Assembly (NCBI GenBank): GCA_964524885.1
Contig: CAZGEJ010000003.1
Span: 97,994-161,993, forward strand
Reading direction: 5' to 3'
DNA from: an uncultured Candidatus Binatia bacterium
GTDB lineage: Bacteria > Desulfobacterota > Binatia > HRBIN30
Length of the DNA stretch: 64,000 nt
Shown: piece by piece, positions 1-64,000 of the stretch
Numbering within the stretch: the stretch's first letter is position 1
Layout of the letters: the number at the start of each line of letters is the position of its first letter
Program-made: the position numbers and the translations under genes
Notes under the pieces: generated by a model
Told to the model about the DNA's origin: nothing
Database searches by the model: none
The model's input: the letters and a program-made list of their open reading frames with translations, nothing else

Positions 1-1072
1 GCGGTACCGCATCGTCGATCCGAACATCCTGTTTCCGACGCTTCGCGTGTTTTGGGTGTTCGAGTTGATGCGCTTCGGCTACGGCACGATGGTCGACCTG
101 AGTCGCCAGTTGAGCGCCGTTGCGGCGGCGAGCGGCAACGCCGCTCAGCGCAGTCTGGCTGCGTCGATGGCCGGCACGACCGCCTGCTTTCAAGGAGACT
201 TGCGGCGAGCCCGCGAGAAGCTCGAGGAGAGTCTGCAACTCTGCGACGACCCGTACCAACTCCCGCCCGCGTCGGCCTGGCTCGTCGACCCGCGGGTCGA
301 GTCACGTTGCGTACTCGCCTGGGTACTCTGTCTCATGGGGCAACCACGGCAGAGCCGCGCGCGGCTGGAGGAAGCGCATCGACTGGCCGACACCGGTAGG
401 CACGAAAGCACGCGCGGCCTGGTGTTGTGGTTTCGCTCGTCCTTGGCGCAGCTCGACCACGATCTCGCCGGTACCCGCGCCGCGGCCGATGCGCTCGAGG
501 CGCTCGCCGTCGAGACCTCGATCCCCGCGTGGCTGCAGATCGCCACGATCGTGCGTGCCCTGGCCCGCCTGACCGAGGGTGATCCGACAGCGCTGGAACA
601 CGGCCTGGCGTCGCTCGCCGGTGGCGACGGCGACCCCACCATTTTGATCGCCCGGGCCTACCTCCTGGGCCAGCTCGCGCGGGCTTACGGCCCACGCGGC
701 GAAGCAGCACAGGGACTGGCGCTCGTCGACACGGCCCTGTCGCACATCCGCGGCAACTCGGCGCGTGTCAGCGAAGCCGATCTGTTGCGCATCCGCGGCG
801 AACTCCTCGAAGCCGCGGGTGATCCAGTGGCCGCCGATCATGCCTACGTCGAGGCCATGCGGGTCGCGCACGACCAAGGCGCTCGCCTGTTCGAACTGCG
901 CGCCGCCACGGCGCGGGTGCGGCTGCATCGTCGGCAGCGCAACCGCACCCGCCGCGAAGCAGCCGGTCCGCGGGAACGCGATCTACACGCCATCTGCCAA
1001 TCGTTGGGCGACGACGCCGACTGCCATGACGTGCGCATCGCCCGCGCCCTCCTCGACCGGGCGGGCGAGTGA
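1..1072 (+). CDS. C-terminal fragment of a large TPR-like/AAA-type transcriptional regulator; the gene starts upstream of the window
   Basis: ORF 47..1072 is open back to the window edge. The Ala/Leu/Arg-rich helical-repeat composition is typical of the C-terminal TPR-like part of LuxR/AfsR/MalT-class regulators. No credible start lies inside the window. Confidence 0.4.
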   Translation, partial: RYRIVDPNILFPTLRVFWVFELMRFGYGTMVDLSRQLSAVAAASGNAAQRSLAASMAGTTACFQGDLRRAREKLEESLQLCDDPYQLPPASAWLVDPRVESRCVLAWVLCLMGQPRQSRARLEEAHRLADTGRHESTRGLVLWFRSSLAQLDHDLAGTRAAADALEALAVETSIPAWLQIATIVRALARLTEGDPTALEHGLASLAGGDGDPTILIARAYLLGQLARAYGPRGEAAQGLALVDTALSHIRGNSARVSEADLLRIRGELLEAAGDPVAADHAYVEAMRVAHDQGARLFELRAATARVRLHRRQRNRTRREAAGPRERDLHAICQSLGDDADCHDVRIARALLDRAGE

Positions 1073-1094
1073 GACCGAGAGTGGCGCAGACCCC

Positions 1095-2369
1095 TCAAAG
1101 CGGGTGGAGGCGGACCGGCAGCGTGTGAAAGCCGCGAACGAAGTTCGAACGCACCCGTACGGGGGTACCGACGACTTCGACGTGGCGGAAGCGCTGCAAG
1201 ATTTCCTCCCACAGGATGCGCAGCTGCATTTCCGCCAGCCGACTTCCGACGCAGAAGTGGATGCCCCAACCGAACGACAGATGCTCGCGTGCGTCGGCGC
1301 GATCGATGAGAAACTCGTTGGCGCGCGGGATCGCCGTGTCGTCGCGATTGGCCGACACGTACCACATCACCACCTTGTCGCCCTGCGCGATGCGCTTGCC
1401 CCCCAACTCGGTATCGCAGGTCGCCGTGCGCCGCATGTGAGCCAGCGGCGTCTGCCAGCGAATCATCTCGCAGACCATGTTGGGAATCAGGCCGGCATTC
1501 TGCCGTAGCTTGTCGTACTCCGCGGGGTTCTCGTTGAGCGCCAGCACTCCTCCCGAAATCGAATTGCGCGTCGTATCGTTGCCGCCGACGATCAGCAGGA
1601 TCAGCGTGCCCAAGATCTCGATCGGCGACATCTCCTGCGTCGCCGGGCCGTTGGCCAAGGCGGTGACGAAGTCGAGCCGGTCGACGTCTCTGCCGACGCG
1701 CTCCTTCCACAACCCTTGGAACACCTCCAGACATTCCTCCAATGCCGCGCGCCGCTCCTCCTCGGTCGCACCGGTAGCGCCCACGAGCCCTGGGCTCGCC
1801 GTCGCCATGTCCGACCAATACGTCAGACGGCGGCGCTCGTCGTAGGGAAAGTCGAAGAGCGTCGCCAACATCGCCGTGGTCAGTTCGATCGACACCGCGT
1901 CGACCCAGTCGAACACCTCGCCGACGGGCAGACTGTCGAGAATCGCCACCGCCCGTTGGCGAATCAGTCCCTCCAGCCGCACCAGGTTACGCGGGCCGAG
2001 CACCGGAGAGATGGTCTTGCGGTGGGCCGTGTGGCGCGGATCGTCCATGGCGATGAAGCCAGGAGACAGTGCGAAGTCGTCCGGCAGGTCGCCGATGACG
2101 ATCGAGCGCTCCGACGAGTACGTCGCCGCGTCACGCTCGACGGTCATGACGTCGGCGTACTTGGTGATCGACCAATAGGGCCCGAAAGCGCTCGCCGGAC
2201 AGAAGTGCACCGGATCCTCGTGGCGCAAGCGGGCGAAGTAGCCCGCCTGCGTGTCGGTCTCGAACAGCTCCGAGTCGGAGACGTCGATGGCCGCGAGCGG
2301 GATCGCATACGGGTCGCGGTCGGCCTGACCCTTCGACGGAATGGGGTTGGCGGCAATCGTGTGGCTCAT
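1095..2369 (-). CDS. Cytochrome P450, CYP153-like (alkane/terminal hydroxylase type)
   Basis: Heme-thiolate loop FGWGIHFCVGSRLAEMQLRILWEEILQRF. I-helix LILLIVGGNDTTRNS. EMIRW (ExxR) motif. The start at Met54 of the ORF (MSHTIAANP) is preceded on the coding strand by GGAGGA. Confidence 0.9.
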   Translation of the reverse strand: MSHTIAANPIPSKGQADRDPYAIPLAAIDVSDSELFETDTQAGYFARLRHEDPVHFCPASAFGPYWSITKYADVMTVERDAATYSSERSIVIGDLPDDFALSPGFIAMDDPRHTAHRKTISPVLGPRNLVRLEGLIRQRAVAILDSLPVGEVFDWVDAVSIELTTAMLATLFDFPYDERRRLTYWSDMATASPGLVGATGATEEERRAALEECLEVFQGLWKERVGRDVDRLDFVTALANGPATQEMSPIEILGTLILLIVGGNDTTRNSISGGVLALNENPAEYDKLRQNAGLIPNMVCEMIRWQTPLAHMRRTATCDTELGGKRIAQGDKVVMWYVSANRDDTAIPRANEFLIDRADAREHLSFGWGIHFCVGSRLAEMQLRILWEEILQRFRHVEVVGTPVRVRSNFVRGFHTLPVRLHPL

Positions 2370-2521
2370 CGCATCCTCCGGCTCGAACGACCCGGTACCC
2401 GGGCGATCGTTGGTCCGTAGCAAGCCCGCGGCGATTCGCCAATCCGAGAAATGCACGATCGCATGGCGACCACACCCGTCCGCGTTGACACGCGGCGTCA
2501 AAGTCGTCAATCGACGCGCTG

Positions 2522-3418
2522 ATGGCACCAGCGTTGTCCGTCGTCGTCATGACGTTCAATCGTCCCGACGCCCTACTGCGTTGCCTGCACTCGCTCGCTC
2601 GTCAGTCCGTGAGCTCCGATGCCTTCGAGGTCGTCGTCGTCGACGTGTCCGATGCGCCGATCGACGACCTGGAGGCGCGCTTCGCCGGCCGCCTACAGCT
2701 ACGCCACCAGCGCGCTGCCAACCGCGGCGTCGCCGTCAACCGCAACGTCGGTGCGCGTGCGGCGCGCGGACGGTGGCTCGTCTACATCGACGATGACTGC
2801 GTCGCACAGCCCGATTGGCTCGCCAAACTGCACGAAACGATCGAGCGCTGCCCTGAGGCGATGATCGGTGGCGGCGTCATCAATCTGCTCGGCGACAACG
2901 TGATCGCCCTCGCCGGCCAGCTGATCACCGACGCGGTCGACCGCCACTTCAACCCGAATCCGCATGACGCGACCTTCGTGCCGGGATTGAACTTCGCCGT
3001 GCCGCGCGATGCCTACCTGGCCGACGGCGGCTGCGATGAAGGATTCGGCATGCTGGCCGCCGAGGATCGCGACCTGTGCCGGCGCTGGCGGCGTGATGGG
3101 CGTCGTATCGTCAAGGCTTCGTCTGCGATCGTGGCACACCAACACCGGGATGACCTCCGCGGCTTCGCCCGTCAGTATTTCAATTACGGACGCGGCGCGT
3201 GGGTCTATCACCGACGCATCGTCGGCGCGGGCGACCCGGCAGGGGAAACCGTCGTTGGCAGCCACCTCGAGCTGCTGCGTCACGTCGGTCGGGCGGTCGC
3301 GGCCCAACCGGCACGGCTCCGAGCCAAGCTACTCGCCCTGGTCGTGGTTTGGGAGGTAGCCAACGCTGCCGGCTTCCTGTGGCAAGCGTCGGTCGCGCGG
3401 CTGCGTCGTCGACGGTGA
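2522..3418 (+). CDS. Family 2 glycosyltransferase
   Basis: N-terminal VVVMTFNRPDALLRCLHSL, then DxD (YIDDDC) and the general GT-A fold layout. Confidence 0.75.
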   Translation: MAPALSVVVMTFNRPDALLRCLHSLARQSVSSDAFEVVVVDVSDAPIDDLEARFAGRLQLRHQRAANRGVAVNRNVGARAARGRWLVYIDDDCVAQPDWLAKLHETIERCPEAMIGGGVINLLGDNVIALAGQLITDAVDRHFNPNPHDATFVPGLNFAVPRDAYLADGGCDEGFGMLAAEDRDLCRRWRRDGRRIVKASSAIVAHQHRDDLRGFARQYFNYGRGAWVYHRRIVGAGDPAGETVVGSHLELLRHVGRAVAAQPARLRAKLLALVVVWEVANAAGFLWQASVARLRRRR

Positions 3419-3517
3419 GGTTGCCCCTTCCCCCGCTGCGCGTGCTCCTCGCTCGCATACGAGCCGCTCGCGTTTACACCGGCCATGCCGGAGAGAAGCA
3501 CACCCGGTAGCCGCCCC

Positions 3518-6500
3518 TTACGCCAGCGTAATGCGAAGCGCGTTGTCCGAGGCGCGCAGGCGAGACGCCAGACTCGCGCGGGCCACGCGCACTCCGCCAA
3601 CGCGATAGAGATGGGGAATTCGCTCGAAGGGAAGGTCGGCGCCATTGAGCCGAAGCGCCGTCGGGCCGCATCCCTGCGCGCCAACCTCATAGTGCAGCCG
3701 CAACGGCATCCCGTAGAGATCAACCGTCACCGCGAGTCCATCCAACGACTTCGGCATCACCGGGTCGATGTCGATCGTCGACTTCCGCCGCCGGATACCT
3801 AGCAAGCACTCGTGCACGAGCCGCAAGGCGATCCCGGCGCCACTGGAGTACACGCGCCAGCCGCCCTCGAAGTCGATCGTGCCGGCGCGCACACGCTCGT
3901 ACTCGGCTACGGCTTGGTAGCGGTCGGCGAACGCGGCGTCGGAACTCGAATAATAGCAATTGGCCTGGCGGCGACGGGCCGTGGGGATGACGCCGTCGAT
4001 GGCGATCGGGTTCATCTGCCGCAGGGCGAGAAAGAACGCCTCAGCCTCTCCCATGTGCGCCATGGCCTCGGCGTAACGCAGGTGGGCATGCATGTACATG
4101 ATGCCGATTTCACGCCCGAAGTGACTGCTCGTCTCGGCCCGTTGGAACTGTCGCTGCTCGCCGCCGCGGTACGTGAAGGGCCGATCGAAGAGCCGTGCGC
4201 CGTCGGCCCCGAGCAGGTGCTCGCGGATCAGCGTGAGGTGCTGTCGTGCCTGCTCCGGTGTCAGCAGATCGTTGAGGATCGCGTGGATCATCGGCAGTAG
4301 GCTGTAGCGAATCCCCGTCGATCGATCGCCGGGATGCAGCAAGTACTTCACCTCGTTCGCATCGCGAAAGTCGGCGTAGCCGGCGATGACTCCGTCGACG
4401 ATCAAGTGGTGCTGGAGCTCCGCACGGATCGCGTCGGCGCGCGCACGCCAGCGCCCCGCATCGGCGGCACGACCGATTCGGTCCAGAGCCGTCGCCATCG
4501 TCCGCAGAGTTTGACAGCACAGAGTGACCGTCCAGGCGCTGCATAGGCCCTCGCTCATCGCCGGATCGACCGGCTGAAGGGAATCGTTCCAGTCGCCATG
4601 GCCGTAAGCGGGCAACGACGTACCGGGAATGACGCGCCGCTCGATGAGCGAACGCGCGCGCTCGACGTGGGCCCAGAGGTCGGCCGTCTCCGCTGTTGCA
4701 TCGCCCTGCGCATCGAAGAACGGAATCACCTCGTCTAGGATCGACGCGTCCTCGCTCGCTTGCAGGTAGCTGGCCAGGGCGAGCACCGGCCAGAAGACGA
4801 TGTCCCCGTGCGACTCTGCCGGACGAATGTTGCGTTCGCGTTCGAAGAACATGAACCACTGGGGCCAATCGCCGTCGGGGTTCTGTTGGCGAAAGACGCG
4901 GACGAGAATGTCGCGCACCGGTTCCCAGGCACCGAGTGCCAGCAGCATCTCGACCGGCCCTTGGCAGACATCGCGCGTCCCCCAGCCGCCTCCGGAGAAC
5001 TGCTCCAACCCGCGCGGCGCGAGGTAATGGACCATGGCGTCGTGCGCCAACCACGGCAACAAGGCGTGCAACTCGCCGGCGGCCTCGCCCGCCGGCGGCA
5101 CCTGCCATGCGGACACCCCAACGAGCTGCTGCTGAAACGCAGCGGCCCGCGCCGCATCGGTGTCGCCTTCATGCGTCGCAAGCGGAACCTCGGGCACCAG
5201 ATGGCCACGAAGGCGCAGCGACAGCCGTGTCGCCGGCGCCGCACGTACACAGAGGAACGGCTGCCCGCGCGTTGCGCCGTCGAGGAACAGCAGTTCGTCG
5301 CCGCCGACTTCCTCGACCGGTGTCTCGCCGTCGAACGTCAAGCGGAAGTACCCTTCGGGAAACCGCCGTCGAATGTCGCCGTCGACGCTCGCTCGCACGT
5401 CGATGTGCCGTCCTTCGCGCCGGAAGGCGACGGGAACGGCCTCCGCGCCGTCGTCGCCGTCGAGTGCCACATGATGCGATAGCAGCCAACGACAGGCGCC
5501 GCCGCTGATCACCGCAACCTCGAGTCCCAACTCGTGCCGCGTCGCCGAAGCGGTCGCACGCACTTCGATGACACCCGCGGCGTGCTTGTAGACCCAGCGG
5601 CAGCCGAGGGGACTCATGGCAAAAGCCGAGGGGACGTCGAGCAGGTGCCAAACCCCGTCGAGTTCGACGAACAGTCGCTGGCCACCGCTACGATGCAGGC
5701 CGAGATAACTGCGACTGGTCGAAAGGAAACGATTGATGTTGACGTGCCCCTGCGTGACCATCGAGTGAAACACGCCATGCATCCATACGGTCGACGTCAA
5801 CGAGGCTTCGTCCGGCGTCCGATGATCGCCACTGCGAAGCAGGTGTCCGTGCGGTCGCAGGACTTGCCTCTCTTTGGCCGCAAGAACCACATGGGTGTCG
5901 GCGCCGACGAAGAACGACAGTAAGCGCGTATCGTCGCGCTCGACGTGGCGCCATTCGCCACCGAACCGTGCGACGAGTTCGGCTTCATCGAGCTCCTCAC
6001 AGCGTAGATTCGGCGCATGACGAAACACCGAGGCCGACACATCGATCGTAGCGCCACGCTCGGACCGTGGAGACCGATCGGGCAGCCTGCCGAGGCGATC
6101 GACGTGGGTCAGGTCGGACGACGACGTGGCCACTGGATGGTGCGGCTCGAACGACCCGAAGAAGCCAAACGTCGCCGTACCACCCGGAGCGACGAGTTGC
6201 GCCTCGTCTTGCAGTACGGCCATCGAGTGCTCGTGCTGCAGTCGCGTCGACGGCAGATGCGACGCCAACAGCCCACGCGGCAACGACCCATCTCTCCCCA
6301 TCGGTCCGTGGAGCTGCAAAGCGTCCGTGGCGAAGGCGACGGCGCGGCGCAGGGAACCGATCAGCACCCATGGGTTGCGGCCACCCATCGCAAGATTTTG
6401 GCGCACGCCCAGCACCCAGCCACGCTCGCCATGCTGCATCGGCGTGAAGTCGACGTACTGGCTCACGTAGTACTCGTTCATGCGCACCGCACCGTAATGC

Positions 6501-6895
6501 GCCAGCGACACGTCCTGCGCGTACACGACATCCAGCCGCACCGCCTCTGGGCCGGTATGGCGCAGGTGTCCCTGCCAAAACCAACGTGCTTCGTGCTCGT
6601 CGAGATGTAAGCGCAACGTGTATTCGATGCCTCGCCACGCACCGGCGAGGCGCAGCCCGTCGTCGTCGACAGCGACGGTGGAAACGCTGCGCGGTCCGAG
6701 CAGTGGCATCACCTCGATCTCGCTGGCGTGCCGCCGCAGGTAGAGATTGGTCGGGCCGCCCTCGACTTCGTTGCCGATATAGGTGTTGACCAGGATGTCG
6801 TGGTGATCGAGGCGACGCAGGGAGCCGTTGGCGTTCACCTGCACGCGCAGCCCTGCAGCGTTGGCGAACGAGAAGGGAAAGCGAGACTGCTTCAT
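3518..6895 (-). CDS. GH94-like glycoside phosphorylase or glycosyltransferase-36 family protein, 1125 aa (cellobiose/beta-glucan phosphorylase-like or NdvB-like catalytic region)
   Basis: Long uninterrupted ORF. Contains the motif AYGHGDWNDSLQPVDP, which I recall as characteristic of the GH94 (alpha/alpha)6 catalytic domain. Size fits a multidomain GH94 enzyme. Confidence 0.55.
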   Translation of the reverse strand: MKQSRFPFSFANAAGLRVQVNANGSLRRLDHHDILVNTYIGNEVEGGPTNLYLRRHASEIEVMPLLGPRSVSTVAVDDDGLRLAGAWRGIEYTLRLHLDEHEARWFWQGHLRHTGPEAVRLDVVYAQDVSLAHYGAVRMNEYYVSQYVDFTPMQHGERGWVLGVRQNLAMGGRNPWVLIGSLRRAVAFATDALQLHGPMGRDGSLPRGLLASHLPSTRLQHEHSMAVLQDEAQLVAPGGTATFGFFGSFEPHHPVATSSSDLTHVDRLGRLPDRSPRSERGATIDVSASVFRHAPNLRCEELDEAELVARFGGEWRHVERDDTRLLSFFVGADTHVVLAAKERQVLRPHGHLLRSGDHRTPDEASLTSTVWMHGVFHSMVTQGHVNINRFLSTSRSYLGLHRSGGQRLFVELDGVWHLLDVPSAFAMSPLGCRWVYKHAAGVIEVRATASATRHELGLEVAVISGGACRWLLSHHVALDGDDGAEAVPVAFRREGRHIDVRASVDGDIRRRFPEGYFRLTFDGETPVEEVGGDELLFLDGATRGQPFLCVRAAPATRLSLRLRGHLVPEVPLATHEGDTDAARAAAFQQQLVGVSAWQVPPAGEAAGELHALLPWLAHDAMVHYLAPRGLEQFSGGGWGTRDVCQGPVEMLLALGAWEPVRDILVRVFRQQNPDGDWPQWFMFFERERNIRPAESHGDIVFWPVLALASYLQASEDASILDEVIPFFDAQGDATAETADLWAHVERARSLIERRVIPGTSLPAYGHGDWNDSLQPVDPAMSEGLCSAWTVTLCCQTLRTMATALDRIGRAADAGRWRARADAIRAELQHHLIVDGVIAGYADFRDANEVKYLLHPGDRSTGIRYSLLPMIHAILNDLLTPEQARQHLTLIREHLLGADGARLFDRPFTYRGGEQRQFQRAETSSHFGREIGIMYMHAHLRYAEAMAHMGEAEAFFLALRQMNPIAIDGVIPTARRRQANCYYSSSDAAFADRYQAVAEYERVRAGTIDFEGGWRVYSSGAGIALRLVHECLLGIRRRKSTIDIDPVMPKSLDGLAVTVDLYGMPLRLHYEVGAQGCGPTALRLNGADLPFERIPHLYRVGGVRVARASLASRLRASDNALRITLA

Positions 6896-6906
6896 GGTGC
6901 TGATCC

Positions 6907-9900
6907 GTGGGCCTTACCTTGCACGTCCGGCTGTCGCATGCACGCGTCGCACCCCTGCCGTGGCGCGTCGGCTCGGGCTTCGCTAAGAGCCACGCCATGA
7001 GCGACGGCCTCGATGTTTGGATCGGCGATGCGGCAAGCTTCGACGAGTGGCGCACCGCCGCCGCCGACGGGTCGCGGGCGGATCTCGCGCTCGCGGGCCG
7101 GGCGCTACGATTTTCGTTCGAATTGGCGGGACCGACGAGTTGGGTCATTGCTCGGCGCGACATCGCCGCCGAATTGCCACCGCATTACGCGATTCTCTTG
7201 CGGCTCCGCGGCGCGGCACCGCCGAATCAGCTGCAATGCAAATTGGTCGATCCGAGCGGGCAGAATGTCTGGTGGTGGCGTATCGCCGACTTCGAACCGA
7301 CCGCCGACGGCCGAACGCTGATCCTGCGTCGGGCAGCGCTCGAGTTCGCCTGGGGACCACGCAGCGGCGGCATGCCCGAGCGCATCGGCGCGATCGAGCT
7401 CGCCTGGGCGGCAGGCAGTGGCGGCACCGGTACGGTGTACATCGACGAGGTGCGCCTGGAGGCCCGGCCCGCACCCGCCAACGAGCCGAAGATCGTCGGC
7501 ATCCGCGCCTCGAGCGACGGAGGCGACAGAGCGATCGAGAGTCTCCTCGGCGACGTTGGGCATTGGCAGCCGAACCCATCCGACGAACGCCCCTACCTCG
7601 AACTCGACCTCGGCGGCCCCGGCGAGTGGGGCGGCGTCATCGTCGACTTCGCCAGCGAGCCGGCGATCGCCTGCCGCCTGAGCGCATCGCACGACGGAGC
7701 ATCCTGGACACCACTGGCCAACGCCGACGGCGGGGCTGGCAAACGACGCTGGTTACGCACCCCCGCCGGCGACGGTCGCTTCGCCCGGCTCGACTTCGCG
7801 CCTGGCACACGCCCCGTGATCACGCGCCTTCGGATGGTCGCACTCGAGCAAGCCGTCGCGCCGGCACGCCATTTGGCCGCGCGCGCGGCTCAGGCTCGAC
7901 GCGGCTCGTTCCCGCGCCATCTGCTCGGCGAGCAAACGTACTGGGCCTTGGTCGGAGGCGACGGGGAGCGTCGCAAGGGACTATTGAGCGAATCGGGTGC
8001 CGTCGAGATCGAGGCCGAAGGCTTCACCCTCGAGCCGTTTCTGTGGGTGAACGACCGTCTCATCACGTGGGCCGACGTCGAGCCAGAGCTGCACCTGGCC
8101 GATGGGCACCTACCGCTGCCGAGCGTGCGCTGGCGGATCGATGCACTGCAGCTGGAAATCCGTCCCTTCGCCGCGGGCGAGGTCGAACGCAGTGCGCTGA
8201 TCGTCCAGTACGAACTCGCGAACCGCGGAGCAAACCCGGCGCGGCTCCGACTGTTCGTCGCGGTGCGCCCGTTTCAGGTGAATCCGACGTGGCAGAGTCT
8301 CAACATGAAGGGCGGCATCGCGCCGCTGACGCGCCTCGAAAACGATCACCGCGTGGTTCGTGTCAATCGCGAACGCCAGGTGGTGTGTGTCTCGCCGCCC
8401 GACGGCTGCGGCGCGGCGCCCTCGGAGGAGGGCTTGCGGGCGTTATACGAAGGTGCGCTGCCGGGCCTCGCGGTCGTCGACGACCCGGTCGGCTTCGCCG
8501 AGGCGGCGCTCGCCTACGACGTCGAGCTGGCACCTGGGGAAAAGGTCGCCCTGGGTGTCGCCGTTCCCTGGTACGACGCTACGCCGCCGCTGCCGACGCC
8601 GCCGGATCGGTCGACGGCGGCCCATTGGTTGGAAGGACGCCGGCACGAGAGCCTGACGTACTGGCGCCGCCGGCTGCAGCACGTGCCGATCGAATTGCCG
8701 GCGTGTGCGCGCGACTTTTCGGACAGCCTGCGGGCCTCGCTCGCGTGGATCCTCGTCAACCGCGAGGGTCCTCGCATTCAACCCGGCCCGCGCTGTTACC
8801 GGCGCTCGTGGATCCGCGACGGCACGCTGACGGGGACGGCACTGGCCGAGATGGGCTTCGCGGACGAGGCACGCGCCTTCTTGCGCTGGTATGCACCGTA
8901 CCAACGCGACGACGGGCAAGTACCGTGCGCCGTCGACCGTCATGGCGTCGACCCGGTCGACGAACACGACAGCCATGGGCAGCTGATCTGGGGTGTCGTC
9001 GAGGTGTACCGCCTGACTGGGGATCGCGCTTTCCTCGCCGAGCTGTGGCCGCGCGTCTTGCGGGCAGCGGACGCCATCGCCGCGTTGCGTGCACGACGCA
9101 CCACGGCGGCCCATCGCGGCAAGCCGTCGTTCGGCCTCTTGCCGGAGTCGATCAGCCACGAGGGATACGCCTCACAGCCGGTGCATTCCTACTGGGACGA
9201 TTTTTTCGCCGTGCGCGGGCTCGCCGACGCGGCCTTCGCGGCGAACGTGTTGGGCGACCCGGCGGCGGCGCGTCTGACGGCATGGCGCGACGCGATGCGC
9301 GTCGACCTGCACGCCTCGATCGCGCAAGTGCTGGCCGAGCAGCACCTCGATTTCCTTCCGGGTTCCGTCGAGTTGGGCGACTTCGACCCGACGTCGACGG
9401 CGATCGCCCTCGACCCCGGCGGCGAAGGGGCGCGCTTACCCGCGACGGCGCTGGCGCGGACGTTCGCGCGATACTGGGAAGAGTTCGACCAACGGCGACG
9501 CGGCATCATGCACAACGAGTCCTATACCGCGTACGAGGTGCGCAACGCACCGGCACTGGTGTTGCTCGGACAGCGTCAGCGAGCCGTCGAGCTGTTGCAG
9601 TGGTTGATGGACGATCAACGCCCGCCGGCGTGGCGGCAATGGCCGGAAGTGAGCACCCGCGACCCACGAGTGGCCCGCTTTCTCGGCGATCTGCCACATG
9701 GATGGATCGCCTCGAGCTTCGCCCGCGCCGTGCGCCGGATGCTGGCCTACGAACGCGCGGACGACGGCGTCTTGGTACTGGCCGCCGGAGTGCCCGAGGC
9801 TTGGGTGCGCCAGGCGCCGGGCGTGCGGGTACGTCAGCTGCCGACGCATTACGGCCGCCTCGACTTGCACCTACAGGCCGTAGGCGAACACCGCATCGTC

Positions 9901-10074
9901 GTGCACTGTGGCGGCGCCCTGTCGCCGGCGATGCCTGGAATCGTCCTCCATGCGCCGTGCGAGCAACCGCTCCGGCGTGTCCAGGTGGATGGGCGAGTCC
10001 ATCCCGTCGACGCACCGGACCGCGTGCACCTGACGGCGCTGCCCCGAGAGGTGGTCTTGCACTACGACGACTGA
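6907..10074 (+). CDS. GH15-like (alpha/alpha)6-barrel glycoside hydrolase (glucoamylase/glucodextranase-like), about 1025-1055 aa
   Basis: CYRRSWIRDGTLT resembles the GH15 Y-x-W-x-RD signature. A six-hairpin-like helical region follows (FLRWYAPYQRDDGQVPC...HGQLIWGVVEVYRLTGD). An alternative ATG start at 6997 (MSDGLDVW) is possible. Divergent from the GH94-like gene. Confidence 0.5.
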   Translation: MGLTLHVRLSHARVAPLPWRVGSGFAKSHAMSDGLDVWIGDAASFDEWRTAAADGSRADLALAGRALRFSFELAGPTSWVIARRDIAAELPPHYAILLRLRGAAPPNQLQCKLVDPSGQNVWWWRIADFEPTADGRTLILRRAALEFAWGPRSGGMPERIGAIELAWAAGSGGTGTVYIDEVRLEARPAPANEPKIVGIRASSDGGDRAIESLLGDVGHWQPNPSDERPYLELDLGGPGEWGGVIVDFASEPAIACRLSASHDGASWTPLANADGGAGKRRWLRTPAGDGRFARLDFAPGTRPVITRLRMVALEQAVAPARHLAARAAQARRGSFPRHLLGEQTYWALVGGDGERRKGLLSESGAVEIEAEGFTLEPFLWVNDRLITWADVEPELHLADGHLPLPSVRWRIDALQLEIRPFAAGEVERSALIVQYELANRGANPARLRLFVAVRPFQVNPTWQSLNMKGGIAPLTRLENDHRVVRVNRERQVVCVSPPDGCGAAPSEEGLRALYEGALPGLAVVDDPVGFAEAALAYDVELAPGEKVALGVAVPWYDATPPLPTPPDRSTAAHWLEGRRHESLTYWRRRLQHVPIELPACARDFSDSLRASLAWILVNREGPRIQPGPRCYRRSWIRDGTLTGTALAEMGFADEARAFLRWYAPYQRDDGQVPCAVDRHGVDPVDEHDSHGQLIWGVVEVYRLTGDRAFLAELWPRVLRAADAIAALRARRTTAAHRGKPSFGLLPESISHEGYASQPVHSYWDDFFAVRGLADAAFAANVLGDPAAARLTAWRDAMRVDLHASIAQVLAEQHLDFLPGSVELGDFDPTSTAIALDPGGEGARLPATALARTFARYWEEFDQRRRGIMHNESYTAYEVRNAPALVLLGQRQRAVELLQWLMDDQRPPAWRQWPEVSTRDPRVARFLGDLPHGWIASSFARAVRRMLAYERADDGVLVLAAGVPEAWVRQAPGVRVRQLPTHYGRLDLHLQAVGEHRIVVHCGGALSPAMPGIVLHAPCEQPLRRVQVDGRVHPVDAPDRVHLTALPREVVLHYDD

Positions 10075-10356
10075 GGTGACGGCGCCCGACGGCCATCGCC
10101 GAGGTGGTCATGGATGCGCCAGCCAGCCCGCAACCCCCTCCGAGCCCTGGTGCGGGAGCGGGTCACCCCAACGTAGCGAGCTTGAGCCGCTCGCCGCTTG
10201 CCCTACGCCCGGCTACAGGCACCGTCGGTCGGGGGCGCAGCCTGGTTGGATGAATCCGCGCGCACGGAGACGGGGACAGTCCTCGTGCGGGGGCCGTCCC
10301 CCATGCTGTGCAACCATTCGTCCGCCGCACCAATCAGCGCCCGCGATCGCGCCGGC

Positions 10357-11442
10357 TCAAGCGTCGGCGGCTTGATGTTCGTCGCGCGTGGCATCGTCGG
10401 CCGCCACCCATTGGCTGAGAAGTGTGTAGGCGATGGCGAGGATCACCGGGCCGAGGAAGAGGCCGATGACCCCGAGCGCCAGCAAGCCGCCGATGACGCC
10501 CGAAAAGATCAGCAGCAACGGCAGGTCGGCGCCGCGTCGGATCAACACCGGTCGAACGACGTTGTCGATGAAACCGCAGAGCAACGACCACAACAGGAAC
10601 GCCCCACCCCACCCGGCGCCGTGGCCGAGCCAGACCCAGACCGTCGTCGGCAGCATCACCAAGTGCGGGCCGACCTGCGCCACGCAGAGCACGAAAGCCA
10701 GGGCGATGAGGAATGCAGCGAAGGGAACGTCGACCACCGCCAAGCCGATGGCCACCAAGGTGGTCTGCAGCACGGCGGTGACGATCACGCCGAGGGCTAC
10801 GCCGCGGATCGCTTGCGCCGCCAGGACGGCAGCATCAGCGCCGGAAGCGCCGGCCAGACGGCGCGCGAACGCCGTGACACCGCCGGCAGCCACCTCGCCA
10901 TTGGCGTAGAGGATGCCGCTGATCACCACCGTCAGGAGAAACTGCACCAGCAGCATACCCAAACTGCCGACCTGCTGCACGATCCACAGGGCCGCATTCT
11001 GAGCGTGTGGCGCCAGCCGTGCGGCCAACTCCTCCGGCGGCAGTGCCGCCAGCTCGTGCCACCGCGCCACGGCCGTATCGCCGACCATCGGCAGCGACGC
11101 GAGCCAGGCCGGCGGTTGCGGGATCGACATCGTCGCCAGCTGCCGCGACCAGCTGACGATGTCGTCGGTGCTGCCGACGATCGCGTCGATCCCCCACGAA
11201 ACCGGACCGATGAGGAGCAGCAACAACGCCATCGTCAGCGTCGCCACCGCCGGCGCACGGCGGCCGCCGTAGATCCGCTGCAACGCCAACATCACCGGCC
11301 AGGTGGAGATGACGATCGTCGTCGCCCATGCCAGCGCCGTGAGAAAGGGCTGCACGATCCAGACGCTGGCGGCGATGAGTATCCCCAGCGCCAACACTTG
11401 CAGCAGGACGCGCGGCAGGTCGAAGGCAGTCGACGCGTTCAT
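10357..11442 (-). CDS. AI-2E family transporter (PerM/YhhT-like permease)
   Basis: Eight predicted TM helices. The layout and the GxxDNxxRP-like motif (FIDNVVRPVLIRR) are typical of AI-2E/UPF0118 permeases. Confidence 0.8.
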   Translation of the reverse strand: MNASTAFDLPRVLLQVLALGILIAASVWIVQPFLTALAWATTIVISTWPVMLALQRIYGGRRAPAVATLTMALLLLLIGPVSWGIDAIVGSTDDIVSWSRQLATMSIPQPPAWLASLPMVGDTAVARWHELAALPPEELAARLAPHAQNAALWIVQQVGSLGMLLVQFLLTVVISGILYANGEVAAGGVTAFARRLAGASGADAAVLAAQAIRGVALGVIVTAVLQTTLVAIGLAVVDVPFAAFLIALAFVLCVAQVGPHLVMLPTTVWVWLGHGAGWGGAFLLWSLLCGFIDNVVRPVLIRRGADLPLLLIFSGVIGGLLALGVIGLFLGPVILAIAYTLLSQWVAADDATRDEHQAADA

Positions 11443-11553
11443 CGGAAGTTCCTCCTCTCGACGCGGGCGCGGGTGCCGCGCGCCGGGTACCTGCCTCGTA
11501 GCAGATACGAACGCCGGCGTAGAGGAAAAGGGCCCCCCCGGCCAGCGCTGGCG

Positions 11554-12381
11554 CTATCGCGGATCGTGCGGGCGAGCCCCGCGGCCGGGACTGGGCGCCA
11601 CGTGGTGCGGCGCATCGAGTTGGGCCAACCTTCTTTCGATGCCATGCCGGTAGCGACGCGCCGTTTCGGCATCGGCCGCGGCCATGACCGCCTCGATCCG
11701 TGCGGCCATGTCGTCGCCGCCCTCGAACAACGCCGCGAGCGTCGCTTGCATCGATTCCAACACGCGAGCGCGGTCGGCATACATCGCCTCGACGAGGATC
11801 GGATGCTCCTCGAGCACCTTGGCCATGGTGCTCAGCAAGACGGCGAAAATTCCGTTGCCGGTGGCGCGCACGAGCTTCTTCGAGAACTCGATCTCGGCCC
11901 GCCAAAAGGCGTGATTGTGGGCATCCTCGAAGGCTGCGACCTCCTCCAGCAGCGAGGGCAAGACCTCGAGGATGCGCTCGCGGTGGCGCACCATCAGCCG
12001 AACGGCCAAGGTGCGCCGCACCTCGCCGAGTTCGATGATGAGCGCCGTCGCCCGCTCCGGGTCGTCGGCACAGGCCGCCAGCCAGTCGGCGATCAGCGAC
12101 AAGTCGGCGATGTCGTGCGGGTCGTTGACGCGCAGGCCGCTGCCTTGGCGGGCGGTGACCAGGCCACGCGCCTCGAGGCGAGCCAGCGCCCGCTGCATGG
12201 TCGAGGGGTCGACGCCGTATTGCTGGGCGAGTTCGCGCAGCGTCGGCAAGCGCGTGCCGGGACGATGTTCGCCCCGCAGGATGGCCCGCGTCAGGTCGCG
12301 ATCGATGCGTTCCGCAGCGTTGACAGTGCTCAGAGCCGGTTCACTCACGCTCTCCCCATAGCCAGCCGGCGCAGCGCACAC
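11554..12381 (-). CDS. GntR-family transcriptional regulator (FadR-type C-terminal domain)
   Basis: N-terminal winged HTH (RLPTLRELAQQYGVDPSTMQRALARLEARGLV) with an all-helical C-terminal domain. The exact start is uncertain (possibly GTG at VSEPAL). Confidence 0.7.
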   Translation of the reverse strand: MCAAPAGYGESVSEPALSTVNAAERIDRDLTRAILRGEHRPGTRLPTLRELAQQYGVDPSTMQRALARLEARGLVTARQGSGLRVNDPHDIADLSLIADWLAACADDPERATALIIELGEVRRTLAVRLMVRHRERILEVLPSLLEEVAAFEDAHNHAFWRAEIEFSKKLVRATGNGIFAVLLSTMAKVLEEHPILVEAMYADRARVLESMQATLAALFEGGDDMAARIEAVMAAADAETARRYRHGIERRLAQLDAPHHVAPSPGRGARPHDPR

Positions 12382-12459
12382 AACCGCACGCCCCGTGGTG
12401 CCCTCTCGGCGTCGCTGCGCCGCAACGGGAGGTCGTGCCGGCAGCGCGTGGTTGGGCCC

Positions 12460-13998
12460 TCATAGGACGGCGCGGGCGAGGGTCGGCCAGGGATGCGCCT
12501 CTTCGATTTGCAGCGCCAGTTCCAGCAACAGCGCTTCGTCGCCGAGAGCGGCACTGAACATCATGCCCACCGGTAGGTGATTCGTCTCATCGAAACCGAG
12601 CGGCAGGCTGATCGCCGGCGCGCCCGTGGCGTTCGCCAACGGGGTGTAGCCTGTCCACTGGACGATGCGCGGGAACAACACGTCGAACGGCAACACAGGG
12701 CTCAAGTAACCCAGGGGCGGCGCGACGTGCGTCAGCGTCGGCGACAGGAATACGTCGAATTGTTGGAACAACTCGGCATAGCGCTGATGCGATCGACGCA
12801 GGCGGTAAATGGCCGCCGGCGCCTTGTGCAGATTGCGGCGAAACGTCTCGGCGAGGCCACGACTCAGATCCGTCATCTGCCCGGGGTCGAAGCTGCGGTC
12901 GAAGAGCTTGTCCCCGAGCCGCCGCACCAGATAACCGTAACATCCGTAGAGCAAGACGAAGTCGTCGGCGAAACGCGAATCGATCGGCGCCGTGCTCGGC
13001 TCGACCGCGTGACCGAGACTTTCGAGCAGTGCGACGGTCGACTCGAAGGCACTGCGGGTCGCCGCGTCGTTCGGGTGCCCGACGGGCGAGGCGAGCATGG
13101 CGCCGATCCGCAACCGACGGCGTAGCGGCGAGGTGACGTGCCCGATCGGCTTCAGGCGCGGGTTGCGGTAGCGCTTCTCCGCCTCGGCGTAAAACAGAGC
13201 GGTATCGCGAACGCTGCGGGTCACGACACCATGGACGGTCGTCTGGCCCGGCTCGAGATTGGGACCGGGCGGGCCGATGAGACGACCGCGCGAAGGCTTG
13301 AGCCCGACGAGTCCGCAGACCACGGCGGGGATCCGGATGGAGCCGCCGCCGTCGGCGGCATGGGCGATCGGCACCGCGCCGGCGGCGACGAGGGCGGCGG
13401 CACCGCCGGAGGAGCCGCCGCTGCTGCGACCGAGGTTCCACGGATTGCAGGTCGGTTCGCGGTGGGTGAACTCGGTCGACGGCGAGAAACCGATTTCGGG
13501 CATCGTCGACTTGCCGAGCGAGATCAGGCCCATGTCGAACATCTGCGCCGCGAGCCGATCGGTACTTTTCTTGGCCGCCGCCTCCGCCAGTGCCTGCGTG
13601 CCCCAGCGGGTCGGCAAGCCGGCGACGTCGATCATGTCCTTGATCAGCGTCGGCACGCCGGCGAAAGGGGTATCGCCGGTCGCCCGGTCGGCGGCGGCGA
13701 GGGCACGCTCGTAGTCGGCCATTTCCAGAGCGTGGAGATGCGGCTCGAGCGCGTCGATGCGGGCAATGGCGCGCTCGACGACCTCGCGCGGCCGCAGTTC
13801 GCGGCGGCGGACGAGTTCGGCGGTCGCCACGGCATCGAGCCGAGCCCAGGCGTCGTCGAAGGCGTGTGCGGAGCGCGGCGCCGGCGTGGCGGCAGCATCG
13901 TCGGAGGGAGGCAACATCATCGGCGGGACTCTCGGGTTGAGATCATTGTCGTCGCGGCAGGGTCCGGTCGTCGGGCGGGTCGGCGCACCCTGCCTCAT
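12460..13998 (-). CDS. Amidase (amidase-signature family)
   Basis: GGSSGGAAALVAAG signature, with the catalytic K in TLIKDM and S-cis-S arrangement. Met75 of the ORF (MRQGAP) is preceded on the coding strand by GAGGAGGG, so I start there rather than at 14220. A start at 13920 is also possible. Confidence 0.85.
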   Translation of the reverse strand: MRQGAPTRPTTGPCRDDNDLNPRVPPMMLPPSDDAAATPAPRSAHAFDDAWARLDAVATAELVRRRELRPREVVERAIARIDALEPHLHALEMADYERALAAADRATGDTPFAGVPTLIKDMIDVAGLPTRWGTQALAEAAAKKSTDRLAAQMFDMGLISLGKSTMPEIGFSPSTEFTHREPTCNPWNLGRSSGGSSGGAAALVAAGAVPIAHAADGGGSIRIPAVVCGLVGLKPSRGRLIGPPGPNLEPGQTTVHGVVTRSVRDTALFYAEAEKRYRNPRLKPIGHVTSPLRRRLRIGAMLASPVGHPNDAATRSAFESTVALLESLGHAVEPSTAPIDSRFADDFVLLYGCYGYLVRRLGDKLFDRSFDPGQMTDLSRGLAETFRRNLHKAPAAIYRLRRSHQRYAELFQQFDVFLSPTLTHVAPPLGYLSPVLPFDVLFPRIVQWTGYTPLANATGAPAISLPLGFDETNHLPVGMMFSAALGDEALLLELALQIEEAHPWPTLARAVL

Positions 13999-14011
13999 CC
14001 GGCCCTCCTCG

Positions 14012-14036
14012 GCATGTATACGATACAATTGTGTCG
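14012..14036. promoter_or_regulatory. AT-rich partially palindromic element (gcatgtatacgatacaattgtgtcg) in the divergent promoter region between the amidase gene and the PhaC-like/acyl-CoA-synthetase fusion gene
   Basis: This is the only markedly AT-rich 25-mer in an otherwise roughly 70% GC intergenic region. It contains ACAATTGT. It lies just upstream of the amidase RBS, and a GntR/FadR-type regulator gene sits next to the amidase gene. Confidence 0.3.
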
Positions 14037-14174
14037 CGCAACGCTCCGACGGTCGCGCACGCCGCAGAAAGCCCTGGTCGGACGGCGGGCTCGGCCGTCG
14101 ACCGCACCGCACGCCGATGATTCCCCCGGCGCCACTTCCAGGGCATAACCACGGCGGCAACGGAGGAGACGCGC

Positions 14175-17100
14175 ATGGCCGACAACGAAGTTCGCGGACC
14201 GAGCGGCGACAACGAATCAACCGCAGGCCTGCTTGGCCTGCCGGCCCAGTTCGTCGCCGCGGTGCGCAACGCCATGGACATCGCCCGCATGGGCCAGGTC
14301 GAATCGGACACCAAGACCCCGTACGAGGTGGTGCACCGCGAGCCGACCTTCGCCCTCCGGCGCTATGGCGCCGGCGAAGCCCACGGCGCTCGCGGCGCCC
14401 GCCCGGTCGTCCTGCTCGTGCCGCCCCTGATGATCACCTCCGAGGTCTACGACATCAGCTCCGATGCCAGCGCCGTGCGCTTCCTGCTCGATCGCGGCAT
14501 CGACCCCTGGGTCGTCGACTTCGGCGCCCCCGAACGCCAAGAAGGCGCCCTGCAGCGCACCCTCACGGATCACGTCCTCGCCTGCAGCAAAGCCGTCGAT
14601 CGCGCCTGCGCCGCGACGGGCCGCAAGGTCCACATCGCCGGCTACAGCCAAGGTGGCATCTTCGCCTACCTCGCGGCGGCCTTTCGTCGCGGCGACGGCC
14701 TCGCCTCGATCATCACCTTCGGCAGCCCGGTCAACGTGCATAGCCAGGTGCTGCCGGGCGTCCCCGACGAGGTCTTGGTGCCGATCATCGAAAGCCTCGG
14801 GCCGGTGCTCGCCACCGGCTTTTCGCGCTCGGCCGTGCCGGCGTGGTTGACGCGCAACACCTTCCGCCTGCTCAGCCCGACCAAGGCGATTCAGAACCAG
14901 ATCGACTTCCTGCGCTCGCTCAGCGACCGCGACGCCCTGGCGCGCAAGGAGGGGCAGCGCCGCTTCCTCGGCGGCGAGGGCTTCGTCGCCTGGCCGGGTC
15001 CGGCCTTCGGCGAGTTCATCGAGCAGATGATCATGGGCAACCGGCTGTTCTCCGGCGGTTTCGTCGTCGAGGGGCAGACCGTCACCATGGCGGACATCAC
15101 CTGCCCGGTGCTCGCCTTCAGCGGCGAGAACGACGACATCGCGCGACCGCCGACGGTGCGGTCGGTGGCGGACGCTGCGCCGCGCGCCGAACTCTGGGAG
15201 GCGAGCATCGTCGCCGGGCACATGGGCCTGGTCGTCGGCAGTCGCGCCATGCGCCAGACGTGGCCCACCGTGGCCGAGTGGATCTTCTGGCGTGAAGGCC
15301 AGGGCGAACGGCCGCGCCTCGTCCATCCTCTCGGCAGCGACGAGGCCGAAGCGGCAGCACCGGAGGGTGAGGACCCGACCCCCTCGGGTTGGCTCGGCAC
15401 TGCCGAGGCCGTCAGTCGCGATGCCCTGAGTCTCTTCTTCGGCGCCGCCAGCGAGGGTGCCGAAGCGGTCGTGCGCTTGGGCAACAACCTCACGCGCCAG
15501 CTACCGCGCCTCGTCCGCCTCGAGGGCCTGCGGCGTGACACGCGCGTCGGCTTGGCACTGACCCTCGCCGAACAGGCCAAGGCCAACCCGGACGACACCT
15601 TCTTCCTGTACGAAGGACGGGCCCATTCCTTTGCCGACGCCGACCGGCGCGTCGACGCCATCGTACGCGGGCTCATCCACATCGGCGTGCGCGCCGGCGA
15701 TCACGTCGGCGTCTTCATGCTGACCCGGCCGACGGCGCTCGCCGTCGTCGCGGCGATCAACCGGCTCGGCGCCATCGCCGTGTTGTTGCGCCCGGAAGGC
15801 GATCTCTCCGCCGAGCTGCAGGTCGGCGGTGTCGAACACCTGATCGCCGACCCGGAAAACGCCGGCGCCGCGGCAACCGAATGGTCCGGCACGGTTTACG
15901 TGCTCGGGGGCGTCAACACGCGCCACGGCGCCTTGCCGCCGAGCGCCGTCGACATGGAGAAGATCGACCCCGCCGCGGTCGCGGTGCCCGACTGGTATAC
16001 CCCCTCGCCTGGGCGCGCCGAGGAGGTGGCGTTCCTGTTCTTCGCCGGCCACGGCGAGAACCTGCGCGCCAACCGCATCACCAACCGCCGCTGGGCGTTG
16101 TCGGCATACGGCACCGCCTCCGCCGCCGCACTGACCTCGGCCGATACCGTCTATTCGTGGACCTCGCTGCAACATCCGACCGGCCTGCTGGTTTCGGTCA
16201 GCGGCGCGCTCGCCGGCGGCGCCCGCCTGGCGATGGCGCACGGCTTCGACGCGCCGGCCTTTTGGGGCGAGATCCGTCGCTACGGCGCGACCGTCGTCTT
16301 CTACGCCGGCATCATGCTGCGCGAACTCGTCGACGCGCCGCATGATGTCGCCGAGCGCAAACACCCGGTGCGCCTGTTCGCCGGCTCGGGCATGCCGCGC
16401 CCGTTGTGGCGTCGTGTCGTCGAGCGGTTCGGCCCCGTCGACGTGCTCGAGTTTTATGCCACCACCGAGGGCAACGCGATTCTCGCCAACGTCTCCGGCA
16501 AGAAGGTCGGCTCCTGCGGCCGCCCCATCCCCGGCAGCGCCGCGGTGCGTGTCGCCGCCTGGGATCTGGCCACGGGCGGACCGGTCTACGACGCCGCGGG
16601 CTACGTGCGGGCCGCCGAGCCCGGCGAGCCGGGGATGTTGCTCGCCGAAGTCGAACGCGAGCGGGGCGCGCTCGCGGGTAAACCGATGCGCAACGCCTTC
16701 ACCCGCGGCGACGCATGGAGCGCCAGCGGCAGTTTGTGTGTCGCCGACGCCGACGGCGACCACTGGCTGCGCGACCAAATCAGCGACGTCATCCGCCATC
16801 GACGCGGCGTCTTGCTCGCTGCGCCGATCGAGGAGGCGCTGTGGGAGTTGCCCTTCGTCGGTGCGGCGGCGGCCTACGGGCTGCGCTTGCTCGGCGTCGA
16901 GCACGAGGTCGTCGCCGTCGCCTTGTTGCTGCGGCGCGAGGGTCTCGACCCCGAAGCCGTCACACAAGTCCTCATCGACCGGCTCGACGACGCCGCGCGC
17001 CCGGTGGTGTTGCGGCTGGTCGACGAATTGCCGCTGACGGCCGGCTACCGCGTCGTCAAGTCGGCCTTGCGGGAGCAAGGCCTGCCGCGCAACGAAATCG

Positions 17101-17231
17101 CCGCCGGGCGGATCTGGGTCCGGCATCCGGACAGCCTGCGTTTCGAGCCGCTCACGGCCAAGAAACAAGCGAGTTGGATTCGCGCCCAGTCGCCGCAAAG
17201 CGTCGCGCGCCCGGCGAAGCGTCGCCGCTGA
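14175..17231 (+). CDS. Fusion protein: PHA-synthase-like alpha/beta hydrolase domain with Ser nucleophile, joined to a FATP/very-long-chain-type acyl-CoA synthetase domain, 1018 aa
   Basis: N-terminal half resembles PhaC (VVLLVPPLMITSEVYDIS...DPWVVDFGAP...). Its lipase box is GYSQGG, not the PhaC G-x-C-x-GG. C-terminal half has AMP-binding motifs (LTRPTALAVVAAINRLGAIAV; FYATTEGNAILANVSGKKVGSCGRPIPG; ligase motif near HWLRDQISDV). GGAGGAG RBS before the ATG. Confidence 0.8.
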   Translation: MADNEVRGPSGDNESTAGLLGLPAQFVAAVRNAMDIARMGQVESDTKTPYEVVHREPTFALRRYGAGEAHGARGARPVVLLVPPLMITSEVYDISSDASAVRFLLDRGIDPWVVDFGAPERQEGALQRTLTDHVLACSKAVDRACAATGRKVHIAGYSQGGIFAYLAAAFRRGDGLASIITFGSPVNVHSQVLPGVPDEVLVPIIESLGPVLATGFSRSAVPAWLTRNTFRLLSPTKAIQNQIDFLRSLSDRDALARKEGQRRFLGGEGFVAWPGPAFGEFIEQMIMGNRLFSGGFVVEGQTVTMADITCPVLAFSGENDDIARPPTVRSVADAAPRAELWEASIVAGHMGLVVGSRAMRQTWPTVAEWIFWREGQGERPRLVHPLGSDEAEAAAPEGEDPTPSGWLGTAEAVSRDALSLFFGAASEGAEAVVRLGNNLTRQLPRLVRLEGLRRDTRVGLALTLAEQAKANPDDTFFLYEGRAHSFADADRRVDAIVRGLIHIGVRAGDHVGVFMLTRPTALAVVAAINRLGAIAVLLRPEGDLSAELQVGGVEHLIADPENAGAAATEWSGTVYVLGGVNTRHGALPPSAVDMEKIDPAAVAVPDWYTPSPGRAEEVAFLFFAGHGENLRANRITNRRWALSAYGTASAAALTSADTVYSWTSLQHPTGLLVSVSGALAGGARLAMAHGFDAPAFWGEIRRYGATVVFYAGIMLRELVDAPHDVAERKHPVRLFAGSGMPRPLWRRVVERFGPVDVLEFYATTEGNAILANVSGKKVGSCGRPIPGSAAVRVAAWDLATGGPVYDAAGYVRAAEPGEPGMLLAEVERERGALAGKPMRNAFTRGDAWSASGSLCVADADGDHWLRDQISDVIRHRRGVLLAAPIEEALWELPFVGAAAAYGLRLLGVEHEVVAVALLLRREGLDPEAVTQVLIDRLDDAARPVVLRLVDELPLTAGYRVVKSALREQGLPRNEIAAGRIWVRHPDSLRFEPLTAKKQASWIRAQSPQSVARPAKRRR

Positions 17232-17260
17232 CGCGCGCCACGACGGACGAGCCGCGCCCC

Positions 17261-17950
17261 ATGCCCGCGGAAGGCACGCTGCTGCTGTCGCCGCACGCCG
17301 ACGACGCGGCCTTCTCCTTGGGCGGCGCCATCGCCGCCGGCTTGCTGCCGAGGCCGATCACCTTGCTCACCGTGTTCGGCCGTTCGACGTTCAGCCACGG
17401 CACGGGCCCCAACGGCGATGTCGACGCCGTCACGCGCCAGCGCCGCGCCGAAGACGAAGCCTACGCACGGCGGCGTGGTCTGCAGTGGATTTGGTTGGAG
17501 CACGAGGATGCGGTGGTGCGTCTCGGCTGGGACGCGATCTTCCGTGGCGATGCGCCGCGGCCGGACTGTACTCACGCGATCATCGCGGCCGCGCGTGACG
17601 TCGGCGCGGCTCTCGTGCTGGCACCCCTCGGGCTCGGCAACCACGTCGACCACTGCTTGTTACGCGACCTCGCGGTGGAGATGACGAACGATGGCGACCT
17701 CGCCTTCTACGAAGACCTACCCTATGCCGCGACCCTTGCGCCGAACCGCATCGCGACGCACGTGCAAGCCTTCGAAAAGACATTGCAACCCACCGAGCTG
17801 CCTCTCGACCAAGCGGCGCTCGATGCCAAGCAGGCCGACGTCGAAACCTATGTCAGCCAAGTCGACTTTTGGATCCGCCGTTCCCTGCGGCGCCATGCCC
17901 GGCGTGGGCGAGAGCGCCTCTGGAGTCGAGAGAGCCTGAAGCTGGGATGA
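17261..17950 (+). CDS. PIG-L/LmbE-family N-deacetylase
   Basis: LLLSPHADDAAFSLGGAIA matches the PIG-L S-P-H-x-D-D motif. A second His/Asp motif (NHVDH) is present. The start sits 30 nt after the stop of the upstream fusion gene. Confidence 0.7.
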   Translation: MPAEGTLLLSPHADDAAFSLGGAIAAGLLPRPITLLTVFGRSTFSHGTGPNGDVDAVTRQRRAEDEAYARRRGLQWIWLEHEDAVVRLGWDAIFRGDAPRPDCTHAIIAAARDVGAALVLAPLGLGNHVDHCLLRDLAVEMTNDGDLAFYEDLPYAATLAPNRIATHVQAFEKTLQPTELPLDQAALDAKQADVETYVSQVDFWIRRSLRRHARRGRERLWSRESLKLG

Positions 17951-18033
17951 GCCTGGCGCGCGCCGAGGCATCTCTGCCGAGCCTCGGTTTCTCACCACGG
18001 ACGGAAATGAAGAGTTGCCGTGAGACGGCCAGG

Positions 18034-19308
18034 CTAGCGCCGACGGCGGGCTTCGACCAGCGCCAGATACCGCTCGACGAAACGTTCCTCGCTGTAATCG
18101 GTGGTGTACGCCTGCCGCGCCTGCTCGGCCAACTGCCGGCGTGTCGTCGGCTCGTCCCGTAAGCGATCGACGGCTGCGGCGAGTTGCGACTCGTGGCGAA
18201 ACGTCAGGCCTCCACCGTGATCCTCGATGAACTCGGCGAGCCCGCTGTGGTCACGAACGATCACGGGTGTGCCGGCGGCGAACGATTCGATCACGACCAG
18301 GCCGAAGGTCTCGAAGCAACGCGACGGCACGATGGTCGCGACTGCCCCGGCATACCAGGGCGCCAGGGCGTTAGCGTCGAGTAACCCGAGCATCCGGACA
18401 TTGGGCGTGCGCCGCGCCTCGTCCGCCAGCCGATCGCCCAAGCGACCCGCGCCGGCGATGACCAAGTCGATGTCGCGCCGCTGGCGAAACACCGACAGCA
18501 AGTCCTCGACTCCCTTTTCGGGTTCGAGGCGGCCGGCGAAGAGGAAGTAGGGTCGGTCGGCAGCGCGACGGACGCTGGGCGCTTGAGGATCGAGCGGATC
18601 GGCATCACAGAAGAGAGGCAGATGGACGATGTCGCCAGCGAGGCCGCGCCGGCGATGCTCCGCCGCGGTGGCACGGCTCGGGGCCAGGAACACGTCGACG
18701 GGTTCGCAGGCGCGCTGCAGCCGACCGACGGAGCGCCACAGCTGCGGCGGCCGCCCGGCATGCAAGGTACAGGCGGCACACGTGGGACGGGTGCAGGCCT
18801 CACGTCCAAAGCGCCAGAGGTCGTGGCGCGGACAGACGAGCCAATGATCACTGAGCGTGCACAACTTGAGAGCGCGGCCGAAGCGAAACGCCTCCAGGCC
18901 GCCCATCATCGAGGGGTTGTTGAAGTGGATGACGTCGTAGTTCTCCGCATCGAGCCAACGGCGCAGCGCCGAGCGCAGCGGCGCAGCGGTTCCGGCCTGG
19001 TGCATCCACAACAGGCCGAGGGCCCCGCCCGTGGCGTCGAGCGGCACGACGTCGATGTTGGGGTGGCGGCGCACCGCACCCATGGGGGGATGCCGGGCGA
19101 GAACGGAAAAGGCGGTACGATCGTGCAGCACGCGCACGAAGTGGCCACGCGCGGCGAGAGCGTGCGCCAGGCGTTCGGCGAAGATGGCATCGCCGCCGAA
19201 GTGGTACGGTGGGTAGAAGGTCGTGACGATACAGACGCGCAAGCAAGGCCGAGCGCCCACCGCGCCGACGTCCCCGGCCGTCGCACCGATCGCTTCGCTC
19301 GTCCGCAT
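18034..19308 (-). CDS. GT4-family (GT-B) glycosyltransferase with a Cys-cluster insertion
   Basis: N-terminal VCIVTTFYPPYHFGGDAIFAERLAHALAARGH is typical of GT4 (MshA/BshA-like). C-terminal E-x7-E region (FETFGLVVIESFAAGTPVI). The insertion CPRHDLWRFGREACTRPTCAACTLH carries four Cys. Confidence 0.75.
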   Translation of the reverse strand: MRTSEAIGATAGDVGAVGARPCLRVCIVTTFYPPYHFGGDAIFAERLAHALAARGHFVRVLHDRTAFSVLARHPPMGAVRRHPNIDVVPLDATGGALGLLWMHQAGTAAPLRSALRRWLDAENYDVIHFNNPSMMGGLEAFRFGRALKLCTLSDHWLVCPRHDLWRFGREACTRPTCAACTLHAGRPPQLWRSVGRLQRACEPVDVFLAPSRATAAEHRRRGLAGDIVHLPLFCDADPLDPQAPSVRRAADRPYFLFAGRLEPEKGVEDLLSVFRQRRDIDLVIAGAGRLGDRLADEARRTPNVRMLGLLDANALAPWYAGAVATIVPSRCFETFGLVVIESFAAGTPVIVRDHSGLAEFIEDHGGGLTFRHESQLAAAVDRLRDEPTTRRQLAEQARQAYTTDYSEERFVERYLALVEARRRR

Positions 19309-19491
19309 GATTCGTTCGAGTCTGGTCGACCCTCGTCGCGATGGCAACCACGTACCGCGCGCAGCGAACGCGACGGCGCGCCATCCCCGAAAGGCCAGCG
19401 ATGTAGGCGAGCGACCCGCCACGGCTTCGCCGCGAAATAGCCATTGACTTCGCTGCCCTCGGGCGGTCTGTTGAGGCACAGCCAGGTTGCC

Positions 19492-21624
19492 ATGTCGAAT
19501 TCGCTGCGTTCGTACCTCACGTCGGTCCCCCTCCTTGCCGTGCTCGTGGGCCTCGGCCAAGCGCCTCCTTCATTGGCGGCACCTTGGCTCGCCGTCGGCC
19601 CGGAGGGCGCACCCGTCTTGTCGATCGGAATCGAGAGCGGCAGCAACACCAACCTCGTCGCCACGGTGCGCGATCGCGGCCTACTCCGCAGTGTCGATGG
19701 TGGCGCGTCGTGGCAGGAGGTAGTCAGCAGTCCGTCGCCGGCACTGCGCGTCGCGGTGCATCCGAGCAATGCGGCGCTGGCGGTGAGTACCGCGTCACAG
19801 GTGTGGTTTCGCCTCGCCGGCGACAGCCGCTGGCTGGCGTCGAAACTGAGCCCCGCCGACGTGATCGCCATCGGGCCGGGCGAGCCGGTCAGCGTGTACG
19901 GCGCGCGCGGCAGCTCGATCCAGCGCGCCATCGGCGAAGGGGCGGCGGTTTCCATCGCCGACGGACTGGCTGGCGCGCGCGTGCGCACGCTGCGGTTCGA
20001 CCCCATTCGCCCGACACGCCTGTACGCCGGGACCAACGACGGGCTGTTCCTTTCGCAGGATCGAGGCACGAACTGGTCCCGCGCCGGCAACGCCCTGGCG
20101 GGCGTCGACATCGTCGCGGTCGCCACCGATCCCCGCCAAGCGAGCCGGCTGTTCGCCGGCGGCAGCGACAGCGGCGTGTGGCGCAGCAGCGACTCGGGGG
20201 CGACGTGGGTTCGCATCAACGACGGGTTGGCCGACCTGCGCATCCGCGACCTGGCGGTCGACGGCAGCGTCGCCGGTCGAGTGTGGGCGGGCACCGAGGA
20301 CGGCATCTTCGTTTCGAACGATCACGGCGCTTCGTGGAGCCGTGCCGACCTCGAGCCGCGAGCGCCGGTCCTCGGCGTGGTCGCCGGCGCAGCGGGCGGT
20401 CTAGCGTACGTCGCCACCAGCACGGGCCTGGTGGTCACCGACGATGCCGGAGCGAGTTGGCAGCCGGCCAACGGCGGCTTGCTGGCGACGACGGTCACGG
20501 CTCTGCAGATGCTCGGCGACGACCCGCGCGAGGTCGTCGCCGGCACCTCCGGCGGAGTCTTCGTCAGCTTCGACGCGGGCGGGCAGTGGTCTAGCTTGAA
20601 CGAAGGCCTACGCAGCCCGCTGGTGCAGGATCTCGCCATGGTCGGCACGGACCTGTTCGCCGCCACGCTGGCCGGGGCGTGGCGCCTGCCCGGCTTGGGG
20701 CAGGCGTGGTCGCGCTTGAACGGCATCACCAATCCGGCGGTGACCTCGGTGGTGGCCGACGGGGCGCTGGCGGATCGGCTCTACGCCGCGACCGCCGGTG
20801 GGGGGATTTTCCGCAGTAGCGACGCCGGTGCCACCTGGCGCGCGGCCAATACCGGCGTCAGCAGCCTGTTCCTCACCCGACTGGCAGCCGTGCCGGGGGT
20901 CCCAGGAGAAATCTACGCCCTCGCCGCCAACCAGGTGATCGTCACCCGCAACGGCGGCGACAGCTGGACGGTCGCCGGCCCTCTGCCCGCAGGGACGATC
21001 GCGGACTTGGTCGTGTCGCCGCACGCGGCGTCACTCTTGTTCCTCGCCACCTCGACCGGCGTGCGTCGCAGCCGCGACGCTGGACAGAGCTGGCAAGAAA
21101 CCGGCTTGAGCGGGCTGAGCGTCGAGTCGCTGCTCGCCTCGGCACGTGCGCCTGGACTGGTGTACGCCGGCCTGCGCGGCGGCAGCATCCGCGTCAGCTT
21201 CGACGACGGCACCAACTGGCAGAGGCTGGGTGGGGCCGGACCGTTGGGTTCAGTTCTCACCATGGCCGAGGCCGCGGACGGCAGCCAATTCTTCGCCGGG
21301 ACGCGCGACGCCGGCGCCTGGGTCGCGCAGCAACTCTGCGGCGACGGTGAACTCGACCCCGGCGAGACCTGCGACGATGGCGGCAACGGCAGTTGCCCCG
21401 CCGGCTGCGGCGCGACGAGCCGCTGCGTCGGCGACTGCAACGGCAGCGGCGACGTCACCGTCGACGAGATCGTCCGCGGGGTGTCGATCGGCTTGGGCAT
21501 CGCCGAAGTCGGGGGCTGCACGGCGATGGATCGAAACGGCGACCGACTCGTCACCGTCGACGAGATCATCGCCGCCGTAGCCAACGCCTTGGGCGGCTGT
21601 CGCGACGCGACGTTGGCGAACTGA
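19492..21624 (+). CDS. Secreted BNR/Asp-box beta-propeller protein (about 10 repeats) with a C-terminal dockerin-like double EF-hand module
   Basis: Signal peptide (MSNSLRSYLTSVPLLAVLVGLGQAPPSLAAP). Ten S-x-D-x-G-x-[ST]-W repeats (SVDGGASW, SQDRGTNW, SSDSGATW, SNDHGASW, TDDAGASW, SFDAGGQW, SSDAGATW, TRNGGDSW, SRDAGQSW, SFDDGTNW). C-terminal GDCNGSGDVTVDEIV...DRNGDRLVTVDEII. Confidence 0.7.
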   Translation: MSNSLRSYLTSVPLLAVLVGLGQAPPSLAAPWLAVGPEGAPVLSIGIESGSNTNLVATVRDRGLLRSVDGGASWQEVVSSPSPALRVAVHPSNAALAVSTASQVWFRLAGDSRWLASKLSPADVIAIGPGEPVSVYGARGSSIQRAIGEGAAVSIADGLAGARVRTLRFDPIRPTRLYAGTNDGLFLSQDRGTNWSRAGNALAGVDIVAVATDPRQASRLFAGGSDSGVWRSSDSGATWVRINDGLADLRIRDLAVDGSVAGRVWAGTEDGIFVSNDHGASWSRADLEPRAPVLGVVAGAAGGLAYVATSTGLVVTDDAGASWQPANGGLLATTVTALQMLGDDPREVVAGTSGGVFVSFDAGGQWSSLNEGLRSPLVQDLAMVGTDLFAATLAGAWRLPGLGQAWSRLNGITNPAVTSVVADGALADRLYAATAGGGIFRSSDAGATWRAANTGVSSLFLTRLAAVPGVPGEIYALAANQVIVTRNGGDSWTVAGPLPAGTIADLVVSPHAASLLFLATSTGVRRSRDAGQSWQETGLSGLSVESLLASARAPGLVYAGLRGGSIRVSFDDGTNWQRLGGAGPLGSVLTMAEAADGSQFFAGTRDAGAWVAQQLCGDGELDPGETCDDGGNGSCPAGCGATSRCVGDCNGSGDVTVDEIVRGVSIGLGIAEVGGCTAMDRNGDRLVTVDEIIAAVANALGGCRDATLAN

Positions 21625-21734
21625 CGCGGCCGCCCGGTCGGGCGGATCATTCGACCGTTGGCGCACAAAAGCATTGCGTTCCGGCCCGATCCTGCCAAGG
21701 CTGCCGATCGATACCGATCCAACTGGGAGTAGCG

Positions 21735-23729
21735 ATGCGACGATTGGGAGCCGTGCGCGGCTGGAAGTTCGTGTTGGTTATGAGCGTCGCCCTGGCGCTG
21801 CCGGTCGCGGCCGGTGCGGAGGACTGCGGCGAGGGTAGCTACGACAGCACCTTCGAGCTGATCCAAGACGTCGTCTTCGAGAAATACGGCTGCACGACCG
21901 CGGTCTGTCACGGGGTTTACGCGGCCGGCGGACTCGACCTGTCGCCGGCCGTGGCCTACCGCAACCTCGTCGACCAAGTGGCGACGACGGTTCCGGGCAT
22001 CAGCCGCCTGTTGCCCGGACAGAAGGACCAGAGCCTGCTGTGGCTCAACCTCGCGGCCAAGACGCTGCCGGAGGAAGTGCATGCGCCGCTGCGCCCCATG
22101 CCCCTCGATCCGGTGCCGGCACTGACGCCGGACCATCTGGAGTTGATGCGCGCCTGGATCGAATCCGGCGCCCCGGAAACCGGCACCGTCGCCGCGGCGG
22201 TCGGCCTGGTCGACGCCTGCCTACCGGCGCCCGAGCCGCTCACCGTAGAGCCGTTGCCGCCGCCCGCCCCGGGCAAGGGCGTGCAGGTGCGCATGCCTCC
22301 CTACGAACTGGGGCCGCAGAGCGAGCGCGAAACCTGCTTTGCCAGCTGGATCGACCTCACCGACCAGGTGCCGGAACAATATCGCGGCGCCGACGGCAGC
22401 ACCTTCCGCTTCAAGCTCAACCGCGTGCGGCAGACGCCGATGAGCCATCACCTGATCGTCAGCATGTACGAGGGCACAGCCTCGCCCGACGATGACCGGT
22501 GGGGCGAGTTCTTCTGCGCCGGCGGCGACAAACATGGCCAGCGATGTGCGCCGACCGACCTCGACTTTTGCGGCGACGGACTGTGCTCGACCATCCCGTC
22601 GAACAGCATTGCCTGCACCGGCTTCGGCCCCGGCGACTCCGGCCTCGGCATCGCCTCCTCGGGCTTCAGCGGCACCCAGGAGACGGCCTCGGAATTCCGC
22701 TTCGCCGAAGGGGTCTACGGCGAGTTGCCGATGCGCGGCATGGTCTTGTGGAACTCGCACGTCTTCAACCTCACGGACAAACCCGGCACCCTCGAGGCCT
22801 GGCTCAACTTCGAGTTCGCCGAACCGGAAGAACAGTTGTACCCGGCCCGCACGATCTTCGACGCCAAGGACATTTTCGCCACCAACGCGCCCGCCTTCTC
22901 CACCGACGAACCGTGCAGCCTGCACGAGTTGCCGCGCAACGCGCACCTGTTCGAGCTGAGTTCGCACGGCCATCGCCACATGAAGCGCTGGCGCACCTAC
23001 ATCGGGGCGTTCACCTGCCAAGGCGGCCCAGCCGTCGGCCAGGCCTGTTCCCCCCTCGGCTACGACTTCGATAGCCGCGACGTCTGCGAAGGGTTCCCCT
23101 GCGCGGCGCCCGAACGCGCCCACGTCGGCGACTGCGACGCCAGCGGCGACGTCACCGTCGACGAGGTGCTCACGGCGGCCAACATCGCCCTCGGCAGCAG
23201 CCCGATCGGCCGCTGCGTCGACGCCGACCGCGACTTCGACGACGTCATCACCGTCGATGAGCTGCTGACGGCAGTCAGCGCGGCGCTGACCGGCGTGCCG
23301 GCGACGACGCTGCGGGATGCCTCGGACAGCTTGGTGTACACCAGCCTGATCTACAACGACCCGGTGGTGCTGCGTTTCGACGACACGCCGCTGGTGTTCG
23401 CCTCGCACTTCCCTGAGGAACGAACCCTCACCTATTGCGCTCTCTTCGACAACGGACGGATCGATCCGACCGAGGTGAAGCGGCGCAGCACGTCACCGCC
23501 ACCGCCGGCCGACGTGCTGCCGGTCGGAGGCCCGTGTGACGAACCGACCCACTGTACGGACGGCAAGGTCGGCGAACCCTGCGTCGGACGCACCGAGCGG
23601 GCCCGCCACGCCTCGTGCGACAGCACTCCGGGCGCCGGTGACGGCATGTGCGACGCCTGCACCCTGACGGGCGGGGTGACGACGGAGGACGAGATGTTCA
23701 TTCTGATGGGGCAGTATTACGTGCCGTAG
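21735..23729 (+). CDS. Secreted His-rich monooxygenase-like protein, paralog 1 (tentatively PHM/DBH-like copper enzyme), with CX4CH motif and an internal dockerin-like module
   Basis: Signal peptide; YGCTTAVCHG; MSHHLIV (HH); NSHVFN; SSHGHRHMKRW (HxH...M). GDCDASGDVTVDEVL...DADRDFDDVITVDELL inserted before a Cys-rich C-terminal domain. 60-70% identical by eye to the downstream paralog. Confidence 0.55.
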   Translation: MRRLGAVRGWKFVLVMSVALALPVAAGAEDCGEGSYDSTFELIQDVVFEKYGCTTAVCHGVYAAGGLDLSPAVAYRNLVDQVATTVPGISRLLPGQKDQSLLWLNLAAKTLPEEVHAPLRPMPLDPVPALTPDHLELMRAWIESGAPETGTVAAAVGLVDACLPAPEPLTVEPLPPPAPGKGVQVRMPPYELGPQSERETCFASWIDLTDQVPEQYRGADGSTFRFKLNRVRQTPMSHHLIVSMYEGTASPDDDRWGEFFCAGGDKHGQRCAPTDLDFCGDGLCSTIPSNSIACTGFGPGDSGLGIASSGFSGTQETASEFRFAEGVYGELPMRGMVLWNSHVFNLTDKPGTLEAWLNFEFAEPEEQLYPARTIFDAKDIFATNAPAFSTDEPCSLHELPRNAHLFELSSHGHRHMKRWRTYIGAFTCQGGPAVGQACSPLGYDFDSRDVCEGFPCAAPERAHVGDCDASGDVTVDEVLTAANIALGSSPIGRCVDADRDFDDVITVDELLTAVSAALTGVPATTLRDASDSLVYTSLIYNDPVVLRFDDTPLVFASHFPEERTLTYCALFDNGRIDPTEVKRRSTSPPPPADVLPVGGPCDEPTHCTDGKVGEPCVGRTERARHASCDSTPGAGDGMCDACTLTGGVTTEDEMFILMGQYYVP

Positions 23730-23731
23730 AG

Positions 23732-23770
23732 AGGCTTAGGCTTAGGCTGAGGCTTAGGCTGAGGCTGAGG
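23732..23770. repeat. Tandem hexamer array (GGCTTA/GGCTGA), about 6.5 copies, immediately 3' of monooxygenase-like paralog 1
   Basis: The sequence directly after the TAG stop reads gaggcttaggcttaggctgaggcttaggctgaggctgagg. Confidence 0.9.
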
Positions 23771-23840
23771 GGCGTTGATCGGGTGGGACTTCTGGGTCAA
23801 CATCCGAGATCATTCACGTTCGTTGGACCAAGGAGATTCC

Positions 23841-25829
23841 ATGCGGATTCGCGACTTCGCGGTAGGGGCGATGGCCGCGGTCCTGCTCGGCACTGGGCCA
23901 GTCCTCGCCGAGGACTGTGACCCGGAGAGCGCCGGCAGTACCTGGCAGCTCATCCAGAGCGCCATTTTCGAGAAGAACGGCTGCACCACGGCCATCTGCC
24001 ACGGCAGCGTCGCCGCCGGCGGCGGCTTGGACCTGTCGCCCGCGGTGGCTTACGACAACCTCGTCGACGTCATGGGCGGCAGCGTGCCGACCATCCGTCG
24101 CGTCTTCCCCGGTGAGAAGGACCGCAGCTTGTTGTGGCTCAACCTCGCCGCCAAAACGCTGCCCGACGAATACACCGCGCCGCTGCGACCGATGCCGGCT
24201 GATCCGCTGCCGGCACTGACCGAAGACGAGCTCGAACTCGTGCGCCTGTGGATCGAGGGCGGCGCCCCGGAAGAGGGGACTGTGCGCGGCACCGAGGACT
24301 TCGATCCCTGCCTCCCCGAGCCCGAACCGATCCCCGTCAAGCCGCTGCCGCCGCCGGCCCCCGACGAGGGCTTCCAAATCCGCATGCCCCCCCGGCCATT
24401 GCCGCCGAACAGCGAGAGTGAAGTCTGCTACGCCACCTACTACGACGTCAGCGCCCAGGTGCCGGAGAAGTTCCGCGGCCCGGACGGCACGACCGTGCGC
24501 TACAAGCGCAATTCGATCCGCCAGGACAGCTCGAGCCACCACCTCATCGTCAACCTGTACGAGGGCAGTTCCGGCGTCGACGACCCCGAGTGGGGCGCCT
24601 GGAAATGCCGCGGCGGAGCGCGCGAAGGCCAGGCCTGCAACCCGCTGGACCTAGGCGTGTGCGGTGAGGGCGGCGAGTGCGCCACGCCCGTCGTGTCGGG
24701 GGTGGCCTGCATCGGCTACGGCCCGCCGGACGCCGGCACCGGCCTGATGAACGCCGGACTCTCCGGCTTGCAGGAGTCCGCCGGCACCTTCGAGTTCGCG
24801 CCGGGCGTGTTCCGCGAGATGCCGCTGAAGGGCATCATCCTGTGGAACTCGCACGCCTTCAATCTCGACGCTCAGCCGAGCAAGGTCGAAGCCTGGCTCA
24901 ACTTCGAGTTCGCCCAACCCGAAGAACAAGAGGCCGAGGCGATGCAGATCTTCGGGGCCGACGAAATCTTCAAGATGAACGCGGAGCCGTTCCAAACCGA
25001 CGAGCCGTGCAACATCGAGATCCTGCCGCCCAAGGCACAACTCTTCGAACTCAGCTCCCACATGCACCAGCGCGGCAAACGCTGGCGCACCTTCCTCGGC
25101 GCCTTCCGCTGCGAGGGTGGACGCAACACCGGAGCCCCGTGCTCGCCGCTGGGCTACGACTTCAGCAGCCGCAATCCCTGCGGCAACAACGGCCGCTGCG
25201 TCTCGCGCGTGCGCAGCCGCGCCGGCGACTGTAACCGCAGCGGCGACGTCACCGTCGATGAGGTCATCACCGGGGTCAACATCGCCCTGGGCACCGCCTC
25301 GGTCGACACCTGCTTCGACGCCGACCGCGACTACAGCGAGTCCGTCTCGGTCGACGAGGTCGTGACCTCGGTCACGGCCGCCCTGCAAGGCGTGCCGCCG
25401 GCGGTCGAGCGCAACCCCGAGGAAAGCCTGCTGTACACGAGTTTCGTCTACAATGACCCGGTTTACGTCCGGTACGACCCACCGATGGCGTTCCCCGGCC
25501 GCGGTTCGGAGGCGGACGAACGCGCCCTCACGTACTGCGCCCTGTACGACAACGGGCACACCGACCCGGCGACGGTAAAGCGCAAGTCGACCTCGCCGAA
25601 TCCGCCAGTGAGCTTCCCCGGCATCGGCGGCCCCTGCGATACCCCGAGCCACTGCACCGAGGGCAAGGTCGGGGCCGAGTGCAACGGCCGCACCGAGCGG
25701 GCGCGCGATGCCTCGTGCGACAGCACCACCGGCGCGGGCGATGGCCGCTGCGACGCGTGTACGCTCACCGGCGGCGTGACGACCGAGGACGAGATGCTGC
25801 TGCTCCTCGGCCAGTACTTCGTGCGCTGA
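23841..25829 (+). CDS. Secreted His-rich monooxygenase-like protein, paralog 2
   Basis: Same architecture: NGCTTAICHG, SSHHLIV, SSHMHQRGKRW, GDCNRSGDVTVDEVI...DADRDYSESVSVDEVV, and the same C-terminal Cys pattern (CTEGKVGAECNGRTERARDASCDSTTGAGDGRCDACTLTGG). AAGGAGA RBS before the ATG. Confidence 0.55.
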   Translation: MRIRDFAVGAMAAVLLGTGPVLAEDCDPESAGSTWQLIQSAIFEKNGCTTAICHGSVAAGGGLDLSPAVAYDNLVDVMGGSVPTIRRVFPGEKDRSLLWLNLAAKTLPDEYTAPLRPMPADPLPALTEDELELVRLWIEGGAPEEGTVRGTEDFDPCLPEPEPIPVKPLPPPAPDEGFQIRMPPRPLPPNSESEVCYATYYDVSAQVPEKFRGPDGTTVRYKRNSIRQDSSSHHLIVNLYEGSSGVDDPEWGAWKCRGGAREGQACNPLDLGVCGEGGECATPVVSGVACIGYGPPDAGTGLMNAGLSGLQESAGTFEFAPGVFREMPLKGIILWNSHAFNLDAQPSKVEAWLNFEFAQPEEQEAEAMQIFGADEIFKMNAEPFQTDEPCNIEILPPKAQLFELSSHMHQRGKRWRTFLGAFRCEGGRNTGAPCSPLGYDFSSRNPCGNNGRCVSRVRSRAGDCNRSGDVTVDEVITGVNIALGTASVDTCFDADRDYSESVSVDEVVTSVTAALQGVPPAVERNPEESLLYTSFVYNDPVYVRYDPPMAFPGRGSEADERALTYCALYDNGHTDPATVKRKSTSPNPPVSFPGIGGPCDTPSHCTEGKVGAECNGRTERARDASCDSTTGAGDGRCDACTLTGGVTTEDEMLLLLGQYFVR

Positions 25830-25830
25830 C

Positions 25831-25922
25831 GCGAAGGCTGAGCCAAAGTCCAAGGCTGAGGCTGAGTTCGGAGAGCGGTTTCCGAACCTCAGCCTCAGCC
25901 TCAGCCTCAGCCTCAGCCTAAG
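25831..25922. repeat. Inverted hexamer arrays: (GGCTGA)x2, spacer, (TCAGCC)x5, forming a long hairpin 3' of paralog 2
   Basis: The sequence reads aaggctgag...caaggctgaggctgagttcggagagcggtttccgaacctcagcctcagcctcagcctcagcctcagcctaagcc. The stem has at least 20 bp. It is the same hexamer family as 23732-23770. Confidence 0.9.
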
Positions 25923-26027
25923 CCTTTGCCCCGACCAATTCTGTCGAAATTCTGATTGCCTCGCCCCCCGGCGCTGGCGTAGAACGTAGCGTCGTCTCGA
26001 TCTACGCCGGAACCGAAGGGGGCCTTG

Positions 26028-29000
26028 ATGTTGCTGAACCGACTCCGGTTGGGTTTGCTCGCCACGTGTGTTGCCATTTCCTGGACTGCCCTCGCCGAGG
26101 CGCAGACCCTGACCAAGGGCGACGAATCGTGCCGCTCGACGCTCGCCAAGAGCGTGCTCAAACTCACCCGAACCTCCCTCCGAGAACAGGCCCAGTGCCA
26201 CCGCCTGCGCATGCTCGCGGCCCTGCCCTCCTCGGTAGAATGCAACGACTTCGATAGTTTGCCGGAGAATTCACGCGACAAGATCGAGGGCGTCGTCGCC
26301 AAGCTACGCAGCAAGGCGGCGCGCGGCTGCCGCGCCGCTTCCTTGCCGGCGGGCAACGGCTACACCACCTGCCCGGCGCCCTGCGACGGCATCGCCGTCA
26401 CCAACTACGACGGGGTCGGCTCCTGCCTCGCTTGCCTCGTGCGCGACCGCGTCGACGCCACCGGCGTCATCATTTACGGCACGCCGCCGACGCCGGGCAC
26501 CGAAACCGACGAACAAAGCTGCCAGAACAGCCTCGCCGCCGCCCTCGAGACGCATTTCAAGGGCCGCTTCGGCGAACAGATCCGCTGCCAGAAGAAGCAG
26601 GACAAAGGCAAGCTCGCGGCGGGCATCGACTGCAAAACCTATGACCCCAAAGGCAAGCTGGCGCGCAAACGGGAACAGGGCGAGGCGCAGGTCGACCGCT
26701 GCGTCCTCGACTCCATCGTCGCCCAACTCGACAGCTGCGCCAGCACCCTCCCCGGCGAACGCGCCTGTCTCGGCGATGCCGTCGAGGAGTACTCCGACAC
26801 CCTCTTCGACTACGTCTTCCCGCCCGAGCCCACGCCGACGCCCACTCCTTCGCCTACCCCCGCGCCTCTCGACTGCCGGGACGGCAACGAATGCGTACTC
26901 ATGGAAGTGCAGCCCGGCCCGAGTGAACTCGGACCGACCGACGACGGACGGTCCAGTTGGTACAAGATCACCAACATCGTCGCCTTCCTGGGATTCAACG
27001 CCAACAACGGCTCGAAGGGCAATTTCGAGGTCGGCCCACTGATCTTGGAAAAGGGCCTCAGCCTCGACGGCGACGGACGCACGAGCCTCGTCTTGGCGGA
27101 GCCCGCCATCCTCGGCGCCTCCTTCCCCGCCGCCTCCGGCCGCCCCGGACGCGTGTGCTTCGAAATCACCCAGGTCAGCGGCCAGCCCGGCTGGGTCGAC
27201 TGCAACGGCGGCTCCAACGCCGACGTCAGCCTCAGCATCGACAGCAACGGTACCGCCGCCGCGTCGCCCTCCTCGATCCTCGTCGCCTCCGGCGCGAGCG
27301 ACTCCGGTCCAGGGGCCGCGCTGCTCCACGTCGACATCCGCATCAGCGCAACCACCAACGCGATCGACCCTTGCTCGGCCGCCAATTTCACCAATGCGCC
27401 GGTCGTCCGCACGGCCCTGACGACGGCCACCGCGGTCAGTAGCGTCAGCGAAACGCGCCAAAACGTCGAATCGCCGACGTTCCACCCGAACGCCACGGTC
27501 GACGTCACTCTCACCGGACAGCCCCTCGATTGCGCCAACTTTGGCCCTGGGATGCGCAGCAGCTTCGTCGCTCCGGTCTACGAGCTGGATACGACCCCCG
27601 GGGTCGTCGCCGGCCGTTTCGACCTGGCGGACGTGCTGCGCCTCGACATGATCGCCGCCAATACTGAACCGGGCGCGCCGACGTCGACGCCGACCGAAAC
27701 GCCGACCGAACCGGCTCCCACGCCGACCCCGACGCCCGCCGCGCCCACGCCGACGCCTGAGCCCGTCCTCTGCCCCCCTGGCCTCACCTGCGCCGCCTTC
27801 GACATCCTCCCCGGCTCCGGCGCACTCCTGCCCGTCGACGACGGCGTCTCGACTTGGCTGCGCATCTTCGACTTCACCGGCGGCAGCCTGTTCGCCAATG
27901 CCACCAACGGCGCCTTCGGACCGGGTCCGGTCATCTTCGGCCTGGGCGCCACCGACGGCAACGGCATCGCCCCGCTGCGGTTGGTCGGCACCACCTACCT
28001 CGGCGCCAACTTCGTCAGCGCGGCGCAGGATCTGGGCCAGCAAGGCACGATCTGCGTCAAGCTCGAACCCGATCCCGTCAACGAGGGCTGGATCGACTGC
28101 GACGGCGGTACCAACGGCAGCGCCAGTCTGGCGGTCGACAGCAACCTGTCGAACCCGCCGCCACCCAACCCGGTGCCACTGCTCGACGTGCCCGCCGCCG
28201 CCGACGGCGGCGCCGCCGCGGGCACGGGCGTCGCCCGCATTCTGGCGTCGTTCGTCGTCGCGCCGGCGAATGACGCCGCTTGCAATACCCTCGACTATTC
28301 CAGCTCACCGGTCATCGCTACGGCCCTCACCACCGGCCAGGCCACCAGCTTGGTGACCAACGACGTCATCGACGGCAACGGCCCCGCCTCCGCCGGCGTC
28401 AACCAAACCTCACTCTCCGGTAGCCCCTTCTCCTGTGCCGCATGGGGCGACCCGAATGGAGCCTCGGCCAGCGTCGTCGCCCCGCTCTTCGCCCTCGACT
28501 TCGTCGCCCCGGTGCTCAACCTCACCGTCGACGTGTCGCAGGCCTTCCGCCTACAGCTCGACCCCGTGAATCTGCCGACCGGCGACGAAACGCCGACGCC
28601 GACGCGCACCGACACCCCGACCACGACGCCGACGGAAACGCCGACACGCACGCCGACGCGCACCGTCACCCCGACGCGTACCCCGACGTTCACCCCGACC
28701 GACACGCCGACGGTCACCCCGACCGCCACGCCCACCGAGACACCGACCGAGACGGCGACGCCGACGATCACGCCGACGCCGACGAACACCGCGACGCCGA
28801 CCGCGACCTTCACGCCCTTCGGCCCGCCGGTGCGCAACGTCACCATCATCGACAACACCAGCCAACTGGAACGTGGCACCCAAGCCCTCGGCAACTGCTT
28901 CCGCCGCGGCCAGACCAGTTCTTCCGTCCTATCCTCGACCGGCACCAGCTTCTCGACGCAGTTCCGCTCCAACGTCACCACCGACTGCGAGGCCGTGCCC

Positions 29001-30530
29001 ACCGGCGGCGGCAGCTTCACCGGCAACCTGACGCCGAACTACACGATCCAGTTCGACATCGCCTGCCCGGCCGGCGCTGCCTATACGCTCACCGTCAACA
29101 CCTCCTCGGGCGGTGCCTTGACCGTCAACCGCGACAACGGCGACGGCTGCGATCTGCCCTTCTTCGGCACCACCGACCAGTCGACCGCCTTCATGTCGGC
29201 CATCAGCGGCAGCAATAGCGGCGGGACACTGCAAAGCGCCGGCACGCTCAACCTCGACGCACCGGGTTCGCTGGTCTCCAGTAACGACAGCAACACCGCC
29301 TTCAGCGACAGCAACAGCGCCGTCATCACCGGCGTCGGCACCGGCGCCCCGGTCGCCCACTCGCTCACCTTCAACTGGTCGACCTCCTGCGTCAGCAGCG
29401 GCAATAGCCTCGACACCGGAGCCGAGTGCAGCGTCCGCTTCGGACGTGACTCCGACCTCGAGCCGAACGGCATCTCCGGCTGCATGACGGCCGACGACTA
29501 CCCCGGCGTCGGCAGCCGCTCGACCGCCAGCGACGGCCATATCGTCAGCTTGTCGGCAAGCTGCGGCGCCACGCCCACGCCGACGATCACCCACACCCCG
29601 ACGATCACGCCGACGCCGACGGTCACGCCGACCAACACGCCGACGATCACCCCCGGTGGCCCAACCCTGACACCGACACCGTTGGCCACCGCCACAGCGA
29701 CGGCCACGGCGACCGCCGAACCGCTGGGCACTCTCAACTTCAGCGTCGTCACCGGCCCCGGCGGCAGCGATACCGCCCCCGGCTGCCCAGGTGAGCCTTC
29801 CAACGGCTCGCTCCTCAAGACCCAGGGCAATCCGACCGGCGGCATCCCGGGCACCATCTGCAACGGCACCAAGGGCGACTTCTACATGCTCGGCGGACCC
29901 ATGCAGCTGAGCGGCGGCTCCCCCGACGCCAACGGCATCGCCGATCTCAGCATCGTCGCCCCCGTCGTCGTCGGCGCCAGCCTCCCCGGCTCGACCCCCA
30001 ATTGCAGCAACTGCGACGCTTGCTGGCGCATCGAACAGGATGCCACCGTCGGCTTCGTCGACTGCGACGGCGGCTCCAACGCCAGCGTCTCGGTGACCAT
30101 CGACAGCAACGGCTCCAGTGCCCCGCCCGCCCCCGCCAATGGTCCGTACCTCCTCGGCAGCGGCAATACCGGCAGCGGCGCCGCCGTGCTGAATGCGATC
30201 ATCAAGCGCAAAACCGTCACCGGTTCGTGCCCCGGACCGTCCGACTCGTCCTGGAACTCGCCCGACAGCACCGTGTCGGCGTACCTGGTCACCGGCAGCG
30301 CCACCTCGACGATCGACGACCGCCGCCAGTGCAGCGGCAGCACCTTCGGCACGGCCTGTCCCTCGAACAACCCGTATACGGTGACGCTCAGCGGCACTAA
30401 CCTGAACTGCAACACCTGGGCCGAGAACACCGGTGCACGCTTCGTCGTGCCGTTCCAGAATCTCGACCAGGTCATCGGCGGCAGCTTCGGCAACGGCGAC
30501 ATCGCCCAAGTCCTGCGCCTGAACGACTGA
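26028..30530 (+). CDS. Giant secreted modular protein, 1501 aa, with Thr/Pro-rich linkers and three homologous modules (scaffoldin-like architecture)
   Basis: Signal peptide ([28 protein letters not shown]). Four (TP)n linkers, up to about 75 aa ([23 protein letters not shown]...). Three homologous modules carry the conserved core [VI]C..[IL]...[GW][WF][VI]DC[ND]GG[ST]N[AG][SD][VA]SL[SAT][IV]DSN. They are separated by a distinct Ser/Thr/Asn-rich module. Cys-rich N-terminal domain. Confidence 0.7.
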
Positions 30531-30639
30531 TCTCCGGCCAAGCCTTCGCTACCCAGCGGCCACCGTCAACGACCGTGGCCGCTGGGTGGCGGGGCCCGTG
30601 CGCGTTGACTCGCGCCTCTCGCCGCCACTACAGAGCGGT

Positions 30640-31827
30640 ATGGCCAGCCACAGCTCGAATCGCCAACGCCTGTTCGCCCCCGCCCGCCTCGGGCCGGTCG
30701 AGCTGCGCAACCGTTTCGTCAAGTGCGCCACCTACGAGACGCGCGGCAAAACGGGCCTCGTGACCGACGACCTCATCGCCTGGCATCGCCAATTCGCCCG
30801 CGGCGGCGTCGGCATGACCACCCTCGCCTATTGCGCCGTCGCCGACGACGGCAAGACCTTCCCCGACCAGATCAGCGTCAAGCCCGCAGCCGTTCCCGGC
30901 CTGCGACGCTTCACCGACGCCATCCACGCCGAAGGCGCGGCCGCAGCGATTCAGCTCGGGCATGCCGGTTGGTTCGCCGACCCGTCGGCCACCGGCACCC
31001 GCCCTCTCGGGCCGAGCGCCATGTTCGCGCCCAAGGGCATGACCTGGTCGCGTGCCCTGACGTCGAGCGATCTGGCGCGCCTCACCGACGACTTCGCGCG
31101 CGCCGCGCAGCTCGCCGTCGATGCCGGCTTCGACGCCCTCGAAGTCCACGTCGGCCACGGCTACCTGCTCAGCCAGTTTCTCAGCCCCTACAACAACCGG
31201 CGCCAAGACGAGTTCGGCGGCAGCATCGAAAACCGCGCCCGCTTCCCGCGCCAAGTCGTGCAGGCGGTGCGCCAAGCCGTCGGCAAGCGCGCCGCGGTCT
31301 ACATCAAGCTCAACATGGAGGACGGCTTTCGCGGCGGCCTGACGCGGGACGACGGACTGGAGGTGGCGCGTCTGTTCGAGGCCGACGCCTGCCTCGACGC
31401 GATCCAGCTCACCGGCGGTCACACGACGAAAACACCGATGTTCCTGATGCGCGGCGAGACACCGACGCGCGAATTGGTGCAGATCCAACCGACGCGACTG
31501 AAGCGCTGGATCATGGGTTTCGTCCTGCCCAGGGTGATCCGCAGCTATCGCTTCGAGGAGGCCTTCTTCGAGCCGACCGCGCGCCAGTTCCGCGCCGCCG
31601 TCGGCTTACCCTTGATGCTCCTCGGTGGCGTGACGCAGCTCGCCTCGATGGAACGTGCCATGGATGCCGGCTTCGACTTCATCGCCATGGGGCGCGCCCT
31701 GATCCGCAACCCCGATCTGGTGCGCCGCATGGAAGCCGGCAACCTCGCCGGTAGCACCTGCGTGCCGTGCAACCAGTGCATGGCCTACGTCGGCATCCGC
31801 CCGACCGTGTGCTACCGCGCGCACTGA
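30640..31827 (+). CDS. NADH:flavin oxidoreductase (Old Yellow Enzyme family)
   Basis: HGAHGYLLSQFLSP-type motif (HVGHGYLLSQFLSPYNNRRQDEFGGSIENR) and a TIM-barrel OYE layout. Confidence 0.85.
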   Translation: MASHSSNRQRLFAPARLGPVELRNRFVKCATYETRGKTGLVTDDLIAWHRQFARGGVGMTTLAYCAVADDGKTFPDQISVKPAAVPGLRRFTDAIHAEGAAAAIQLGHAGWFADPSATGTRPLGPSAMFAPKGMTWSRALTSSDLARLTDDFARAAQLAVDAGFDALEVHVGHGYLLSQFLSPYNNRRQDEFGGSIENRARFPRQVVQAVRQAVGKRAAVYIKLNMEDGFRGGLTRDDGLEVARLFEADACLDAIQLTGGHTTKTPMFLMRGETPTRELVQIQPTRLKRWIMGFVLPRVIRSYRFEEAFFEPTARQFRAAVGLPLMLLGGVTQLASMERAMDAGFDFIAMGRALIRNPDLVRRMEAGNLAGSTCVPCNQCMAYVGIRPTVCYRAH

Positions 31828-31832
31828 CGCGG

Positions 31833-32249
31833 CTATTGCAGGACGTGCAGTAGGTTGGCGCGCGTCGCCACACTGGACAGCGGCGTGCGATAGATGGGCA
31901 ACATCGCCAACGCGAACGCGACGACGATCGCCGCCCACACCCACACGCGCAGCCGCGCCGCGCCGAGGCGCGCCCGCCCCCACCGCACCAGGCGACGGAT
32001 GACCAAGGCCAGCAGCCCGGCGTAGAGCAACCCGGGGAGCAAGCTGAAGGCGACGATCAGCCCCGGCACCAGATCGCCCTCGGCCCACCACACCGCCGCG
32101 GTGGCGCCGCCCAGAGCCCCCATGCGCAGCACCGGGGCGAACTCCCACTCGAAGACGAAATAAGGCAACGGAACGGTGAGCAACGCCGTCAGCCACAGGG
32201 CAAAGGTCAAGGCACGCCCTCCCGCGGATGCGTCGCGCGCCGTCATCAT
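31833..32249 (-). CDS. Small integral membrane protein (about 138 aa), translationally coupled to the upstream DUF3604 gene
   Basis: Four hydrophobic segments (ALTFALWLTALLTVPLPYFVF; LIVAFSLLPGLLYAGLLALVI; WVWAAIVVAFALAML). Its ATG overlaps the stop of the preceding gene (ATGA) at 32246-32249. Confidence 0.5.
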   Translation of the reverse strand: MMTARDASAGGRALTFALWLTALLTVPLPYFVFEWEFAPVLRMGALGGATAAVWWAEGDLVPGLIVAFSLLPGLLYAGLLALVIRRLVRWGRARLGAARLRVWVWAAIVVAFALAMLPIYRTPLSSVATRANLLHVLQ

Positions 32250-34168
32250 GGTTGCCCCCCCGAGCCCCGCGGCGCCTGCCACCAGATCGGCGAGGTCCAC
32301 GCCCGCTCCTGGATCACCCGCGGGTAACGCGGGTCGCAGCAGGCGGCGAAGTCGTCGGCAATGGTTTCCGGACGGTCGCAGTCGACCCCGGCCGCGTTGC
32401 ACAAATAGGTGCTCCACCGGCACGACGGGTTCTCGACGACGCGGGCATAATAGAATGCGGGCTGTGCCGAATCGAAGCTCGGATCGCGCCACACCCGACA
32501 TAGCCGGTCGAAGCCGCCGCCGCGCGCTTCGCAGGTGCGTGGATCCACCGACGCGCCGTTGTCCGGATCGCCGGCCACCTCGAACACGCGCTCGTGGGTC
32601 GCGCCGCCGGCATCGACCCAGCCCTTGACGATTTGCACGCGCTGCAGCGGCATCCCGGGACCGTCGGTACCGCCGAGATCGCGCAAAGCCGAGACCAGGA
32701 ACGTGGGGGCCGCGGCGGTGGCCGGCGGCAGCACGCCGCCCATCGGCACGCCGCCGGCATAGCCCTTTTCGATCCAGGCGGGATCGTCGCACAGCGCATC
32801 GGGATACTCCCAGCCGCCGAAGAAGCGCACCACCAGGCGTGGCCCACTGGTGCCGTACGCCTCGCGCCGACGCATGGCGGCGAACAACGCCGGGCGCGAG
32901 TTTTCCTCGGCCCACAGTACGGCCAAGCCGCCGGCGTTGAACTCGATGTCGTCGGGAAGGCCGCGCGGCAATTCTCCCGGCGCGCCGGTGCCCGCACCGC
33001 CGTGGCCGAGATGCGCCGCCTCACGCACGTAGCCACTGGTGCCGAGATGCGTGTCCGTGCTGGCGATCAGACCGAAGGCGAACGGATTGACGCCCACCTC
33101 GCGTTCGAGACGCAGTCCTTCCTTGAGCACGTTGCGAACGAAGCCGATCGCCGGCGGCGCCTCGGCGAGCAAGCCGACGAACTTCCCCTGAAAGTTGTCG
33201 TAGGGCAGCTTCTCGAAACCGCAGAGTTCGTCTTCCGTCTCCGGACCGAGGCGACATTCCGAATCGCCCTTGTGTTGCATCACCTCGACCAGCGGCTCGT
33301 TGGTGATACGTTCGGCAGCCGTCGCCGCCGTCAACGGGCGACCGGCCGCATCGACGCTTTCGAACATGATGCCGCCGCTGAGATTGCTGTTGTGCGGGAT
33401 GCTGACGAAATCACAACCGGCGATGGCATCGTTGCAGGTGGCGCGCAAGCGTCGCCACAGCCCCTCCGGCGTCGGCTCGTCCATGTAGCTCACCGGCAAC
33501 TCGGGCACGGCGGCGTCATTGAATAGGATGTTGCGGTGGATGTTGTTGGTGTCCGGTCCGCCGGTCCATTCGTAGCCGACGAACGAAGTGAAGCGGCACG
33601 CTTCGCTGCGATCGTAGGCGTCCTCGGCGGCTTCGCGCACCTCGCGCCAGGGCGTCCGCGCCGCAGCGAGACAATCCCGTCCTTCCGGCCCGCAAAACGA
33701 GAAGCGTTCCGGCTGGCGCGAGCGCGTCGAACGCGCATTCATGAAGAAGAACGCCAGCCGCGGCCACCAGCGATAGACCCGACAGGTCGCCGAGTCGTAG
33801 CCCGGGCTGCCCGGCGTGCGGCAGAGTTCCAGTTCGCCGAAGAGTTCGGCGTGGTCGGTGACCGCGGCGAAATCGAGAGGGCGATCGAGACGGACGCTGC
33901 GTCGCGGCGTGCCGTCGGCCGCATACGGTTGCAGGCCGATCGTCTCGCCCCGCGCGAACCGGTAGGCGTCGCGCGGCAAATTGCGCGTCCCCTGGGTATT
34001 GGCATCGAGCGAGAGGGCGGTGTGCACGTGCAGGTCGCCGAAGAACGGACGTCGCAGAGCCGTGTGCTCGCGGCACGGAGCGCGCTCCTCGGCGTGCGCC
34101 GACGCGGCGAGGACGAGTGCCGCGAGGGTCGCGCCGAGATGCAGCCGACGGCGAAACGTACGATTCAC
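32246..34168 (-). CDS. Secreted DUF3604-family protein (PHP-like metal-dependent hydrolase-like)
   Basis: Signal peptide (MNRTFRRRLHLGATLAALVLAASAHA), then the GDLHVHTALSLD motif that I recall as the hallmark of DUF3604. About 640 aa. Confidence 0.65.
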   Translation of the reverse strand: MNRTFRRRLHLGATLAALVLAASAHAEERAPCREHTALRRPFFGDLHVHTALSLDANTQGTRNLPRDAYRFARGETIGLQPYAADGTPRRSVRLDRPLDFAAVTDHAELFGELELCRTPGSPGYDSATCRVYRWWPRLAFFFMNARSTRSRQPERFSFCGPEGRDCLAAARTPWREVREAAEDAYDRSEACRFTSFVGYEWTGGPDTNNIHRNILFNDAAVPELPVSYMDEPTPEGLWRRLRATCNDAIAGCDFVSIPHNSNLSGGIMFESVDAAGRPLTAATAAERITNEPLVEVMQHKGDSECRLGPETEDELCGFEKLPYDNFQGKFVGLLAEAPPAIGFVRNVLKEGLRLEREVGVNPFAFGLIASTDTHLGTSGYVREAAHLGHGGAGTGAPGELPRGLPDDIEFNAGGLAVLWAEENSRPALFAAMRRREAYGTSGPRLVVRFFGGWEYPDALCDDPAWIEKGYAGGVPMGGVLPPATAAAPTFLVSALRDLGGTDGPGMPLQRVQIVKGWVDAGGATHERVFEVAGDPDNGASVDPRTCEARGGGFDRLCRVWRDPSFDSAQPAFYYARVVENPSCRWSTYLCNAAGVDCDRPETIADDFAACCDPRYPRVIQERAWTSPIWWQAPRGSGGQP

Positions 34169-34224
34169 ACCGGCCCTTTAGCCGGTTGACCGACCGCCGC
34201 GCAAAGGCGAGGATCGCCCTCCGC

Positions 34225-35142
34225 ATGGCAACCAAGGTCGTCGCACTCGAGCACGTGACCAAGCACTTCGGCGACAAGCGTGTCGTCGACGACGTGTCGT
34301 TGGAGATCGAGGCGGGCGAGTGTTTCGGCCTGCTCGGTCCCAACGGTGCCGGCAAGACGACCACGCTGCGCATGATCTACGGGGTGACCCGACCGACCAC
34401 CGGCAGCGTGCGCGTCTTCGACCTCGACGTCGGCCAGCGAGCCCGCGAGGTGCGGGCACGTCTTGGCGTCACCTTGCAGGAGAACGTCTTCGTCGAGGCG
34501 CTGTCGCCGATCGAGAATTTGCGGGTGTTCGGGCGCTACCATCGATTGCGCGAACCGGAGCTGTCGCGGCGCGTCGACGAACTGATCGACTTCCTCGAAC
34601 TGCGTTCGCACGCGACGATGCCGGTGAAGGTGCTGTCGGGCGGCTTTCAGCGACGCTTGGCCATCGCCATGTCGCTCATGAACCGTCCGGCGCTGTTGAT
34701 TCTCGACGAGCCCACCACTGGCCTCGACCCGGCGGTGCGTTTGGCCCTTTGGGGGCGGGTGCGCGAACTGCAGCGGCAGGGGACGACCTTGCTGCTGACG
34801 ACGCATTACATGGACGAAGCCGAACGCCTGTGCGACCGCATCGCCATCCTCAGCGACGGCAAGGTCATCGACCGCGGCTCGCCGGCGGAACTGATCCGGC
34901 GCAACGTCGAACCGATGGCCGTCGAGCTGACGTGCACGGCCGCCGAGGAGCGGCAATGGCTCGGCGAGCAAGCGATCGGACGCAGTGTGCGTTCGGGCGA
35001 CCGCTTGCTCGTGTACCTGGCCGACGCCGAGCCCTTGTTGGCGCGGGTCGGACCGGAAGTCGCCGCCACCCGCAACCTCGTCGTCCGCGCCGCCAACCTG
35101 GAAGACGTCTTTCTCTCCCTGACCGGCACCCAGCTCGAATAA
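34225..35142 (+). CDS. ABC transporter ATP-binding protein (ABC-2/DrrA-NodI type)
   Basis: Walker A GPNGAGKTT, signature LSGGFQRRLAIA, Walker B LILDEPTTGLD, H-loop. Confidence 0.9.
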   Translation: MATKVVALEHVTKHFGDKRVVDDVSLEIEAGECFGLLGPNGAGKTTTLRMIYGVTRPTTGSVRVFDLDVGQRAREVRARLGVTLQENVFVEALSPIENLRVFGRYHRLREPELSRRVDELIDFLELRSHATMPVKVLSGGFQRRLAIAMSLMNRPALLILDEPTTGLDPAVRLALWGRVRELQRQGTTLLLTTHYMDEAERLCDRIAILSDGKVIDRGSPAELIRRNVEPMAVELTCTAAEERQWLGEQAIGRSVRSGDRLLVYLADAEPLLARVGPEVAATRNLVVRAANLEDVFLSLTGTQLE

Positions 35143-35159
35143 CCGACGTCATCACGCCC

Positions 35160-35921
35160 ATGTCCCTGACCCACGCCTTCGCCGTCTGGCAACGCAACGC
35201 CGCCATGTACCGCCGTACGTGGATGTGGAACCTACTGCCCAACTTCTTCGAGCCGGTGCTCTACCTGATGTCGATCGGCATCGGCGTCGGCGCCTACATC
35301 ACGCACATGCGGGGCATGGCCTACGTCGACTTCATCGCGCCCGGCCTCTTGTGCGTCGCCGCGATGAACGGCGCCAGCTTCGAGGTCACCTACAACATCT
35401 ACGTCCGCATGCATTTCGAGAAGGCCTACGACGCGATGCTGACGACGCCGATCGAGCCGGACGACGTCCTTCTCGGCGAGTCGATGTGGGCCGTGACACG
35501 CGCCTGCATCTACGGCGGCTGTTTTTTCCTCGTGCTGGCGCTCGCCGGCCTCGTGCCCGGTGCAAGCGCGTGGCTGGCGTTGGCGGTGATCCCGCTGACC
35601 GGTCTACTCTTCGCCGCGATCGGCGTCGCCTTTTCGTTGCGCGTGCCCGGCATCGACCAGTTCAGCTTCTACTTCACCTTGTTTCTCACGCCCTTGTTTC
35701 TCTTTTCCGACATCTTCTTTCCGCTCGAGGAACGACTCGCGGGGGGATGGCTCTGGGTGGCCGAGGCCCTGCCCTTACTGCACCCCGTCCGCCTGGCACG
35801 CGCGGCGTTTGCGGGGGAGTTCGGTCTGATCTTGTTGTGGGACGTGCTCTACATCGCCACGGTCACGAGCGTGCTGATGATGAGTGCGCGTCGCGCGATT
35901 CGCCGGCGTCTGACGAGCTAG
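35160..35921 (+). CDS. ABC-2 type transporter permease (NodJ/DrrB-like)
   Basis: Six predicted TM helices. Starts 18 nt after the ATPase gene. Same layout as ABC-2 exporters. Confidence 0.8.
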   Translation: MSLTHAFAVWQRNAAMYRRTWMWNLLPNFFEPVLYLMSIGIGVGAYITHMRGMAYVDFIAPGLLCVAAMNGASFEVTYNIYVRMHFEKAYDAMLTTPIEPDDVLLGESMWAVTRACIYGGCFFLVLALAGLVPGASAWLALAVIPLTGLLFAAIGVAFSLRVPGIDQFSFYFTLFLTPLFLFSDIFFPLEERLAGGWLWVAEALPLLHPVRLARAAFAGEFGLILLWDVLYIATVTSVLMMSARRAIRRRLTS

Positions 35922-36030
35922 CGGGCTGCACCCAGCGTATCTTCTCCGGGCCGCCGAAAACTTGACGCAACGGAACCGACTTTGCCCGAACGATGGAATC
36001 CAGTGCACGAGACCGGGAGTACGCGAGAGG

Positions 36031-36972
36031 ATGACCTACGCCGTTGCATTCGCCGATGTTGAGGCAGCTGCCCGACGCCTCGCGGGCAAGGTGCATCGGA
36101 CGCCGGTGCAGACCTGCGCGACGCTCGATCGACTCGCCGGCGGCCGACTCTTCTTCAAGTGCGAGCATCTGCAGAAAGTCGGCGCCTTCAAGTTTCGCGG
36201 CGCGACCAACGCGGTGCTCCAGTTGGACGACGAAGAGGCCCGGCGCGGGGTGCTGACGCACAGCTCGGGCAATCACGCGCAGGCCCTTGCCCTCGCGGCG
36301 CGCCAACGCGGCATCCCCGCGTTCATCGTCATGCCGAGCAACGCCCCGGCGGTGAAGCGGGCCGCCGTCGAGGACTACGGGGCGCGAGTCTTCGCCTGCG
36401 AGCCGACGCTCGCCGCGCGTGAGGCGGAGGCCGCACGCATCGCCGCCGACACCGGTGCCGCCTTCATCCACCCCTATGACGACGATGCCGTGATTGCCGG
36501 TCAGGGCACGGCAGCTCTCGAGCTGCTCACCGACGTGCCCGACCTGGACACGCTCATCGCGCCGGTGGGCGGCGGTGGCTTGATGGCCGGAAGCTGCATC
36601 GCCGCACACCACCTGCGACCGGCCATGCGCATCATCGGCGCCGAGCCGGCGGGCGCCGATGATGCGGCGCGCTCGTTGGCGACGGGCTCCCTCGTGCCGC
36701 AAACGAGCCCACGCACCATCGCCGACGGCTTATTGACGAGTCTCGGCACGCGCAACTGGCCGATCCTGCGCGACCACCTGGCGGCGATCGAAACCGTCGA
36801 GGAAGGAGCCATCGTCGACGCGATGCGCCTGGCTTGGCAACGAGCCAAGCTGCTCATCGAGCCGAGCGCGGCCGTCGCGGTCGCCGTCGCCCTTGCCGGG
36901 GTCGCCGCCGGACGGCGCGTCGGCGTCATCCTCAGCGGCGGCAACGTCGATCTGGCGCGCTTACCCTTCTGA
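36031..36972 (+). CDS. PLP-dependent serine/threonine dehydratase family enzyme (fold type II)
   Basis: The catalytic Lys sits in KFRGA of FKCEHLQKVGAFKFRGATNAV. Other motifs: SSGNHAQALA; the GGGG loop (APVGGGGLMAG); ILSGGN near the C-terminus. Confidence 0.85.
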   Translation: MTYAVAFADVEAAARRLAGKVHRTPVQTCATLDRLAGGRLFFKCEHLQKVGAFKFRGATNAVLQLDDEEARRGVLTHSSGNHAQALALAARQRGIPAFIVMPSNAPAVKRAAVEDYGARVFACEPTLAAREAEAARIAADTGAAFIHPYDDDAVIAGQGTAALELLTDVPDLDTLIAPVGGGGLMAGSCIAAHHLRPAMRIIGAEPAGADDAARSLATGSLVPQTSPRTIADGLLTSLGTRNWPILRDHLAAIETVEEGAIVDAMRLAWQRAKLLIEPSAAVAVAVALAGVAAGRRVGVILSGGNVDLARLPF

Positions 36973-38901
36973 CGAAGGCGCGGGAGCAGCGCCGGGAACG
37001 AAGCGCGGCAACGAGACGCGAAACGTCGAGCCGTGTCCGAGCTCACTATCGACGTCGATCGTTCCGCCAATCAATTCGAGCAGGCGGTGGACGATATGCA
37101 GCCCGAGGCCGGCGCCGCCGTAATGGGCGCCGATACTCGCATCCGCTTGGCGAAACGCGTCGAAGATGCGGCGATGGGCTTCCGGAGCGATGCCGATGCC
37201 GTCGTCTCGTACCGCGATCTCGATGCCGTCGGCGACGGTGCGAGCGATGACGACGACCTGGCAGCGTGCGAACTTGGCCGCATTCGACAGTAGGTTGTGC
37301 AGTATCACCTTGAGCTTGATCGGGTCCGACTCGATCACGCCCAGGTCCTGTGCCACCTTCCATTCGAACGCGAGCCGCGGCGAAGCATGGGCCTCCGCCG
37401 CTTCGCGCTCGACGGCCGCCAGCAACTCCGCCAGATCGACAGGCTGCAGCTCGACGTTGACCCGTCCGGATTCCAGACGGCTGAGGTCCAGCATCGCGTT
37501 GATCAAATCGAGGAGCTGCGTCGAGTTCTGCTGCAAGCGCAGGAGGGTATCCCGCTGCTCCTGGCTCAGGGGGCCGAAGTCCTCTTCGAGGAGCAGCTCG
37601 TGGTAGCCGATGATGACGTTCATCGGCGTGCGCAGTTCGTGGGAGATGGAAGCAACGAACTCGGACTTGATGCGGTTGGCGCGGTCGAGCTGACTGAACA
37701 ACTCGGCGTTCACCAGCGCCAACGAAGCCAACTGGGCGATCCCGGTGGCGAGCTTCACTTCGCCCGCACCGAGCGGCTCGCGCCGTCCGCGAAAGCCGCT
37801 CGCCAACACGCCGACGATCCGCCCGTCGCGATGCACCGGCGCGAACAGCGTCAGCGTCACGCCGTACGGAATTTGCAGTTCGAGGGGCAACAGACCAGGG
37901 TCCACATCGACTCCGGTCTGCACGAAGCCGTCGACCTCCAATCGTTCGATCACCCGCGCCACCGTAGCCATGGGCAAGGGCAAGACGCGCACCACGGCTT
38001 GGGTTTCGCTCGGGCCGCCGACCAGCGCTGCGGCAGTGAACTGCTGTTGCTCGGCATTCCAAAGGAAGAGGTCGGCAAAGTCAGTCCGCAACTCGCGCTG
38101 CGTGACCTCGCAAAGACGTTCGACCAGTCGTGGCGTATTGAGCGCCGACACCAGGTCCTGGCCAACGCGCGCCAGCCCCTCGGCGACGCGTGCATCGCGT
38201 TCGCGTTCTTCGAGCAGCGAGCGCAGGCGCGACTCGGACTGGCGCAGGATCTGATTGGAAGCGAACAAGGAGGAGCGAGCGCGTTCGAGGATCGAGACGC
38301 CGGCGATCGACAGTGCCGCCGCCAATAGAGGGCCGACCGCCTGATGCGCTTCGAGCGGCGCGTCGAAGGCACGCAGACGCAGCGCCACCATGCTCGCGTA
38401 GATCGAAATGGTCACCGCCGCCGATGCCACTTGCATGGTTGGAGACCAGGGCAACAGCAAGGCGGTGCCGAGCATTTTGAGGGAGAGCACCAAGGCCGTG
38501 CCGGAAACGGTGGTCGACTCGGACAGAGCGAGTCGCATCGCCACGACGAGCGTCATGATGCCATCGATCGGCAAGAAGGTGACGCCGATGGCGTCGTGCC
38601 GTGTCAGCCCGAGCAACGCGAAGGCCGACATCAGGAAGACCGACAACGTACCGTAGTAGAGGGCATCGTCCGGCTGCAGGCCGTCGAAACCGACATCGGC
38701 GATGAAGTAGAGAACGAGAACAGCGAACAGCACCGCCAGTCCGCGCAAGACGGCGACGCGCAGGATCTTGTGCCGGTGGAGATCGTACTCCTGGCGCGCC
38801 GCGGCACCCGGCGCGTCCTTGCCTCCCTGCGGCATCATCCGCTCCGTGCCGTCATTCGGCGCGCGTGGGTGACCCGGCGAATCGTCCATGGCGCCCGGCA
38901 C
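36961..38901 (-). CDS. Membrane-bound sensor histidine kinase with GAF-like domain
   Basis: Six N-terminal TM helices and a central sensor domain. H-box SHELRTPMNVIIGY. N, G1 and G2 boxes present (HNLLSNAAKF; DDGIGI; GGAGLGL). Confidence 0.8.
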   Translation of the reverse strand: MPGAMDDSPGHPRAPNDGTERMMPQGGKDAPGAAARQEYDLHRHKILRVAVLRGLAVLFAVLVLYFIADVGFDGLQPDDALYYGTLSVFLMSAFALLGLTRHDAIGVTFLPIDGIMTLVVAMRLALSESTTVSGTALVLSLKMLGTALLLPWSPTMQVASAAVTISIYASMVALRLRAFDAPLEAHQAVGPLLAAALSIAGVSILERARSSLFASNQILRQSESRLRSLLEERERDARVAEGLARVGQDLVSALNTPRLVERLCEVTQRELRTDFADLFLWNAEQQQFTAAALVGGPSETQAVVRVLPLPMATVARVIERLEVDGFVQTGVDVDPGLLPLELQIPYGVTLTLFAPVHRDGRIVGVLASGFRGRREPLGAGEVKLATGIAQLASLALVNAELFSQLDRANRIKSEFVASISHELRTPMNVIIGYHELLLEEDFGPLSQEQRDTLLRLQQNSTQLLDLINAMLDLSRLESGRVNVELQPVDLAELLAAVEREAAEAHASPRLAFEWKVAQDLGVIESDPIKLKVILHNLLSNAAKFARCQVVVIARTVADGIEIAVRDDGIGIAPEAHRRIFDAFRQADASIGAHYGGAGLGLHIVHRLLELIGGTIDVDSELGHGSTFRVSLPRFVPGAAPAPSSEG

Positions 38902-39640
38902 CAGCGGTGAACCGGCGTGCCCCTTCCGCCGTCTCGCCGGAGCGGATCACCTGCAGCCCCAGACGCGTCTCCTGCGCCAAGGCAGCGGCTTCCGACTGCC
39001 CCCATTGCGCATAGGCGGACAGGCGATCGTGACGCAGGCAGAGTTGCGGAAAGGCCGCGAGTTGTTCCGCCAAGGCACGCGCCGCGGCCAAGGCCGTACC
39101 CTGCGGTACGAGTCGGTTGACCAGGCCCATGCGCAGCGCCTCCTCGCCCTGCACGCCCCGCCCCGTGAGAATCAGGTCGAGCGCATGACTGTGGCCGATC
39201 AGCCGCGGCAGGCGGACACTGCCGCCATCGACGAGCGGCACCCCCCAGCGCCGGCAGTACACGCCGAACACCGCGTCTTGCGCGGCAACGCGCAGATCGC
39301 ACCACAGGGCCAGTTCGAGACCACCCGCAACCGCATGCCCCTCGACGGCGGCGATCACCGGTTTGCTGAGGAACATGCGGGTCGGCCCAAGCGGACCGTC
39401 CCCGTCTTCTTGCACACGATTGCCGCGCCGTTCGGCAATCGCTTTCAGGTCGGCACCGGCACAAAAGGTGCCGCCGGCGCCGGTGAGGATCGCTACGCTG
39501 GCGGACGGATCGGCGTCGAAGCGGCGAAAGGCAGCGGCGAGTGCGGCCGCGGTCGGACCGTCGATGGCGTTGCGCACGGCCGGGCGGTCGATGGTGACCA
39601 CGACCGTCGCCTGGTTTTGCTCGTATCCAACGGATCCCAT
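38852..39640 (-). CDS. Enoyl-CoA hydratase/isomerase (crotonase) family protein
   Basis: VAILTGAGGTFCAGADLK oxyanion-hole motif and AAVEGHAVAGGLELALWCD motif. Confidence 0.85.
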   Translation of the reverse strand: MGSVGYEQNQATVVVTIDRPAVRNAIDGPTAAALAAAFRRFDADPSASVAILTGAGGTFCAGADLKAIAERRGNRVQEDGDGPLGPTRMFLSKPVIAAVEGHAVAGGLELALWCDLRVAAQDAVFGVYCRRWGVPLVDGGSVRLPRLIGHSHALDLILTGRGVQGEEALRMGLVNRLVPQGTALAAARALAEQLAAFPQLCLRHDRLSAYAQWGQSEAAALAQETRLGLQVIRSGETAEGARRFTAGAGRHGRFAGSPTRAE

Positions 39641-39713
39641 GCCGTCCTCCTCACCACGATCGTCGCGGGCTTATCCTGACGCGCGGCGGCGCCGGGGACA
39701 AGCACCTTCGCGC

Positions 39714-40316
39714 TCAGGGGAGGATGGAGACGGGCGAGGAGACGAAGATCAGCGAAGCACCGGACTCACCGAGCAGCGCGACGTCGCCCTCGGCCAGCGG
39801 CGCCGCCGTCAGGTAAACCAGCACGGCCATCTGCAGTTCGCTGGCACCAGCGGGCACGCTCACCTCGACGACCATGTTCGGTTCGTAGGGTGGCGGCAAG
39901 GCCGAGGACACGTGCCACATGCCCGCGATCGCGGGGTTGCGCACCGCCACCTGCAGGAGGGCATGCGACGGCAGGCCGCTCGACGACAGTTCGAGTTCGA
40001 GTCGGCAGGGCGGTTCGGCGCACGAGAGCGAGTCGATGCCGGCCAGTCCGGTTTCCATCCGCACCTCGGCCCCTCCCGGATCCGGCAGGGTCGCCGTGGG
40101 CACGGGGAGCGGCTCGGCGTCGCTCGGGCACAGGACGGCGTCGCCCAGTTGTCGGCACTGCCGTCCTTCGAGGACGAGGTCGATGTGGCCGTCTTCGAGG
40201 CTCGGGCTCAGGTCGAAGCCGCTCGACCCGCTACCGCCGGCACAGCCGGAGAGCAGCGCGGCGACGAGCGCGAGCGTGGCGAGAAACGACGGGCGGGCGG
40301 CGGCGATGCGATTCAT
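39714..40316 (-). CDS. Lipoprotein of unknown function
   Basis: Signal peptide with lipobox LLSGC (MNRIAAARPSFLATLALVAALLSGCAGGS). Confidence 0.6.
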   Translation of the reverse strand: MNRIAAARPSFLATLALVAALLSGCAGGSGSSGFDLSPSLEDGHIDLVLEGRQCRQLGDAVLCPSDAEPLPVPTATLPDPGGAEVRMETGLAGIDSLSCAEPPCRLELELSSSGLPSHALLQVAVRNPAIAGMWHVSSALPPPYEPNMVVEVSVPAGASELQMAVLVYLTAAPLAEGDVALLGESGASLIFVSSPVSILP

Positions 40317-40326
40317 GCTCGGCTCA

Positions 40327-41136
40327 CTAGAGGGGAGTCGCGTTCACCAAGATGTTGAGGAAGCGCGTCTCCGTCCCCGGATCGGCGGCGTATTCCTCGG
40401 CGAGAGCGCGCACCGCGGCGTCGAGGCGAGCGTGGAACTCGGGCAGACGTGCCGCGTCGATGTTGAGGAAATGATTGCGCAGGTACGTGCCGGTTTCGGC
40501 ATCCGGCAGCGCCAACTTGTCGATCAAGCCCTTGATGAAGAGGGCGCAGAATTCGATGGCCAACGATTGCCGCTCGGCACCGTTGGAGGCGACGAAGTGC
40601 CGGCCCTTGCGGCGCACGTTGCGCCCGGAGAGCGCCACCAAGCCGCGCTCGATCAGGACTTGCTCGACGCGCTGGGCGAGATCCTCGTCGAGGGGTTCGC
40701 GTTGCGAGCGCTTGTCGCCGCCCTCGCGGAAGGCCTTGCGCCAACGGGCCAGCGGCATGTCGCTGCCGTCGTCGGGCAAGGCAGCGATCGCTTGGCTGAC
40801 GCGCACGGCGAGTTCGGCGTCTTCGACGCCTTCGACGGCACGCGGGGCGCGCAAGACGCGCTTCAACTCGCGGCCGAAGGCGTACACCATCCGGTCGCGC
40901 CACAGGAGCGCGAGCAATTCGTGGGCATCGCGCTTGGCGGCGACGGCGAGCCGACGCACGACGGCTTCGCTGGGGAGACGCTTCCCCTTTTCGATATAGC
41001 CGAGCATCACCGGGTCGATGCTGCCGCCGAGGACCTCCTCGGCGAATCGACGCAGGGTGTACTCGCGCCCCATGAGGACGCGCGTTTCGTAGAACACGTC
41101 CTTGATGCCGCGCAGGGCTCGGCTCGGACTCGCCAT
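40327..41136 (-). CDS. HTH (XRE-like) domain protein of unknown function
   Basis: Predicted N-terminal helix-turn-helix (YTLRRFAEEVLGGSIDPVMLGYIEKGKRLPS). Starts 11 nt after the stop of the preceding lipoprotein gene on the same strand. Confidence 0.5.
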   Translation of the reverse strand: MASPSRALRGIKDVFYETRVLMGREYTLRRFAEEVLGGSIDPVMLGYIEKGKRLPSEAVVRRLAVAAKRDAHELLALLWRDRMVYAFGRELKRVLRAPRAVEGVEDAELAVRVSQAIAALPDDGSDMPLARWRKAFREGGDKRSQREPLDEDLAQRVEQVLIERGLVALSGRNVRRKGRHFVASNGAERQSLAIEFCALFIKGLIDKLALPDAETGTYLRNHFLNIDAARLPEFHARLDAAVRALAEEYAADPGTETRFLNILVNATPL

Positions 41137-41214
41137 GCAGCAGAACTACCAAACAAAATCTCCATTGACAAGCAAACAATTCTTGTTCAGCCTGCAGTCA
41201 GGAAGGAGCTTCGC

Positions 41215-44200
41215 ATGCAACCCAAACGCCTCCCCCCTCTCATCCTCGCCTTCGCCCTGGCGCTCTCGGCCTTGTCCGGCTGCGGCGACTCGAACGACGG
41301 CCCCGACGCCACGCCGACGGTCGCCGCGACGCCGAGCCGCACTGCCACGGCGGTGCCACCGACCGCCACTCCCGTCGCGACTCCGACCACCGCCAGTGCC
41401 GCGTTGGCCGGGCTCGCCGTCGTCAGCAACCAAGTTGCCGCGGCGCCGGAGGATTCCCTCGGCGAACCGCCACCGGCGTGGCAACTTGCCCCCGAGGCGA
41501 CCTCCTTCCCGCACGCATTCTCCCATGCCGACTGGATCCTTCATGGCGTCGAAGGGCGCCGCGGCACCACCGCCGAGGACGGCACCTTCGTCATCGAGTC
41601 GCTGCCTCCGGGGCATTACGACCTCGAGCTGCGCCGCACCCTCAACGGCAACCTCGTCTCCCTCCTCGTGCCCGTCACCGTCGGCGACGACGGCGGCGCG
41701 CGCGTCGTCGTCGAACTCGACCAAGGGCGCGTGCGTTCGACGGTCGAGTACGTCGAAGACGGCACCGCGAAACGAGAGATCGTCGGGCCCGACGGCTCGC
41801 GCCTCGTCATCGCCGGCGACCAGGTCGGCGAACTCGGCGATCTGCACCGCCGCTGGCTCGACCCGGACGGTGACGGTCAGCTGACGTCGCCACACTGCGG
41901 CGAGCCCTTGTGGCGTTGTGAGGACGGTGCCGGATGCGGCGACGACCGCGCTTGTGTTTGCACCGCCAGCTGTCCGTTCTGCGAGGATTGCGGCCCGAAC
42001 GTATGTGCCAGCCCGAACCAGCCGACGCCCTACCGCTGCGAAGCCGACGGCGGCTGTGCCCAAGCGGGCGACGTCTGCACCTGCGTCTCCTCGTGCCCCG
42101 ACTGTGACGATTGCGCTCTGTCCGTCTGCGTGCCGAGCTGCGCTCCGACGAAGATCGAGGCGCTCACCGTGTTCGGACCGCCGCAGATCGTCGTCGGCCA
42201 ACCTGGGTGGTTCCGCGCCATAGCCCGCCTCGACGACGGCAGCGACGTCGACGTCACCTACCTCGCCACGTGGGAGTCGTCCGACGGAACGGTCGCCCGT
42301 ATCGACAGCTGGGGTACGGTGACGGCACAGGCGGTAGGCCAGGCGGAAATCGTCGCTCGCATCGGCGACATCCGCTCGGCGTCCAGCCCGGTCGAGGTCG
42401 CCGAACGGGCACGGGTGACCCAAGTCGACGTGCACGTGCTCGAATGCATCGCTCCTTTTGGACGACCGGACCCGGCGGATGTGATCGACGCGCCGGCCTT
42501 GCCCGGCGACATGTTGCCGCATCCCTACTGCCAAGAGGTCGTACGCGTCGGCCGCATGCTGTCGTTGGTCGCCTTCGTCACCTTCGCCGATGGCTCCATG
42601 CAGATCGTCACCGACGAAGCGACGTGGAGCAGCTCACCCGAGACGGTCGCCAGCATCGTGGGCGGCCGGCTCACGGCAATCAGCGCCGGAACCGCCGAGG
42701 TGCGCGCCACCGTCGACGGCGTCAGCAGCGCCCCACTCGCGATTCGGGTCGTCGACCAAGCCACCGTCGTCCAGCTCTCGATCTATCCCGAATACGGCTA
42801 CCGCGGGCCGATCTTCTTCCCGGCGCTGGCCAACGACCCCGTGATCGACGCCAGCCTGCCGTGCTTCGACTGTGGCTTCGGCCATACCGTCCTGATCGGC
42901 GACATCGTGCCCTTCCATGCCACCGCCCGCTACGACACGGGTGAATGGGAAGAAGTCACCACACGTGTCACGTGGAGCAGCACCGCGCCGGAGGTCGGCT
43001 CGGTCGACGCCACGGGCGCGTTCACGGCGTCCGCCGCCGGCAGCACCGAGGTGCAGGCACGTCTGGGCGAGGCGACGAGCAACCCCGTCGACGTGCGTGT
43101 CGTCGCCGAGGCGACGTTGATCGACCTGTCGATCTACCAGGACGGGCCCGACCGCGTCGTCGAAAAGGGCGCCCAAGCCTTCTTCCGCGCCCAGGCCTCG
43201 TACGACGTCGACCTCGGTCGCGATGCCACCGAGGAAGCGACGTGGTTCAGCAGCGACGAGACCATCGGCGGCTTCGATACCGCCGGAACCTTCACCGGAC
43301 GTGCCGCCGGCACCGTCGAAGTGTGGGCCGAGTTGGAAGGTCGCCCCAGCAACCGCCTGCGCCTGCAGGTCTTCGCCACCTCCAGCCTCGAGTACTGCGA
43401 CCCGAACGACGTCAATCGCGGCTACTGGTCGGACGCCTTCAACCGGGTCATCCTCGAGTCGAGCTGCCGCACCTACACGCCGCCCGAGGTGGCCGAGCTG
43501 CGCTTCACCGTCACCGAGCGTGAGCGACCGATCGGCATTTTCGATCCCTGCCTCGACCTGTACGTCTACCGCAACGGCACGAAGATCCGCACCATCCGCG
43601 AGCAGGGATGCGGCGAGCCGTTTCTCGCCCCCGGCGCGCCGCAGCTCGACGAGTTGGCGCCGCGCTACCAGACACGCGCCTTCTGGGATCTCAAGGACGA
43701 CGCCGGCGAGACGGTACCGCCGGGGGTCTACACCATCTACGGCCGCTTCTATCTGTACTTCGACCCGGTCGTGCAGATCGACGTAGCCGTCGCCGGCGAT
43801 GACGGCTCCGTCCCATGCACGGTGAACCAATGCGGCAACGGCTGTGGCTACGTGCGCGCCTGTGGCGACGACGGCGGCCCGGTGGCCTGCCCGGCGATTT
43901 GCCGTGAGATCTGCGACTGCCCGGAGGGCTGGGGCATCACCGAAGACGGAAACTGCGAGGTATGCCCGAAGACGTGCTGCGGCCCGAACGAAGAGTGCAT
44001 CGACGTCCTGCCCCCGTGCGAGGTGGAAGAGCCGCGCTGTTGCCCGACCGGCGAGGTGTGCGAGGGGCTGCCTCCGTGCGATCCGACGGCCTGCTGCCCG
44101 AAAGACGCCCTCTGCATCTTGCCGCTGCCGAGCTGCGAGTTGGAATGTTGCCCGCCCAATGCCCGTTGCACGGCGGACGTGCCGCCGTGTGTGGTCGAGA

Positions 44201-44700
44201 CGCTCGCCTGTTGCCCGGAGGGCGCATTCTGCGGCCCGATCGGCCTCCCTCCGTGCGGCCCGCCACTGTGTTGTCCGGAGGGCGCATTCTGCGGCGCCCG
44301 GGAATGGCCTACCTGCTCGCCGCGCTGTTGCCCCGAGGGAGACCTCGCCTGCGCCGACACCCTGTTTCCCTGCGAGTCCTGCTGCGACCCGAGCCGCGGC
44401 CCATGCATCCAAGGGATGCCGGCCTGTGAACGCGACGAACCGAAGTGCTGTGCGCCGGGCGAAACCTGCCCCGACGCCCTGCCGGCCTGCCCGCGGCCCG
44501 ACCCGGCGCCGCCGTGCCAGCGCACGGGATGCAGCGGCCAGATCTGCGCCAACGAGCCGGTCCCGACCACCTGCGAATTCCGGCCGGAATACGCGTGTTA
44601 TGCCGATGCTGCGTGCGAAGCGCAGGATGATGGCTCGTGTGGCTGGACCGAAACCGAGGAACTGCGCCGCTGCCTGAACGAGTTGGCACCGCCCAACTGA
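41215..44700 (+). CDS. Large lipoprotein with bacterial Ig-like (Big_2) domains and an extremely Cys-rich C-terminal repeat region
   Basis: GGAAGGAG RBS. Signal peptide plus lipobox LSGCG. At least three Big_2-like segments (ATWESSDGTVARIDSWGTVTAQAVGQAEIVA; ATWSSSPETVASIVGGRLTAISAGTAEVRA; TWSSTAPEVGSVDATGAFTASAAGSTEVQA). C-terminal about 330 aa of CCP-x-G repeats (CCPTGEVCEG; CCPKDALC; CCPPNARC; CCPEGAFCGP twice; CCPEGDLAC; CCAPGETCP). Confidence 0.75.
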   Translation: MQPKRLPPLILAFALALSALSGCGDSNDGPDATPTVAATPSRTATAVPPTATPVATPTTASAALAGLAVVSNQVAAAPEDSLGEPPPAWQLAPEATSFPHAFSHADWILHGVEGRRGTTAEDGTFVIESLPPGHYDLELRRTLNGNLVSLLVPVTVGDDGGARVVVELDQGRVRSTVEYVEDGTAKREIVGPDGSRLVIAGDQVGELGDLHRRWLDPDGDGQLTSPHCGEPLWRCEDGAGCGDDRACVCTASCPFCEDCGPNVCASPNQPTPYRCEADGGCAQAGDVCTCVSSCPDCDDCALSVCVPSCAPTKIEALTVFGPPQIVVGQPGWFRAIARLDDGSDVDVTYLATWESSDGTVARIDSWGTVTAQAVGQAEIVARIGDIRSASSPVEVAERARVTQVDVHVLECIAPFGRPDPADVIDAPALPGDMLPHPYCQEVVRVGRMLSLVAFVTFADGSMQIVTDEATWSSSPETVASIVGGRLTAISAGTAEVRATVDGVSSAPLAIRVVDQATVVQLSIYPEYGYRGPIFFPALANDPVIDASLPCFDCGFGHTVLIGDIVPFHATARYDTGEWEEVTTRVTWSSTAPEVGSVDATGAFTASAAGSTEVQARLGEATSNPVDVRVVAEATLIDLSIYQDGPDRVVEKGAQAFFRAQASYDVDLGRDATEEATWFSSDETIGGFDTAGTFTGRAAGTVEVWAELEGRPSNRLRLQVFATSSLEYCDPNDVNRGYWSDAFNRVILESSCRTYTPPEVAELRFTVTERERPIGIFDPCLDLYVYRNGTKIRTIREQGCGEPFLAPGAPQLDELAPRYQTRAFWDLKDDAGETVPPGVYTIYGRFYLYFDPVVQIDVAVAGDDGSVPCTVNQCGNGCGYVRACGDDGGPVACPAICREICDCPEGWGITEDGNCEVCPKTCCGPNEECIDVLPPCEVEEPRCCPTGEVCEGLPPCDPTACCPKDALCILPLPSCELECCPPNARCTADVPPCVVETLACCPEGAFCGPIGLPPCGPPLCCPEGAFCGAREWPTCSPRCCPEGDLACADTLFPCESCCDPSRGPCIQGMPACERDEPKCCAPGETCPDALPACPRPDPAPPCQRTGCSGQICANEPVPTTCEFRPEYACYADAACEAQDDGSCGWTETEELRRCLNELAPPN

Positions 44701-44827
44701 TGGCGAACGAACCCTTCGTTCGCCTCTGCCCCCGAGGCGAACGTCGGCACCGGCTGCCCCCGGTGCTACCCCCGACGCGGGCCGTCCCTCCCCAGGACGG
44801 CCCGCGTTGTGCTATCGGCCGTCCGCC

Positions 44828-46486
44828 ATGCTCGTCGCCAATCGCCCGTCCGACCGGTGGTCGGATCCGCAGCTCCTGGCCCACCGGGCGCGTCTACTGA
44901 CGATACTCGGCCTCGGGGCGGTCTTCCTGTTCGCCATCGCCGACCCGCTCCTCAGCCCCGGCATCGTCGCTACCTTGTGGAGCGTGAAGGCGGCGATGAG
45001 CCTCGCCTTCGGCGTTGCGCTGTGGGCGCTGCGAGATTCGCCGAGCGAGCGATGCAGTTGCTGGGCTGCGCTCGGCAGCATCGTGACGGCCTGCTTCGGC
45101 ACGGCGATCTCCGGGATACTCACCAACGACGAACTGACGACACAGATGATGTGCGTCACGGGCCTCCTGTTGGCCTCCCTGACGCTGCCTTGGGGCGTGC
45201 TCTGGCAGTCGATCGCAGCGGCCATCGCGGCGCTGGCCATCTCGATGAACGTCGTCGTCGTCGGTCGCTACGACTACCCGCTGGTCGCCTCGATGGTGCT
45301 GTTGGCGGCGTCGGCCTTCATCGCCGAGCGTCTGCGCGCACGCGAGGAGGCCGCAGCGCGGGTGCATGCCGCCATCGAGGCGAGCGAGCGCTTTTTGCGT
45401 CAGATGACCGACCAGCTCCCGGCGCTCATCGCGTATTTGGACACGGAAGAGCGCTACCGCTTCGTCAATCGAGCCTTGGCGCTGTGGGCGCGACGCAGCC
45501 CGGATGCGATGATCGGCGCGCGCTTGGAGGAACTCACCGAACCGATCTACCTCGACATCCTGCAGCCGCACGTCGCCGCTGCCCTCGCCGGAGAGCGGCG
45601 CGCCTTCGAAATCGAGGTTCCCGACCCGAACGACGAAATCCGTACCCTGGCGCACGTCCTCGAACCCGACTTCGACGAGAGCGGCAAGGTGCGCGGTTTC
45701 TTTTCGCTGGCGCGCGACGTCACCGACACCAAGCGCGCCGAGGAAGCCGTACGCCACCATCAGGCCGAGTTGGCCCACGTACAACGGTTGACCACGATGG
45801 GCGAAATGGCGGCGGCATTGGCGCACGAACTGAGCCAACCTCTCCAGGCCATAGCCGCGTACGCCGTCAGCTGCTCCGAAAGCCTGCCCGCCGACGTGCC
45901 TTATGCCGACCAGGTGCGGGCGATGGCGACGCAAGTGACGGAAGAGGCGCTGCGCGCGGGCGAGATCATCCGCCGATTGCAACGCTTGGCCCGCAAGGCC
46001 GACCCCAAGGTCGAAGCCGTCGACGCCAATGCCATCGTCCACAACGCGCTGCGCCTGGTGCGCGCCGAAGCGGAGCAACTGGGGATTCAACTCGAACTCG
46101 ACCTCGCCCCCGACCTGCCACCGGTCCGAGCCGACGGCATCCAGATCGAGCAGGTCCTCATGAACCTCCTGCTCAATGCCATCCAGGCGGTCGACCGCAG
46201 CGGTGCCCCGCAGCGCCGCATCCTCACGCGCACCGGGGCGGCCGACAATGGCGTCAGCTTTTCCGTCGAAGACAGCGGCCCCGGCGTCGCCCCCGACGAC
46301 CGACAGCGGATCTTCGAACCGTACTTCACCACCCGCGCCGAAGGACTCGGCATGGGACTCGCCATCAGCCGCTCGATCCTCGACGCGCACGAGGGCACGC
46401 TGACGCTGGTGGACCCGCCGGACGGACTCGGCGGCGCCTGTTTCCGCCTCTGGCTGCCCTCCATGACCCCGGCCCCCACCACCTAG
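44828..46486 (+). CDS. Membrane-bound PAS-domain sensor histidine kinase
   Basis: N-terminal TM helices and a PAS-like region (LIAYLDTEERYRFVNRALALWA). H-box AHELSQPLQAIAAYAV. N, G1 and G2 boxes present (LLNAIQA; DSGPGV; GLGMGL). Confidence 0.8.
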   Translation: MLVANRPSDRWSDPQLLAHRARLLTILGLGAVFLFAIADPLLSPGIVATLWSVKAAMSLAFGVALWALRDSPSERCSCWAALGSIVTACFGTAISGILTNDELTTQMMCVTGLLLASLTLPWGVLWQSIAAAIAALAISMNVVVVGRYDYPLVASMVLLAASAFIAERLRAREEAAARVHAAIEASERFLRQMTDQLPALIAYLDTEERYRFVNRALALWARRSPDAMIGARLEELTEPIYLDILQPHVAAALAGERRAFEIEVPDPNDEIRTLAHVLEPDFDESGKVRGFFSLARDVTDTKRAEEAVRHHQAELAHVQRLTTMGEMAAALAHELSQPLQAIAAYAVSCSESLPADVPYADQVRAMATQVTEEALRAGEIIRRLQRLARKADPKVEAVDANAIVHNALRLVRAEAEQLGIQLELDLAPDLPPVRADGIQIEQVLMNLLLNAIQAVDRSGAPQRRILTRTGAADNGVSFSVEDSGPGVAPDDRQRIFEPYFTTRAEGLGMGLAISRSILDAHEGTLTLVDPPDGLGGACFRLWLPSMTPAPTT

Positions 46487-46563
46487 CGGCGTACCCGCGC
46501 CTATGGTACGAGCGCCGACGTTCGCTACGATCGAGGTCGATCGAGCGACCGAGGAGAGTTGCG

Positions 46564-47703
46564 ATGCCCACATCCGCCGCCGAATCCACCGCCGAAGCGC
46601 GCCTGCGTGCCGTCCCGGCCGGGCCGCCGCCGCGCGAAACCCGCAACACCTGGGCCAACCTGGCGGCGGTCCTCGAACGCCACCGCGGCCAACGGCTGCT
46701 GGTGCTCCTCGTCGGCTACCCGGACCCCGACAACATCGGCTCGGGCTTGGCTTTGCAGTACCTGGCCGACCGCTTCGACATCGAAACGACCCTGCTGTCC
46801 TTCCACGAGGTCAGCCACCAGGAGAACCGCGCCCTCGTGAAGCGCCTCGCCGTCGACTTGCACCTGTACGACGACCGCTTCGACCTCGACGCCTTCGACG
46901 CCTACGCCATCGTCGACACGCCCAAACTGGAAACGCCGATCCACGACGAACTCGAAGGTAAGGCCTTTCTCGCCTTCGTCGACCACCACAAACGACCGAC
47001 CGAGGTCGATGCCGAGTTCGTCGACGTGCGCGAGGACGCCGGCTCGACCTGCGGCATCTTCGCCGACTACCTGCGCCAACTGCAGCCGCAAGGACTCGAC
47101 CCCAGTGACCCCGGCCAGGCACGGCTCGCCACCGCCCTGATGCACGGCATCCGCTCCGATACACGCCTACTGCTGCGCGCCTCGCAGCTCGACTTCGAGG
47201 CCTGCGCCTACCTCTGGAACGCCGTCGATCACGCCCTGCTCAAGCGCATCTCGGCCCAGTCGCTCAGCCCGGCGGTCATGGACATGATCCAGGCGGCTCT
47301 CGAGCGTAAAAAGGTCTACGACAACTTCCTCTTCAGCGACGTCGGCTTCGTCCGCCGTGAGCACCGCGACGGCATCCCGCAGGCCGCCGAGTTCCTCTTG
47401 TCGCGCGAGGGCATCGATACGGTGTTGGTGTTCGGCGTCGTCGACGGCCGCACCATCGACGGCTCGCTGCGTACCCGCAGCGACCAGATCAGCCCCGACT
47501 CGTTTTTGAAGAAAGCCTTCGGCATCGACGAGGAGCGCGGCCAGCACTACGGCGGCGGCAACCTGCGCGACAAGGGCGGCTTCCAGATCCCGCTAGGATT
47601 CCTCGCCCAGCACAAAGACCGCGAGCAGCTCTACCGCATGGCCTGGGAGGTCATCCACGGCAAGTTCCTCGAGGCGATCGGCCGCCTCGGCGAAAACGGC
47701 TGA
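46564..47703 (+). CDS. DHH/DHHA1-family phosphoesterase (NrnA-like)
   Basis: The family-defining DHH motif sits in FVDHHKRP. The overall size and the C-terminal G-rich segment (GGGNLRDKGG) fit a DHHA1 domain. Confidence 0.75.
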   Translation: MPTSAAESTAEARLRAVPAGPPPRETRNTWANLAAVLERHRGQRLLVLLVGYPDPDNIGSGLALQYLADRFDIETTLLSFHEVSHQENRALVKRLAVDLHLYDDRFDLDAFDAYAIVDTPKLETPIHDELEGKAFLAFVDHHKRPTEVDAEFVDVREDAGSTCGIFADYLRQLQPQGLDPSDPGQARLATALMHGIRSDTRLLLRASQLDFEACAYLWNAVDHALLKRISAQSLSPAVMDMIQAALERKKVYDNFLFSDVGFVRREHRDGIPQAAEFLLSREGIDTVLVFGVVDGRTIDGSLRTRSDQISPDSFLKKAFGIDEERGQHYGGGNLRDKGGFQIPLGFLAQHKDREQLYRMAWEVIHGKFLEAIGRLGENG

Positions 47704-47716
47704 GGGCGCCCGCCGC

Positions 47717-47956
47717 TCAGCCGCGCTTCGGGCGCAGGCCGATGCCGCGGTAGTCGACGTCGACCGCGTGCACCTCGTCGCCCTGCAGCATCGAGGCGAG
47801 ATGTGCCGCCTCGCAATGGACCTCGACCAGACGCGGGTTCTTGGCGATCCACTCGAGGAACACCTCCGTGCGCGCCAGCCAGCGCCGGGCTTCGTCGATT
47901 TCGGCTGCCTGCCCAGCAGCCTGGCTGGCCAAACTACGTTCGATGGTGCTCTTCAC
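47717..47956 (-). CDS. Possible small hypothetical protein (about 80 aa)
   Basis: The 3' portion of a long shadow ORF lies in the gap between the DHH gene and the molybdoenzyme gene. A GTG start is preceded by GGAGGG on the coding strand. No recognisable motif. Confidence 0.25.
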   Translation of the reverse strand: MKSTIERSLASQAAGQAAEIDEARRWLARTEVFLEWIAKNPRLVEVHCEAAHLASMLQGDEVHAVDVDYRGIGLRPKRG

Positions 47957-48067
47957 GGACACGTCTCCACCCTCCGCAATAAAGTCCCGACTTCCTACTG
48001 AAAATCGCCGGCACGCGCCAGTGACGCACGCCGCCACGCCTCGACATCGCCGGCGCGCTCTCGCATC

Positions 48068-50293
48068 ATGCCACGCATGAGTGACCGCCAAGCGTCGCGC
48101 CGCGGCGCCGCCGACTGGGTGCCGTTCGGTCTCGGGCAGCAGAAACCGCAGCACTACCGCGACATGCTGCGCGTCGTCTGGGACAACCGCGACAACCTCG
48201 GCCACGCCTGGCGCGTCCTCAGCCGCGGCGTCTGCGACGGCTGCGCCCTCGGCGTCGCCGGCTTCCGCGACTGGACGACCGACGGCACCCACCTCTGCAT
48301 GACGCGCCTCAACCTGCTGCGCCTCAACACCATGCCGGCCATGCCCGCGGAGCGCTTGGCCGACTGCGAGGCATTGCGCGGCCTCGACAATCAGCAACTG
48401 CGCGACCTCGGACGGCTCGCCTACCCCATGCTGCGGCAACGCGGCGACCGCGGCTTCCGCCGCATCCGCTGGGACGAGGCGCTCGCCCGCACGGCCGATC
48501 GCATTCGCGCCACGACGCCGGACCGGCTGGCCTTCTTCCTCACCTCGCGCGCCATCACCAACGAAACCTATTACGTGGCGCAGAAGGTCGCCCGCTTCCT
48601 CGGCACCAACAACATCGACAACGCCGCCCGCCTCTGCCACTCGCCGTCCACCGGGGCCATGAAAGGGGCTCTCGGCGTCGCCGCCTCGACCTGCAGTTAC
48701 CGCGACTGGTACGGCTCGGACCTCATCGTCTTCTTCGGCTCCAACCCGGCCAACGACCAGCCGGTGACGATGAAGTATCTCGACGAAGCCAAGCGGCTCG
48801 GCACGCGCGTCGCCGTCGTCAACCCCTACCGCGAGCCCGGCTTGGAGCGCTACTGGGTGCCGTCGGCGCCGCGTAGCGCCGTCTTCGGCACCGCCATCAC
48901 CGACCATTGGTTTCAAGTCACCGGTGGCGGTGACATCGCCTTCCTCTACGGCACTCTCAAGCACCTCATCGCCGAGGGCTGGCACGACCCCGCCTTCGTC
49001 GAGCGGCACAGCAGCGGCTTCGCCGAACTCGCCGCCACCGTCGCCGCCCTCGACTGGGAGACTCTCGAACGCGGCGCCGGCCTGTCGCGCCAACGCATGC
49101 ACGACATGGCGGTGCTGATCCGCGACGCGCGCACCGCCGTCTTCGTCTGGAGCATGGGCATCACCCAGCACGCCTTCGGCGGCCAGGCGGTGCAGATGAT
49201 TCTCAACCTCGCCCTCAGTAAGGGCTTCGTCGGACGCGAGCAGTGCGGCGTCATGCCGATCCGCGGCCACTCGGGCGTGCAAGGCGGCGCCGAAATGGGC
49301 GCCTATGCCACCGCCCTCCCCGGCGGCCTTCCCATCGACACGCCGCACGCCGAAGCCTTGTCGCAACAGTACGGCTTTACCGTGCCGGCCACCCCAGGGC
49401 TGCCGGCAACCGAAATGGTCGAAGCCGCGGCCCGCGGGCAGCTCGATTTGCTGTACTGCCTCGGCGGCAACTTCCTGCGCACCCTACCCGATCCGGAATA
49501 CGTCGCCGCCGCCATGAGCAACGTGCCGCTTCGGGTACACCAAGACATCATCGTCACCGACCAGATGCTGCTCGAACCGGGCGAAGAGGTGCTGCTGTTG
49601 CCGGCGAAGACACGCTACGAACAAGACGGCGGCGGCACCGAGACGACCACCGAACGCCGCATCCTGTTCGGTCCCGAAATTCCACGCCAAGTCGGCGAGG
49701 CGCGCGCCGAATGGCGCATCTTGCGCGACCTCGCCGTCGCCGTCGACGCCACGGCCAACATACGTCTCGGCTGTGACAGCGGCCAGGCGATTCGAGATGA
49801 GATCGCCCGCGTCGTGCCCATGTACGACGGCATCCAGCATCTGCGCCGTCTGGGCGACCAGGTTCAGTACGGCGGTGCGCACTTGTGTGCCGACTGGCGT
49901 TTCCCGACTGCTGACGGCAAGGCGCACTTCAGCACGCCGCCTCTACCCGCGCAGGACCGCCCGCGCGACGGCTTCAAGCTCAGCACCCGGCGCGGCAAGC
50001 AGTTCAACACCCTCGTGTACGCCGAGGTCGATCCGCTCACCGGCGCGCCACGCGATGCCTTGCTCATGAATCCCGACGACGCGGCTCGCTTGCACCTCGC
50101 CCACGGCGACCGCGTCGTCGTGCACAACGACCGCGGCCGCCTCGAAGCGCGCGTACAGCTGGCGCCGATTGCCCGCGGCAACGTGCAAGTGCATTGGCCC
50201 GAGGGCAACGTCTTGCTCGACCGCGGTGTCGTCGATTCGATGGGCGGCGTGCCCGACTACAACGCCTACGTGCGCATCGAAGCGGCGGCCTGA
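48068..50293 (+). CDS. Molybdopterin oxidoreductase of the FdhF/YdeP (formate-dehydrogenase-like) family
   Basis: N-terminal Cys cluster (CDGCALGVAG...C), molybdopterin-binding layout, and a C-terminal MopB_CT-like domain. No in-frame TGA, so there is no selenocysteine. Confidence 0.8.
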   Translation: MPRMSDRQASRRGAADWVPFGLGQQKPQHYRDMLRVVWDNRDNLGHAWRVLSRGVCDGCALGVAGFRDWTTDGTHLCMTRLNLLRLNTMPAMPAERLADCEALRGLDNQQLRDLGRLAYPMLRQRGDRGFRRIRWDEALARTADRIRATTPDRLAFFLTSRAITNETYYVAQKVARFLGTNNIDNAARLCHSPSTGAMKGALGVAASTCSYRDWYGSDLIVFFGSNPANDQPVTMKYLDEAKRLGTRVAVVNPYREPGLERYWVPSAPRSAVFGTAITDHWFQVTGGGDIAFLYGTLKHLIAEGWHDPAFVERHSSGFAELAATVAALDWETLERGAGLSRQRMHDMAVLIRDARTAVFVWSMGITQHAFGGQAVQMILNLALSKGFVGREQCGVMPIRGHSGVQGGAEMGAYATALPGGLPIDTPHAEALSQQYGFTVPATPGLPATEMVEAAARGQLDLLYCLGGNFLRTLPDPEYVAAAMSNVPLRVHQDIIVTDQMLLEPGEEVLLLPAKTRYEQDGGGTETTTERRILFGPEIPRQVGEARAEWRILRDLAVAVDATANIRLGCDSGQAIRDEIARVVPMYDGIQHLRRLGDQVQYGGAHLCADWRFPTADGKAHFSTPPLPAQDRPRDGFKLSTRRGKQFNTLVYAEVDPLTGAPRDALLMNPDDAARLHLAHGDRVVVHNDRGRLEARVQLAPIARGNVQVHWPEGNVLLDRGVVDSMGGVPDYNAYVRIEAAA

Positions 50294-50296
50294 GCC

Positions 50297-51160
50297 ATGC
50301 TCGACCGCCGCCGGAAACCAATCGTGCGCTGGCACCACGACACCGGCTGCACCGGCGACGTCGACGAAGTGGTGCGCGAGGAGCCACTCGAAATCTTCGT
50401 CGACGACGAGCCCGTCAGCGTCACCATGCGCACTCCGGGTGATGACGAAGCGCTCGCCGTCGGCTTCCTTCTCGGCGAAGGATTGCTGCAGACGAGAAGC
50501 CAGATCGCCGCCGTCGAAGGCGGCAGCGACGGCCTCGACTGCAACCGGGTGATCGTCCGCTTGAGCCCAGGCACGACGATCGACGTGCAGCGCTTGAGCC
50601 GACACGTCTTCGCCTCATCGAGTTGCGGCCTGTGCGGCAAGACGAGCATCGCCGCCATCCGGCAGAATCTGCCCGCCCTGGACAGCGATGTCGCCGTGCC
50701 GGCCGAGACCCTGTTACTGCTGCCGGAACGACTGCGCGCGGCGCAGGCCAACTTCGCCCGCACCGGCGGCGTGCACGCGGCCGGCATCTTCGACGCCACC
50801 GGCGAACCGATCGTCGTGAGGGAAGACGTCGGCCGCCACAACGCCGTCGACAAAGTCCTCGGCTACGGCTTGCTCAGCGAACGCGGCCCGTTCGACCGGC
50901 ACGTGTTGATGGTCAGCGGCCGCACCTCGTTCGAGATCGTACAAAAGGCCTTGGCGGCGCGGGTGCCGATCCTGGCGGCCGTATCCGCGCCATCGAGCCT
51001 AGCGATCGAACTGGCCCAAGAGGCCGGCATGACGCTGATCGGCTTCCTGCGCGGCGCCGGCATGAACATCTACTGCGGCCCGGAGAGAATTCCGACAAGT
51101 CCGACAGGTCCGACCGGTCAGACAGGTCAGACTTGTCAGACCTCTCCCGAATCACGATAA
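50297..51160 (+). CDS. fdhD: Formate dehydrogenase accessory sulfurtransferase FdhD
   Basis: Catalytic-loop SSCGLCGK motif, GGVHAAG, HNAVDK. Follows the molybdoenzyme gene 4 nt downstream. The C-terminal 20 aa (PTSPTGPTGQTGQTCQTSPESR) are encoded by a 9-bp tandem repeat array. Confidence 0.85.
   Translation: MLDRRRKPIVRWHHDTGCTGDVDEVVREEPLEIFVDDEPVSVTMRTPGDDEALAVGFLLGEGLLQTRSQIAAVEGGSDGLDCNRVIVRLSPGTTIDVQRLSRHVFASSSCGLCGKTSIAAIRQNLPALDSDVAVPAETLLLLPERLRAAQANFARTGGVHAAGIFDATGEPIVVREDVGRHNAVDKVLGYGLLSERGPFDRHVLMVSGRTSFEIVQKALAARVPILAAVSAPSSLAIELAQEAGMTLIGFLRGAGMNIYCGPERIPTSPTGPTGQTGQTCQTSPESR
51092..51142. repeat. 9-bp tandem repeat array (GACARGTCN, reverse orientation of the GTCTGACCT family), 5-6 copies, overlapping the fdhD 3' end
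   Basis: The sequence reads ccgacaagtccgacaggtccgaccggtcagacaggtcagacttgtcagacc. Confidence 0.9.
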
Positions 51161-51167
51161 GCCTCGG

Positions 51168-52550
51168 ATGGGAATCTTCCGCAGCTACGACATCCGCGGC
51201 ATCTTCGGCGCCGAAATCGACATCGCCTTCGCCCACAAGCTGGGCCTCGCCCTGGGCGAGCACTTCCGCACCCTCGAGCGCAATCGCGGCAAGGACTCCC
51301 TCCACTTCGTCGTCGGGCGCGACATGCGCGCCAGCGCCGCTGCCTGCGCCCCGGCCCTCATCGACGGCTTAGTCGCCGCCGGCCATCGGGTCACCGACAT
51401 CGGCATGGTGACGACACCGTGCGCCTACTTTGCGGTCCAACGCCTGGGTGCCGACGGCGGCGTCATCTGCACCGCGTCGCACAACCCGGCGCAGTACATC
51501 GGCTTCAAGGTGTGCCGCGAACTGGCGGTGCCGATGGGCCACGAAGCCGGCCTCAATGAAGTCGAGCGACGCATCGCCTCGGCGCGCCCGGCGGTCCGGC
51601 CCGGCCGTGTCGAGCACACCGACATCGACGCCGCCTACATCGACTTCCTCGTCGGCCAAAGCCGCGGCTTGCGACCGATCAAGATCGTCGTCGATGCCTC
51701 GAACGGCATGGCCGGCAAGTATCTCGCCCCATTGTTCGCCCGCTTCCCGATGCAGTTCGAAGGCATGTTCCTCGAACCCGACGGCACCTTTCCCAACCAC
51801 GAAGCCGACCCGTCGAAACCGGAGAATCTCGCGGCCCTCGCGGACCGCGTCCGCGCCACCGGCGCCGACGCCGGCTTCTCGCTCGACGGCGACGGCGACC
51901 GCCTCGGTGCCGTCGACGAAAACGGCAAGCCGATCCGCGGCGACATCCTCGCCGCCTTGCTCGTCGACGACATGCTCGCCGAGAGCCCCGGTCGCCCGAT
52001 CTGTTTCGACCTGCGTTCGAGCAAGATCCTCGAGGACGTCGTGCAAGCCCACGGCGGCGTCCCGGTGCGATCGCGCGTCGGTCACTCGCACATCAAGAAA
52101 CAGATGCGCGAACTCGGCTCGCCGTTCGGCAGCGAACTCTCCGGCCACTTCTACTTCGCCCTGCAAGGGAGGGAACTGTTCTACGCCGACTCCGGCCTAG
52201 TGGCTCTGGTGCGCATGCTCAACGTGCTCAGCGCCTCGTCCGAGCGGCTCTCGACGCGCATCGCCCCGCTCGAGAAGTACAGTCACTCCGGCGAGATCAA
52301 CTTCCGCGTCGAGGACCAAGAAGGCGCGATCGCGGCCATCCGCACGCACTTCGCCGACGGCAGACAAACCGAACTGGACGGCGTCAGCGTCGCCTACGAC
52401 GATTGGTGGTTCAACGTTCGTTCGAGCAACACCGAACCGCTGCTGCGCCTGACCCTGGAAGGAGACACGCCGTCGTTACGCGAGCGCGGCCTCGAGCGGG
52501 TACGGGCGGTACTGGCCAGCTTCGGTACGGAAATCGCGGGCGGCCACTGA
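51168..52550 (+). CDS. Phosphomannomutase/phosphoglucomutase (alpha-D-phosphohexomutase)
   Basis: Active-site TASHNP, metal-binding DGDGDR, sugar-binding GELSGH-like (GSELSGHF). Confidence 0.9.
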   Translation: MGIFRSYDIRGIFGAEIDIAFAHKLGLALGEHFRTLERNRGKDSLHFVVGRDMRASAAACAPALIDGLVAAGHRVTDIGMVTTPCAYFAVQRLGADGGVICTASHNPAQYIGFKVCRELAVPMGHEAGLNEVERRIASARPAVRPGRVEHTDIDAAYIDFLVGQSRGLRPIKIVVDASNGMAGKYLAPLFARFPMQFEGMFLEPDGTFPNHEADPSKPENLAALADRVRATGADAGFSLDGDGDRLGAVDENGKPIRGDILAALLVDDMLAESPGRPICFDLRSSKILEDVVQAHGGVPVRSRVGHSHIKKQMRELGSPFGSELSGHFYFALQGRELFYADSGLVALVRMLNVLSASSERLSTRIAPLEKYSHSGEINFRVEDQEGAIAAIRTHFADGRQTELDGVSVAYDDWWFNVRSSNTEPLLRLTLEGDTPSLRERGLERVRAVLASFGTEIAGGH

Positions 52551-52556
52551 GATACT

Positions 52557-52643
52557 CGAGGGCCAAGGTGCAAGGGCCAAGGGCCAAGAAACCCCGAGGT
52601 ACGAACGCAACTCTTGGCCCTCGTACCTTGGCCCTTGGCCCTC
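52557..52643. repeat. Imperfect inverted repeat built from GGGCCAAG octamers, between convergent manB and glmS
   Basis: gagggccaaggtgcaagggccaagggccaag ... cttggccctcgtaccttggcccttggccctc. Confidence 0.85.
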
Positions 52644-52666
52644 GACTGCGTCGCCCCGACGCAGTC
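52644..52666. terminator. Perfect 9-bp-stem hairpin (gactgcgtc-gcccc-gacgcagtc); candidate bidirectional terminator for manB and glmS, with no U-tract
   Basis: Seen directly. The hairpin sits between convergent genes, directly adjacent to the octamer palindrome. Confidence 0.5.
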
Positions 52667-52670
52667 GCCC

Positions 52671-54482
52671 TTACGGAACGGTCACCGACTTGGCGAGGGA
52701 GCGCGGCTTGTCGACGTTGCGCTTGAGGGCAGTGGCGGTGAAATAAGCCAGCAGCTGGCCACCGACGAGAGGTAGGAACGGCGCCACCAAGCGATCGGCT
52801 TGCGGAAACACGACCTTCTCGTCGTGCAGATCCTCGCCGCGGTCGAAGGTGAAGCCGAGGACGAAGCCGCCGCGCGCCTTGACCTCCTCGGCGCTCGACA
52901 TCGTCGCCGCGTGCAGGTCGCCCTGCTCGTGCGGCGGCACGAAGACGAGCGTATTGAAGCGATCGTCGACCAGCGACAGCGTGCCGTGCTTGAGGAAGCC
53001 ACCCGGCATGCCCTCGGCGTGCACGTAAGTCACTTCCTTCATCTTCAGGGCCGACTCGAGGGCAATCGGGTAGAAAATGCCGCGGCCGAGGAAGAGCCAA
53101 TTGTCTTTGCCGGCGTGGCCGTAGGCGGCGGCGCGAATGACGCCGGACCGCTCGTTCAACAGCGTCTCGATCAGGCCCGGCAGTTCCTCCAACGCCGCGT
53201 TGCCCTGGCGCCGACGCTCGGCGCTGATCACCCCGCGACGTTCACCGACGGCCAAGGCGACACGCGTCAACAACACCATTTGCACCAGCGCCGCCTTGGT
53301 GCTGACGACGCAGACCTCGGGCCCGGAAGCCTGCAACAGCACCCGATCGACGAGGCGGGCGATGGACGAGCCCATGACGTTGACGATGGCGGCGGTGGCG
53401 GCACCGCGCTCCTTGGCGTGGCGCAGCGCCATCACCGTGTCGTAGGTCTCGCCCGACTGCGACACCGCCAGCACCAGCGACTTGTCGTCGCTGGTATCGA
53501 GGTGGGTGAACTCGTCGGAGCTCACCAAGGTCACCGGGAGATTGGCCAGCTCGGCGAGCAGATACTGACCGTAGAGCGAGACGTAATACGTCGAGCCAAC
53601 GCCCATGAGGTAGACACGACCGGCATCGGCGATCATGCGCGCCAACGCATCAATCTCTTCCTCGTCGATGTGCAGGGCGCGGCGCACGGCTTGCGGCTGC
53701 TCGTGGATCTCCTTGAGCATGTAGTGCGGGTAGCCGCCCTTACCGCGCAACTCGGGATCCCACGGGACGACGGTGATCGTCTTGGCGATCGGATCGCCGG
53801 TGCGCAGGCTCTTCACCGAATAGCTGTCGCGGGTGACGACACCGTACTCGCCGTCGTCGAGGATGACGGTGTTCTTCGTGTGTTCGATGAAGGCGTTGAA
53901 GTCGGAGCCGATGTAGTTGGAGCCGCTGCCGAGGCCGATGATGAGCGGGCTCTCGTGGCGGGCGCAGTAGATGCGATCCGGCTCGTAGGTCGAGATCATC
54001 GCCAGCGCGAAGCTGCCTTCGAGGGCGCGCAGCGCCGCCACCCAGGCGCGCTCGACGTCTTGGCAATGGCGGTAGTTGTGGTCGATGAGGTGGGCGATGA
54101 CCTCGGTATCGGTCTCGGAGACGAAACTGAAGCCCTGCTCGGCGAGCTGGGCGCGCAGCATCTTGTAGTTGGCGATGATGCCGTTGTGGACGACGACGAA
54201 ATCGCCGCCCGAGCTACGGTGCGGGTGGGCGTTGTCGCGCGTCACCTTGCCGTGCGTCGCCCAGCGCGTATGGGCGATGCCGACGTAGCTATCGATGTTG
54301 CGCAGATTCTCCTTGCCGTGCACCTCGTCGACGGTGCCGACGTTCTTGCGGATCTCGATGTGGTCGTGGTTGTGGTAGGCGACGCCGCACGAGTCGTAGC
54401 CGCGATACTCGAGGTGATGGATGCCGTCGTAGAGCCGATCCTCGATCGGCTGGTAGCTGACGACGCCAGCAATGCCGCACAT
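52671..54482 (-). CDS. glmS: Glutamine--fructose-6-phosphate aminotransferase
   Basis: N-terminal MCGIAGVV (the Ntn Cys). The GATase-2 domain is followed by two SIS domains and a C-terminal ...SVTVP-type tail. Start set at the MCG Met inside the longer ORF. Confidence 0.95.
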   Translation of the reverse strand: MCGIAGVVSYQPIEDRLYDGIHHLEYRGYDSCGVAYHNHDHIEIRKNVGTVDEVHGKENLRNIDSYVGIAHTRWATHGKVTRDNAHPHRSSGGDFVVVHNGIIANYKMLRAQLAEQGFSFVSETDTEVIAHLIDHNYRHCQDVERAWVAALRALEGSFALAMISTYEPDRIYCARHESPLIIGLGSGSNYIGSDFNAFIEHTKNTVILDDGEYGVVTRDSYSVKSLRTGDPIAKTITVVPWDPELRGKGGYPHYMLKEIHEQPQAVRRALHIDEEEIDALARMIADAGRVYLMGVGSTYYVSLYGQYLLAELANLPVTLVSSDEFTHLDTSDDKSLVLAVSQSGETYDTVMALRHAKERGAATAAIVNVMGSSIARLVDRVLLQASGPEVCVVSTKAALVQMVLLTRVALAVGERRGVISAERRRQGNAALEELPGLIETLLNERSGVIRAAAYGHAGKDNWLFLGRGIFYPIALESALKMKEVTYVHAEGMPGGFLKHGTLSLVDDRFNTLVFVPPHEQGDLHAATMSSAEEVKARGGFVLGFTFDRGEDLHDEKVVFPQADRLVAPFLPLVGGQLLAYFTATALKRNVDKPRSLAKSVTVP

Positions 54483-54492
54483 GAAACGCTCC

Positions 54493-55707
54493 TCAACCGC
54501 GGGGGCGGCCGCCGACGCTGACGTTGTGCGGCACGCTCGAGCCGGCGGCAAGCACGGTGCCGGCGGCGATGGTATGGCCGGCGCCGACGCGCGCGCCGTC
54601 TCCAGCAAAGGTTCCCAGCTTGGTCCAGGCGGTGTGCAGCACCTCGCCGTGCAGGTCGACGCCGACGGGGCTGCGGTCGATGTTCTCGTTGACGGTCACG
54701 GTATTCGAGCCGAGGTAGACGCCCTCGCCGAGGACGCTGTCGCCGATGAACGACAATCGGCCGACGTCGGCCCGGCCGAACACGACGCTGTTCTTCAGTT
54801 CGGCGCCGTAGCCGATCATCGAACCGGGACCGAGCGACGTGTAGTTGCGCACCAGCGAGTTGGTGCCGACGTAACAATCGCGCCCGACATAACAAGGGCC
54901 GACGAGCACCGCACCCGACTTGATCTGCGAGCCGGCTTCGATGCGCACCGGGCCGGAGATGGTGACGTTGCCCTCGATGCGGGCATGCCGCGAGATGACC
55001 GCCTCTTCCCAGGTGTCCATGACCATCTGGTTGGCGGCTAGGATGTCCCAGGGGTACTCGACGTCGATCCAGCCCGACTCCCAAATCGAGGCGTGCAGGC
55101 CGAACCGTTCCATGATGCCGGCGAAGGCCGCTTCCATGTCGCCGTCGGCGCGATCGACGAGGTCGAAGACGTCCGTCGGCAACACGAAAAAGCCGGACAG
55201 CACGTAGTTGCCCAGATTCTCTTCCGTCGGCTTCTCGACGATGCGGGTGATGCGCGTGCCGCTGAAGTAGACGTTGCCGTAGCGACCGGTCGGCGGCCCC
55301 GGCAGGCAGACGCCGGCGATCGGGCCCTTGAACGAGTTGAACGACTGCAGCAGCTGCGGAAACGGGCTGTCGGAGGTGACGACGTCGCCGTAGGCCAAGA
55401 CGAAGTACTCACCCGGGTTGAAACGCGCGCGCGCCGCGCCGAGGGCGCCGCCGATGCCGCTGCGCTGGCCCTGCTCGACGTAGGCTACATTGATGCCGAG
55501 AGCGGTGCCGTCGCCGAAGTCCTGCCGCAGCTTGCTGCCATGCTGGCCGGTGACGACGACGACATCGGTGATGCCCGCCGAGCGCAGATGGGTCAGCGTC
55601 CGCCGCAGCAACGAGCCGCCGGCGACCACGGTCATCGCCTTCGAACGAGTGGCCGAGAAGGGAACGAGATTGCGTCCGGCGCCGCCGGTCAAAACGAGTG
55701 CCTTCAT
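54493..55707 (-). CDS. Sugar-phosphate nucleotidyltransferase with C-terminal left-handed beta-helix (GlmU/RmlA-like)
   Basis: MKALVLTGGAGRNL resembles the G-x-G-T-R-L nucleotidyltransferase motif. C-terminal hexapeptide repeats (ISGPVRIEAGSQI...VGTNSLV...). Start set at the MKALVL Met. Confidence 0.75.
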   Translation of the reverse strand: MKALVLTGGAGRNLVPFSATRSKAMTVVAGGSLLRRTLTHLRSAGITDVVVVTGQHGSKLRQDFGDGTALGINVAYVEQGQRSGIGGALGAARARFNPGEYFVLAYGDVVTSDSPFPQLLQSFNSFKGPIAGVCLPGPPTGRYGNVYFSGTRITRIVEKPTEENLGNYVLSGFFVLPTDVFDLVDRADGDMEAAFAGIMERFGLHASIWESGWIDVEYPWDILAANQMVMDTWEEAVISRHARIEGNVTISGPVRIEAGSQIKSGAVLVGPCYVGRDCYVGTNSLVRNYTSLGPGSMIGYGAELKNSVVFGRADVGRLSFIGDSVLGEGVYLGSNTVTVNENIDRSPVGVDLHGEVLHTAWTKLGTFAGDGARVGAGHTIAAGTVLAAGSSVPHNVSVGGRPRG

Positions 55708-55735
55708 GAGTCGGGCGCCACTGTCAACAAATCCG

Positions 55736-56755
55736 TCAAGCTTTGGCAAGCGACGATTGGCGGCGTCGCTGTGCCAGATCGGCGGCCATGAGGATGGCTG
55801 CGGCCATGCTGCTGGGGTCGGCGACGCCGCGGCCGGCGAGGTCGAAGGCGGTGCCATGATCGGGCGAGGTGCGGACGAACGGCAGTCCGAGGGTGACGTT
55901 CACCCCGTCGGCGAAATGCAGCAGCTTGAACGGCCCGAGGCCTTGGTCGTGGTACATGCAGACCACGGCGTCGTAGGTGCCGGACATGGCGTGAGCAAAG
56001 ACGCCGTCGGCGGCGGCCGGGCCGTCCGCCTGCATCCCGGCGCGGCGCGCTCGGCGCAGCGCCGGCGCGATGACGCGGATCTCCTCGTCGCCGAAGAGGC
56101 CGCCTTCGCCGGCGTGCGGGTTGAGCCCGGTGACGGCGATGCGTGGGCGGGCGATGCCGAAGTCGCGGCGCAGGGCGTGCTCGGTGATGCGCAGCGTCTC
56201 GAGAACGAGCGGCGCGTCGATGCGCCGCGGCACCTCGGCGAGAGCCATGTGAATGGTGGCCAGTACGACCCGTAGCTTGGGGCCGGCGAGCATCATGCGC
56301 ACCGGGACATCGCCGGCGAGCTGAGCGAGCAGCTCCGTGTGGCCCGGAATGTCGTGGCCGGCAAGGGCGACGTGCTCTTTGCTGATGGGCGCGGTGACCA
56401 GCGCTTCGGCATGGCCTTCCTGCACCAGGCGGGCGGCCGCCAAGATCGCGGCATACGCCGCGCTGCCGCAGGCAGCCTTGGCGCGGCGCGTCCGCGGTAG
56501 ACCATGGGACCCATAGGACTCATGGGTCCTATGGGTCCCATCCTCGATCGAAAGGGTCTGCAGGCGATCGCCGAGCTTGAGCCCGAGGCGCTCGGCAGTG
56601 GCGTGAAACACTTGCGGCAGGCCCACCAGGATCGGCGTGACGGCGCGCCGGACCTTGGGCTGGGCCAGTGCCTTGAGAGTCACCTCCGGGCCGATGCCGG
56701 CCGGGTCGCCCATACTGATGGCCAGCACCGGGCGGGAACTGCGGGCCGGCGGCAT
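55736..56755 (-). CDS. pdxA: 4-hydroxythreonine-4-phosphate dehydrogenase
   Basis: VLAISMGDPAGIGPEV N-terminus. Conserved segments include ALVTAPISKE and the GTNxxPHAGE-like GLNPHAGEGG. The ATG overlaps the surA stop (TGATG). Confidence 0.9.
   Translation of the reverse strand: MPPARSSRPVLAISMGDPAGIGPEVTLKALAQPKVRRAVTPILVGLPQVFHATAERLGLKLGDRLQTLSIEDGTHRTHESYGSHGLPRTRRAKAACGSAAYAAILAAARLVQEGHAEALVTAPISKEHVALAGHDIPGHTELLAQLAGDVPVRMMLAGPKLRVVLATIHMALAEVPRRIDAPLVLETLRITEHALRRDFGIARPRIAVTGLNPHAGEGGLFGDEEIRVIAPALRRARRAGMQADGPAAADGVFAHAMSGTYDAVVCMYHDQGLGPFKLLHFADGVNVTLGLPFVRTSPDHGTAFDLAGRGVADPSSMAAAILMAADLAQRRRQSSLAKA
56505..56538. repeat. Perfect 13-bp inverted repeat with 8-nt loop, inside the pdxA coding sequence
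   Basis: The sequence is gggacccatagga-ctcatggg-tcctatgggtccc. It is flanked by direct catgggwcc copies. It encodes ...EDGTHRTHESYGSHG... in the pdxA frame. Confidence 0.8.
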
Positions 56756-57693
56756 CAGTGGATGTCCACGTGATGGCGGTTGCGCAGCTCTTCGCGTAGC
56801 CACTTTTCGTAACGCTCTTCGAGCGCGGCCTGGTAGAGCTTCTGCTTGATCTCGTCCGCCTGCCCTTCGAGAGGCTCGTACTTCTCGCCCTTGCGCTCGA
56901 CCAGTTCGACGATGTGCAAGCCCAACGGCCCACGCACCGGACGGCTGAACTCCCCCGGCTCCAATTTGGCGGCAGCCTCTTCCAGGCTGTCGATGAGTTC
57001 GCCGCTCTTGAACCAGCCGAGATTGCCGCCGTCCTTGCCGCTCGAGTCTTCGGAATACTTCTCCGCCATTTCGGCGAAGTCGGCACCGTCGACGAGTTGT
57101 TCGTAGACGGCTTCTGCCTTGGCGCGTACCGCGACTTCCTCCGCCGCCGGCGCATCTTCGTCGAGGCGGAAGACGATGTGCGCGACGCGGATTTCCGACG
57201 GCTGCGTGTACTTCGATAGATTGGCCTTGTAGTAGCGTTCGACCTCTTCCGGAGTGATGTTGACCTTGCCGCTGATCTCGCGGGCGATCAGACGCTGGCG
57301 CTGGACCTCGTCGCGAATCTGCTCACGGTAAGCGGCGAAGTCGATGCCCTGCTGCTGCAGGACGACCGCCAGCTGCGCGTCGTCGATGCGGTTGCGCTGC
57401 TTGATGTCGTTGATGAACAGGTCGATCTCGGCGTCTTCGACGACGATACCGGCGGCGGCCGCTTCTTTGTCGATGATCTTGTTGAGGATGAGAGCGTCGA
57501 GCGCTTCGCCCTCGGCGGCTTGGTCGCGGCCGCGGATGGTTTCGGAAAACTTGGCGACTTCGTACTGGGTGATCGGGTCGCCGTCGATCGTCGCGACGAT
57601 GCGATTGATCACCTCGGCCGACGCCGGCAGGGCAGCCAGCGTCAGCGCCAGCGTCAAGCCACGCGCGAAGCCGCGCACCGGGCGGATATTCAT
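56755..57693 (-). CDS. surA: SurA-like periplasmic chaperone/peptidyl-prolyl isomerase (SurA N-domain plus one parvulin domain)
   Basis: Signal peptide. SurA_N-like region (INRIVATIDGDPITQYEV). Parvulin PPIase core (VRVAHIVFRLD...GGNLGWFKSGEL). Confidence 0.8.
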   Translation of the reverse strand: MNIRPVRGFARGLTLALTLAALPASAEVINRIVATIDGDPITQYEVAKFSETIRGRDQAAEGEALDALILNKIIDKEAAAAGIVVEDAEIDLFINDIKQRNRIDDAQLAVVLQQQGIDFAAYREQIRDEVQRQRLIAREISGKVNITPEEVERYYKANLSKYTQPSEIRVAHIVFRLDEDAPAAEEVAVRAKAEAVYEQLVDGADFAEMAEKYSEDSSGKDGGNLGWFKSGELIDSLEEAAAKLEPGEFSRPVRGPLGLHIVELVERKGEKYEPLEGQADEIKQKLYQAALEERYEKWLREELRNRHHVDIH

Positions 57694-60600
57694 CGCAGGG
57701 GAGTCTCCTCTCTCTTGCGCAACTGCAACAACACGGACTTGGTCTCCTCGACGATGCCGTCCCAGTCGGTGGCGTCCAGATCGAAGCTGAGCTGGAAGTC
57801 GGTCGACAGGCGGAAGCGTCCACCTCCCTTTTGCACCATCTCGACCAAGCGGTCGACCGACACGGGGGCCTCGGGATGGAATTGGAGAGAAACGACGCCT
57901 TGGCGCAGCGCGGCACGCGTGACCATCTCCGTCTTGAGGTAGCGCCGCAGGTCCATCAAGCGCAAGAAGCTGTCGGCGATCGGCGGGATGGGACCGAAGC
58001 GGTCGCGCAGTTCGTCGGCGATTTCCGCCAGCTCCTGGGCGCTCTTGGCGTCGGCCAGGCGGCGGTACAGCGCCAGCCGCTGCCCTTCGTCGGGGATGTA
58101 GCTTTCGGGGACGTAGGCCGGGATGCCGAGCTGGATCTCCGGCTCGACGACGCGGTGCACCTGCTGGCCGCGCAGCTCGTGCACGGCGTCTTCCATCATC
58201 TGCTGGTACAGCTCGAAGCCGACGGCGGTGATCTGGCCCGACTGCTGTTTGCCGAGCAGGTTGCCGGCGCCGCGGATCTCGAGGTCGTGCGCCGCCAGCT
58301 TGAAGCCGCCGCCGAGTTCGTCGAGTTCCTGCAGCGCCCGCAGCCGCATCTGCGCGTCCTTCGAGATCACCTGCTCGCCGGGAATCATCAGATAGGCGTA
58401 GGCGCGTTCGTGCGAGCGGCCGACGCGGCCGCGCAGCTGGTAGAGCTGGGCCAGGCCGAAGTGGTCGGCACGGTCGATGAGGATGGTATTGGCCTTGGGC
58501 ACGTCGATGCCCGACTCGATGATCGCCGAGCAGATGAGGACGTTGACCTTCTTCTCGAAGAAGTCGCGCATCACCTCTTCGAGCTTGCCCTCGCCCATCT
58601 GGCCGTGGGCGACGGCGAACTTGGCCTCGGGCACGAGCTGGCGTAGACGCTGCGCCATGATCTCGATCGTCTCGACGCGGTTGTAGACGTAGAACACCTG
58701 GCCGTCGCGCTCGAGTTCGCGCAGGATCGACTCGCGGATCAGGCCTTCGTCGTGACGCGTGACGTAGGTGCGGATCGCCAATCGGTCGATCGGCGGTGTC
58801 TCGATGACGCTCAGGTCGCGGATGCCGAGCAGCGACATCTGCAACGTGCGCGGGATCGGCGTCGCCGTCAGCGTCAGTACGTGCACCAGCTTGCGCATCT
58901 GCTTGATGCGCTCCTTGTGCTTGACGCCGAAGCGGTGCTCCTCGTCGATGACGAGCAAGCCGAGATCCTTGAACTCGATGTCCTTCTGCAGCAGGCGGTG
59001 CGTGCCGATGACGATGTCGACGGTACCGGCCTTGATCGCCTTGACGGTGTCGCGGATCTGCTCTTTGTCACAAAAACGCGACAGCGGCGCCACCCGCACG
59101 GGGTAGCCTTCGAGGCGGCGGCGGAAGGTGTCGTAGTGCTGCTGCGCCAACACGGTGGTCGGCACCAAGACGGCCACCTGATGCCCCGACAAGGCCGCGA
59201 GGAAGGCGGCGCGCACGGCGACCTCCGTCTTGCCGAAGCCGACGTCGCCGCAGATGAGGCGATCCATCGGCTTCTTCTGCTGCATGTCATGCACCACCTC
59301 GTCGATGGCGCGCTGCTGGTCGGGGGTCTCTTCGAAGGGGAAGGACGCCTCGAATTGGGCGAAGACTTCGTCGGGCGCCGACATCGGCTTGCCGTCGTTG
59401 ATCTCGCGCGCGGCGTAGATCTCGAGCAGCTCGTGCGCCATGGCGAGGATCGACTCGCGAGTCTGCCGTTTGACCTTCTCCCAGTTGGAGCTACCGAGCT
59501 TGTCGAGCGTCGGCGCGGCACCGTCGGAGCCGGTGTAACGCTGCACCAAGCTGATGCGGTCGACCGGTAGATACAAACGGTCGCCACCGGCGTACTCGAG
59601 GTGGAGGTAGTCGCCTTCGACGTTGGCGACGGAGAGGTGCTTGAGGCCGCGGAACTGGCCGACGCCGTGGTCGATGTGGACGACGTAATCGTCGGGCTTG
59701 AGCTGGCTCAGGTTCTTGAGCAGCTGCTGCACTTCGACGCGTTTCTGGCGCCGCCGCTGGCGTGCTTCGCCGAAGATGTCCGCCTCGGTCGCCAGCACCA
59801 GCCGATCGCCGGGCAGGCGGAAGCCGTTGGCGAGTTGGCCGACGAGCAAGAATGGGCCGGTGGCGCCGCTGCTCAGGCGGGTGGCCAGGCTCGTGTTCGG
59901 GTCGCCGAGGTCGACGTCGTGGTTGGCGAAGAGGCGGGTCAGACGTTGGGCATGGCCATCGGAGCGGGCGACGAGCATGACCCGCAGCCCGTCGCGTTTC
60001 CAGGCGCGGACCTTGTCGACGACCGGGGCGAACGACACGGCGTGGGCGCCGCCGACTTGTTCGATCTTGAGGTCGCGCGTGGCGAAGGAGTGGATGGTGG
60101 CGGTCGGTTTCTCGTCGGGCGCGACGAGCATTTCGAGCGGTTCGAGTTCGACCGAGGGCCAGCGCTTGGCGGCGGCGCGCCACTCGGAAGCGGACAGGAA
60201 CAACTTGTCGGGCTGCGGGAAGTAGCGGTGTTCGGCAGCGCGTTCGGCGGCGCGGCGTTCGACGGTCGCCCAAGCCTTGCTCAAGCCGGCCTCGACGTCG
60301 GCGGGGTTGTCGACCCACAGCACGCAGTCGCCCGGCAGGTGATCGAGCAAGGTATCGAGCTGCTCGTGGAAGAACGGCAGAAAGAACTCGACGCCGGGCA
60401 CCACCAAGCCGTTGCCGAGGGCATCGAGCAGTTGATTGCGCTCGTCGCGCGCCAGCTCGAGATCGTGCAGGCGCAACTCGATGGCGTAGAGATTGTCGCG
60501 GTCGGTCTGTGCCGTCAGGTCGAACTCGCGCACCGGCAGCAACAGGGCTTCGGCCTGGGTTTCGCCGGAGCGTTGGGTGACCGGGTCGAACTCGCGGATC

Positions 60601-61259
60601 GCCTCGATCATGTCGCCGAACAGCTCGATGCGCAGCGGCTGCCCGTGGGCCGGTGGAAAGACGTCGAGGATGCCGCCGCGGATGCTGAACTCGCCGCGGT
60701 CCTCGACCAAGCCGATGCGGCGGTAGCCCCAGGCGTCGAGGTCGCGGGCGATACGTTCGAGGTCGACCTCGCCGCCTTCGACGAGGTAGTGCATGCGGCC
60801 GGCGAAGCCCGTCTTGGGCGGCACCCGCTGCAGCAGGGCGTCGGGGGTGGTGACGAGGATCGGATTCTTGCTCTGATGCAGGTGGAAGAGGCCTTCGATG
60901 CGGGCGGCCACCACCTCGGGGGTCGGGGAGATGTCTTCGAAGGGAACCACGTCCCAGGCGGGGAAGAGGTGCACCCGGCGGGCCAAGGGCGGGGTCGACT
61001 CGGTTTCGCCGAAGAAGAAGCGCAGATCGTCGACCAGAGCCTCGGCCTCTTGGGCGTTGGCGGCGACGATTAGGTAGGGGCGCGGCAGACGCGCGGCGGC
61101 GCGCCAGAGGAAGTAGGCGCGGGCGCCGCCGTGGAGGCCTTGGAGCTGAAACGGACGGCGGTCGTCGGCGCGCTGCAGGTGCGCCAGGAGGCGTTCGAGA
61201 GCCTTTTCGACCTCGGCCCCGGAGGTCGAGCGGGAACGAGCGGGTTCGGCGGTGGACAT
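57690..61259 (-). CDS. mfd: Transcription-repair coupling factor
   Basis: UvrB-homology N-terminus. Superfamily-2 helicase motifs ([12 protein letters not shown]; DEEHRFGV; TATPIPRT). The TRG motif lies in [21 protein letters not shown]-terminal domain. Start set at MSTAEPA. Confidence 0.95.
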
Positions 61260-61362
61260 GGGCGTCGGAGGATAGCAGGCGGAAACGGCGTGCATAGCAA
61301 TCGCCCCGGGGGTGAACAAACCGCGCGTTGAGGCGCCGGGGTGGATTCGCTAGGTTCGCCGC

Positions 61363-61695
61363 ATGCCCACTCCCGACGAGTTGTATGATCAAGCGGTCGA
61401 CGCGATCGCCGACGGCGACGTGCCGGCGGCGGTCGGACATTACCAAGCGGCACTGGAGCTCGACCCGAACTTCGCCGACGCCTGGGAGGGGTTGTCGATG
61501 GCGTTGGCGGATCTGGAGCGCTGGCCCGAGGCGATCGCGGCGGCTCTCAAGGTGGTGGAGCTGACGCCCGAGGAGCAGCTGGCGTACACGAACGTATCGC
61601 GCATCTACCAGCGCGCCGGCGACGTACCCGAGGCGGAAGCTTGGGCGGCCAAAGCGCGCGTCCTGGATTGGAAGCAGCAGATCAAGAAAGTCTGA
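61363..61695 (+). CDS. Small TPR-repeat protein (110 aa)
   Basis: Two to three TPR-like helix pairs (AVGHYQAALELDPNFADAWEGLSMAL...WPEAIAAALKVVELTPE). Confidence 0.6.
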   Translation: MPTPDELYDQAVDAIADGDVPAAVGHYQAALELDPNFADAWEGLSMALADLERWPEAIAAALKVVELTPEEQLAYTNVSRIYQRAGDVPEAEAWAAKARVLDWKQQIKKV

Positions 61696-61776
61696 CAAGT
61701 CCGACCTGTCTGACCTGTCTGACCTGTCTGACCTGTCTGATCTGTCTGACTTATCAGACTTGTCGGACTTGTCAGA
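61690..61776. repeat. 9-bp tandem repeat array (GTCTGACCT and variants), about 9-10 copies, filling the whole intergenic space between the TPR gene stop and the GNAT gene stop
   Basis: gtctgacaagtccgacctgtctgacctgtctgacctgtctgacctgtctgatctgtctgacttatcagacttgtcggacttgtcaga. Confidence 0.9.
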
Positions 61777-62740
61777 AGCGGTCGGACAGCCAGTAGACGC
61801 TGGCGTCGGGCGGCAGGGCTCGCAGCCAGAAATCCGGCGCCTCGACCTCGGCCGCGGGGCAGCCTAGGCGGCGCGCCAACGCCGCGGCGTCGACGACGCG
61901 CCACATCCAGAAATAATCGTCGACCATCTGCACCGTCGCGCCGGCTCGCGTCAGGCAGGCCAACACCTCGGGGAAGGTCCCAAGTTGGGTGGCCACGCCC
62001 GCTTCGCCGGCCGCCTCGACCGTCGCCAGGCGCTGCACCAGCGCCGCCAGGTCGGCGGCATGCCCGAGAGCGTGGGCCGATTCGATGAGCACGTACAGTC
62101 CATAGAGGCGGGTACCGCGGACGTAAGCGACGATGCGCCCGCCGCGGCGCGCCACGAGGAAGTCTTCGGTCAGCTGCCCGGCGGTATGCAACTGGCCGAG
62201 CCAATAAGCGCGGTCGCGTACCGTCGTGCCGGTCGTCGTCGCGTAGGCCGCATCATACATCGACCGCACCGCCTCCAGGTCGTCGAGCTCGAACGGCGCG
62301 ATCGTCGTATCGCCGGCGAGCTGCGTCGGCGCCGGTACGACGTAGGCCCAGCGGCGTGCATGGGATTGCCAACCCAAGCGACCGTAGAACTCCAGCCGGG
62401 TAGCGAACAGCAGGCTGACCTCGAAGCCGTGCCGCGGCATCGCCGCCAGCGCCGTCTCCAGCAACGCGGTCGAGATGCCGCGCTCGCGGTAGGCGGCGTC
62501 GGTGAAGACATTTCCCACCCCGGCCACCTCGACCACTGCTTCACCGAAGCGGACCTGTTTGCGCAGCACCTGCAGCGTCGCCACCAAGCGACCGCCCTCT
62601 TCCGCGACGAAGCAGAGGTCGTCGCGGAAGGTGGGGTCGTAGGCGAAGTAACGGGCGAAGTGGGCGCGGCTTTCGCCCTCCCAGTGGCCCAGCAGGTCGA
62701 GCACCGCCTCGCGCTCGCCGGTGTGGATCGTGCGGATCAT
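61772..62740 (-). CDS. GNAT-family N-acetyltransferase (Eis-like two-domain architecture)
   Basis: GNAT motif A region (GISTALLETALAAMPRHGFEVSLLF; Q/R-x-x-G-x-G/A-like ERGISTAL) and a C-terminal extension. Bracketed on both sides by 9-bp tandem repeat arrays. Confidence 0.8.
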   Translation of the reverse strand: MIRTIHTGEREAVLDLLGHWEGESRAHFARYFAYDPTFRDDLCFVAEEGGRLVATLQVLRKQVRFGEAVVEVAGVGNVFTDAAYRERGISTALLETALAAMPRHGFEVSLLFATRLEFYGRLGWQSHARRWAYVVPAPTQLAGDTTIAPFELDDLEAVRSMYDAAYATTTGTTVRDRAYWLGQLHTAGQLTEDFLVARRGGRIVAYVRGTRLYGLYVLIESAHALGHAADLAALVQRLATVEAAGEAGVATQLGTFPEVLACLTRAGATVQMVDDYFWMWRVVDAAALARRLGCPAAEVEAPDFWLRALPPDASVYWLSDRF

Positions 62741-62744
62741 GGGA

Positions 62745-62813
62745 GTCTGACTTGTCTGACCTGTCTGACTTGTCGGACTTGTCGGACCTGTCGGACGTGT
62801 CGGACGTGTCGGA

Positions 62814-62815
<2 letters not shown>
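62745..62815. repeat. 9-bp tandem repeat array (GTCTGACTT / GTCGGACNT), about 8 copies, filling the whole intergenic space between the GNAT start and the NMO stop
   Basis: The sequence reads gtctgacttgtctgacctgtctgacttgtcggacttgtcggacctgtcggacgtgtcggacgtgtcggacta. It has the same orientation as the 61690 array. Confidence 0.9.

Positions 62816-64000
<1,185 letters not shown>

Follow-up and report, generated by a model that had tools for sequence, protein, structure and literature searches.

Short tandem arrays with hairpin potential beside stop codons in a 64-kb region of an uncultured Candidatus Binatia bacterium

The REP/BIME sequences of enterobacteria and pseudomonads form stem-loops which are thought to stabilize the upstream mRNA or to attenuate transcription, and they are lineage specific and vary between strains. 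In GC-rich bacteria, terminators without U-tracts have been reported. A different class of repeats, LSSR5-11, was reportedly described by Mrazek, Guo and Shah in PNAS in 2007 as long simple repeats with units of 5 to 11 bp in large genomes of free-living bacteria; that survey is said to describe neither self-complementary units nor paired inverted hairpin arrays nor overwritten stop codons. The RPE, reportedly introduced by Ogata et al. in Science in 2000, are said to be selfish palindromic repeats inserted in frame into Rickettsia genes. Heptamer TAACTGA repeats occur in marine Beggiatoaceae, cyanobacteria, and some Bacteroidetes (PMC4679880). At the level of mutation, quasipalindrome template-switch mutagenesis perfects and extends imperfect inverted repeats, and template switching both makes and maintains hairpins (PMC7202029, PMC8794818).

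Here, we analyzed the short-period arrays in the whole 64-kb stretch of DNA (the window), which holds three arrays of a GTCNGAC family and four of other families with 6-, 7-, and 9-bp units of unrelated sequence.

Arrays of the window and the gene ends they adjoin

The three arrays of the GTCNGAC family and the genes around arrays 1 and 2 are located as follows.

51090-51141, inverted orientation: array 3, 6 units, within the 3' end of the fdhD ORF
61363-61695, + strand: TPR gene (Pfam TPR families)
61690-61777: array 1, about 10 GTCNGAC+2 units that take up the 76 bp separating TPR from GNAT, two convergent genes
61772-62740, - strand: GNAT acetyltransferase gene (Pfam Acetyltransf_9)
62745-62815: array 2, 8 units filling the 73-bp gap from the NMO stop to the GNAT start, both genes on the - strand
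62814-63917, - strand: NMO, nitronate monooxygenase gene (Pfam)

According to TRF, array 1 (61690-61773) has a 9-bp period, 9.3 copies, 85% matches, and the consensus GTCTGACCT, array 2 (62745-62815) has the same period with 7.9 copies, 90% matches, and the consensus GTCGGACTT, and array 3 spans 51091-51141. The unit of all three is the nonamer GTCNGAC[C/T]T, a 7-bp core with a 2-nt variable spacer, repeated head to tail. With at most one mismatch, the dimer motif GTCNGACNTGTCNGAC has 36 matches in the window versus 0.22 expected, a count that none of 100 shuffles reached, and all 36 are confined to arrays 1, 2, and 3; the bare GTCNGAC core is not enriched outside the arrays. Arrays 1 and 2 are oriented alike, both having the pyrimidine-T spacer on the + strand, and array 3 has the inverted orientation. 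The unit centers are not uniform, since in each array a T-centered block is followed by a G- or A-centered block: the centers are T C T T T T T A G A in array 1 (TCTTTTTAGA), TTTGGGGG on the + strand in array 2, and TTTGGG on the - strand in array 3. A preliminary description of this DNA had reported nonamer arrays that fill both gaps around the GNAT gene in the same orientation, and both the TRF result and the dimer count agree with it, as does Pfam with its calls of the TPR, GNAT, and NMO genes. The limits that it placed at stop and start codons hold as described or are even tighter, in that the units contain or overlap the stop codons themselves.

The first unit of array 1 holds the TPR stop codon TGA (61693-61695, within GTC-TGA-C), so that the last codon and the stop of this gene (GTC TGA) come from the array, while the last, degenerate unit holds the GNAT stop codon (61772-61774). 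Array 2 starts 4 nt from the GNAT ATG, a start codon with no Shine-Dalgarno sequence, and its final unit shares nucleotides with the NMO stop codon TAG. The TPR ending KV* is exclusive to array-bearing genomes, the array-less relatives ending in KEDK*, LK*, KEGKQ*, or KEGA*; the GNAT C terminus SDRF* is kept in array-less relatives. Slippage alone inserts units, and since it does not overwrite flanking codons, a further event must be assumed for the TPR end that was replaced. Array 3, which lies 27 nt upstream of the phosphomannomutase start, encodes the last 22 residues of FdhD. The Pfam domain of this protein runs up to residue 265 of 287, precisely the point at which the array begins. The third array that had been placed at the fdhD 3' end is of the same family and inverted, as stated, but it lies inside the ORF. 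The arrays overwrite gene ends, the TPR stop codon being provided by one of them and a 22-residue FdhD tail by another. By Pfam, the genes flanking the arrays are of housekeeping type and not surface or host-interaction genes, and among about 31 ORFs of the window we found no transposase, RAYT, reverse transcriptase, recombinase, integrase, or Cas domain.

The four arrays of other families, which the preliminary description had left out, are listed below together with one unique stem.

23731-23770: hexamer array, GAGGCT/TAGGCT, 6.7 copies, 2 nt after the stop of gene 21393-23729
25831-25929: inverted pair of hexamer arrays, GGCTGA... and CCTCAG x6.5, a hairpin just past the stop of gene 23842-25829
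30547-30591: unique 21-bp stem with no array, a strong 3'-end structure
52556-52645: inverted pair of heptamer arrays, AGGGCCA x4.3 and CTTGGCC x4.3, between the convergent phosphomannomutase and GlmS genes
56495-56550: palindromic nonamer repeat of the CCATGGGAC type, in a variable segment inside the PdxA coding sequence

Gene 23842-25829 is bracketed by the first two of these arrays. All six intergenic arrays of the window lie at most 10 nt from a stop codon, and none lies in a divergent promoter gap. Several unrelated unit sequences share one behavior.

The core GTCNGAC is its own reverse complement, as had been pointed out, and because of this palindromy the units pair with one another and the arrays fold on themselves into long interrupted hairpins, a self-folding to which the succession of a T-centered and a G- or A-centered block also leads. 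Folding energies for the + and the - strand, in that order, are −51.7 kcal/mol (z −6.1) and −49.2 (z −5.0) for array 1, −45.6 (z −3.6) and −28.9 (z −2.3; the - strand is the sense strand here) for array 2, and −33.2 (z −4.6) and −44.2 (z −5.3) for array 3. On the better strand, arrays 1 to 3 therefore range from z −3.6 to −6.1. Among the other families, the hexamer pair (−55.9 kcal/mol, z −6.9), the heptamer pair (−57.6 kcal/mol, z −5.7), and the repeat inside PdxA (−33.7 kcal/mol, z −4.4) fold comparably, which brings arrays 1 to 3 and three of the four other arrays to z −3.6 to −6.9 on at least one strand; the single hexamer array is not significant (z −1.4). When all 3' ends of the window were surveyed, z values of −5 to −7 were found almost only at array-bearing ends and at the unique stem. 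Most array-less 3' ends have no significant structure, so that a stem-loop is not obligatory here. U-tracts are absent at the arrays save for one weak match of a stem with a T-rich tail (61710-61694, - strand).

At the same-direction gaps, the sense strand is the one with the weaker fold (array 2, −28.9 versus −45.6; array 3, −33.2 versus −44.2 antisense), the opposite of what selection for an mRNA hairpin would lead one to expect. Strand-specific selection on RNA through G.U pairing was considered as well; at arrays 2 and 3 the strand that permits such pairing is the antisense one of the flanking genes, and a close relative (L124, see below) differs in this respect.

Distribution and turnover of the arrays

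Relatives were graded by Mfd identity at orthologous Mfd loci in metagenome contigs. The arrays are present in relatives at 99% and 88% Mfd identity, and none was found in two contigs at 76% (L153 and L127, about 20 kb each, about 40 kb together). Strict arrays number 6 in the 64-kb window versus almost none in about 240 kb of relatives at 60 to 82% Mfd identity, and at some gaps of the array-less sister lineages there is no visible replacement. The arrays are accordingly restricted to a narrow clade. They are identical across 5 samples of one strain.

Comparison of array copy number between strains, proposed as a check in the preliminary description, showed about 10 units of array 1 in the window versus about 3 in L124, the contig at 99% Mfd identity. 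Array 2 has 8 units in both, and 17 of its 73 positions differ, all of them among the 22 center and spacer positions, with no change at the 47 core positions (P about 4e-12); the genes flanking this array differ by 2.7 to 6.4%, and nearby neutral third-codon positions by 14.9%. In the relative at 88% Mfd identity, the position of array 2 is occupied by a different repeat family. Units of mixed orientation were found only in the L124 and L126 versions of the arrays, with inverted spacer blocks in array 2 of L124, whereas the arrays of the window are direct tandem repeats. The arrays evolve through gain, loss, and replacement of whole units and not through point mutation. Hairpin potential at the orthologous gaps is kept in relatives even where the repeat family is different (L124, −43.1, z −6.0; L126, −29.4, z −5.2, and −49.9, z −6.8).

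The GNAT gene adjoins TPR-Mfd in relatives with arrays and in those without them, such as L127, and was therefore not brought in with the arrays; it is a resident chromosomal gene, separate from the repeat element. Relative to the 76% relatives, the lineage of the window lacks a cytochrome gene between GNAT and TPR and has a different upstream neighbor, so that both GNAT-flanking arrays coincide with synteny breakpoints.

Outside the lineage, the GTCNGAC nonamer with a pyrimidine-T spacer is found in many phyla among the genome-collection matches listed, including a Muribaculaceae array in which a T-block precedes a G-block, as in the window. The unit centers in other genomes are mostly C only or mixes of C/T or G/A, which cannot self-pair, and viral contigs yielded the nonamer pattern 89 times versus 42 and 49 in composition-matched controls, about a 2-fold excess. 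For these two reasons, we did not retain the nonamer as a cross-phylum conserved element as the main explanation. Binding of CsrA (GGA), Hfq (ARN), or Rho (YC-repeat) was considered from the unit sequence, and no supporting evidence was obtained. In Rfam, the whole window gave no match at the gathering threshold. Literature searches with the nonamer returned only primer-type chance matches for the 9-mer and none for 16- to 18-mers, and nothing was found on repeats in Binatia.

Explanations of the arrays

The reading that we prefer, and regard as moderately probable, is that the arrays are lineage-specific, slippage-driven hairpin repeats at 3' ends, comparable to REP/BIME and LSSR5-11, which probably serve as 3' stem-loops. 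Short tandem repeats that fold into hairpins would build up directly behind ordinary chromosomal genes, in part covering their stop codons, and GNAT would have arrays on both sides only by chance, its two short intergenic gaps both being occupied. Growth would proceed by replication slippage, possibly with hairpin-templated strand switching, and would be halted by purifying selection on the flanking coding sequence. The arrays may act as, or replace, the U-tract-less 3' stem-loops found after some genes of this GC-rich genome; much like enterobacterial REP/BIME, these structures would halt transcription or shield the mRNA at its 3' end. Judging from sequence, a role as terminator or stabilizer is conceivable, and an effect on termination, which the preliminary description had named among its alternatives, would be the most plausible function.

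A lesser but serious possibility is that slippage yields the arrays as functionless by-products, neutral or selfish, their hairpin potential merely following from the unit sequence; a palindromic unit prone to slipped and fold-back mispairing would expand in noncoding DNA and in dispensable C termini. The fast turnover, with copy number differing between close relatives, is in line with this, and so are the filling of whole intergenic spaces with spillover into gene ends, the one habit common to several unrelated unit families, the array-less sister lineages with no visible replacement at some gaps, and the weaker sense-strand fold at arrays 2 and 3. What argues against it is that hairpin potential at both gaps outlasts replacement of the repeat family in three diverged relatives, that the unit count of array 2 is exactly 8 in both the window and L124 although its variable positions are almost completely shuffled, and that 6 of 6 intergenic arrays adjoin stop codons with 0 in a divergent promoter gap. 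We deem it doubtful that an active lineage-specific process builds and homogenizes short-unit hairpin arrays at stop codons and rewrites gene ends, or, in a related form, that GTCNGAC[C/T]T is a cross-phylum recognition element, the T-block/G-block array of Muribaculaceae included, and not a product of convergent slippage; a dedicated enzyme that recognizes the core, or the loss of a hairpin-processing or mismatch-repair function of the SbcCD or MutS/MutL type, may be candidates for such a process. Cooperative sites for a DNA- or RNA-binding protein that recognizes GTCNGAC every 9 bp, such as a nucleoid-associated or posttranscriptional regulator, appear similarly improbable; a comparable role has been proposed for the TAACTGA repeats. 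As a dimeric binding site, a palindrome of 3+1+3 would be very short, the bare core shows no enrichment outside arrays, the 6-, 7-, and 9-bp families of the window are unrelated in sequence, the 88% relative has another family at the position of array 2, and the excess in viral contigs is small. In favor of such sites are the absence of core changes (0 of 47 positions versus 14.9% at neutral sites nearby), for which unit replacement alone can account too, the spread of the nonamer over many phyla, with a Muribaculaceae array of like layout, and the abutment of array 2 on a start codon without a Shine-Dalgarno sequence, which recalls the TAACTGA repeats (PMC4679880).

Two further readings assign the arrays a role specific to their neighbors, and we consider both very improbable. 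In one of them, a contingency locus, the number of units would switch or tune GNAT expression or the C termini of neighboring proteins. The different copy number of array 1 in close relatives and the 4-nt distance of array 2 from the GNAT ATG would suit such a locus, and so would the fact that a T-centered unit is a stop (GTC TGA) in the TPR frame whereas the others are read through, so that the tail could change. However, a 9-bp period is a multiple of 3 and cannot shift the frame, the unit number of array 2 is the same in the window and L124, the arrays of the 5 samples of one strain are identical, and the flanking genes are not of the surface or host-interaction kind; neither a frame switch nor a promoter-spacing switch, as in phase variation, was recognized, and no promoter-like site was found at the arrays. 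In the other, put forward in the preliminary description, the arrays are direct repeats on either side of GNAT, between which recombination could excise the gene or amplify it in tandem. Their direct orientation about 1 kb apart and the synteny breakpoints at both (missing cytochrome gene, different upstream neighbor) invite this idea, but the longest uninterrupted identity between arrays 1 and 2 is 17 bp, with 83 to 87% identity over 52 to 71 bp, no recombinase was found in the window, and GNAT stands beside TPR-Mfd in array-less relatives too. Among the few contigs, from one study, which carry an identical TPR or GNAT protein, all have the single-copy arrangement, and none lacks or duplicates GNAT. 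Arrays of the same family are present at fdhD, 10 kb away, and those of other families at four to five further places beside unrelated genes, with gene 23842-25829 bracketed likewise by hexamers. The arrays are no device specific to GNAT. The outcome that had been named as speaking against a cassette, a generic REP-like repeat at ordinary 3' ends, essentially applies within the window, except that copy number, expected to be constant, varies between close relatives.

This does away with the idea, tempting but unsupported, of an acetyltransferase cassette able to move or to be amplified. In its place stands a recent burst of several hairpin-forming short-repeat families after stop codons, not reported for Candidatus Binatia in the literature searched, whose repeats turn over by whole units at a pace well above that of neutral sites and are able to provide stop codons or protein tails. 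If confirmed genome-wide, this would make the lineage a natural system for the origin and spread of palindromic microsatellites, for the de novo creation of 3' stem-loops, and for the repeat-driven reshaping of protein C termini. In practical terms, such arrays break short-read assemblies (contigs from 4 samples break off within array 2, and Logan contig L123 does so within the heptamer pair 52556-52645) and mislead gene callers into extended ORFs, as in the fdhD call.

Comparison with known repeat systems

The arrays had been described as neither CRISPR nor an insertion sequence, and both statements stand. The 9-bp period compares with CRISPR repeats of about 23 to 50 bp, the spacer is 2 nt long with no unique spacers, and the window has no Rfam match or Cas domain. 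As to IS or MITE, no transposase, RAYT, or reverse transcriptase is encoded in the roughly 31 ORFs of the window, and the arrays have no unique internal sequence, the whole element being repeat. Footprints of an IS10-like transposon (9-bp target-site duplications, symmetric target) were also considered and rejected, since they leave the 6- and 7-bp families and the inverted arms unexplained and no transposase is present. For integron attC sites, there is no integrase in the window and no GTTRRRY core, and GNAT is syntenic with TPR-Mfd in relatives.

Like the TAACTGA repeats, the arrays are intergenic direct repeats of one short unit which occurs in distant phyla and is absent from close relatives, and in both cases arrays abut coding regions without canonical ribosome-binding sites and have no known mechanism of spread (PMC4679880). 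The TAACTGA repeats, however, are found mainly just before start codons, with a single orientation, and lack self-complementarity (PMC4679880), whereas the arrays of the window track stop codons and fold into hairpins, and the cross-phylum excess of the nonamer is only about 2-fold over controls. Template switching, if it acts here, would explain why the hexamer and heptamer arrays have paired inverted arms and why array 2 of L124 has inverted spacer blocks; it is a mutational process, however, and not an element family. With the RPE, the arrays share palindromic repeats translated within normal proteins, here the FdhD tail, the last TPR codon, and the PdxA segment, but RPE are dispersed elements of 100 to 150 bp and the units here are of 6 to 9 bp in arrays.

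The LSSR5-11 resemble the arrays in their tandem units of 5 to 11 bp, their mostly noncoding location, their patchiness among lineages, their slippage-variable length, and a possibly structural role; in the window, arrays 1 and 2 have 8 to 10 units of 9 bp, the distribution among relatives is patchy, and array 1 is polymorphic in length. The REP/BIME are 20- to 40-nt imperfect palindromes which alternate and are joined by linkers, whereas the units here are 9 bp and mostly in direct tandem; REP go with a RAYT (TnpA-REP) gene, which was not seen among the window ORFs, and here several unrelated unit families coexist. REP are dispersed over a genome in hundreds of copies; the 64 kb of the window hold 3 arrays of the GTCNGAC family, and the short-read contigs that break off within arrays hint weakly and indirectly at more. 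What the two have in common is the clustering of palindromic units in short gaps after stop codons, between convergent or operon genes, and in the window the stem-loop-forming palindromic unit is found accordingly in a convergent gap (array 1) and in same-strand gaps (arrays 2 and 3).

Nonamer arrays around the GNAT gene

The 9-bp arrays of the GTCNGAC[C/T]T family are genuine and statistically solid: the dimer motif GTCNGACNTGTCNGAC, searched with at most one mismatch over the whole window, gave 36 matches against 0.22 expected from shuffles, all of them confined to arrays 1, 2, and 3. Besides these, the window contains four additional short-period arrays, whose units are unrelated to the GTCNGAC family.

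Short-period arrays, with their predicted folding, and genes around the GNAT locus
23731-23770: hexamer array, GAGGCT family, starting 2 nt past the preceding stop codon
25831-25929: inverted pair of hexamer arrays, GAGGCT family; hairpin, -55.9 kcal/mol, z -6.9
51091-51141 (TRF): array 3, same family as arrays 1 and 2; + strand, -33.2 kcal/mol (z -4.6); - strand, -44.2 (z -5.3)
52556-52645: inverted pair of heptamer arrays; -57.6 kcal/mol, z -5.7
56495-56550: palindromic nonamer of the CCATGGGAC / GGGTCCTAT type, within the PdxA coding sequence; -33.7 kcal/mol, z -4.4
61363-61695, + strand: TPR protein, 110 aa, Pfam-confirmed
61690-61773 (TRF): array 1, period 9 bp, 9.3 copies, 85% matches, consensus GTCTGACCT; + strand, -51.7 kcal/mol (z -6.1); - strand, -49.2 (z -5.0)
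61772-62740, - strand: GNAT acetyltransferase, 322 aa, Pfam-confirmed
62745-62815 (TRF): array 2, period 9 bp, 7.9 copies, 90% matches, consensus GTCGGACTT; + strand, -45.6 kcal/mol (z -3.6); - strand, -28.9 (z -2.3)
62814-63917, - strand: nitronate monooxygenase (NMO), Pfam-confirmed

As the preliminary description had it, arrays 1 and 2 bracket GNAT in one orientation and extend from gene end to gene end: the first unit of array 1 (GTC-TGA-C) contains the TPR stop codon TGA and its final, degenerate unit contains the GNAT stop codon, while array 2 begins 4 nt from the GNAT ATG and overlaps the NMO stop codon with its final unit. The third array, which was placed at the fdhD 3' end, indeed belongs to the same family in inverted orientation, but it is more exactly located inside the fdhD ORF (50297-51160), which runs through it. 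The FdhD/NarQ Pfam domain stops at residue 265 of 287, exactly at the start of array 3, so that the predicted final 22 residues of FdhD, PTSPTGPTGQTGQTCQTSPESR, would be translated repeat.

A stop codon lies no more than 10 nt from the start of each of the six intergenic arrays of the window. The two hexamer arrays bracket the gene at 23842-25829, a 684-aa ORF without a match in a Pfam search, as the nonamer arrays bracket GNAT; the bracketing of a single gene is thus a recurring effect of array density and not a property of GNAT. As for repeats that lie in genes, the start of PdxA is at the stop codon of SurA (56755), and its repeat at 56495-56550 reads in frame as ...EDGTHRTHESYGSHG... within a variable segment, with net length unchanged relative to PdxA of the related contig L127. 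Long Pro/Thr/Asp-rich coding repeats with periods of 12 to 54 bp (28574-28807 and 29570-29717) occur in a 1501-aa ORF (26025-30530), for which a Pfam search found no match, and no ORF passes the GC3 filter of the gene map over the ~2.2 kb at 17231-19444.

None of arrays 1, 2, and 3 is homogeneous. Written with a pyrimidine-T spacer, the letters at the center of the core are TCTTTTTAGA in array 1, TTTGGGGG in array 2, and TTTGGG in array 3. The core is palindromic, as noted earlier, being equal to its own reverse complement; therefore, T-centered units can pair with A- or G-centered ones, and each array is predicted to fold back on itself, giving a long stem in which 7-bp helices alternate with 2x2 internal loops.

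Turnover of the arrays and their distribution among relatives

The GNAT protein has its closest named relatives in Candidatus Binatia MAGs. Five ERR34949xx samples contain contigs that match the window at 100% identity; all four that reach array 2 end within it, and one more ends within the heptamer array at 52556-52645, which hints, weakly and indirectly, that the repeats are multicopy. In contig L124 (Mfd 99% and GNAT 96% identity), the gene order NMO-GNAT-TPR-Mfd is that of the window. Copy number, which the preliminary description had proposed to compare, differs at array 1, with ~3 units in L124 against ~10 in the window, whereas array 2 has 8 units in both and differs in centers and spacers. 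The two copies of array 2 differ at 17 of 73 positions (23%), compared to divergences of 6.4% in GNAT (14.9% at third-codon positions), 3.2% in NMO, and 2.7% in TPR. Every one of the 17 differences affects a center or spacer position, of which there are 22, and the 47 core positions have none (hypergeometric P = 4e-12). Variable positions that are near-randomized beside unchanged cores are the signature of gain, loss, or replacement of whole units and not of point mutation. Such turnover may proceed via slippage, conversion, or template switching, and the inverted-arm arrays could plausibly have arisen through template-switch mutagenesis at quasipalindromes (PMC7202029, PMC8794818).

The arrays also encroach on gene ends. 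TPR ends in KKV* or LKV*, with GTC-TGA from the repeat, only in array-bearing genomes, and in KEDK*, LK*, KEGKQ*, or KEGA* in the others. The GNAT C terminus SDRF* (TCC GAC CGC TTC TGA C) resembles two units but is native to GNAT; it is conserved in array-less relatives and may have served as a seed or anchor.

In contig L126 (Mfd 88% and GNAT 75% identity), array 1 is degenerate and arranged as a true inverted repeat, and another family, of the TAGGACC/GGGACC type, stands at the position of array 2. The repeat in this gap (L126 631-685), ATAGGACCTAG...CTAGGTCCTAT, forms a hairpin, contains GGGACC/GGACC units internally, and is related to the family within the PdxA gene of the window, so repeat families can supplant one another at one site. 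Arrays are absent over ~20 kb both in L127 (Mfd 76% and GNAT 64% identity) and in L153 (Mfd 76% identity), where GNAT was not found. Across 80 Mfd loci, TRF detected almost no 5- to 11-bp arrays in ~240 kb from relatives at 60 to 82% identity, compared to six in the 64-kb window, and this near-absence limits the array habit to a narrow clade. Two distant Mfd loci (40 to 41% identity, 52 to 55% GC), L158 11921-13313 and L177 2403-5007, carry heptamer arrays of 9 to 14 copies (CAAAGAC, GTGAATG, and ATTAACT; AGTAGGC and GCAGTGG); they exemplify the heptamer-rich genomes that the literature describes.

Candidate roles of the arrays

All 3' ends of the window that leave enough space downstream were surveyed; the array-bearing ends and one unique 21-bp stem (30547-30591) showed strong structure (z -5 to -7), with weaker structure after 44700; post-stop stem-loops lacking a U-tract thus belong to the repertoire of this genome. 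L124 and L126 keep hairpin potential in the two gaps beside GNAT, also where one repeat family has taken the place of another (-43.1, z -6.0; -29.4, z -5.2; -49.9, z -6.8), and folding of the array-less L127 gaps is not significant. This retention favors a reading of the arrays as predicted 3' stem-loops that would terminate transcription or stabilize mRNA in a REP/BIME-like manner. Its weak points are that the arrays have no U-tract, one weak match aside, that folding at arrays 2 and 3 is poorer on the sense strand than on the antisense strand, and that significant structure is lacking at most 3' ends without arrays. A serious rival, which we consider unlikely yet far from negligible, is that the arrays are purely neutral or selfish in origin and have no function; recognition by a sequence-specific binding protein is less likely still.

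The preliminary description had proposed that GNAT could be excised or amplified as a cassette through recombination between the flanking arrays, a reading that we now deem highly improbable. In its favor, each of the two arrays coincides with a synteny breakpoint between the window and the 76% relatives, since a cytochrome gene and RadA were lost or moved in the lineage of the window; at this level of divergence, however, breakpoints are bound to be intergenic in any case. The cytochrome gene, multiheme and 504 aa long, adjoins TPR in these relatives (versus 61319-61363 in the window) and is located between GNAT and TPR in L127, where RadA takes the place upstream of GNAT that NMO has in the window. 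Against the cassette, GNAT adjoins TPR-Mfd in array-less L127 and was therefore not imported together with the arrays. Arrays 1 and 2 are 83 to 87% identical over 52 to 71 bp, and their longest uninterrupted match is 17 bp, which makes them a poor substrate for homologous recombination. Moreover, no transposase, integrase, RAYT, or reverse transcriptase was found among the proteins encoded in the window, and the arrangement is single copy in all contigs with an identical TPR or GNAT protein, a small sample. Together with the second bracketed gene, this weighs against the proposed role; the arrays are not a GNAT-specific device.

Occurrence in other bacteria and relation to known repeats

A scan for the three-unit nonamer pattern in one genome per species returned more than 118 stretches among the matches listed, from Lentisphaerota, Verrucomicrobiota, Planctomycetota, Bacteroidales, Myxococcota, Acidobacteriota, and other groups; the listed matches are mostly intergenic, often in several copies per MAG, and frequently 0 to 30 nt from a stop codon. 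The Muribaculaceae MAG contig L101 (CAJTYC010000007.1; Bacteroidales, 53% GC) carries at 2101-2179 the array (GTCTGACYT)3(GTCGGACTT)6, in a TTTGGGGGG layout between two genes, with a start codon at 25 nt and a stop codon on the opposite strand at 7 nt; its T-block is followed by a G-block, as in arrays 2 and 3. In the Lentisphaerae MAG SIG83 (L016 600-1700, SUVX01000032.1), four arrays of 4 to 5 T-centered units each occupy the same position in a larger ~250- to 350-bp repeat (...ttgatggcaacggtggtatgcgtgttgcggtggcgtggcgcta-[array]-caag...), and the same arrays recur on several further contigs; this context does not look like that of the window and could represent a composite repeat. Viral contigs gave 89 stretches against 42 (GACNGTC) and 49 (GTCNCAG) for composition-matched controls, and 20 loci with at least six units against 12 and 9, a modest excess. 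The arrays of other phyla mostly have C only, C/T, or G/A at the center and are unable to self-pair, and in the window the bare core is not enriched outside the arrays. We conclude that 9-bp arrays mostly emerged independently in the different phyla and that any preference for this palindromic unit is mild at best.

When tested, the arrays lacked defining features of CRISPR, IS or MITEs, integron cassettes, and classical contingency loci; the earlier exclusion of CRISPR and classical IS thus holds, and the earlier parallel with contingency loci does not. We regard the arrays as short tandem repeats that fold on themselves and that arose at gene ends in a burst specific to the lineage of this Binatia-like bacterium, a variant of known repeat kinds. 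They qualify as long simple sequence repeats with 5- to 11-bp units, reportedly the subject of Mrazek et al. 2007, a study cited in PMC4060949. They behave like a miniature version of REP/BIME clusters but differ from REPs in unit size and orientation, and no RAYT was seen in the window. The predicted translation of repeats as parts of proteins is reminiscent of the Rickettsia palindromic elements. Of published systems, the TAACTGA heptamer repeats come closest in spirit; they have no known mechanism and are intergenic direct repeats, shared by distant phyla, that abut coding regions (PMC4679880).
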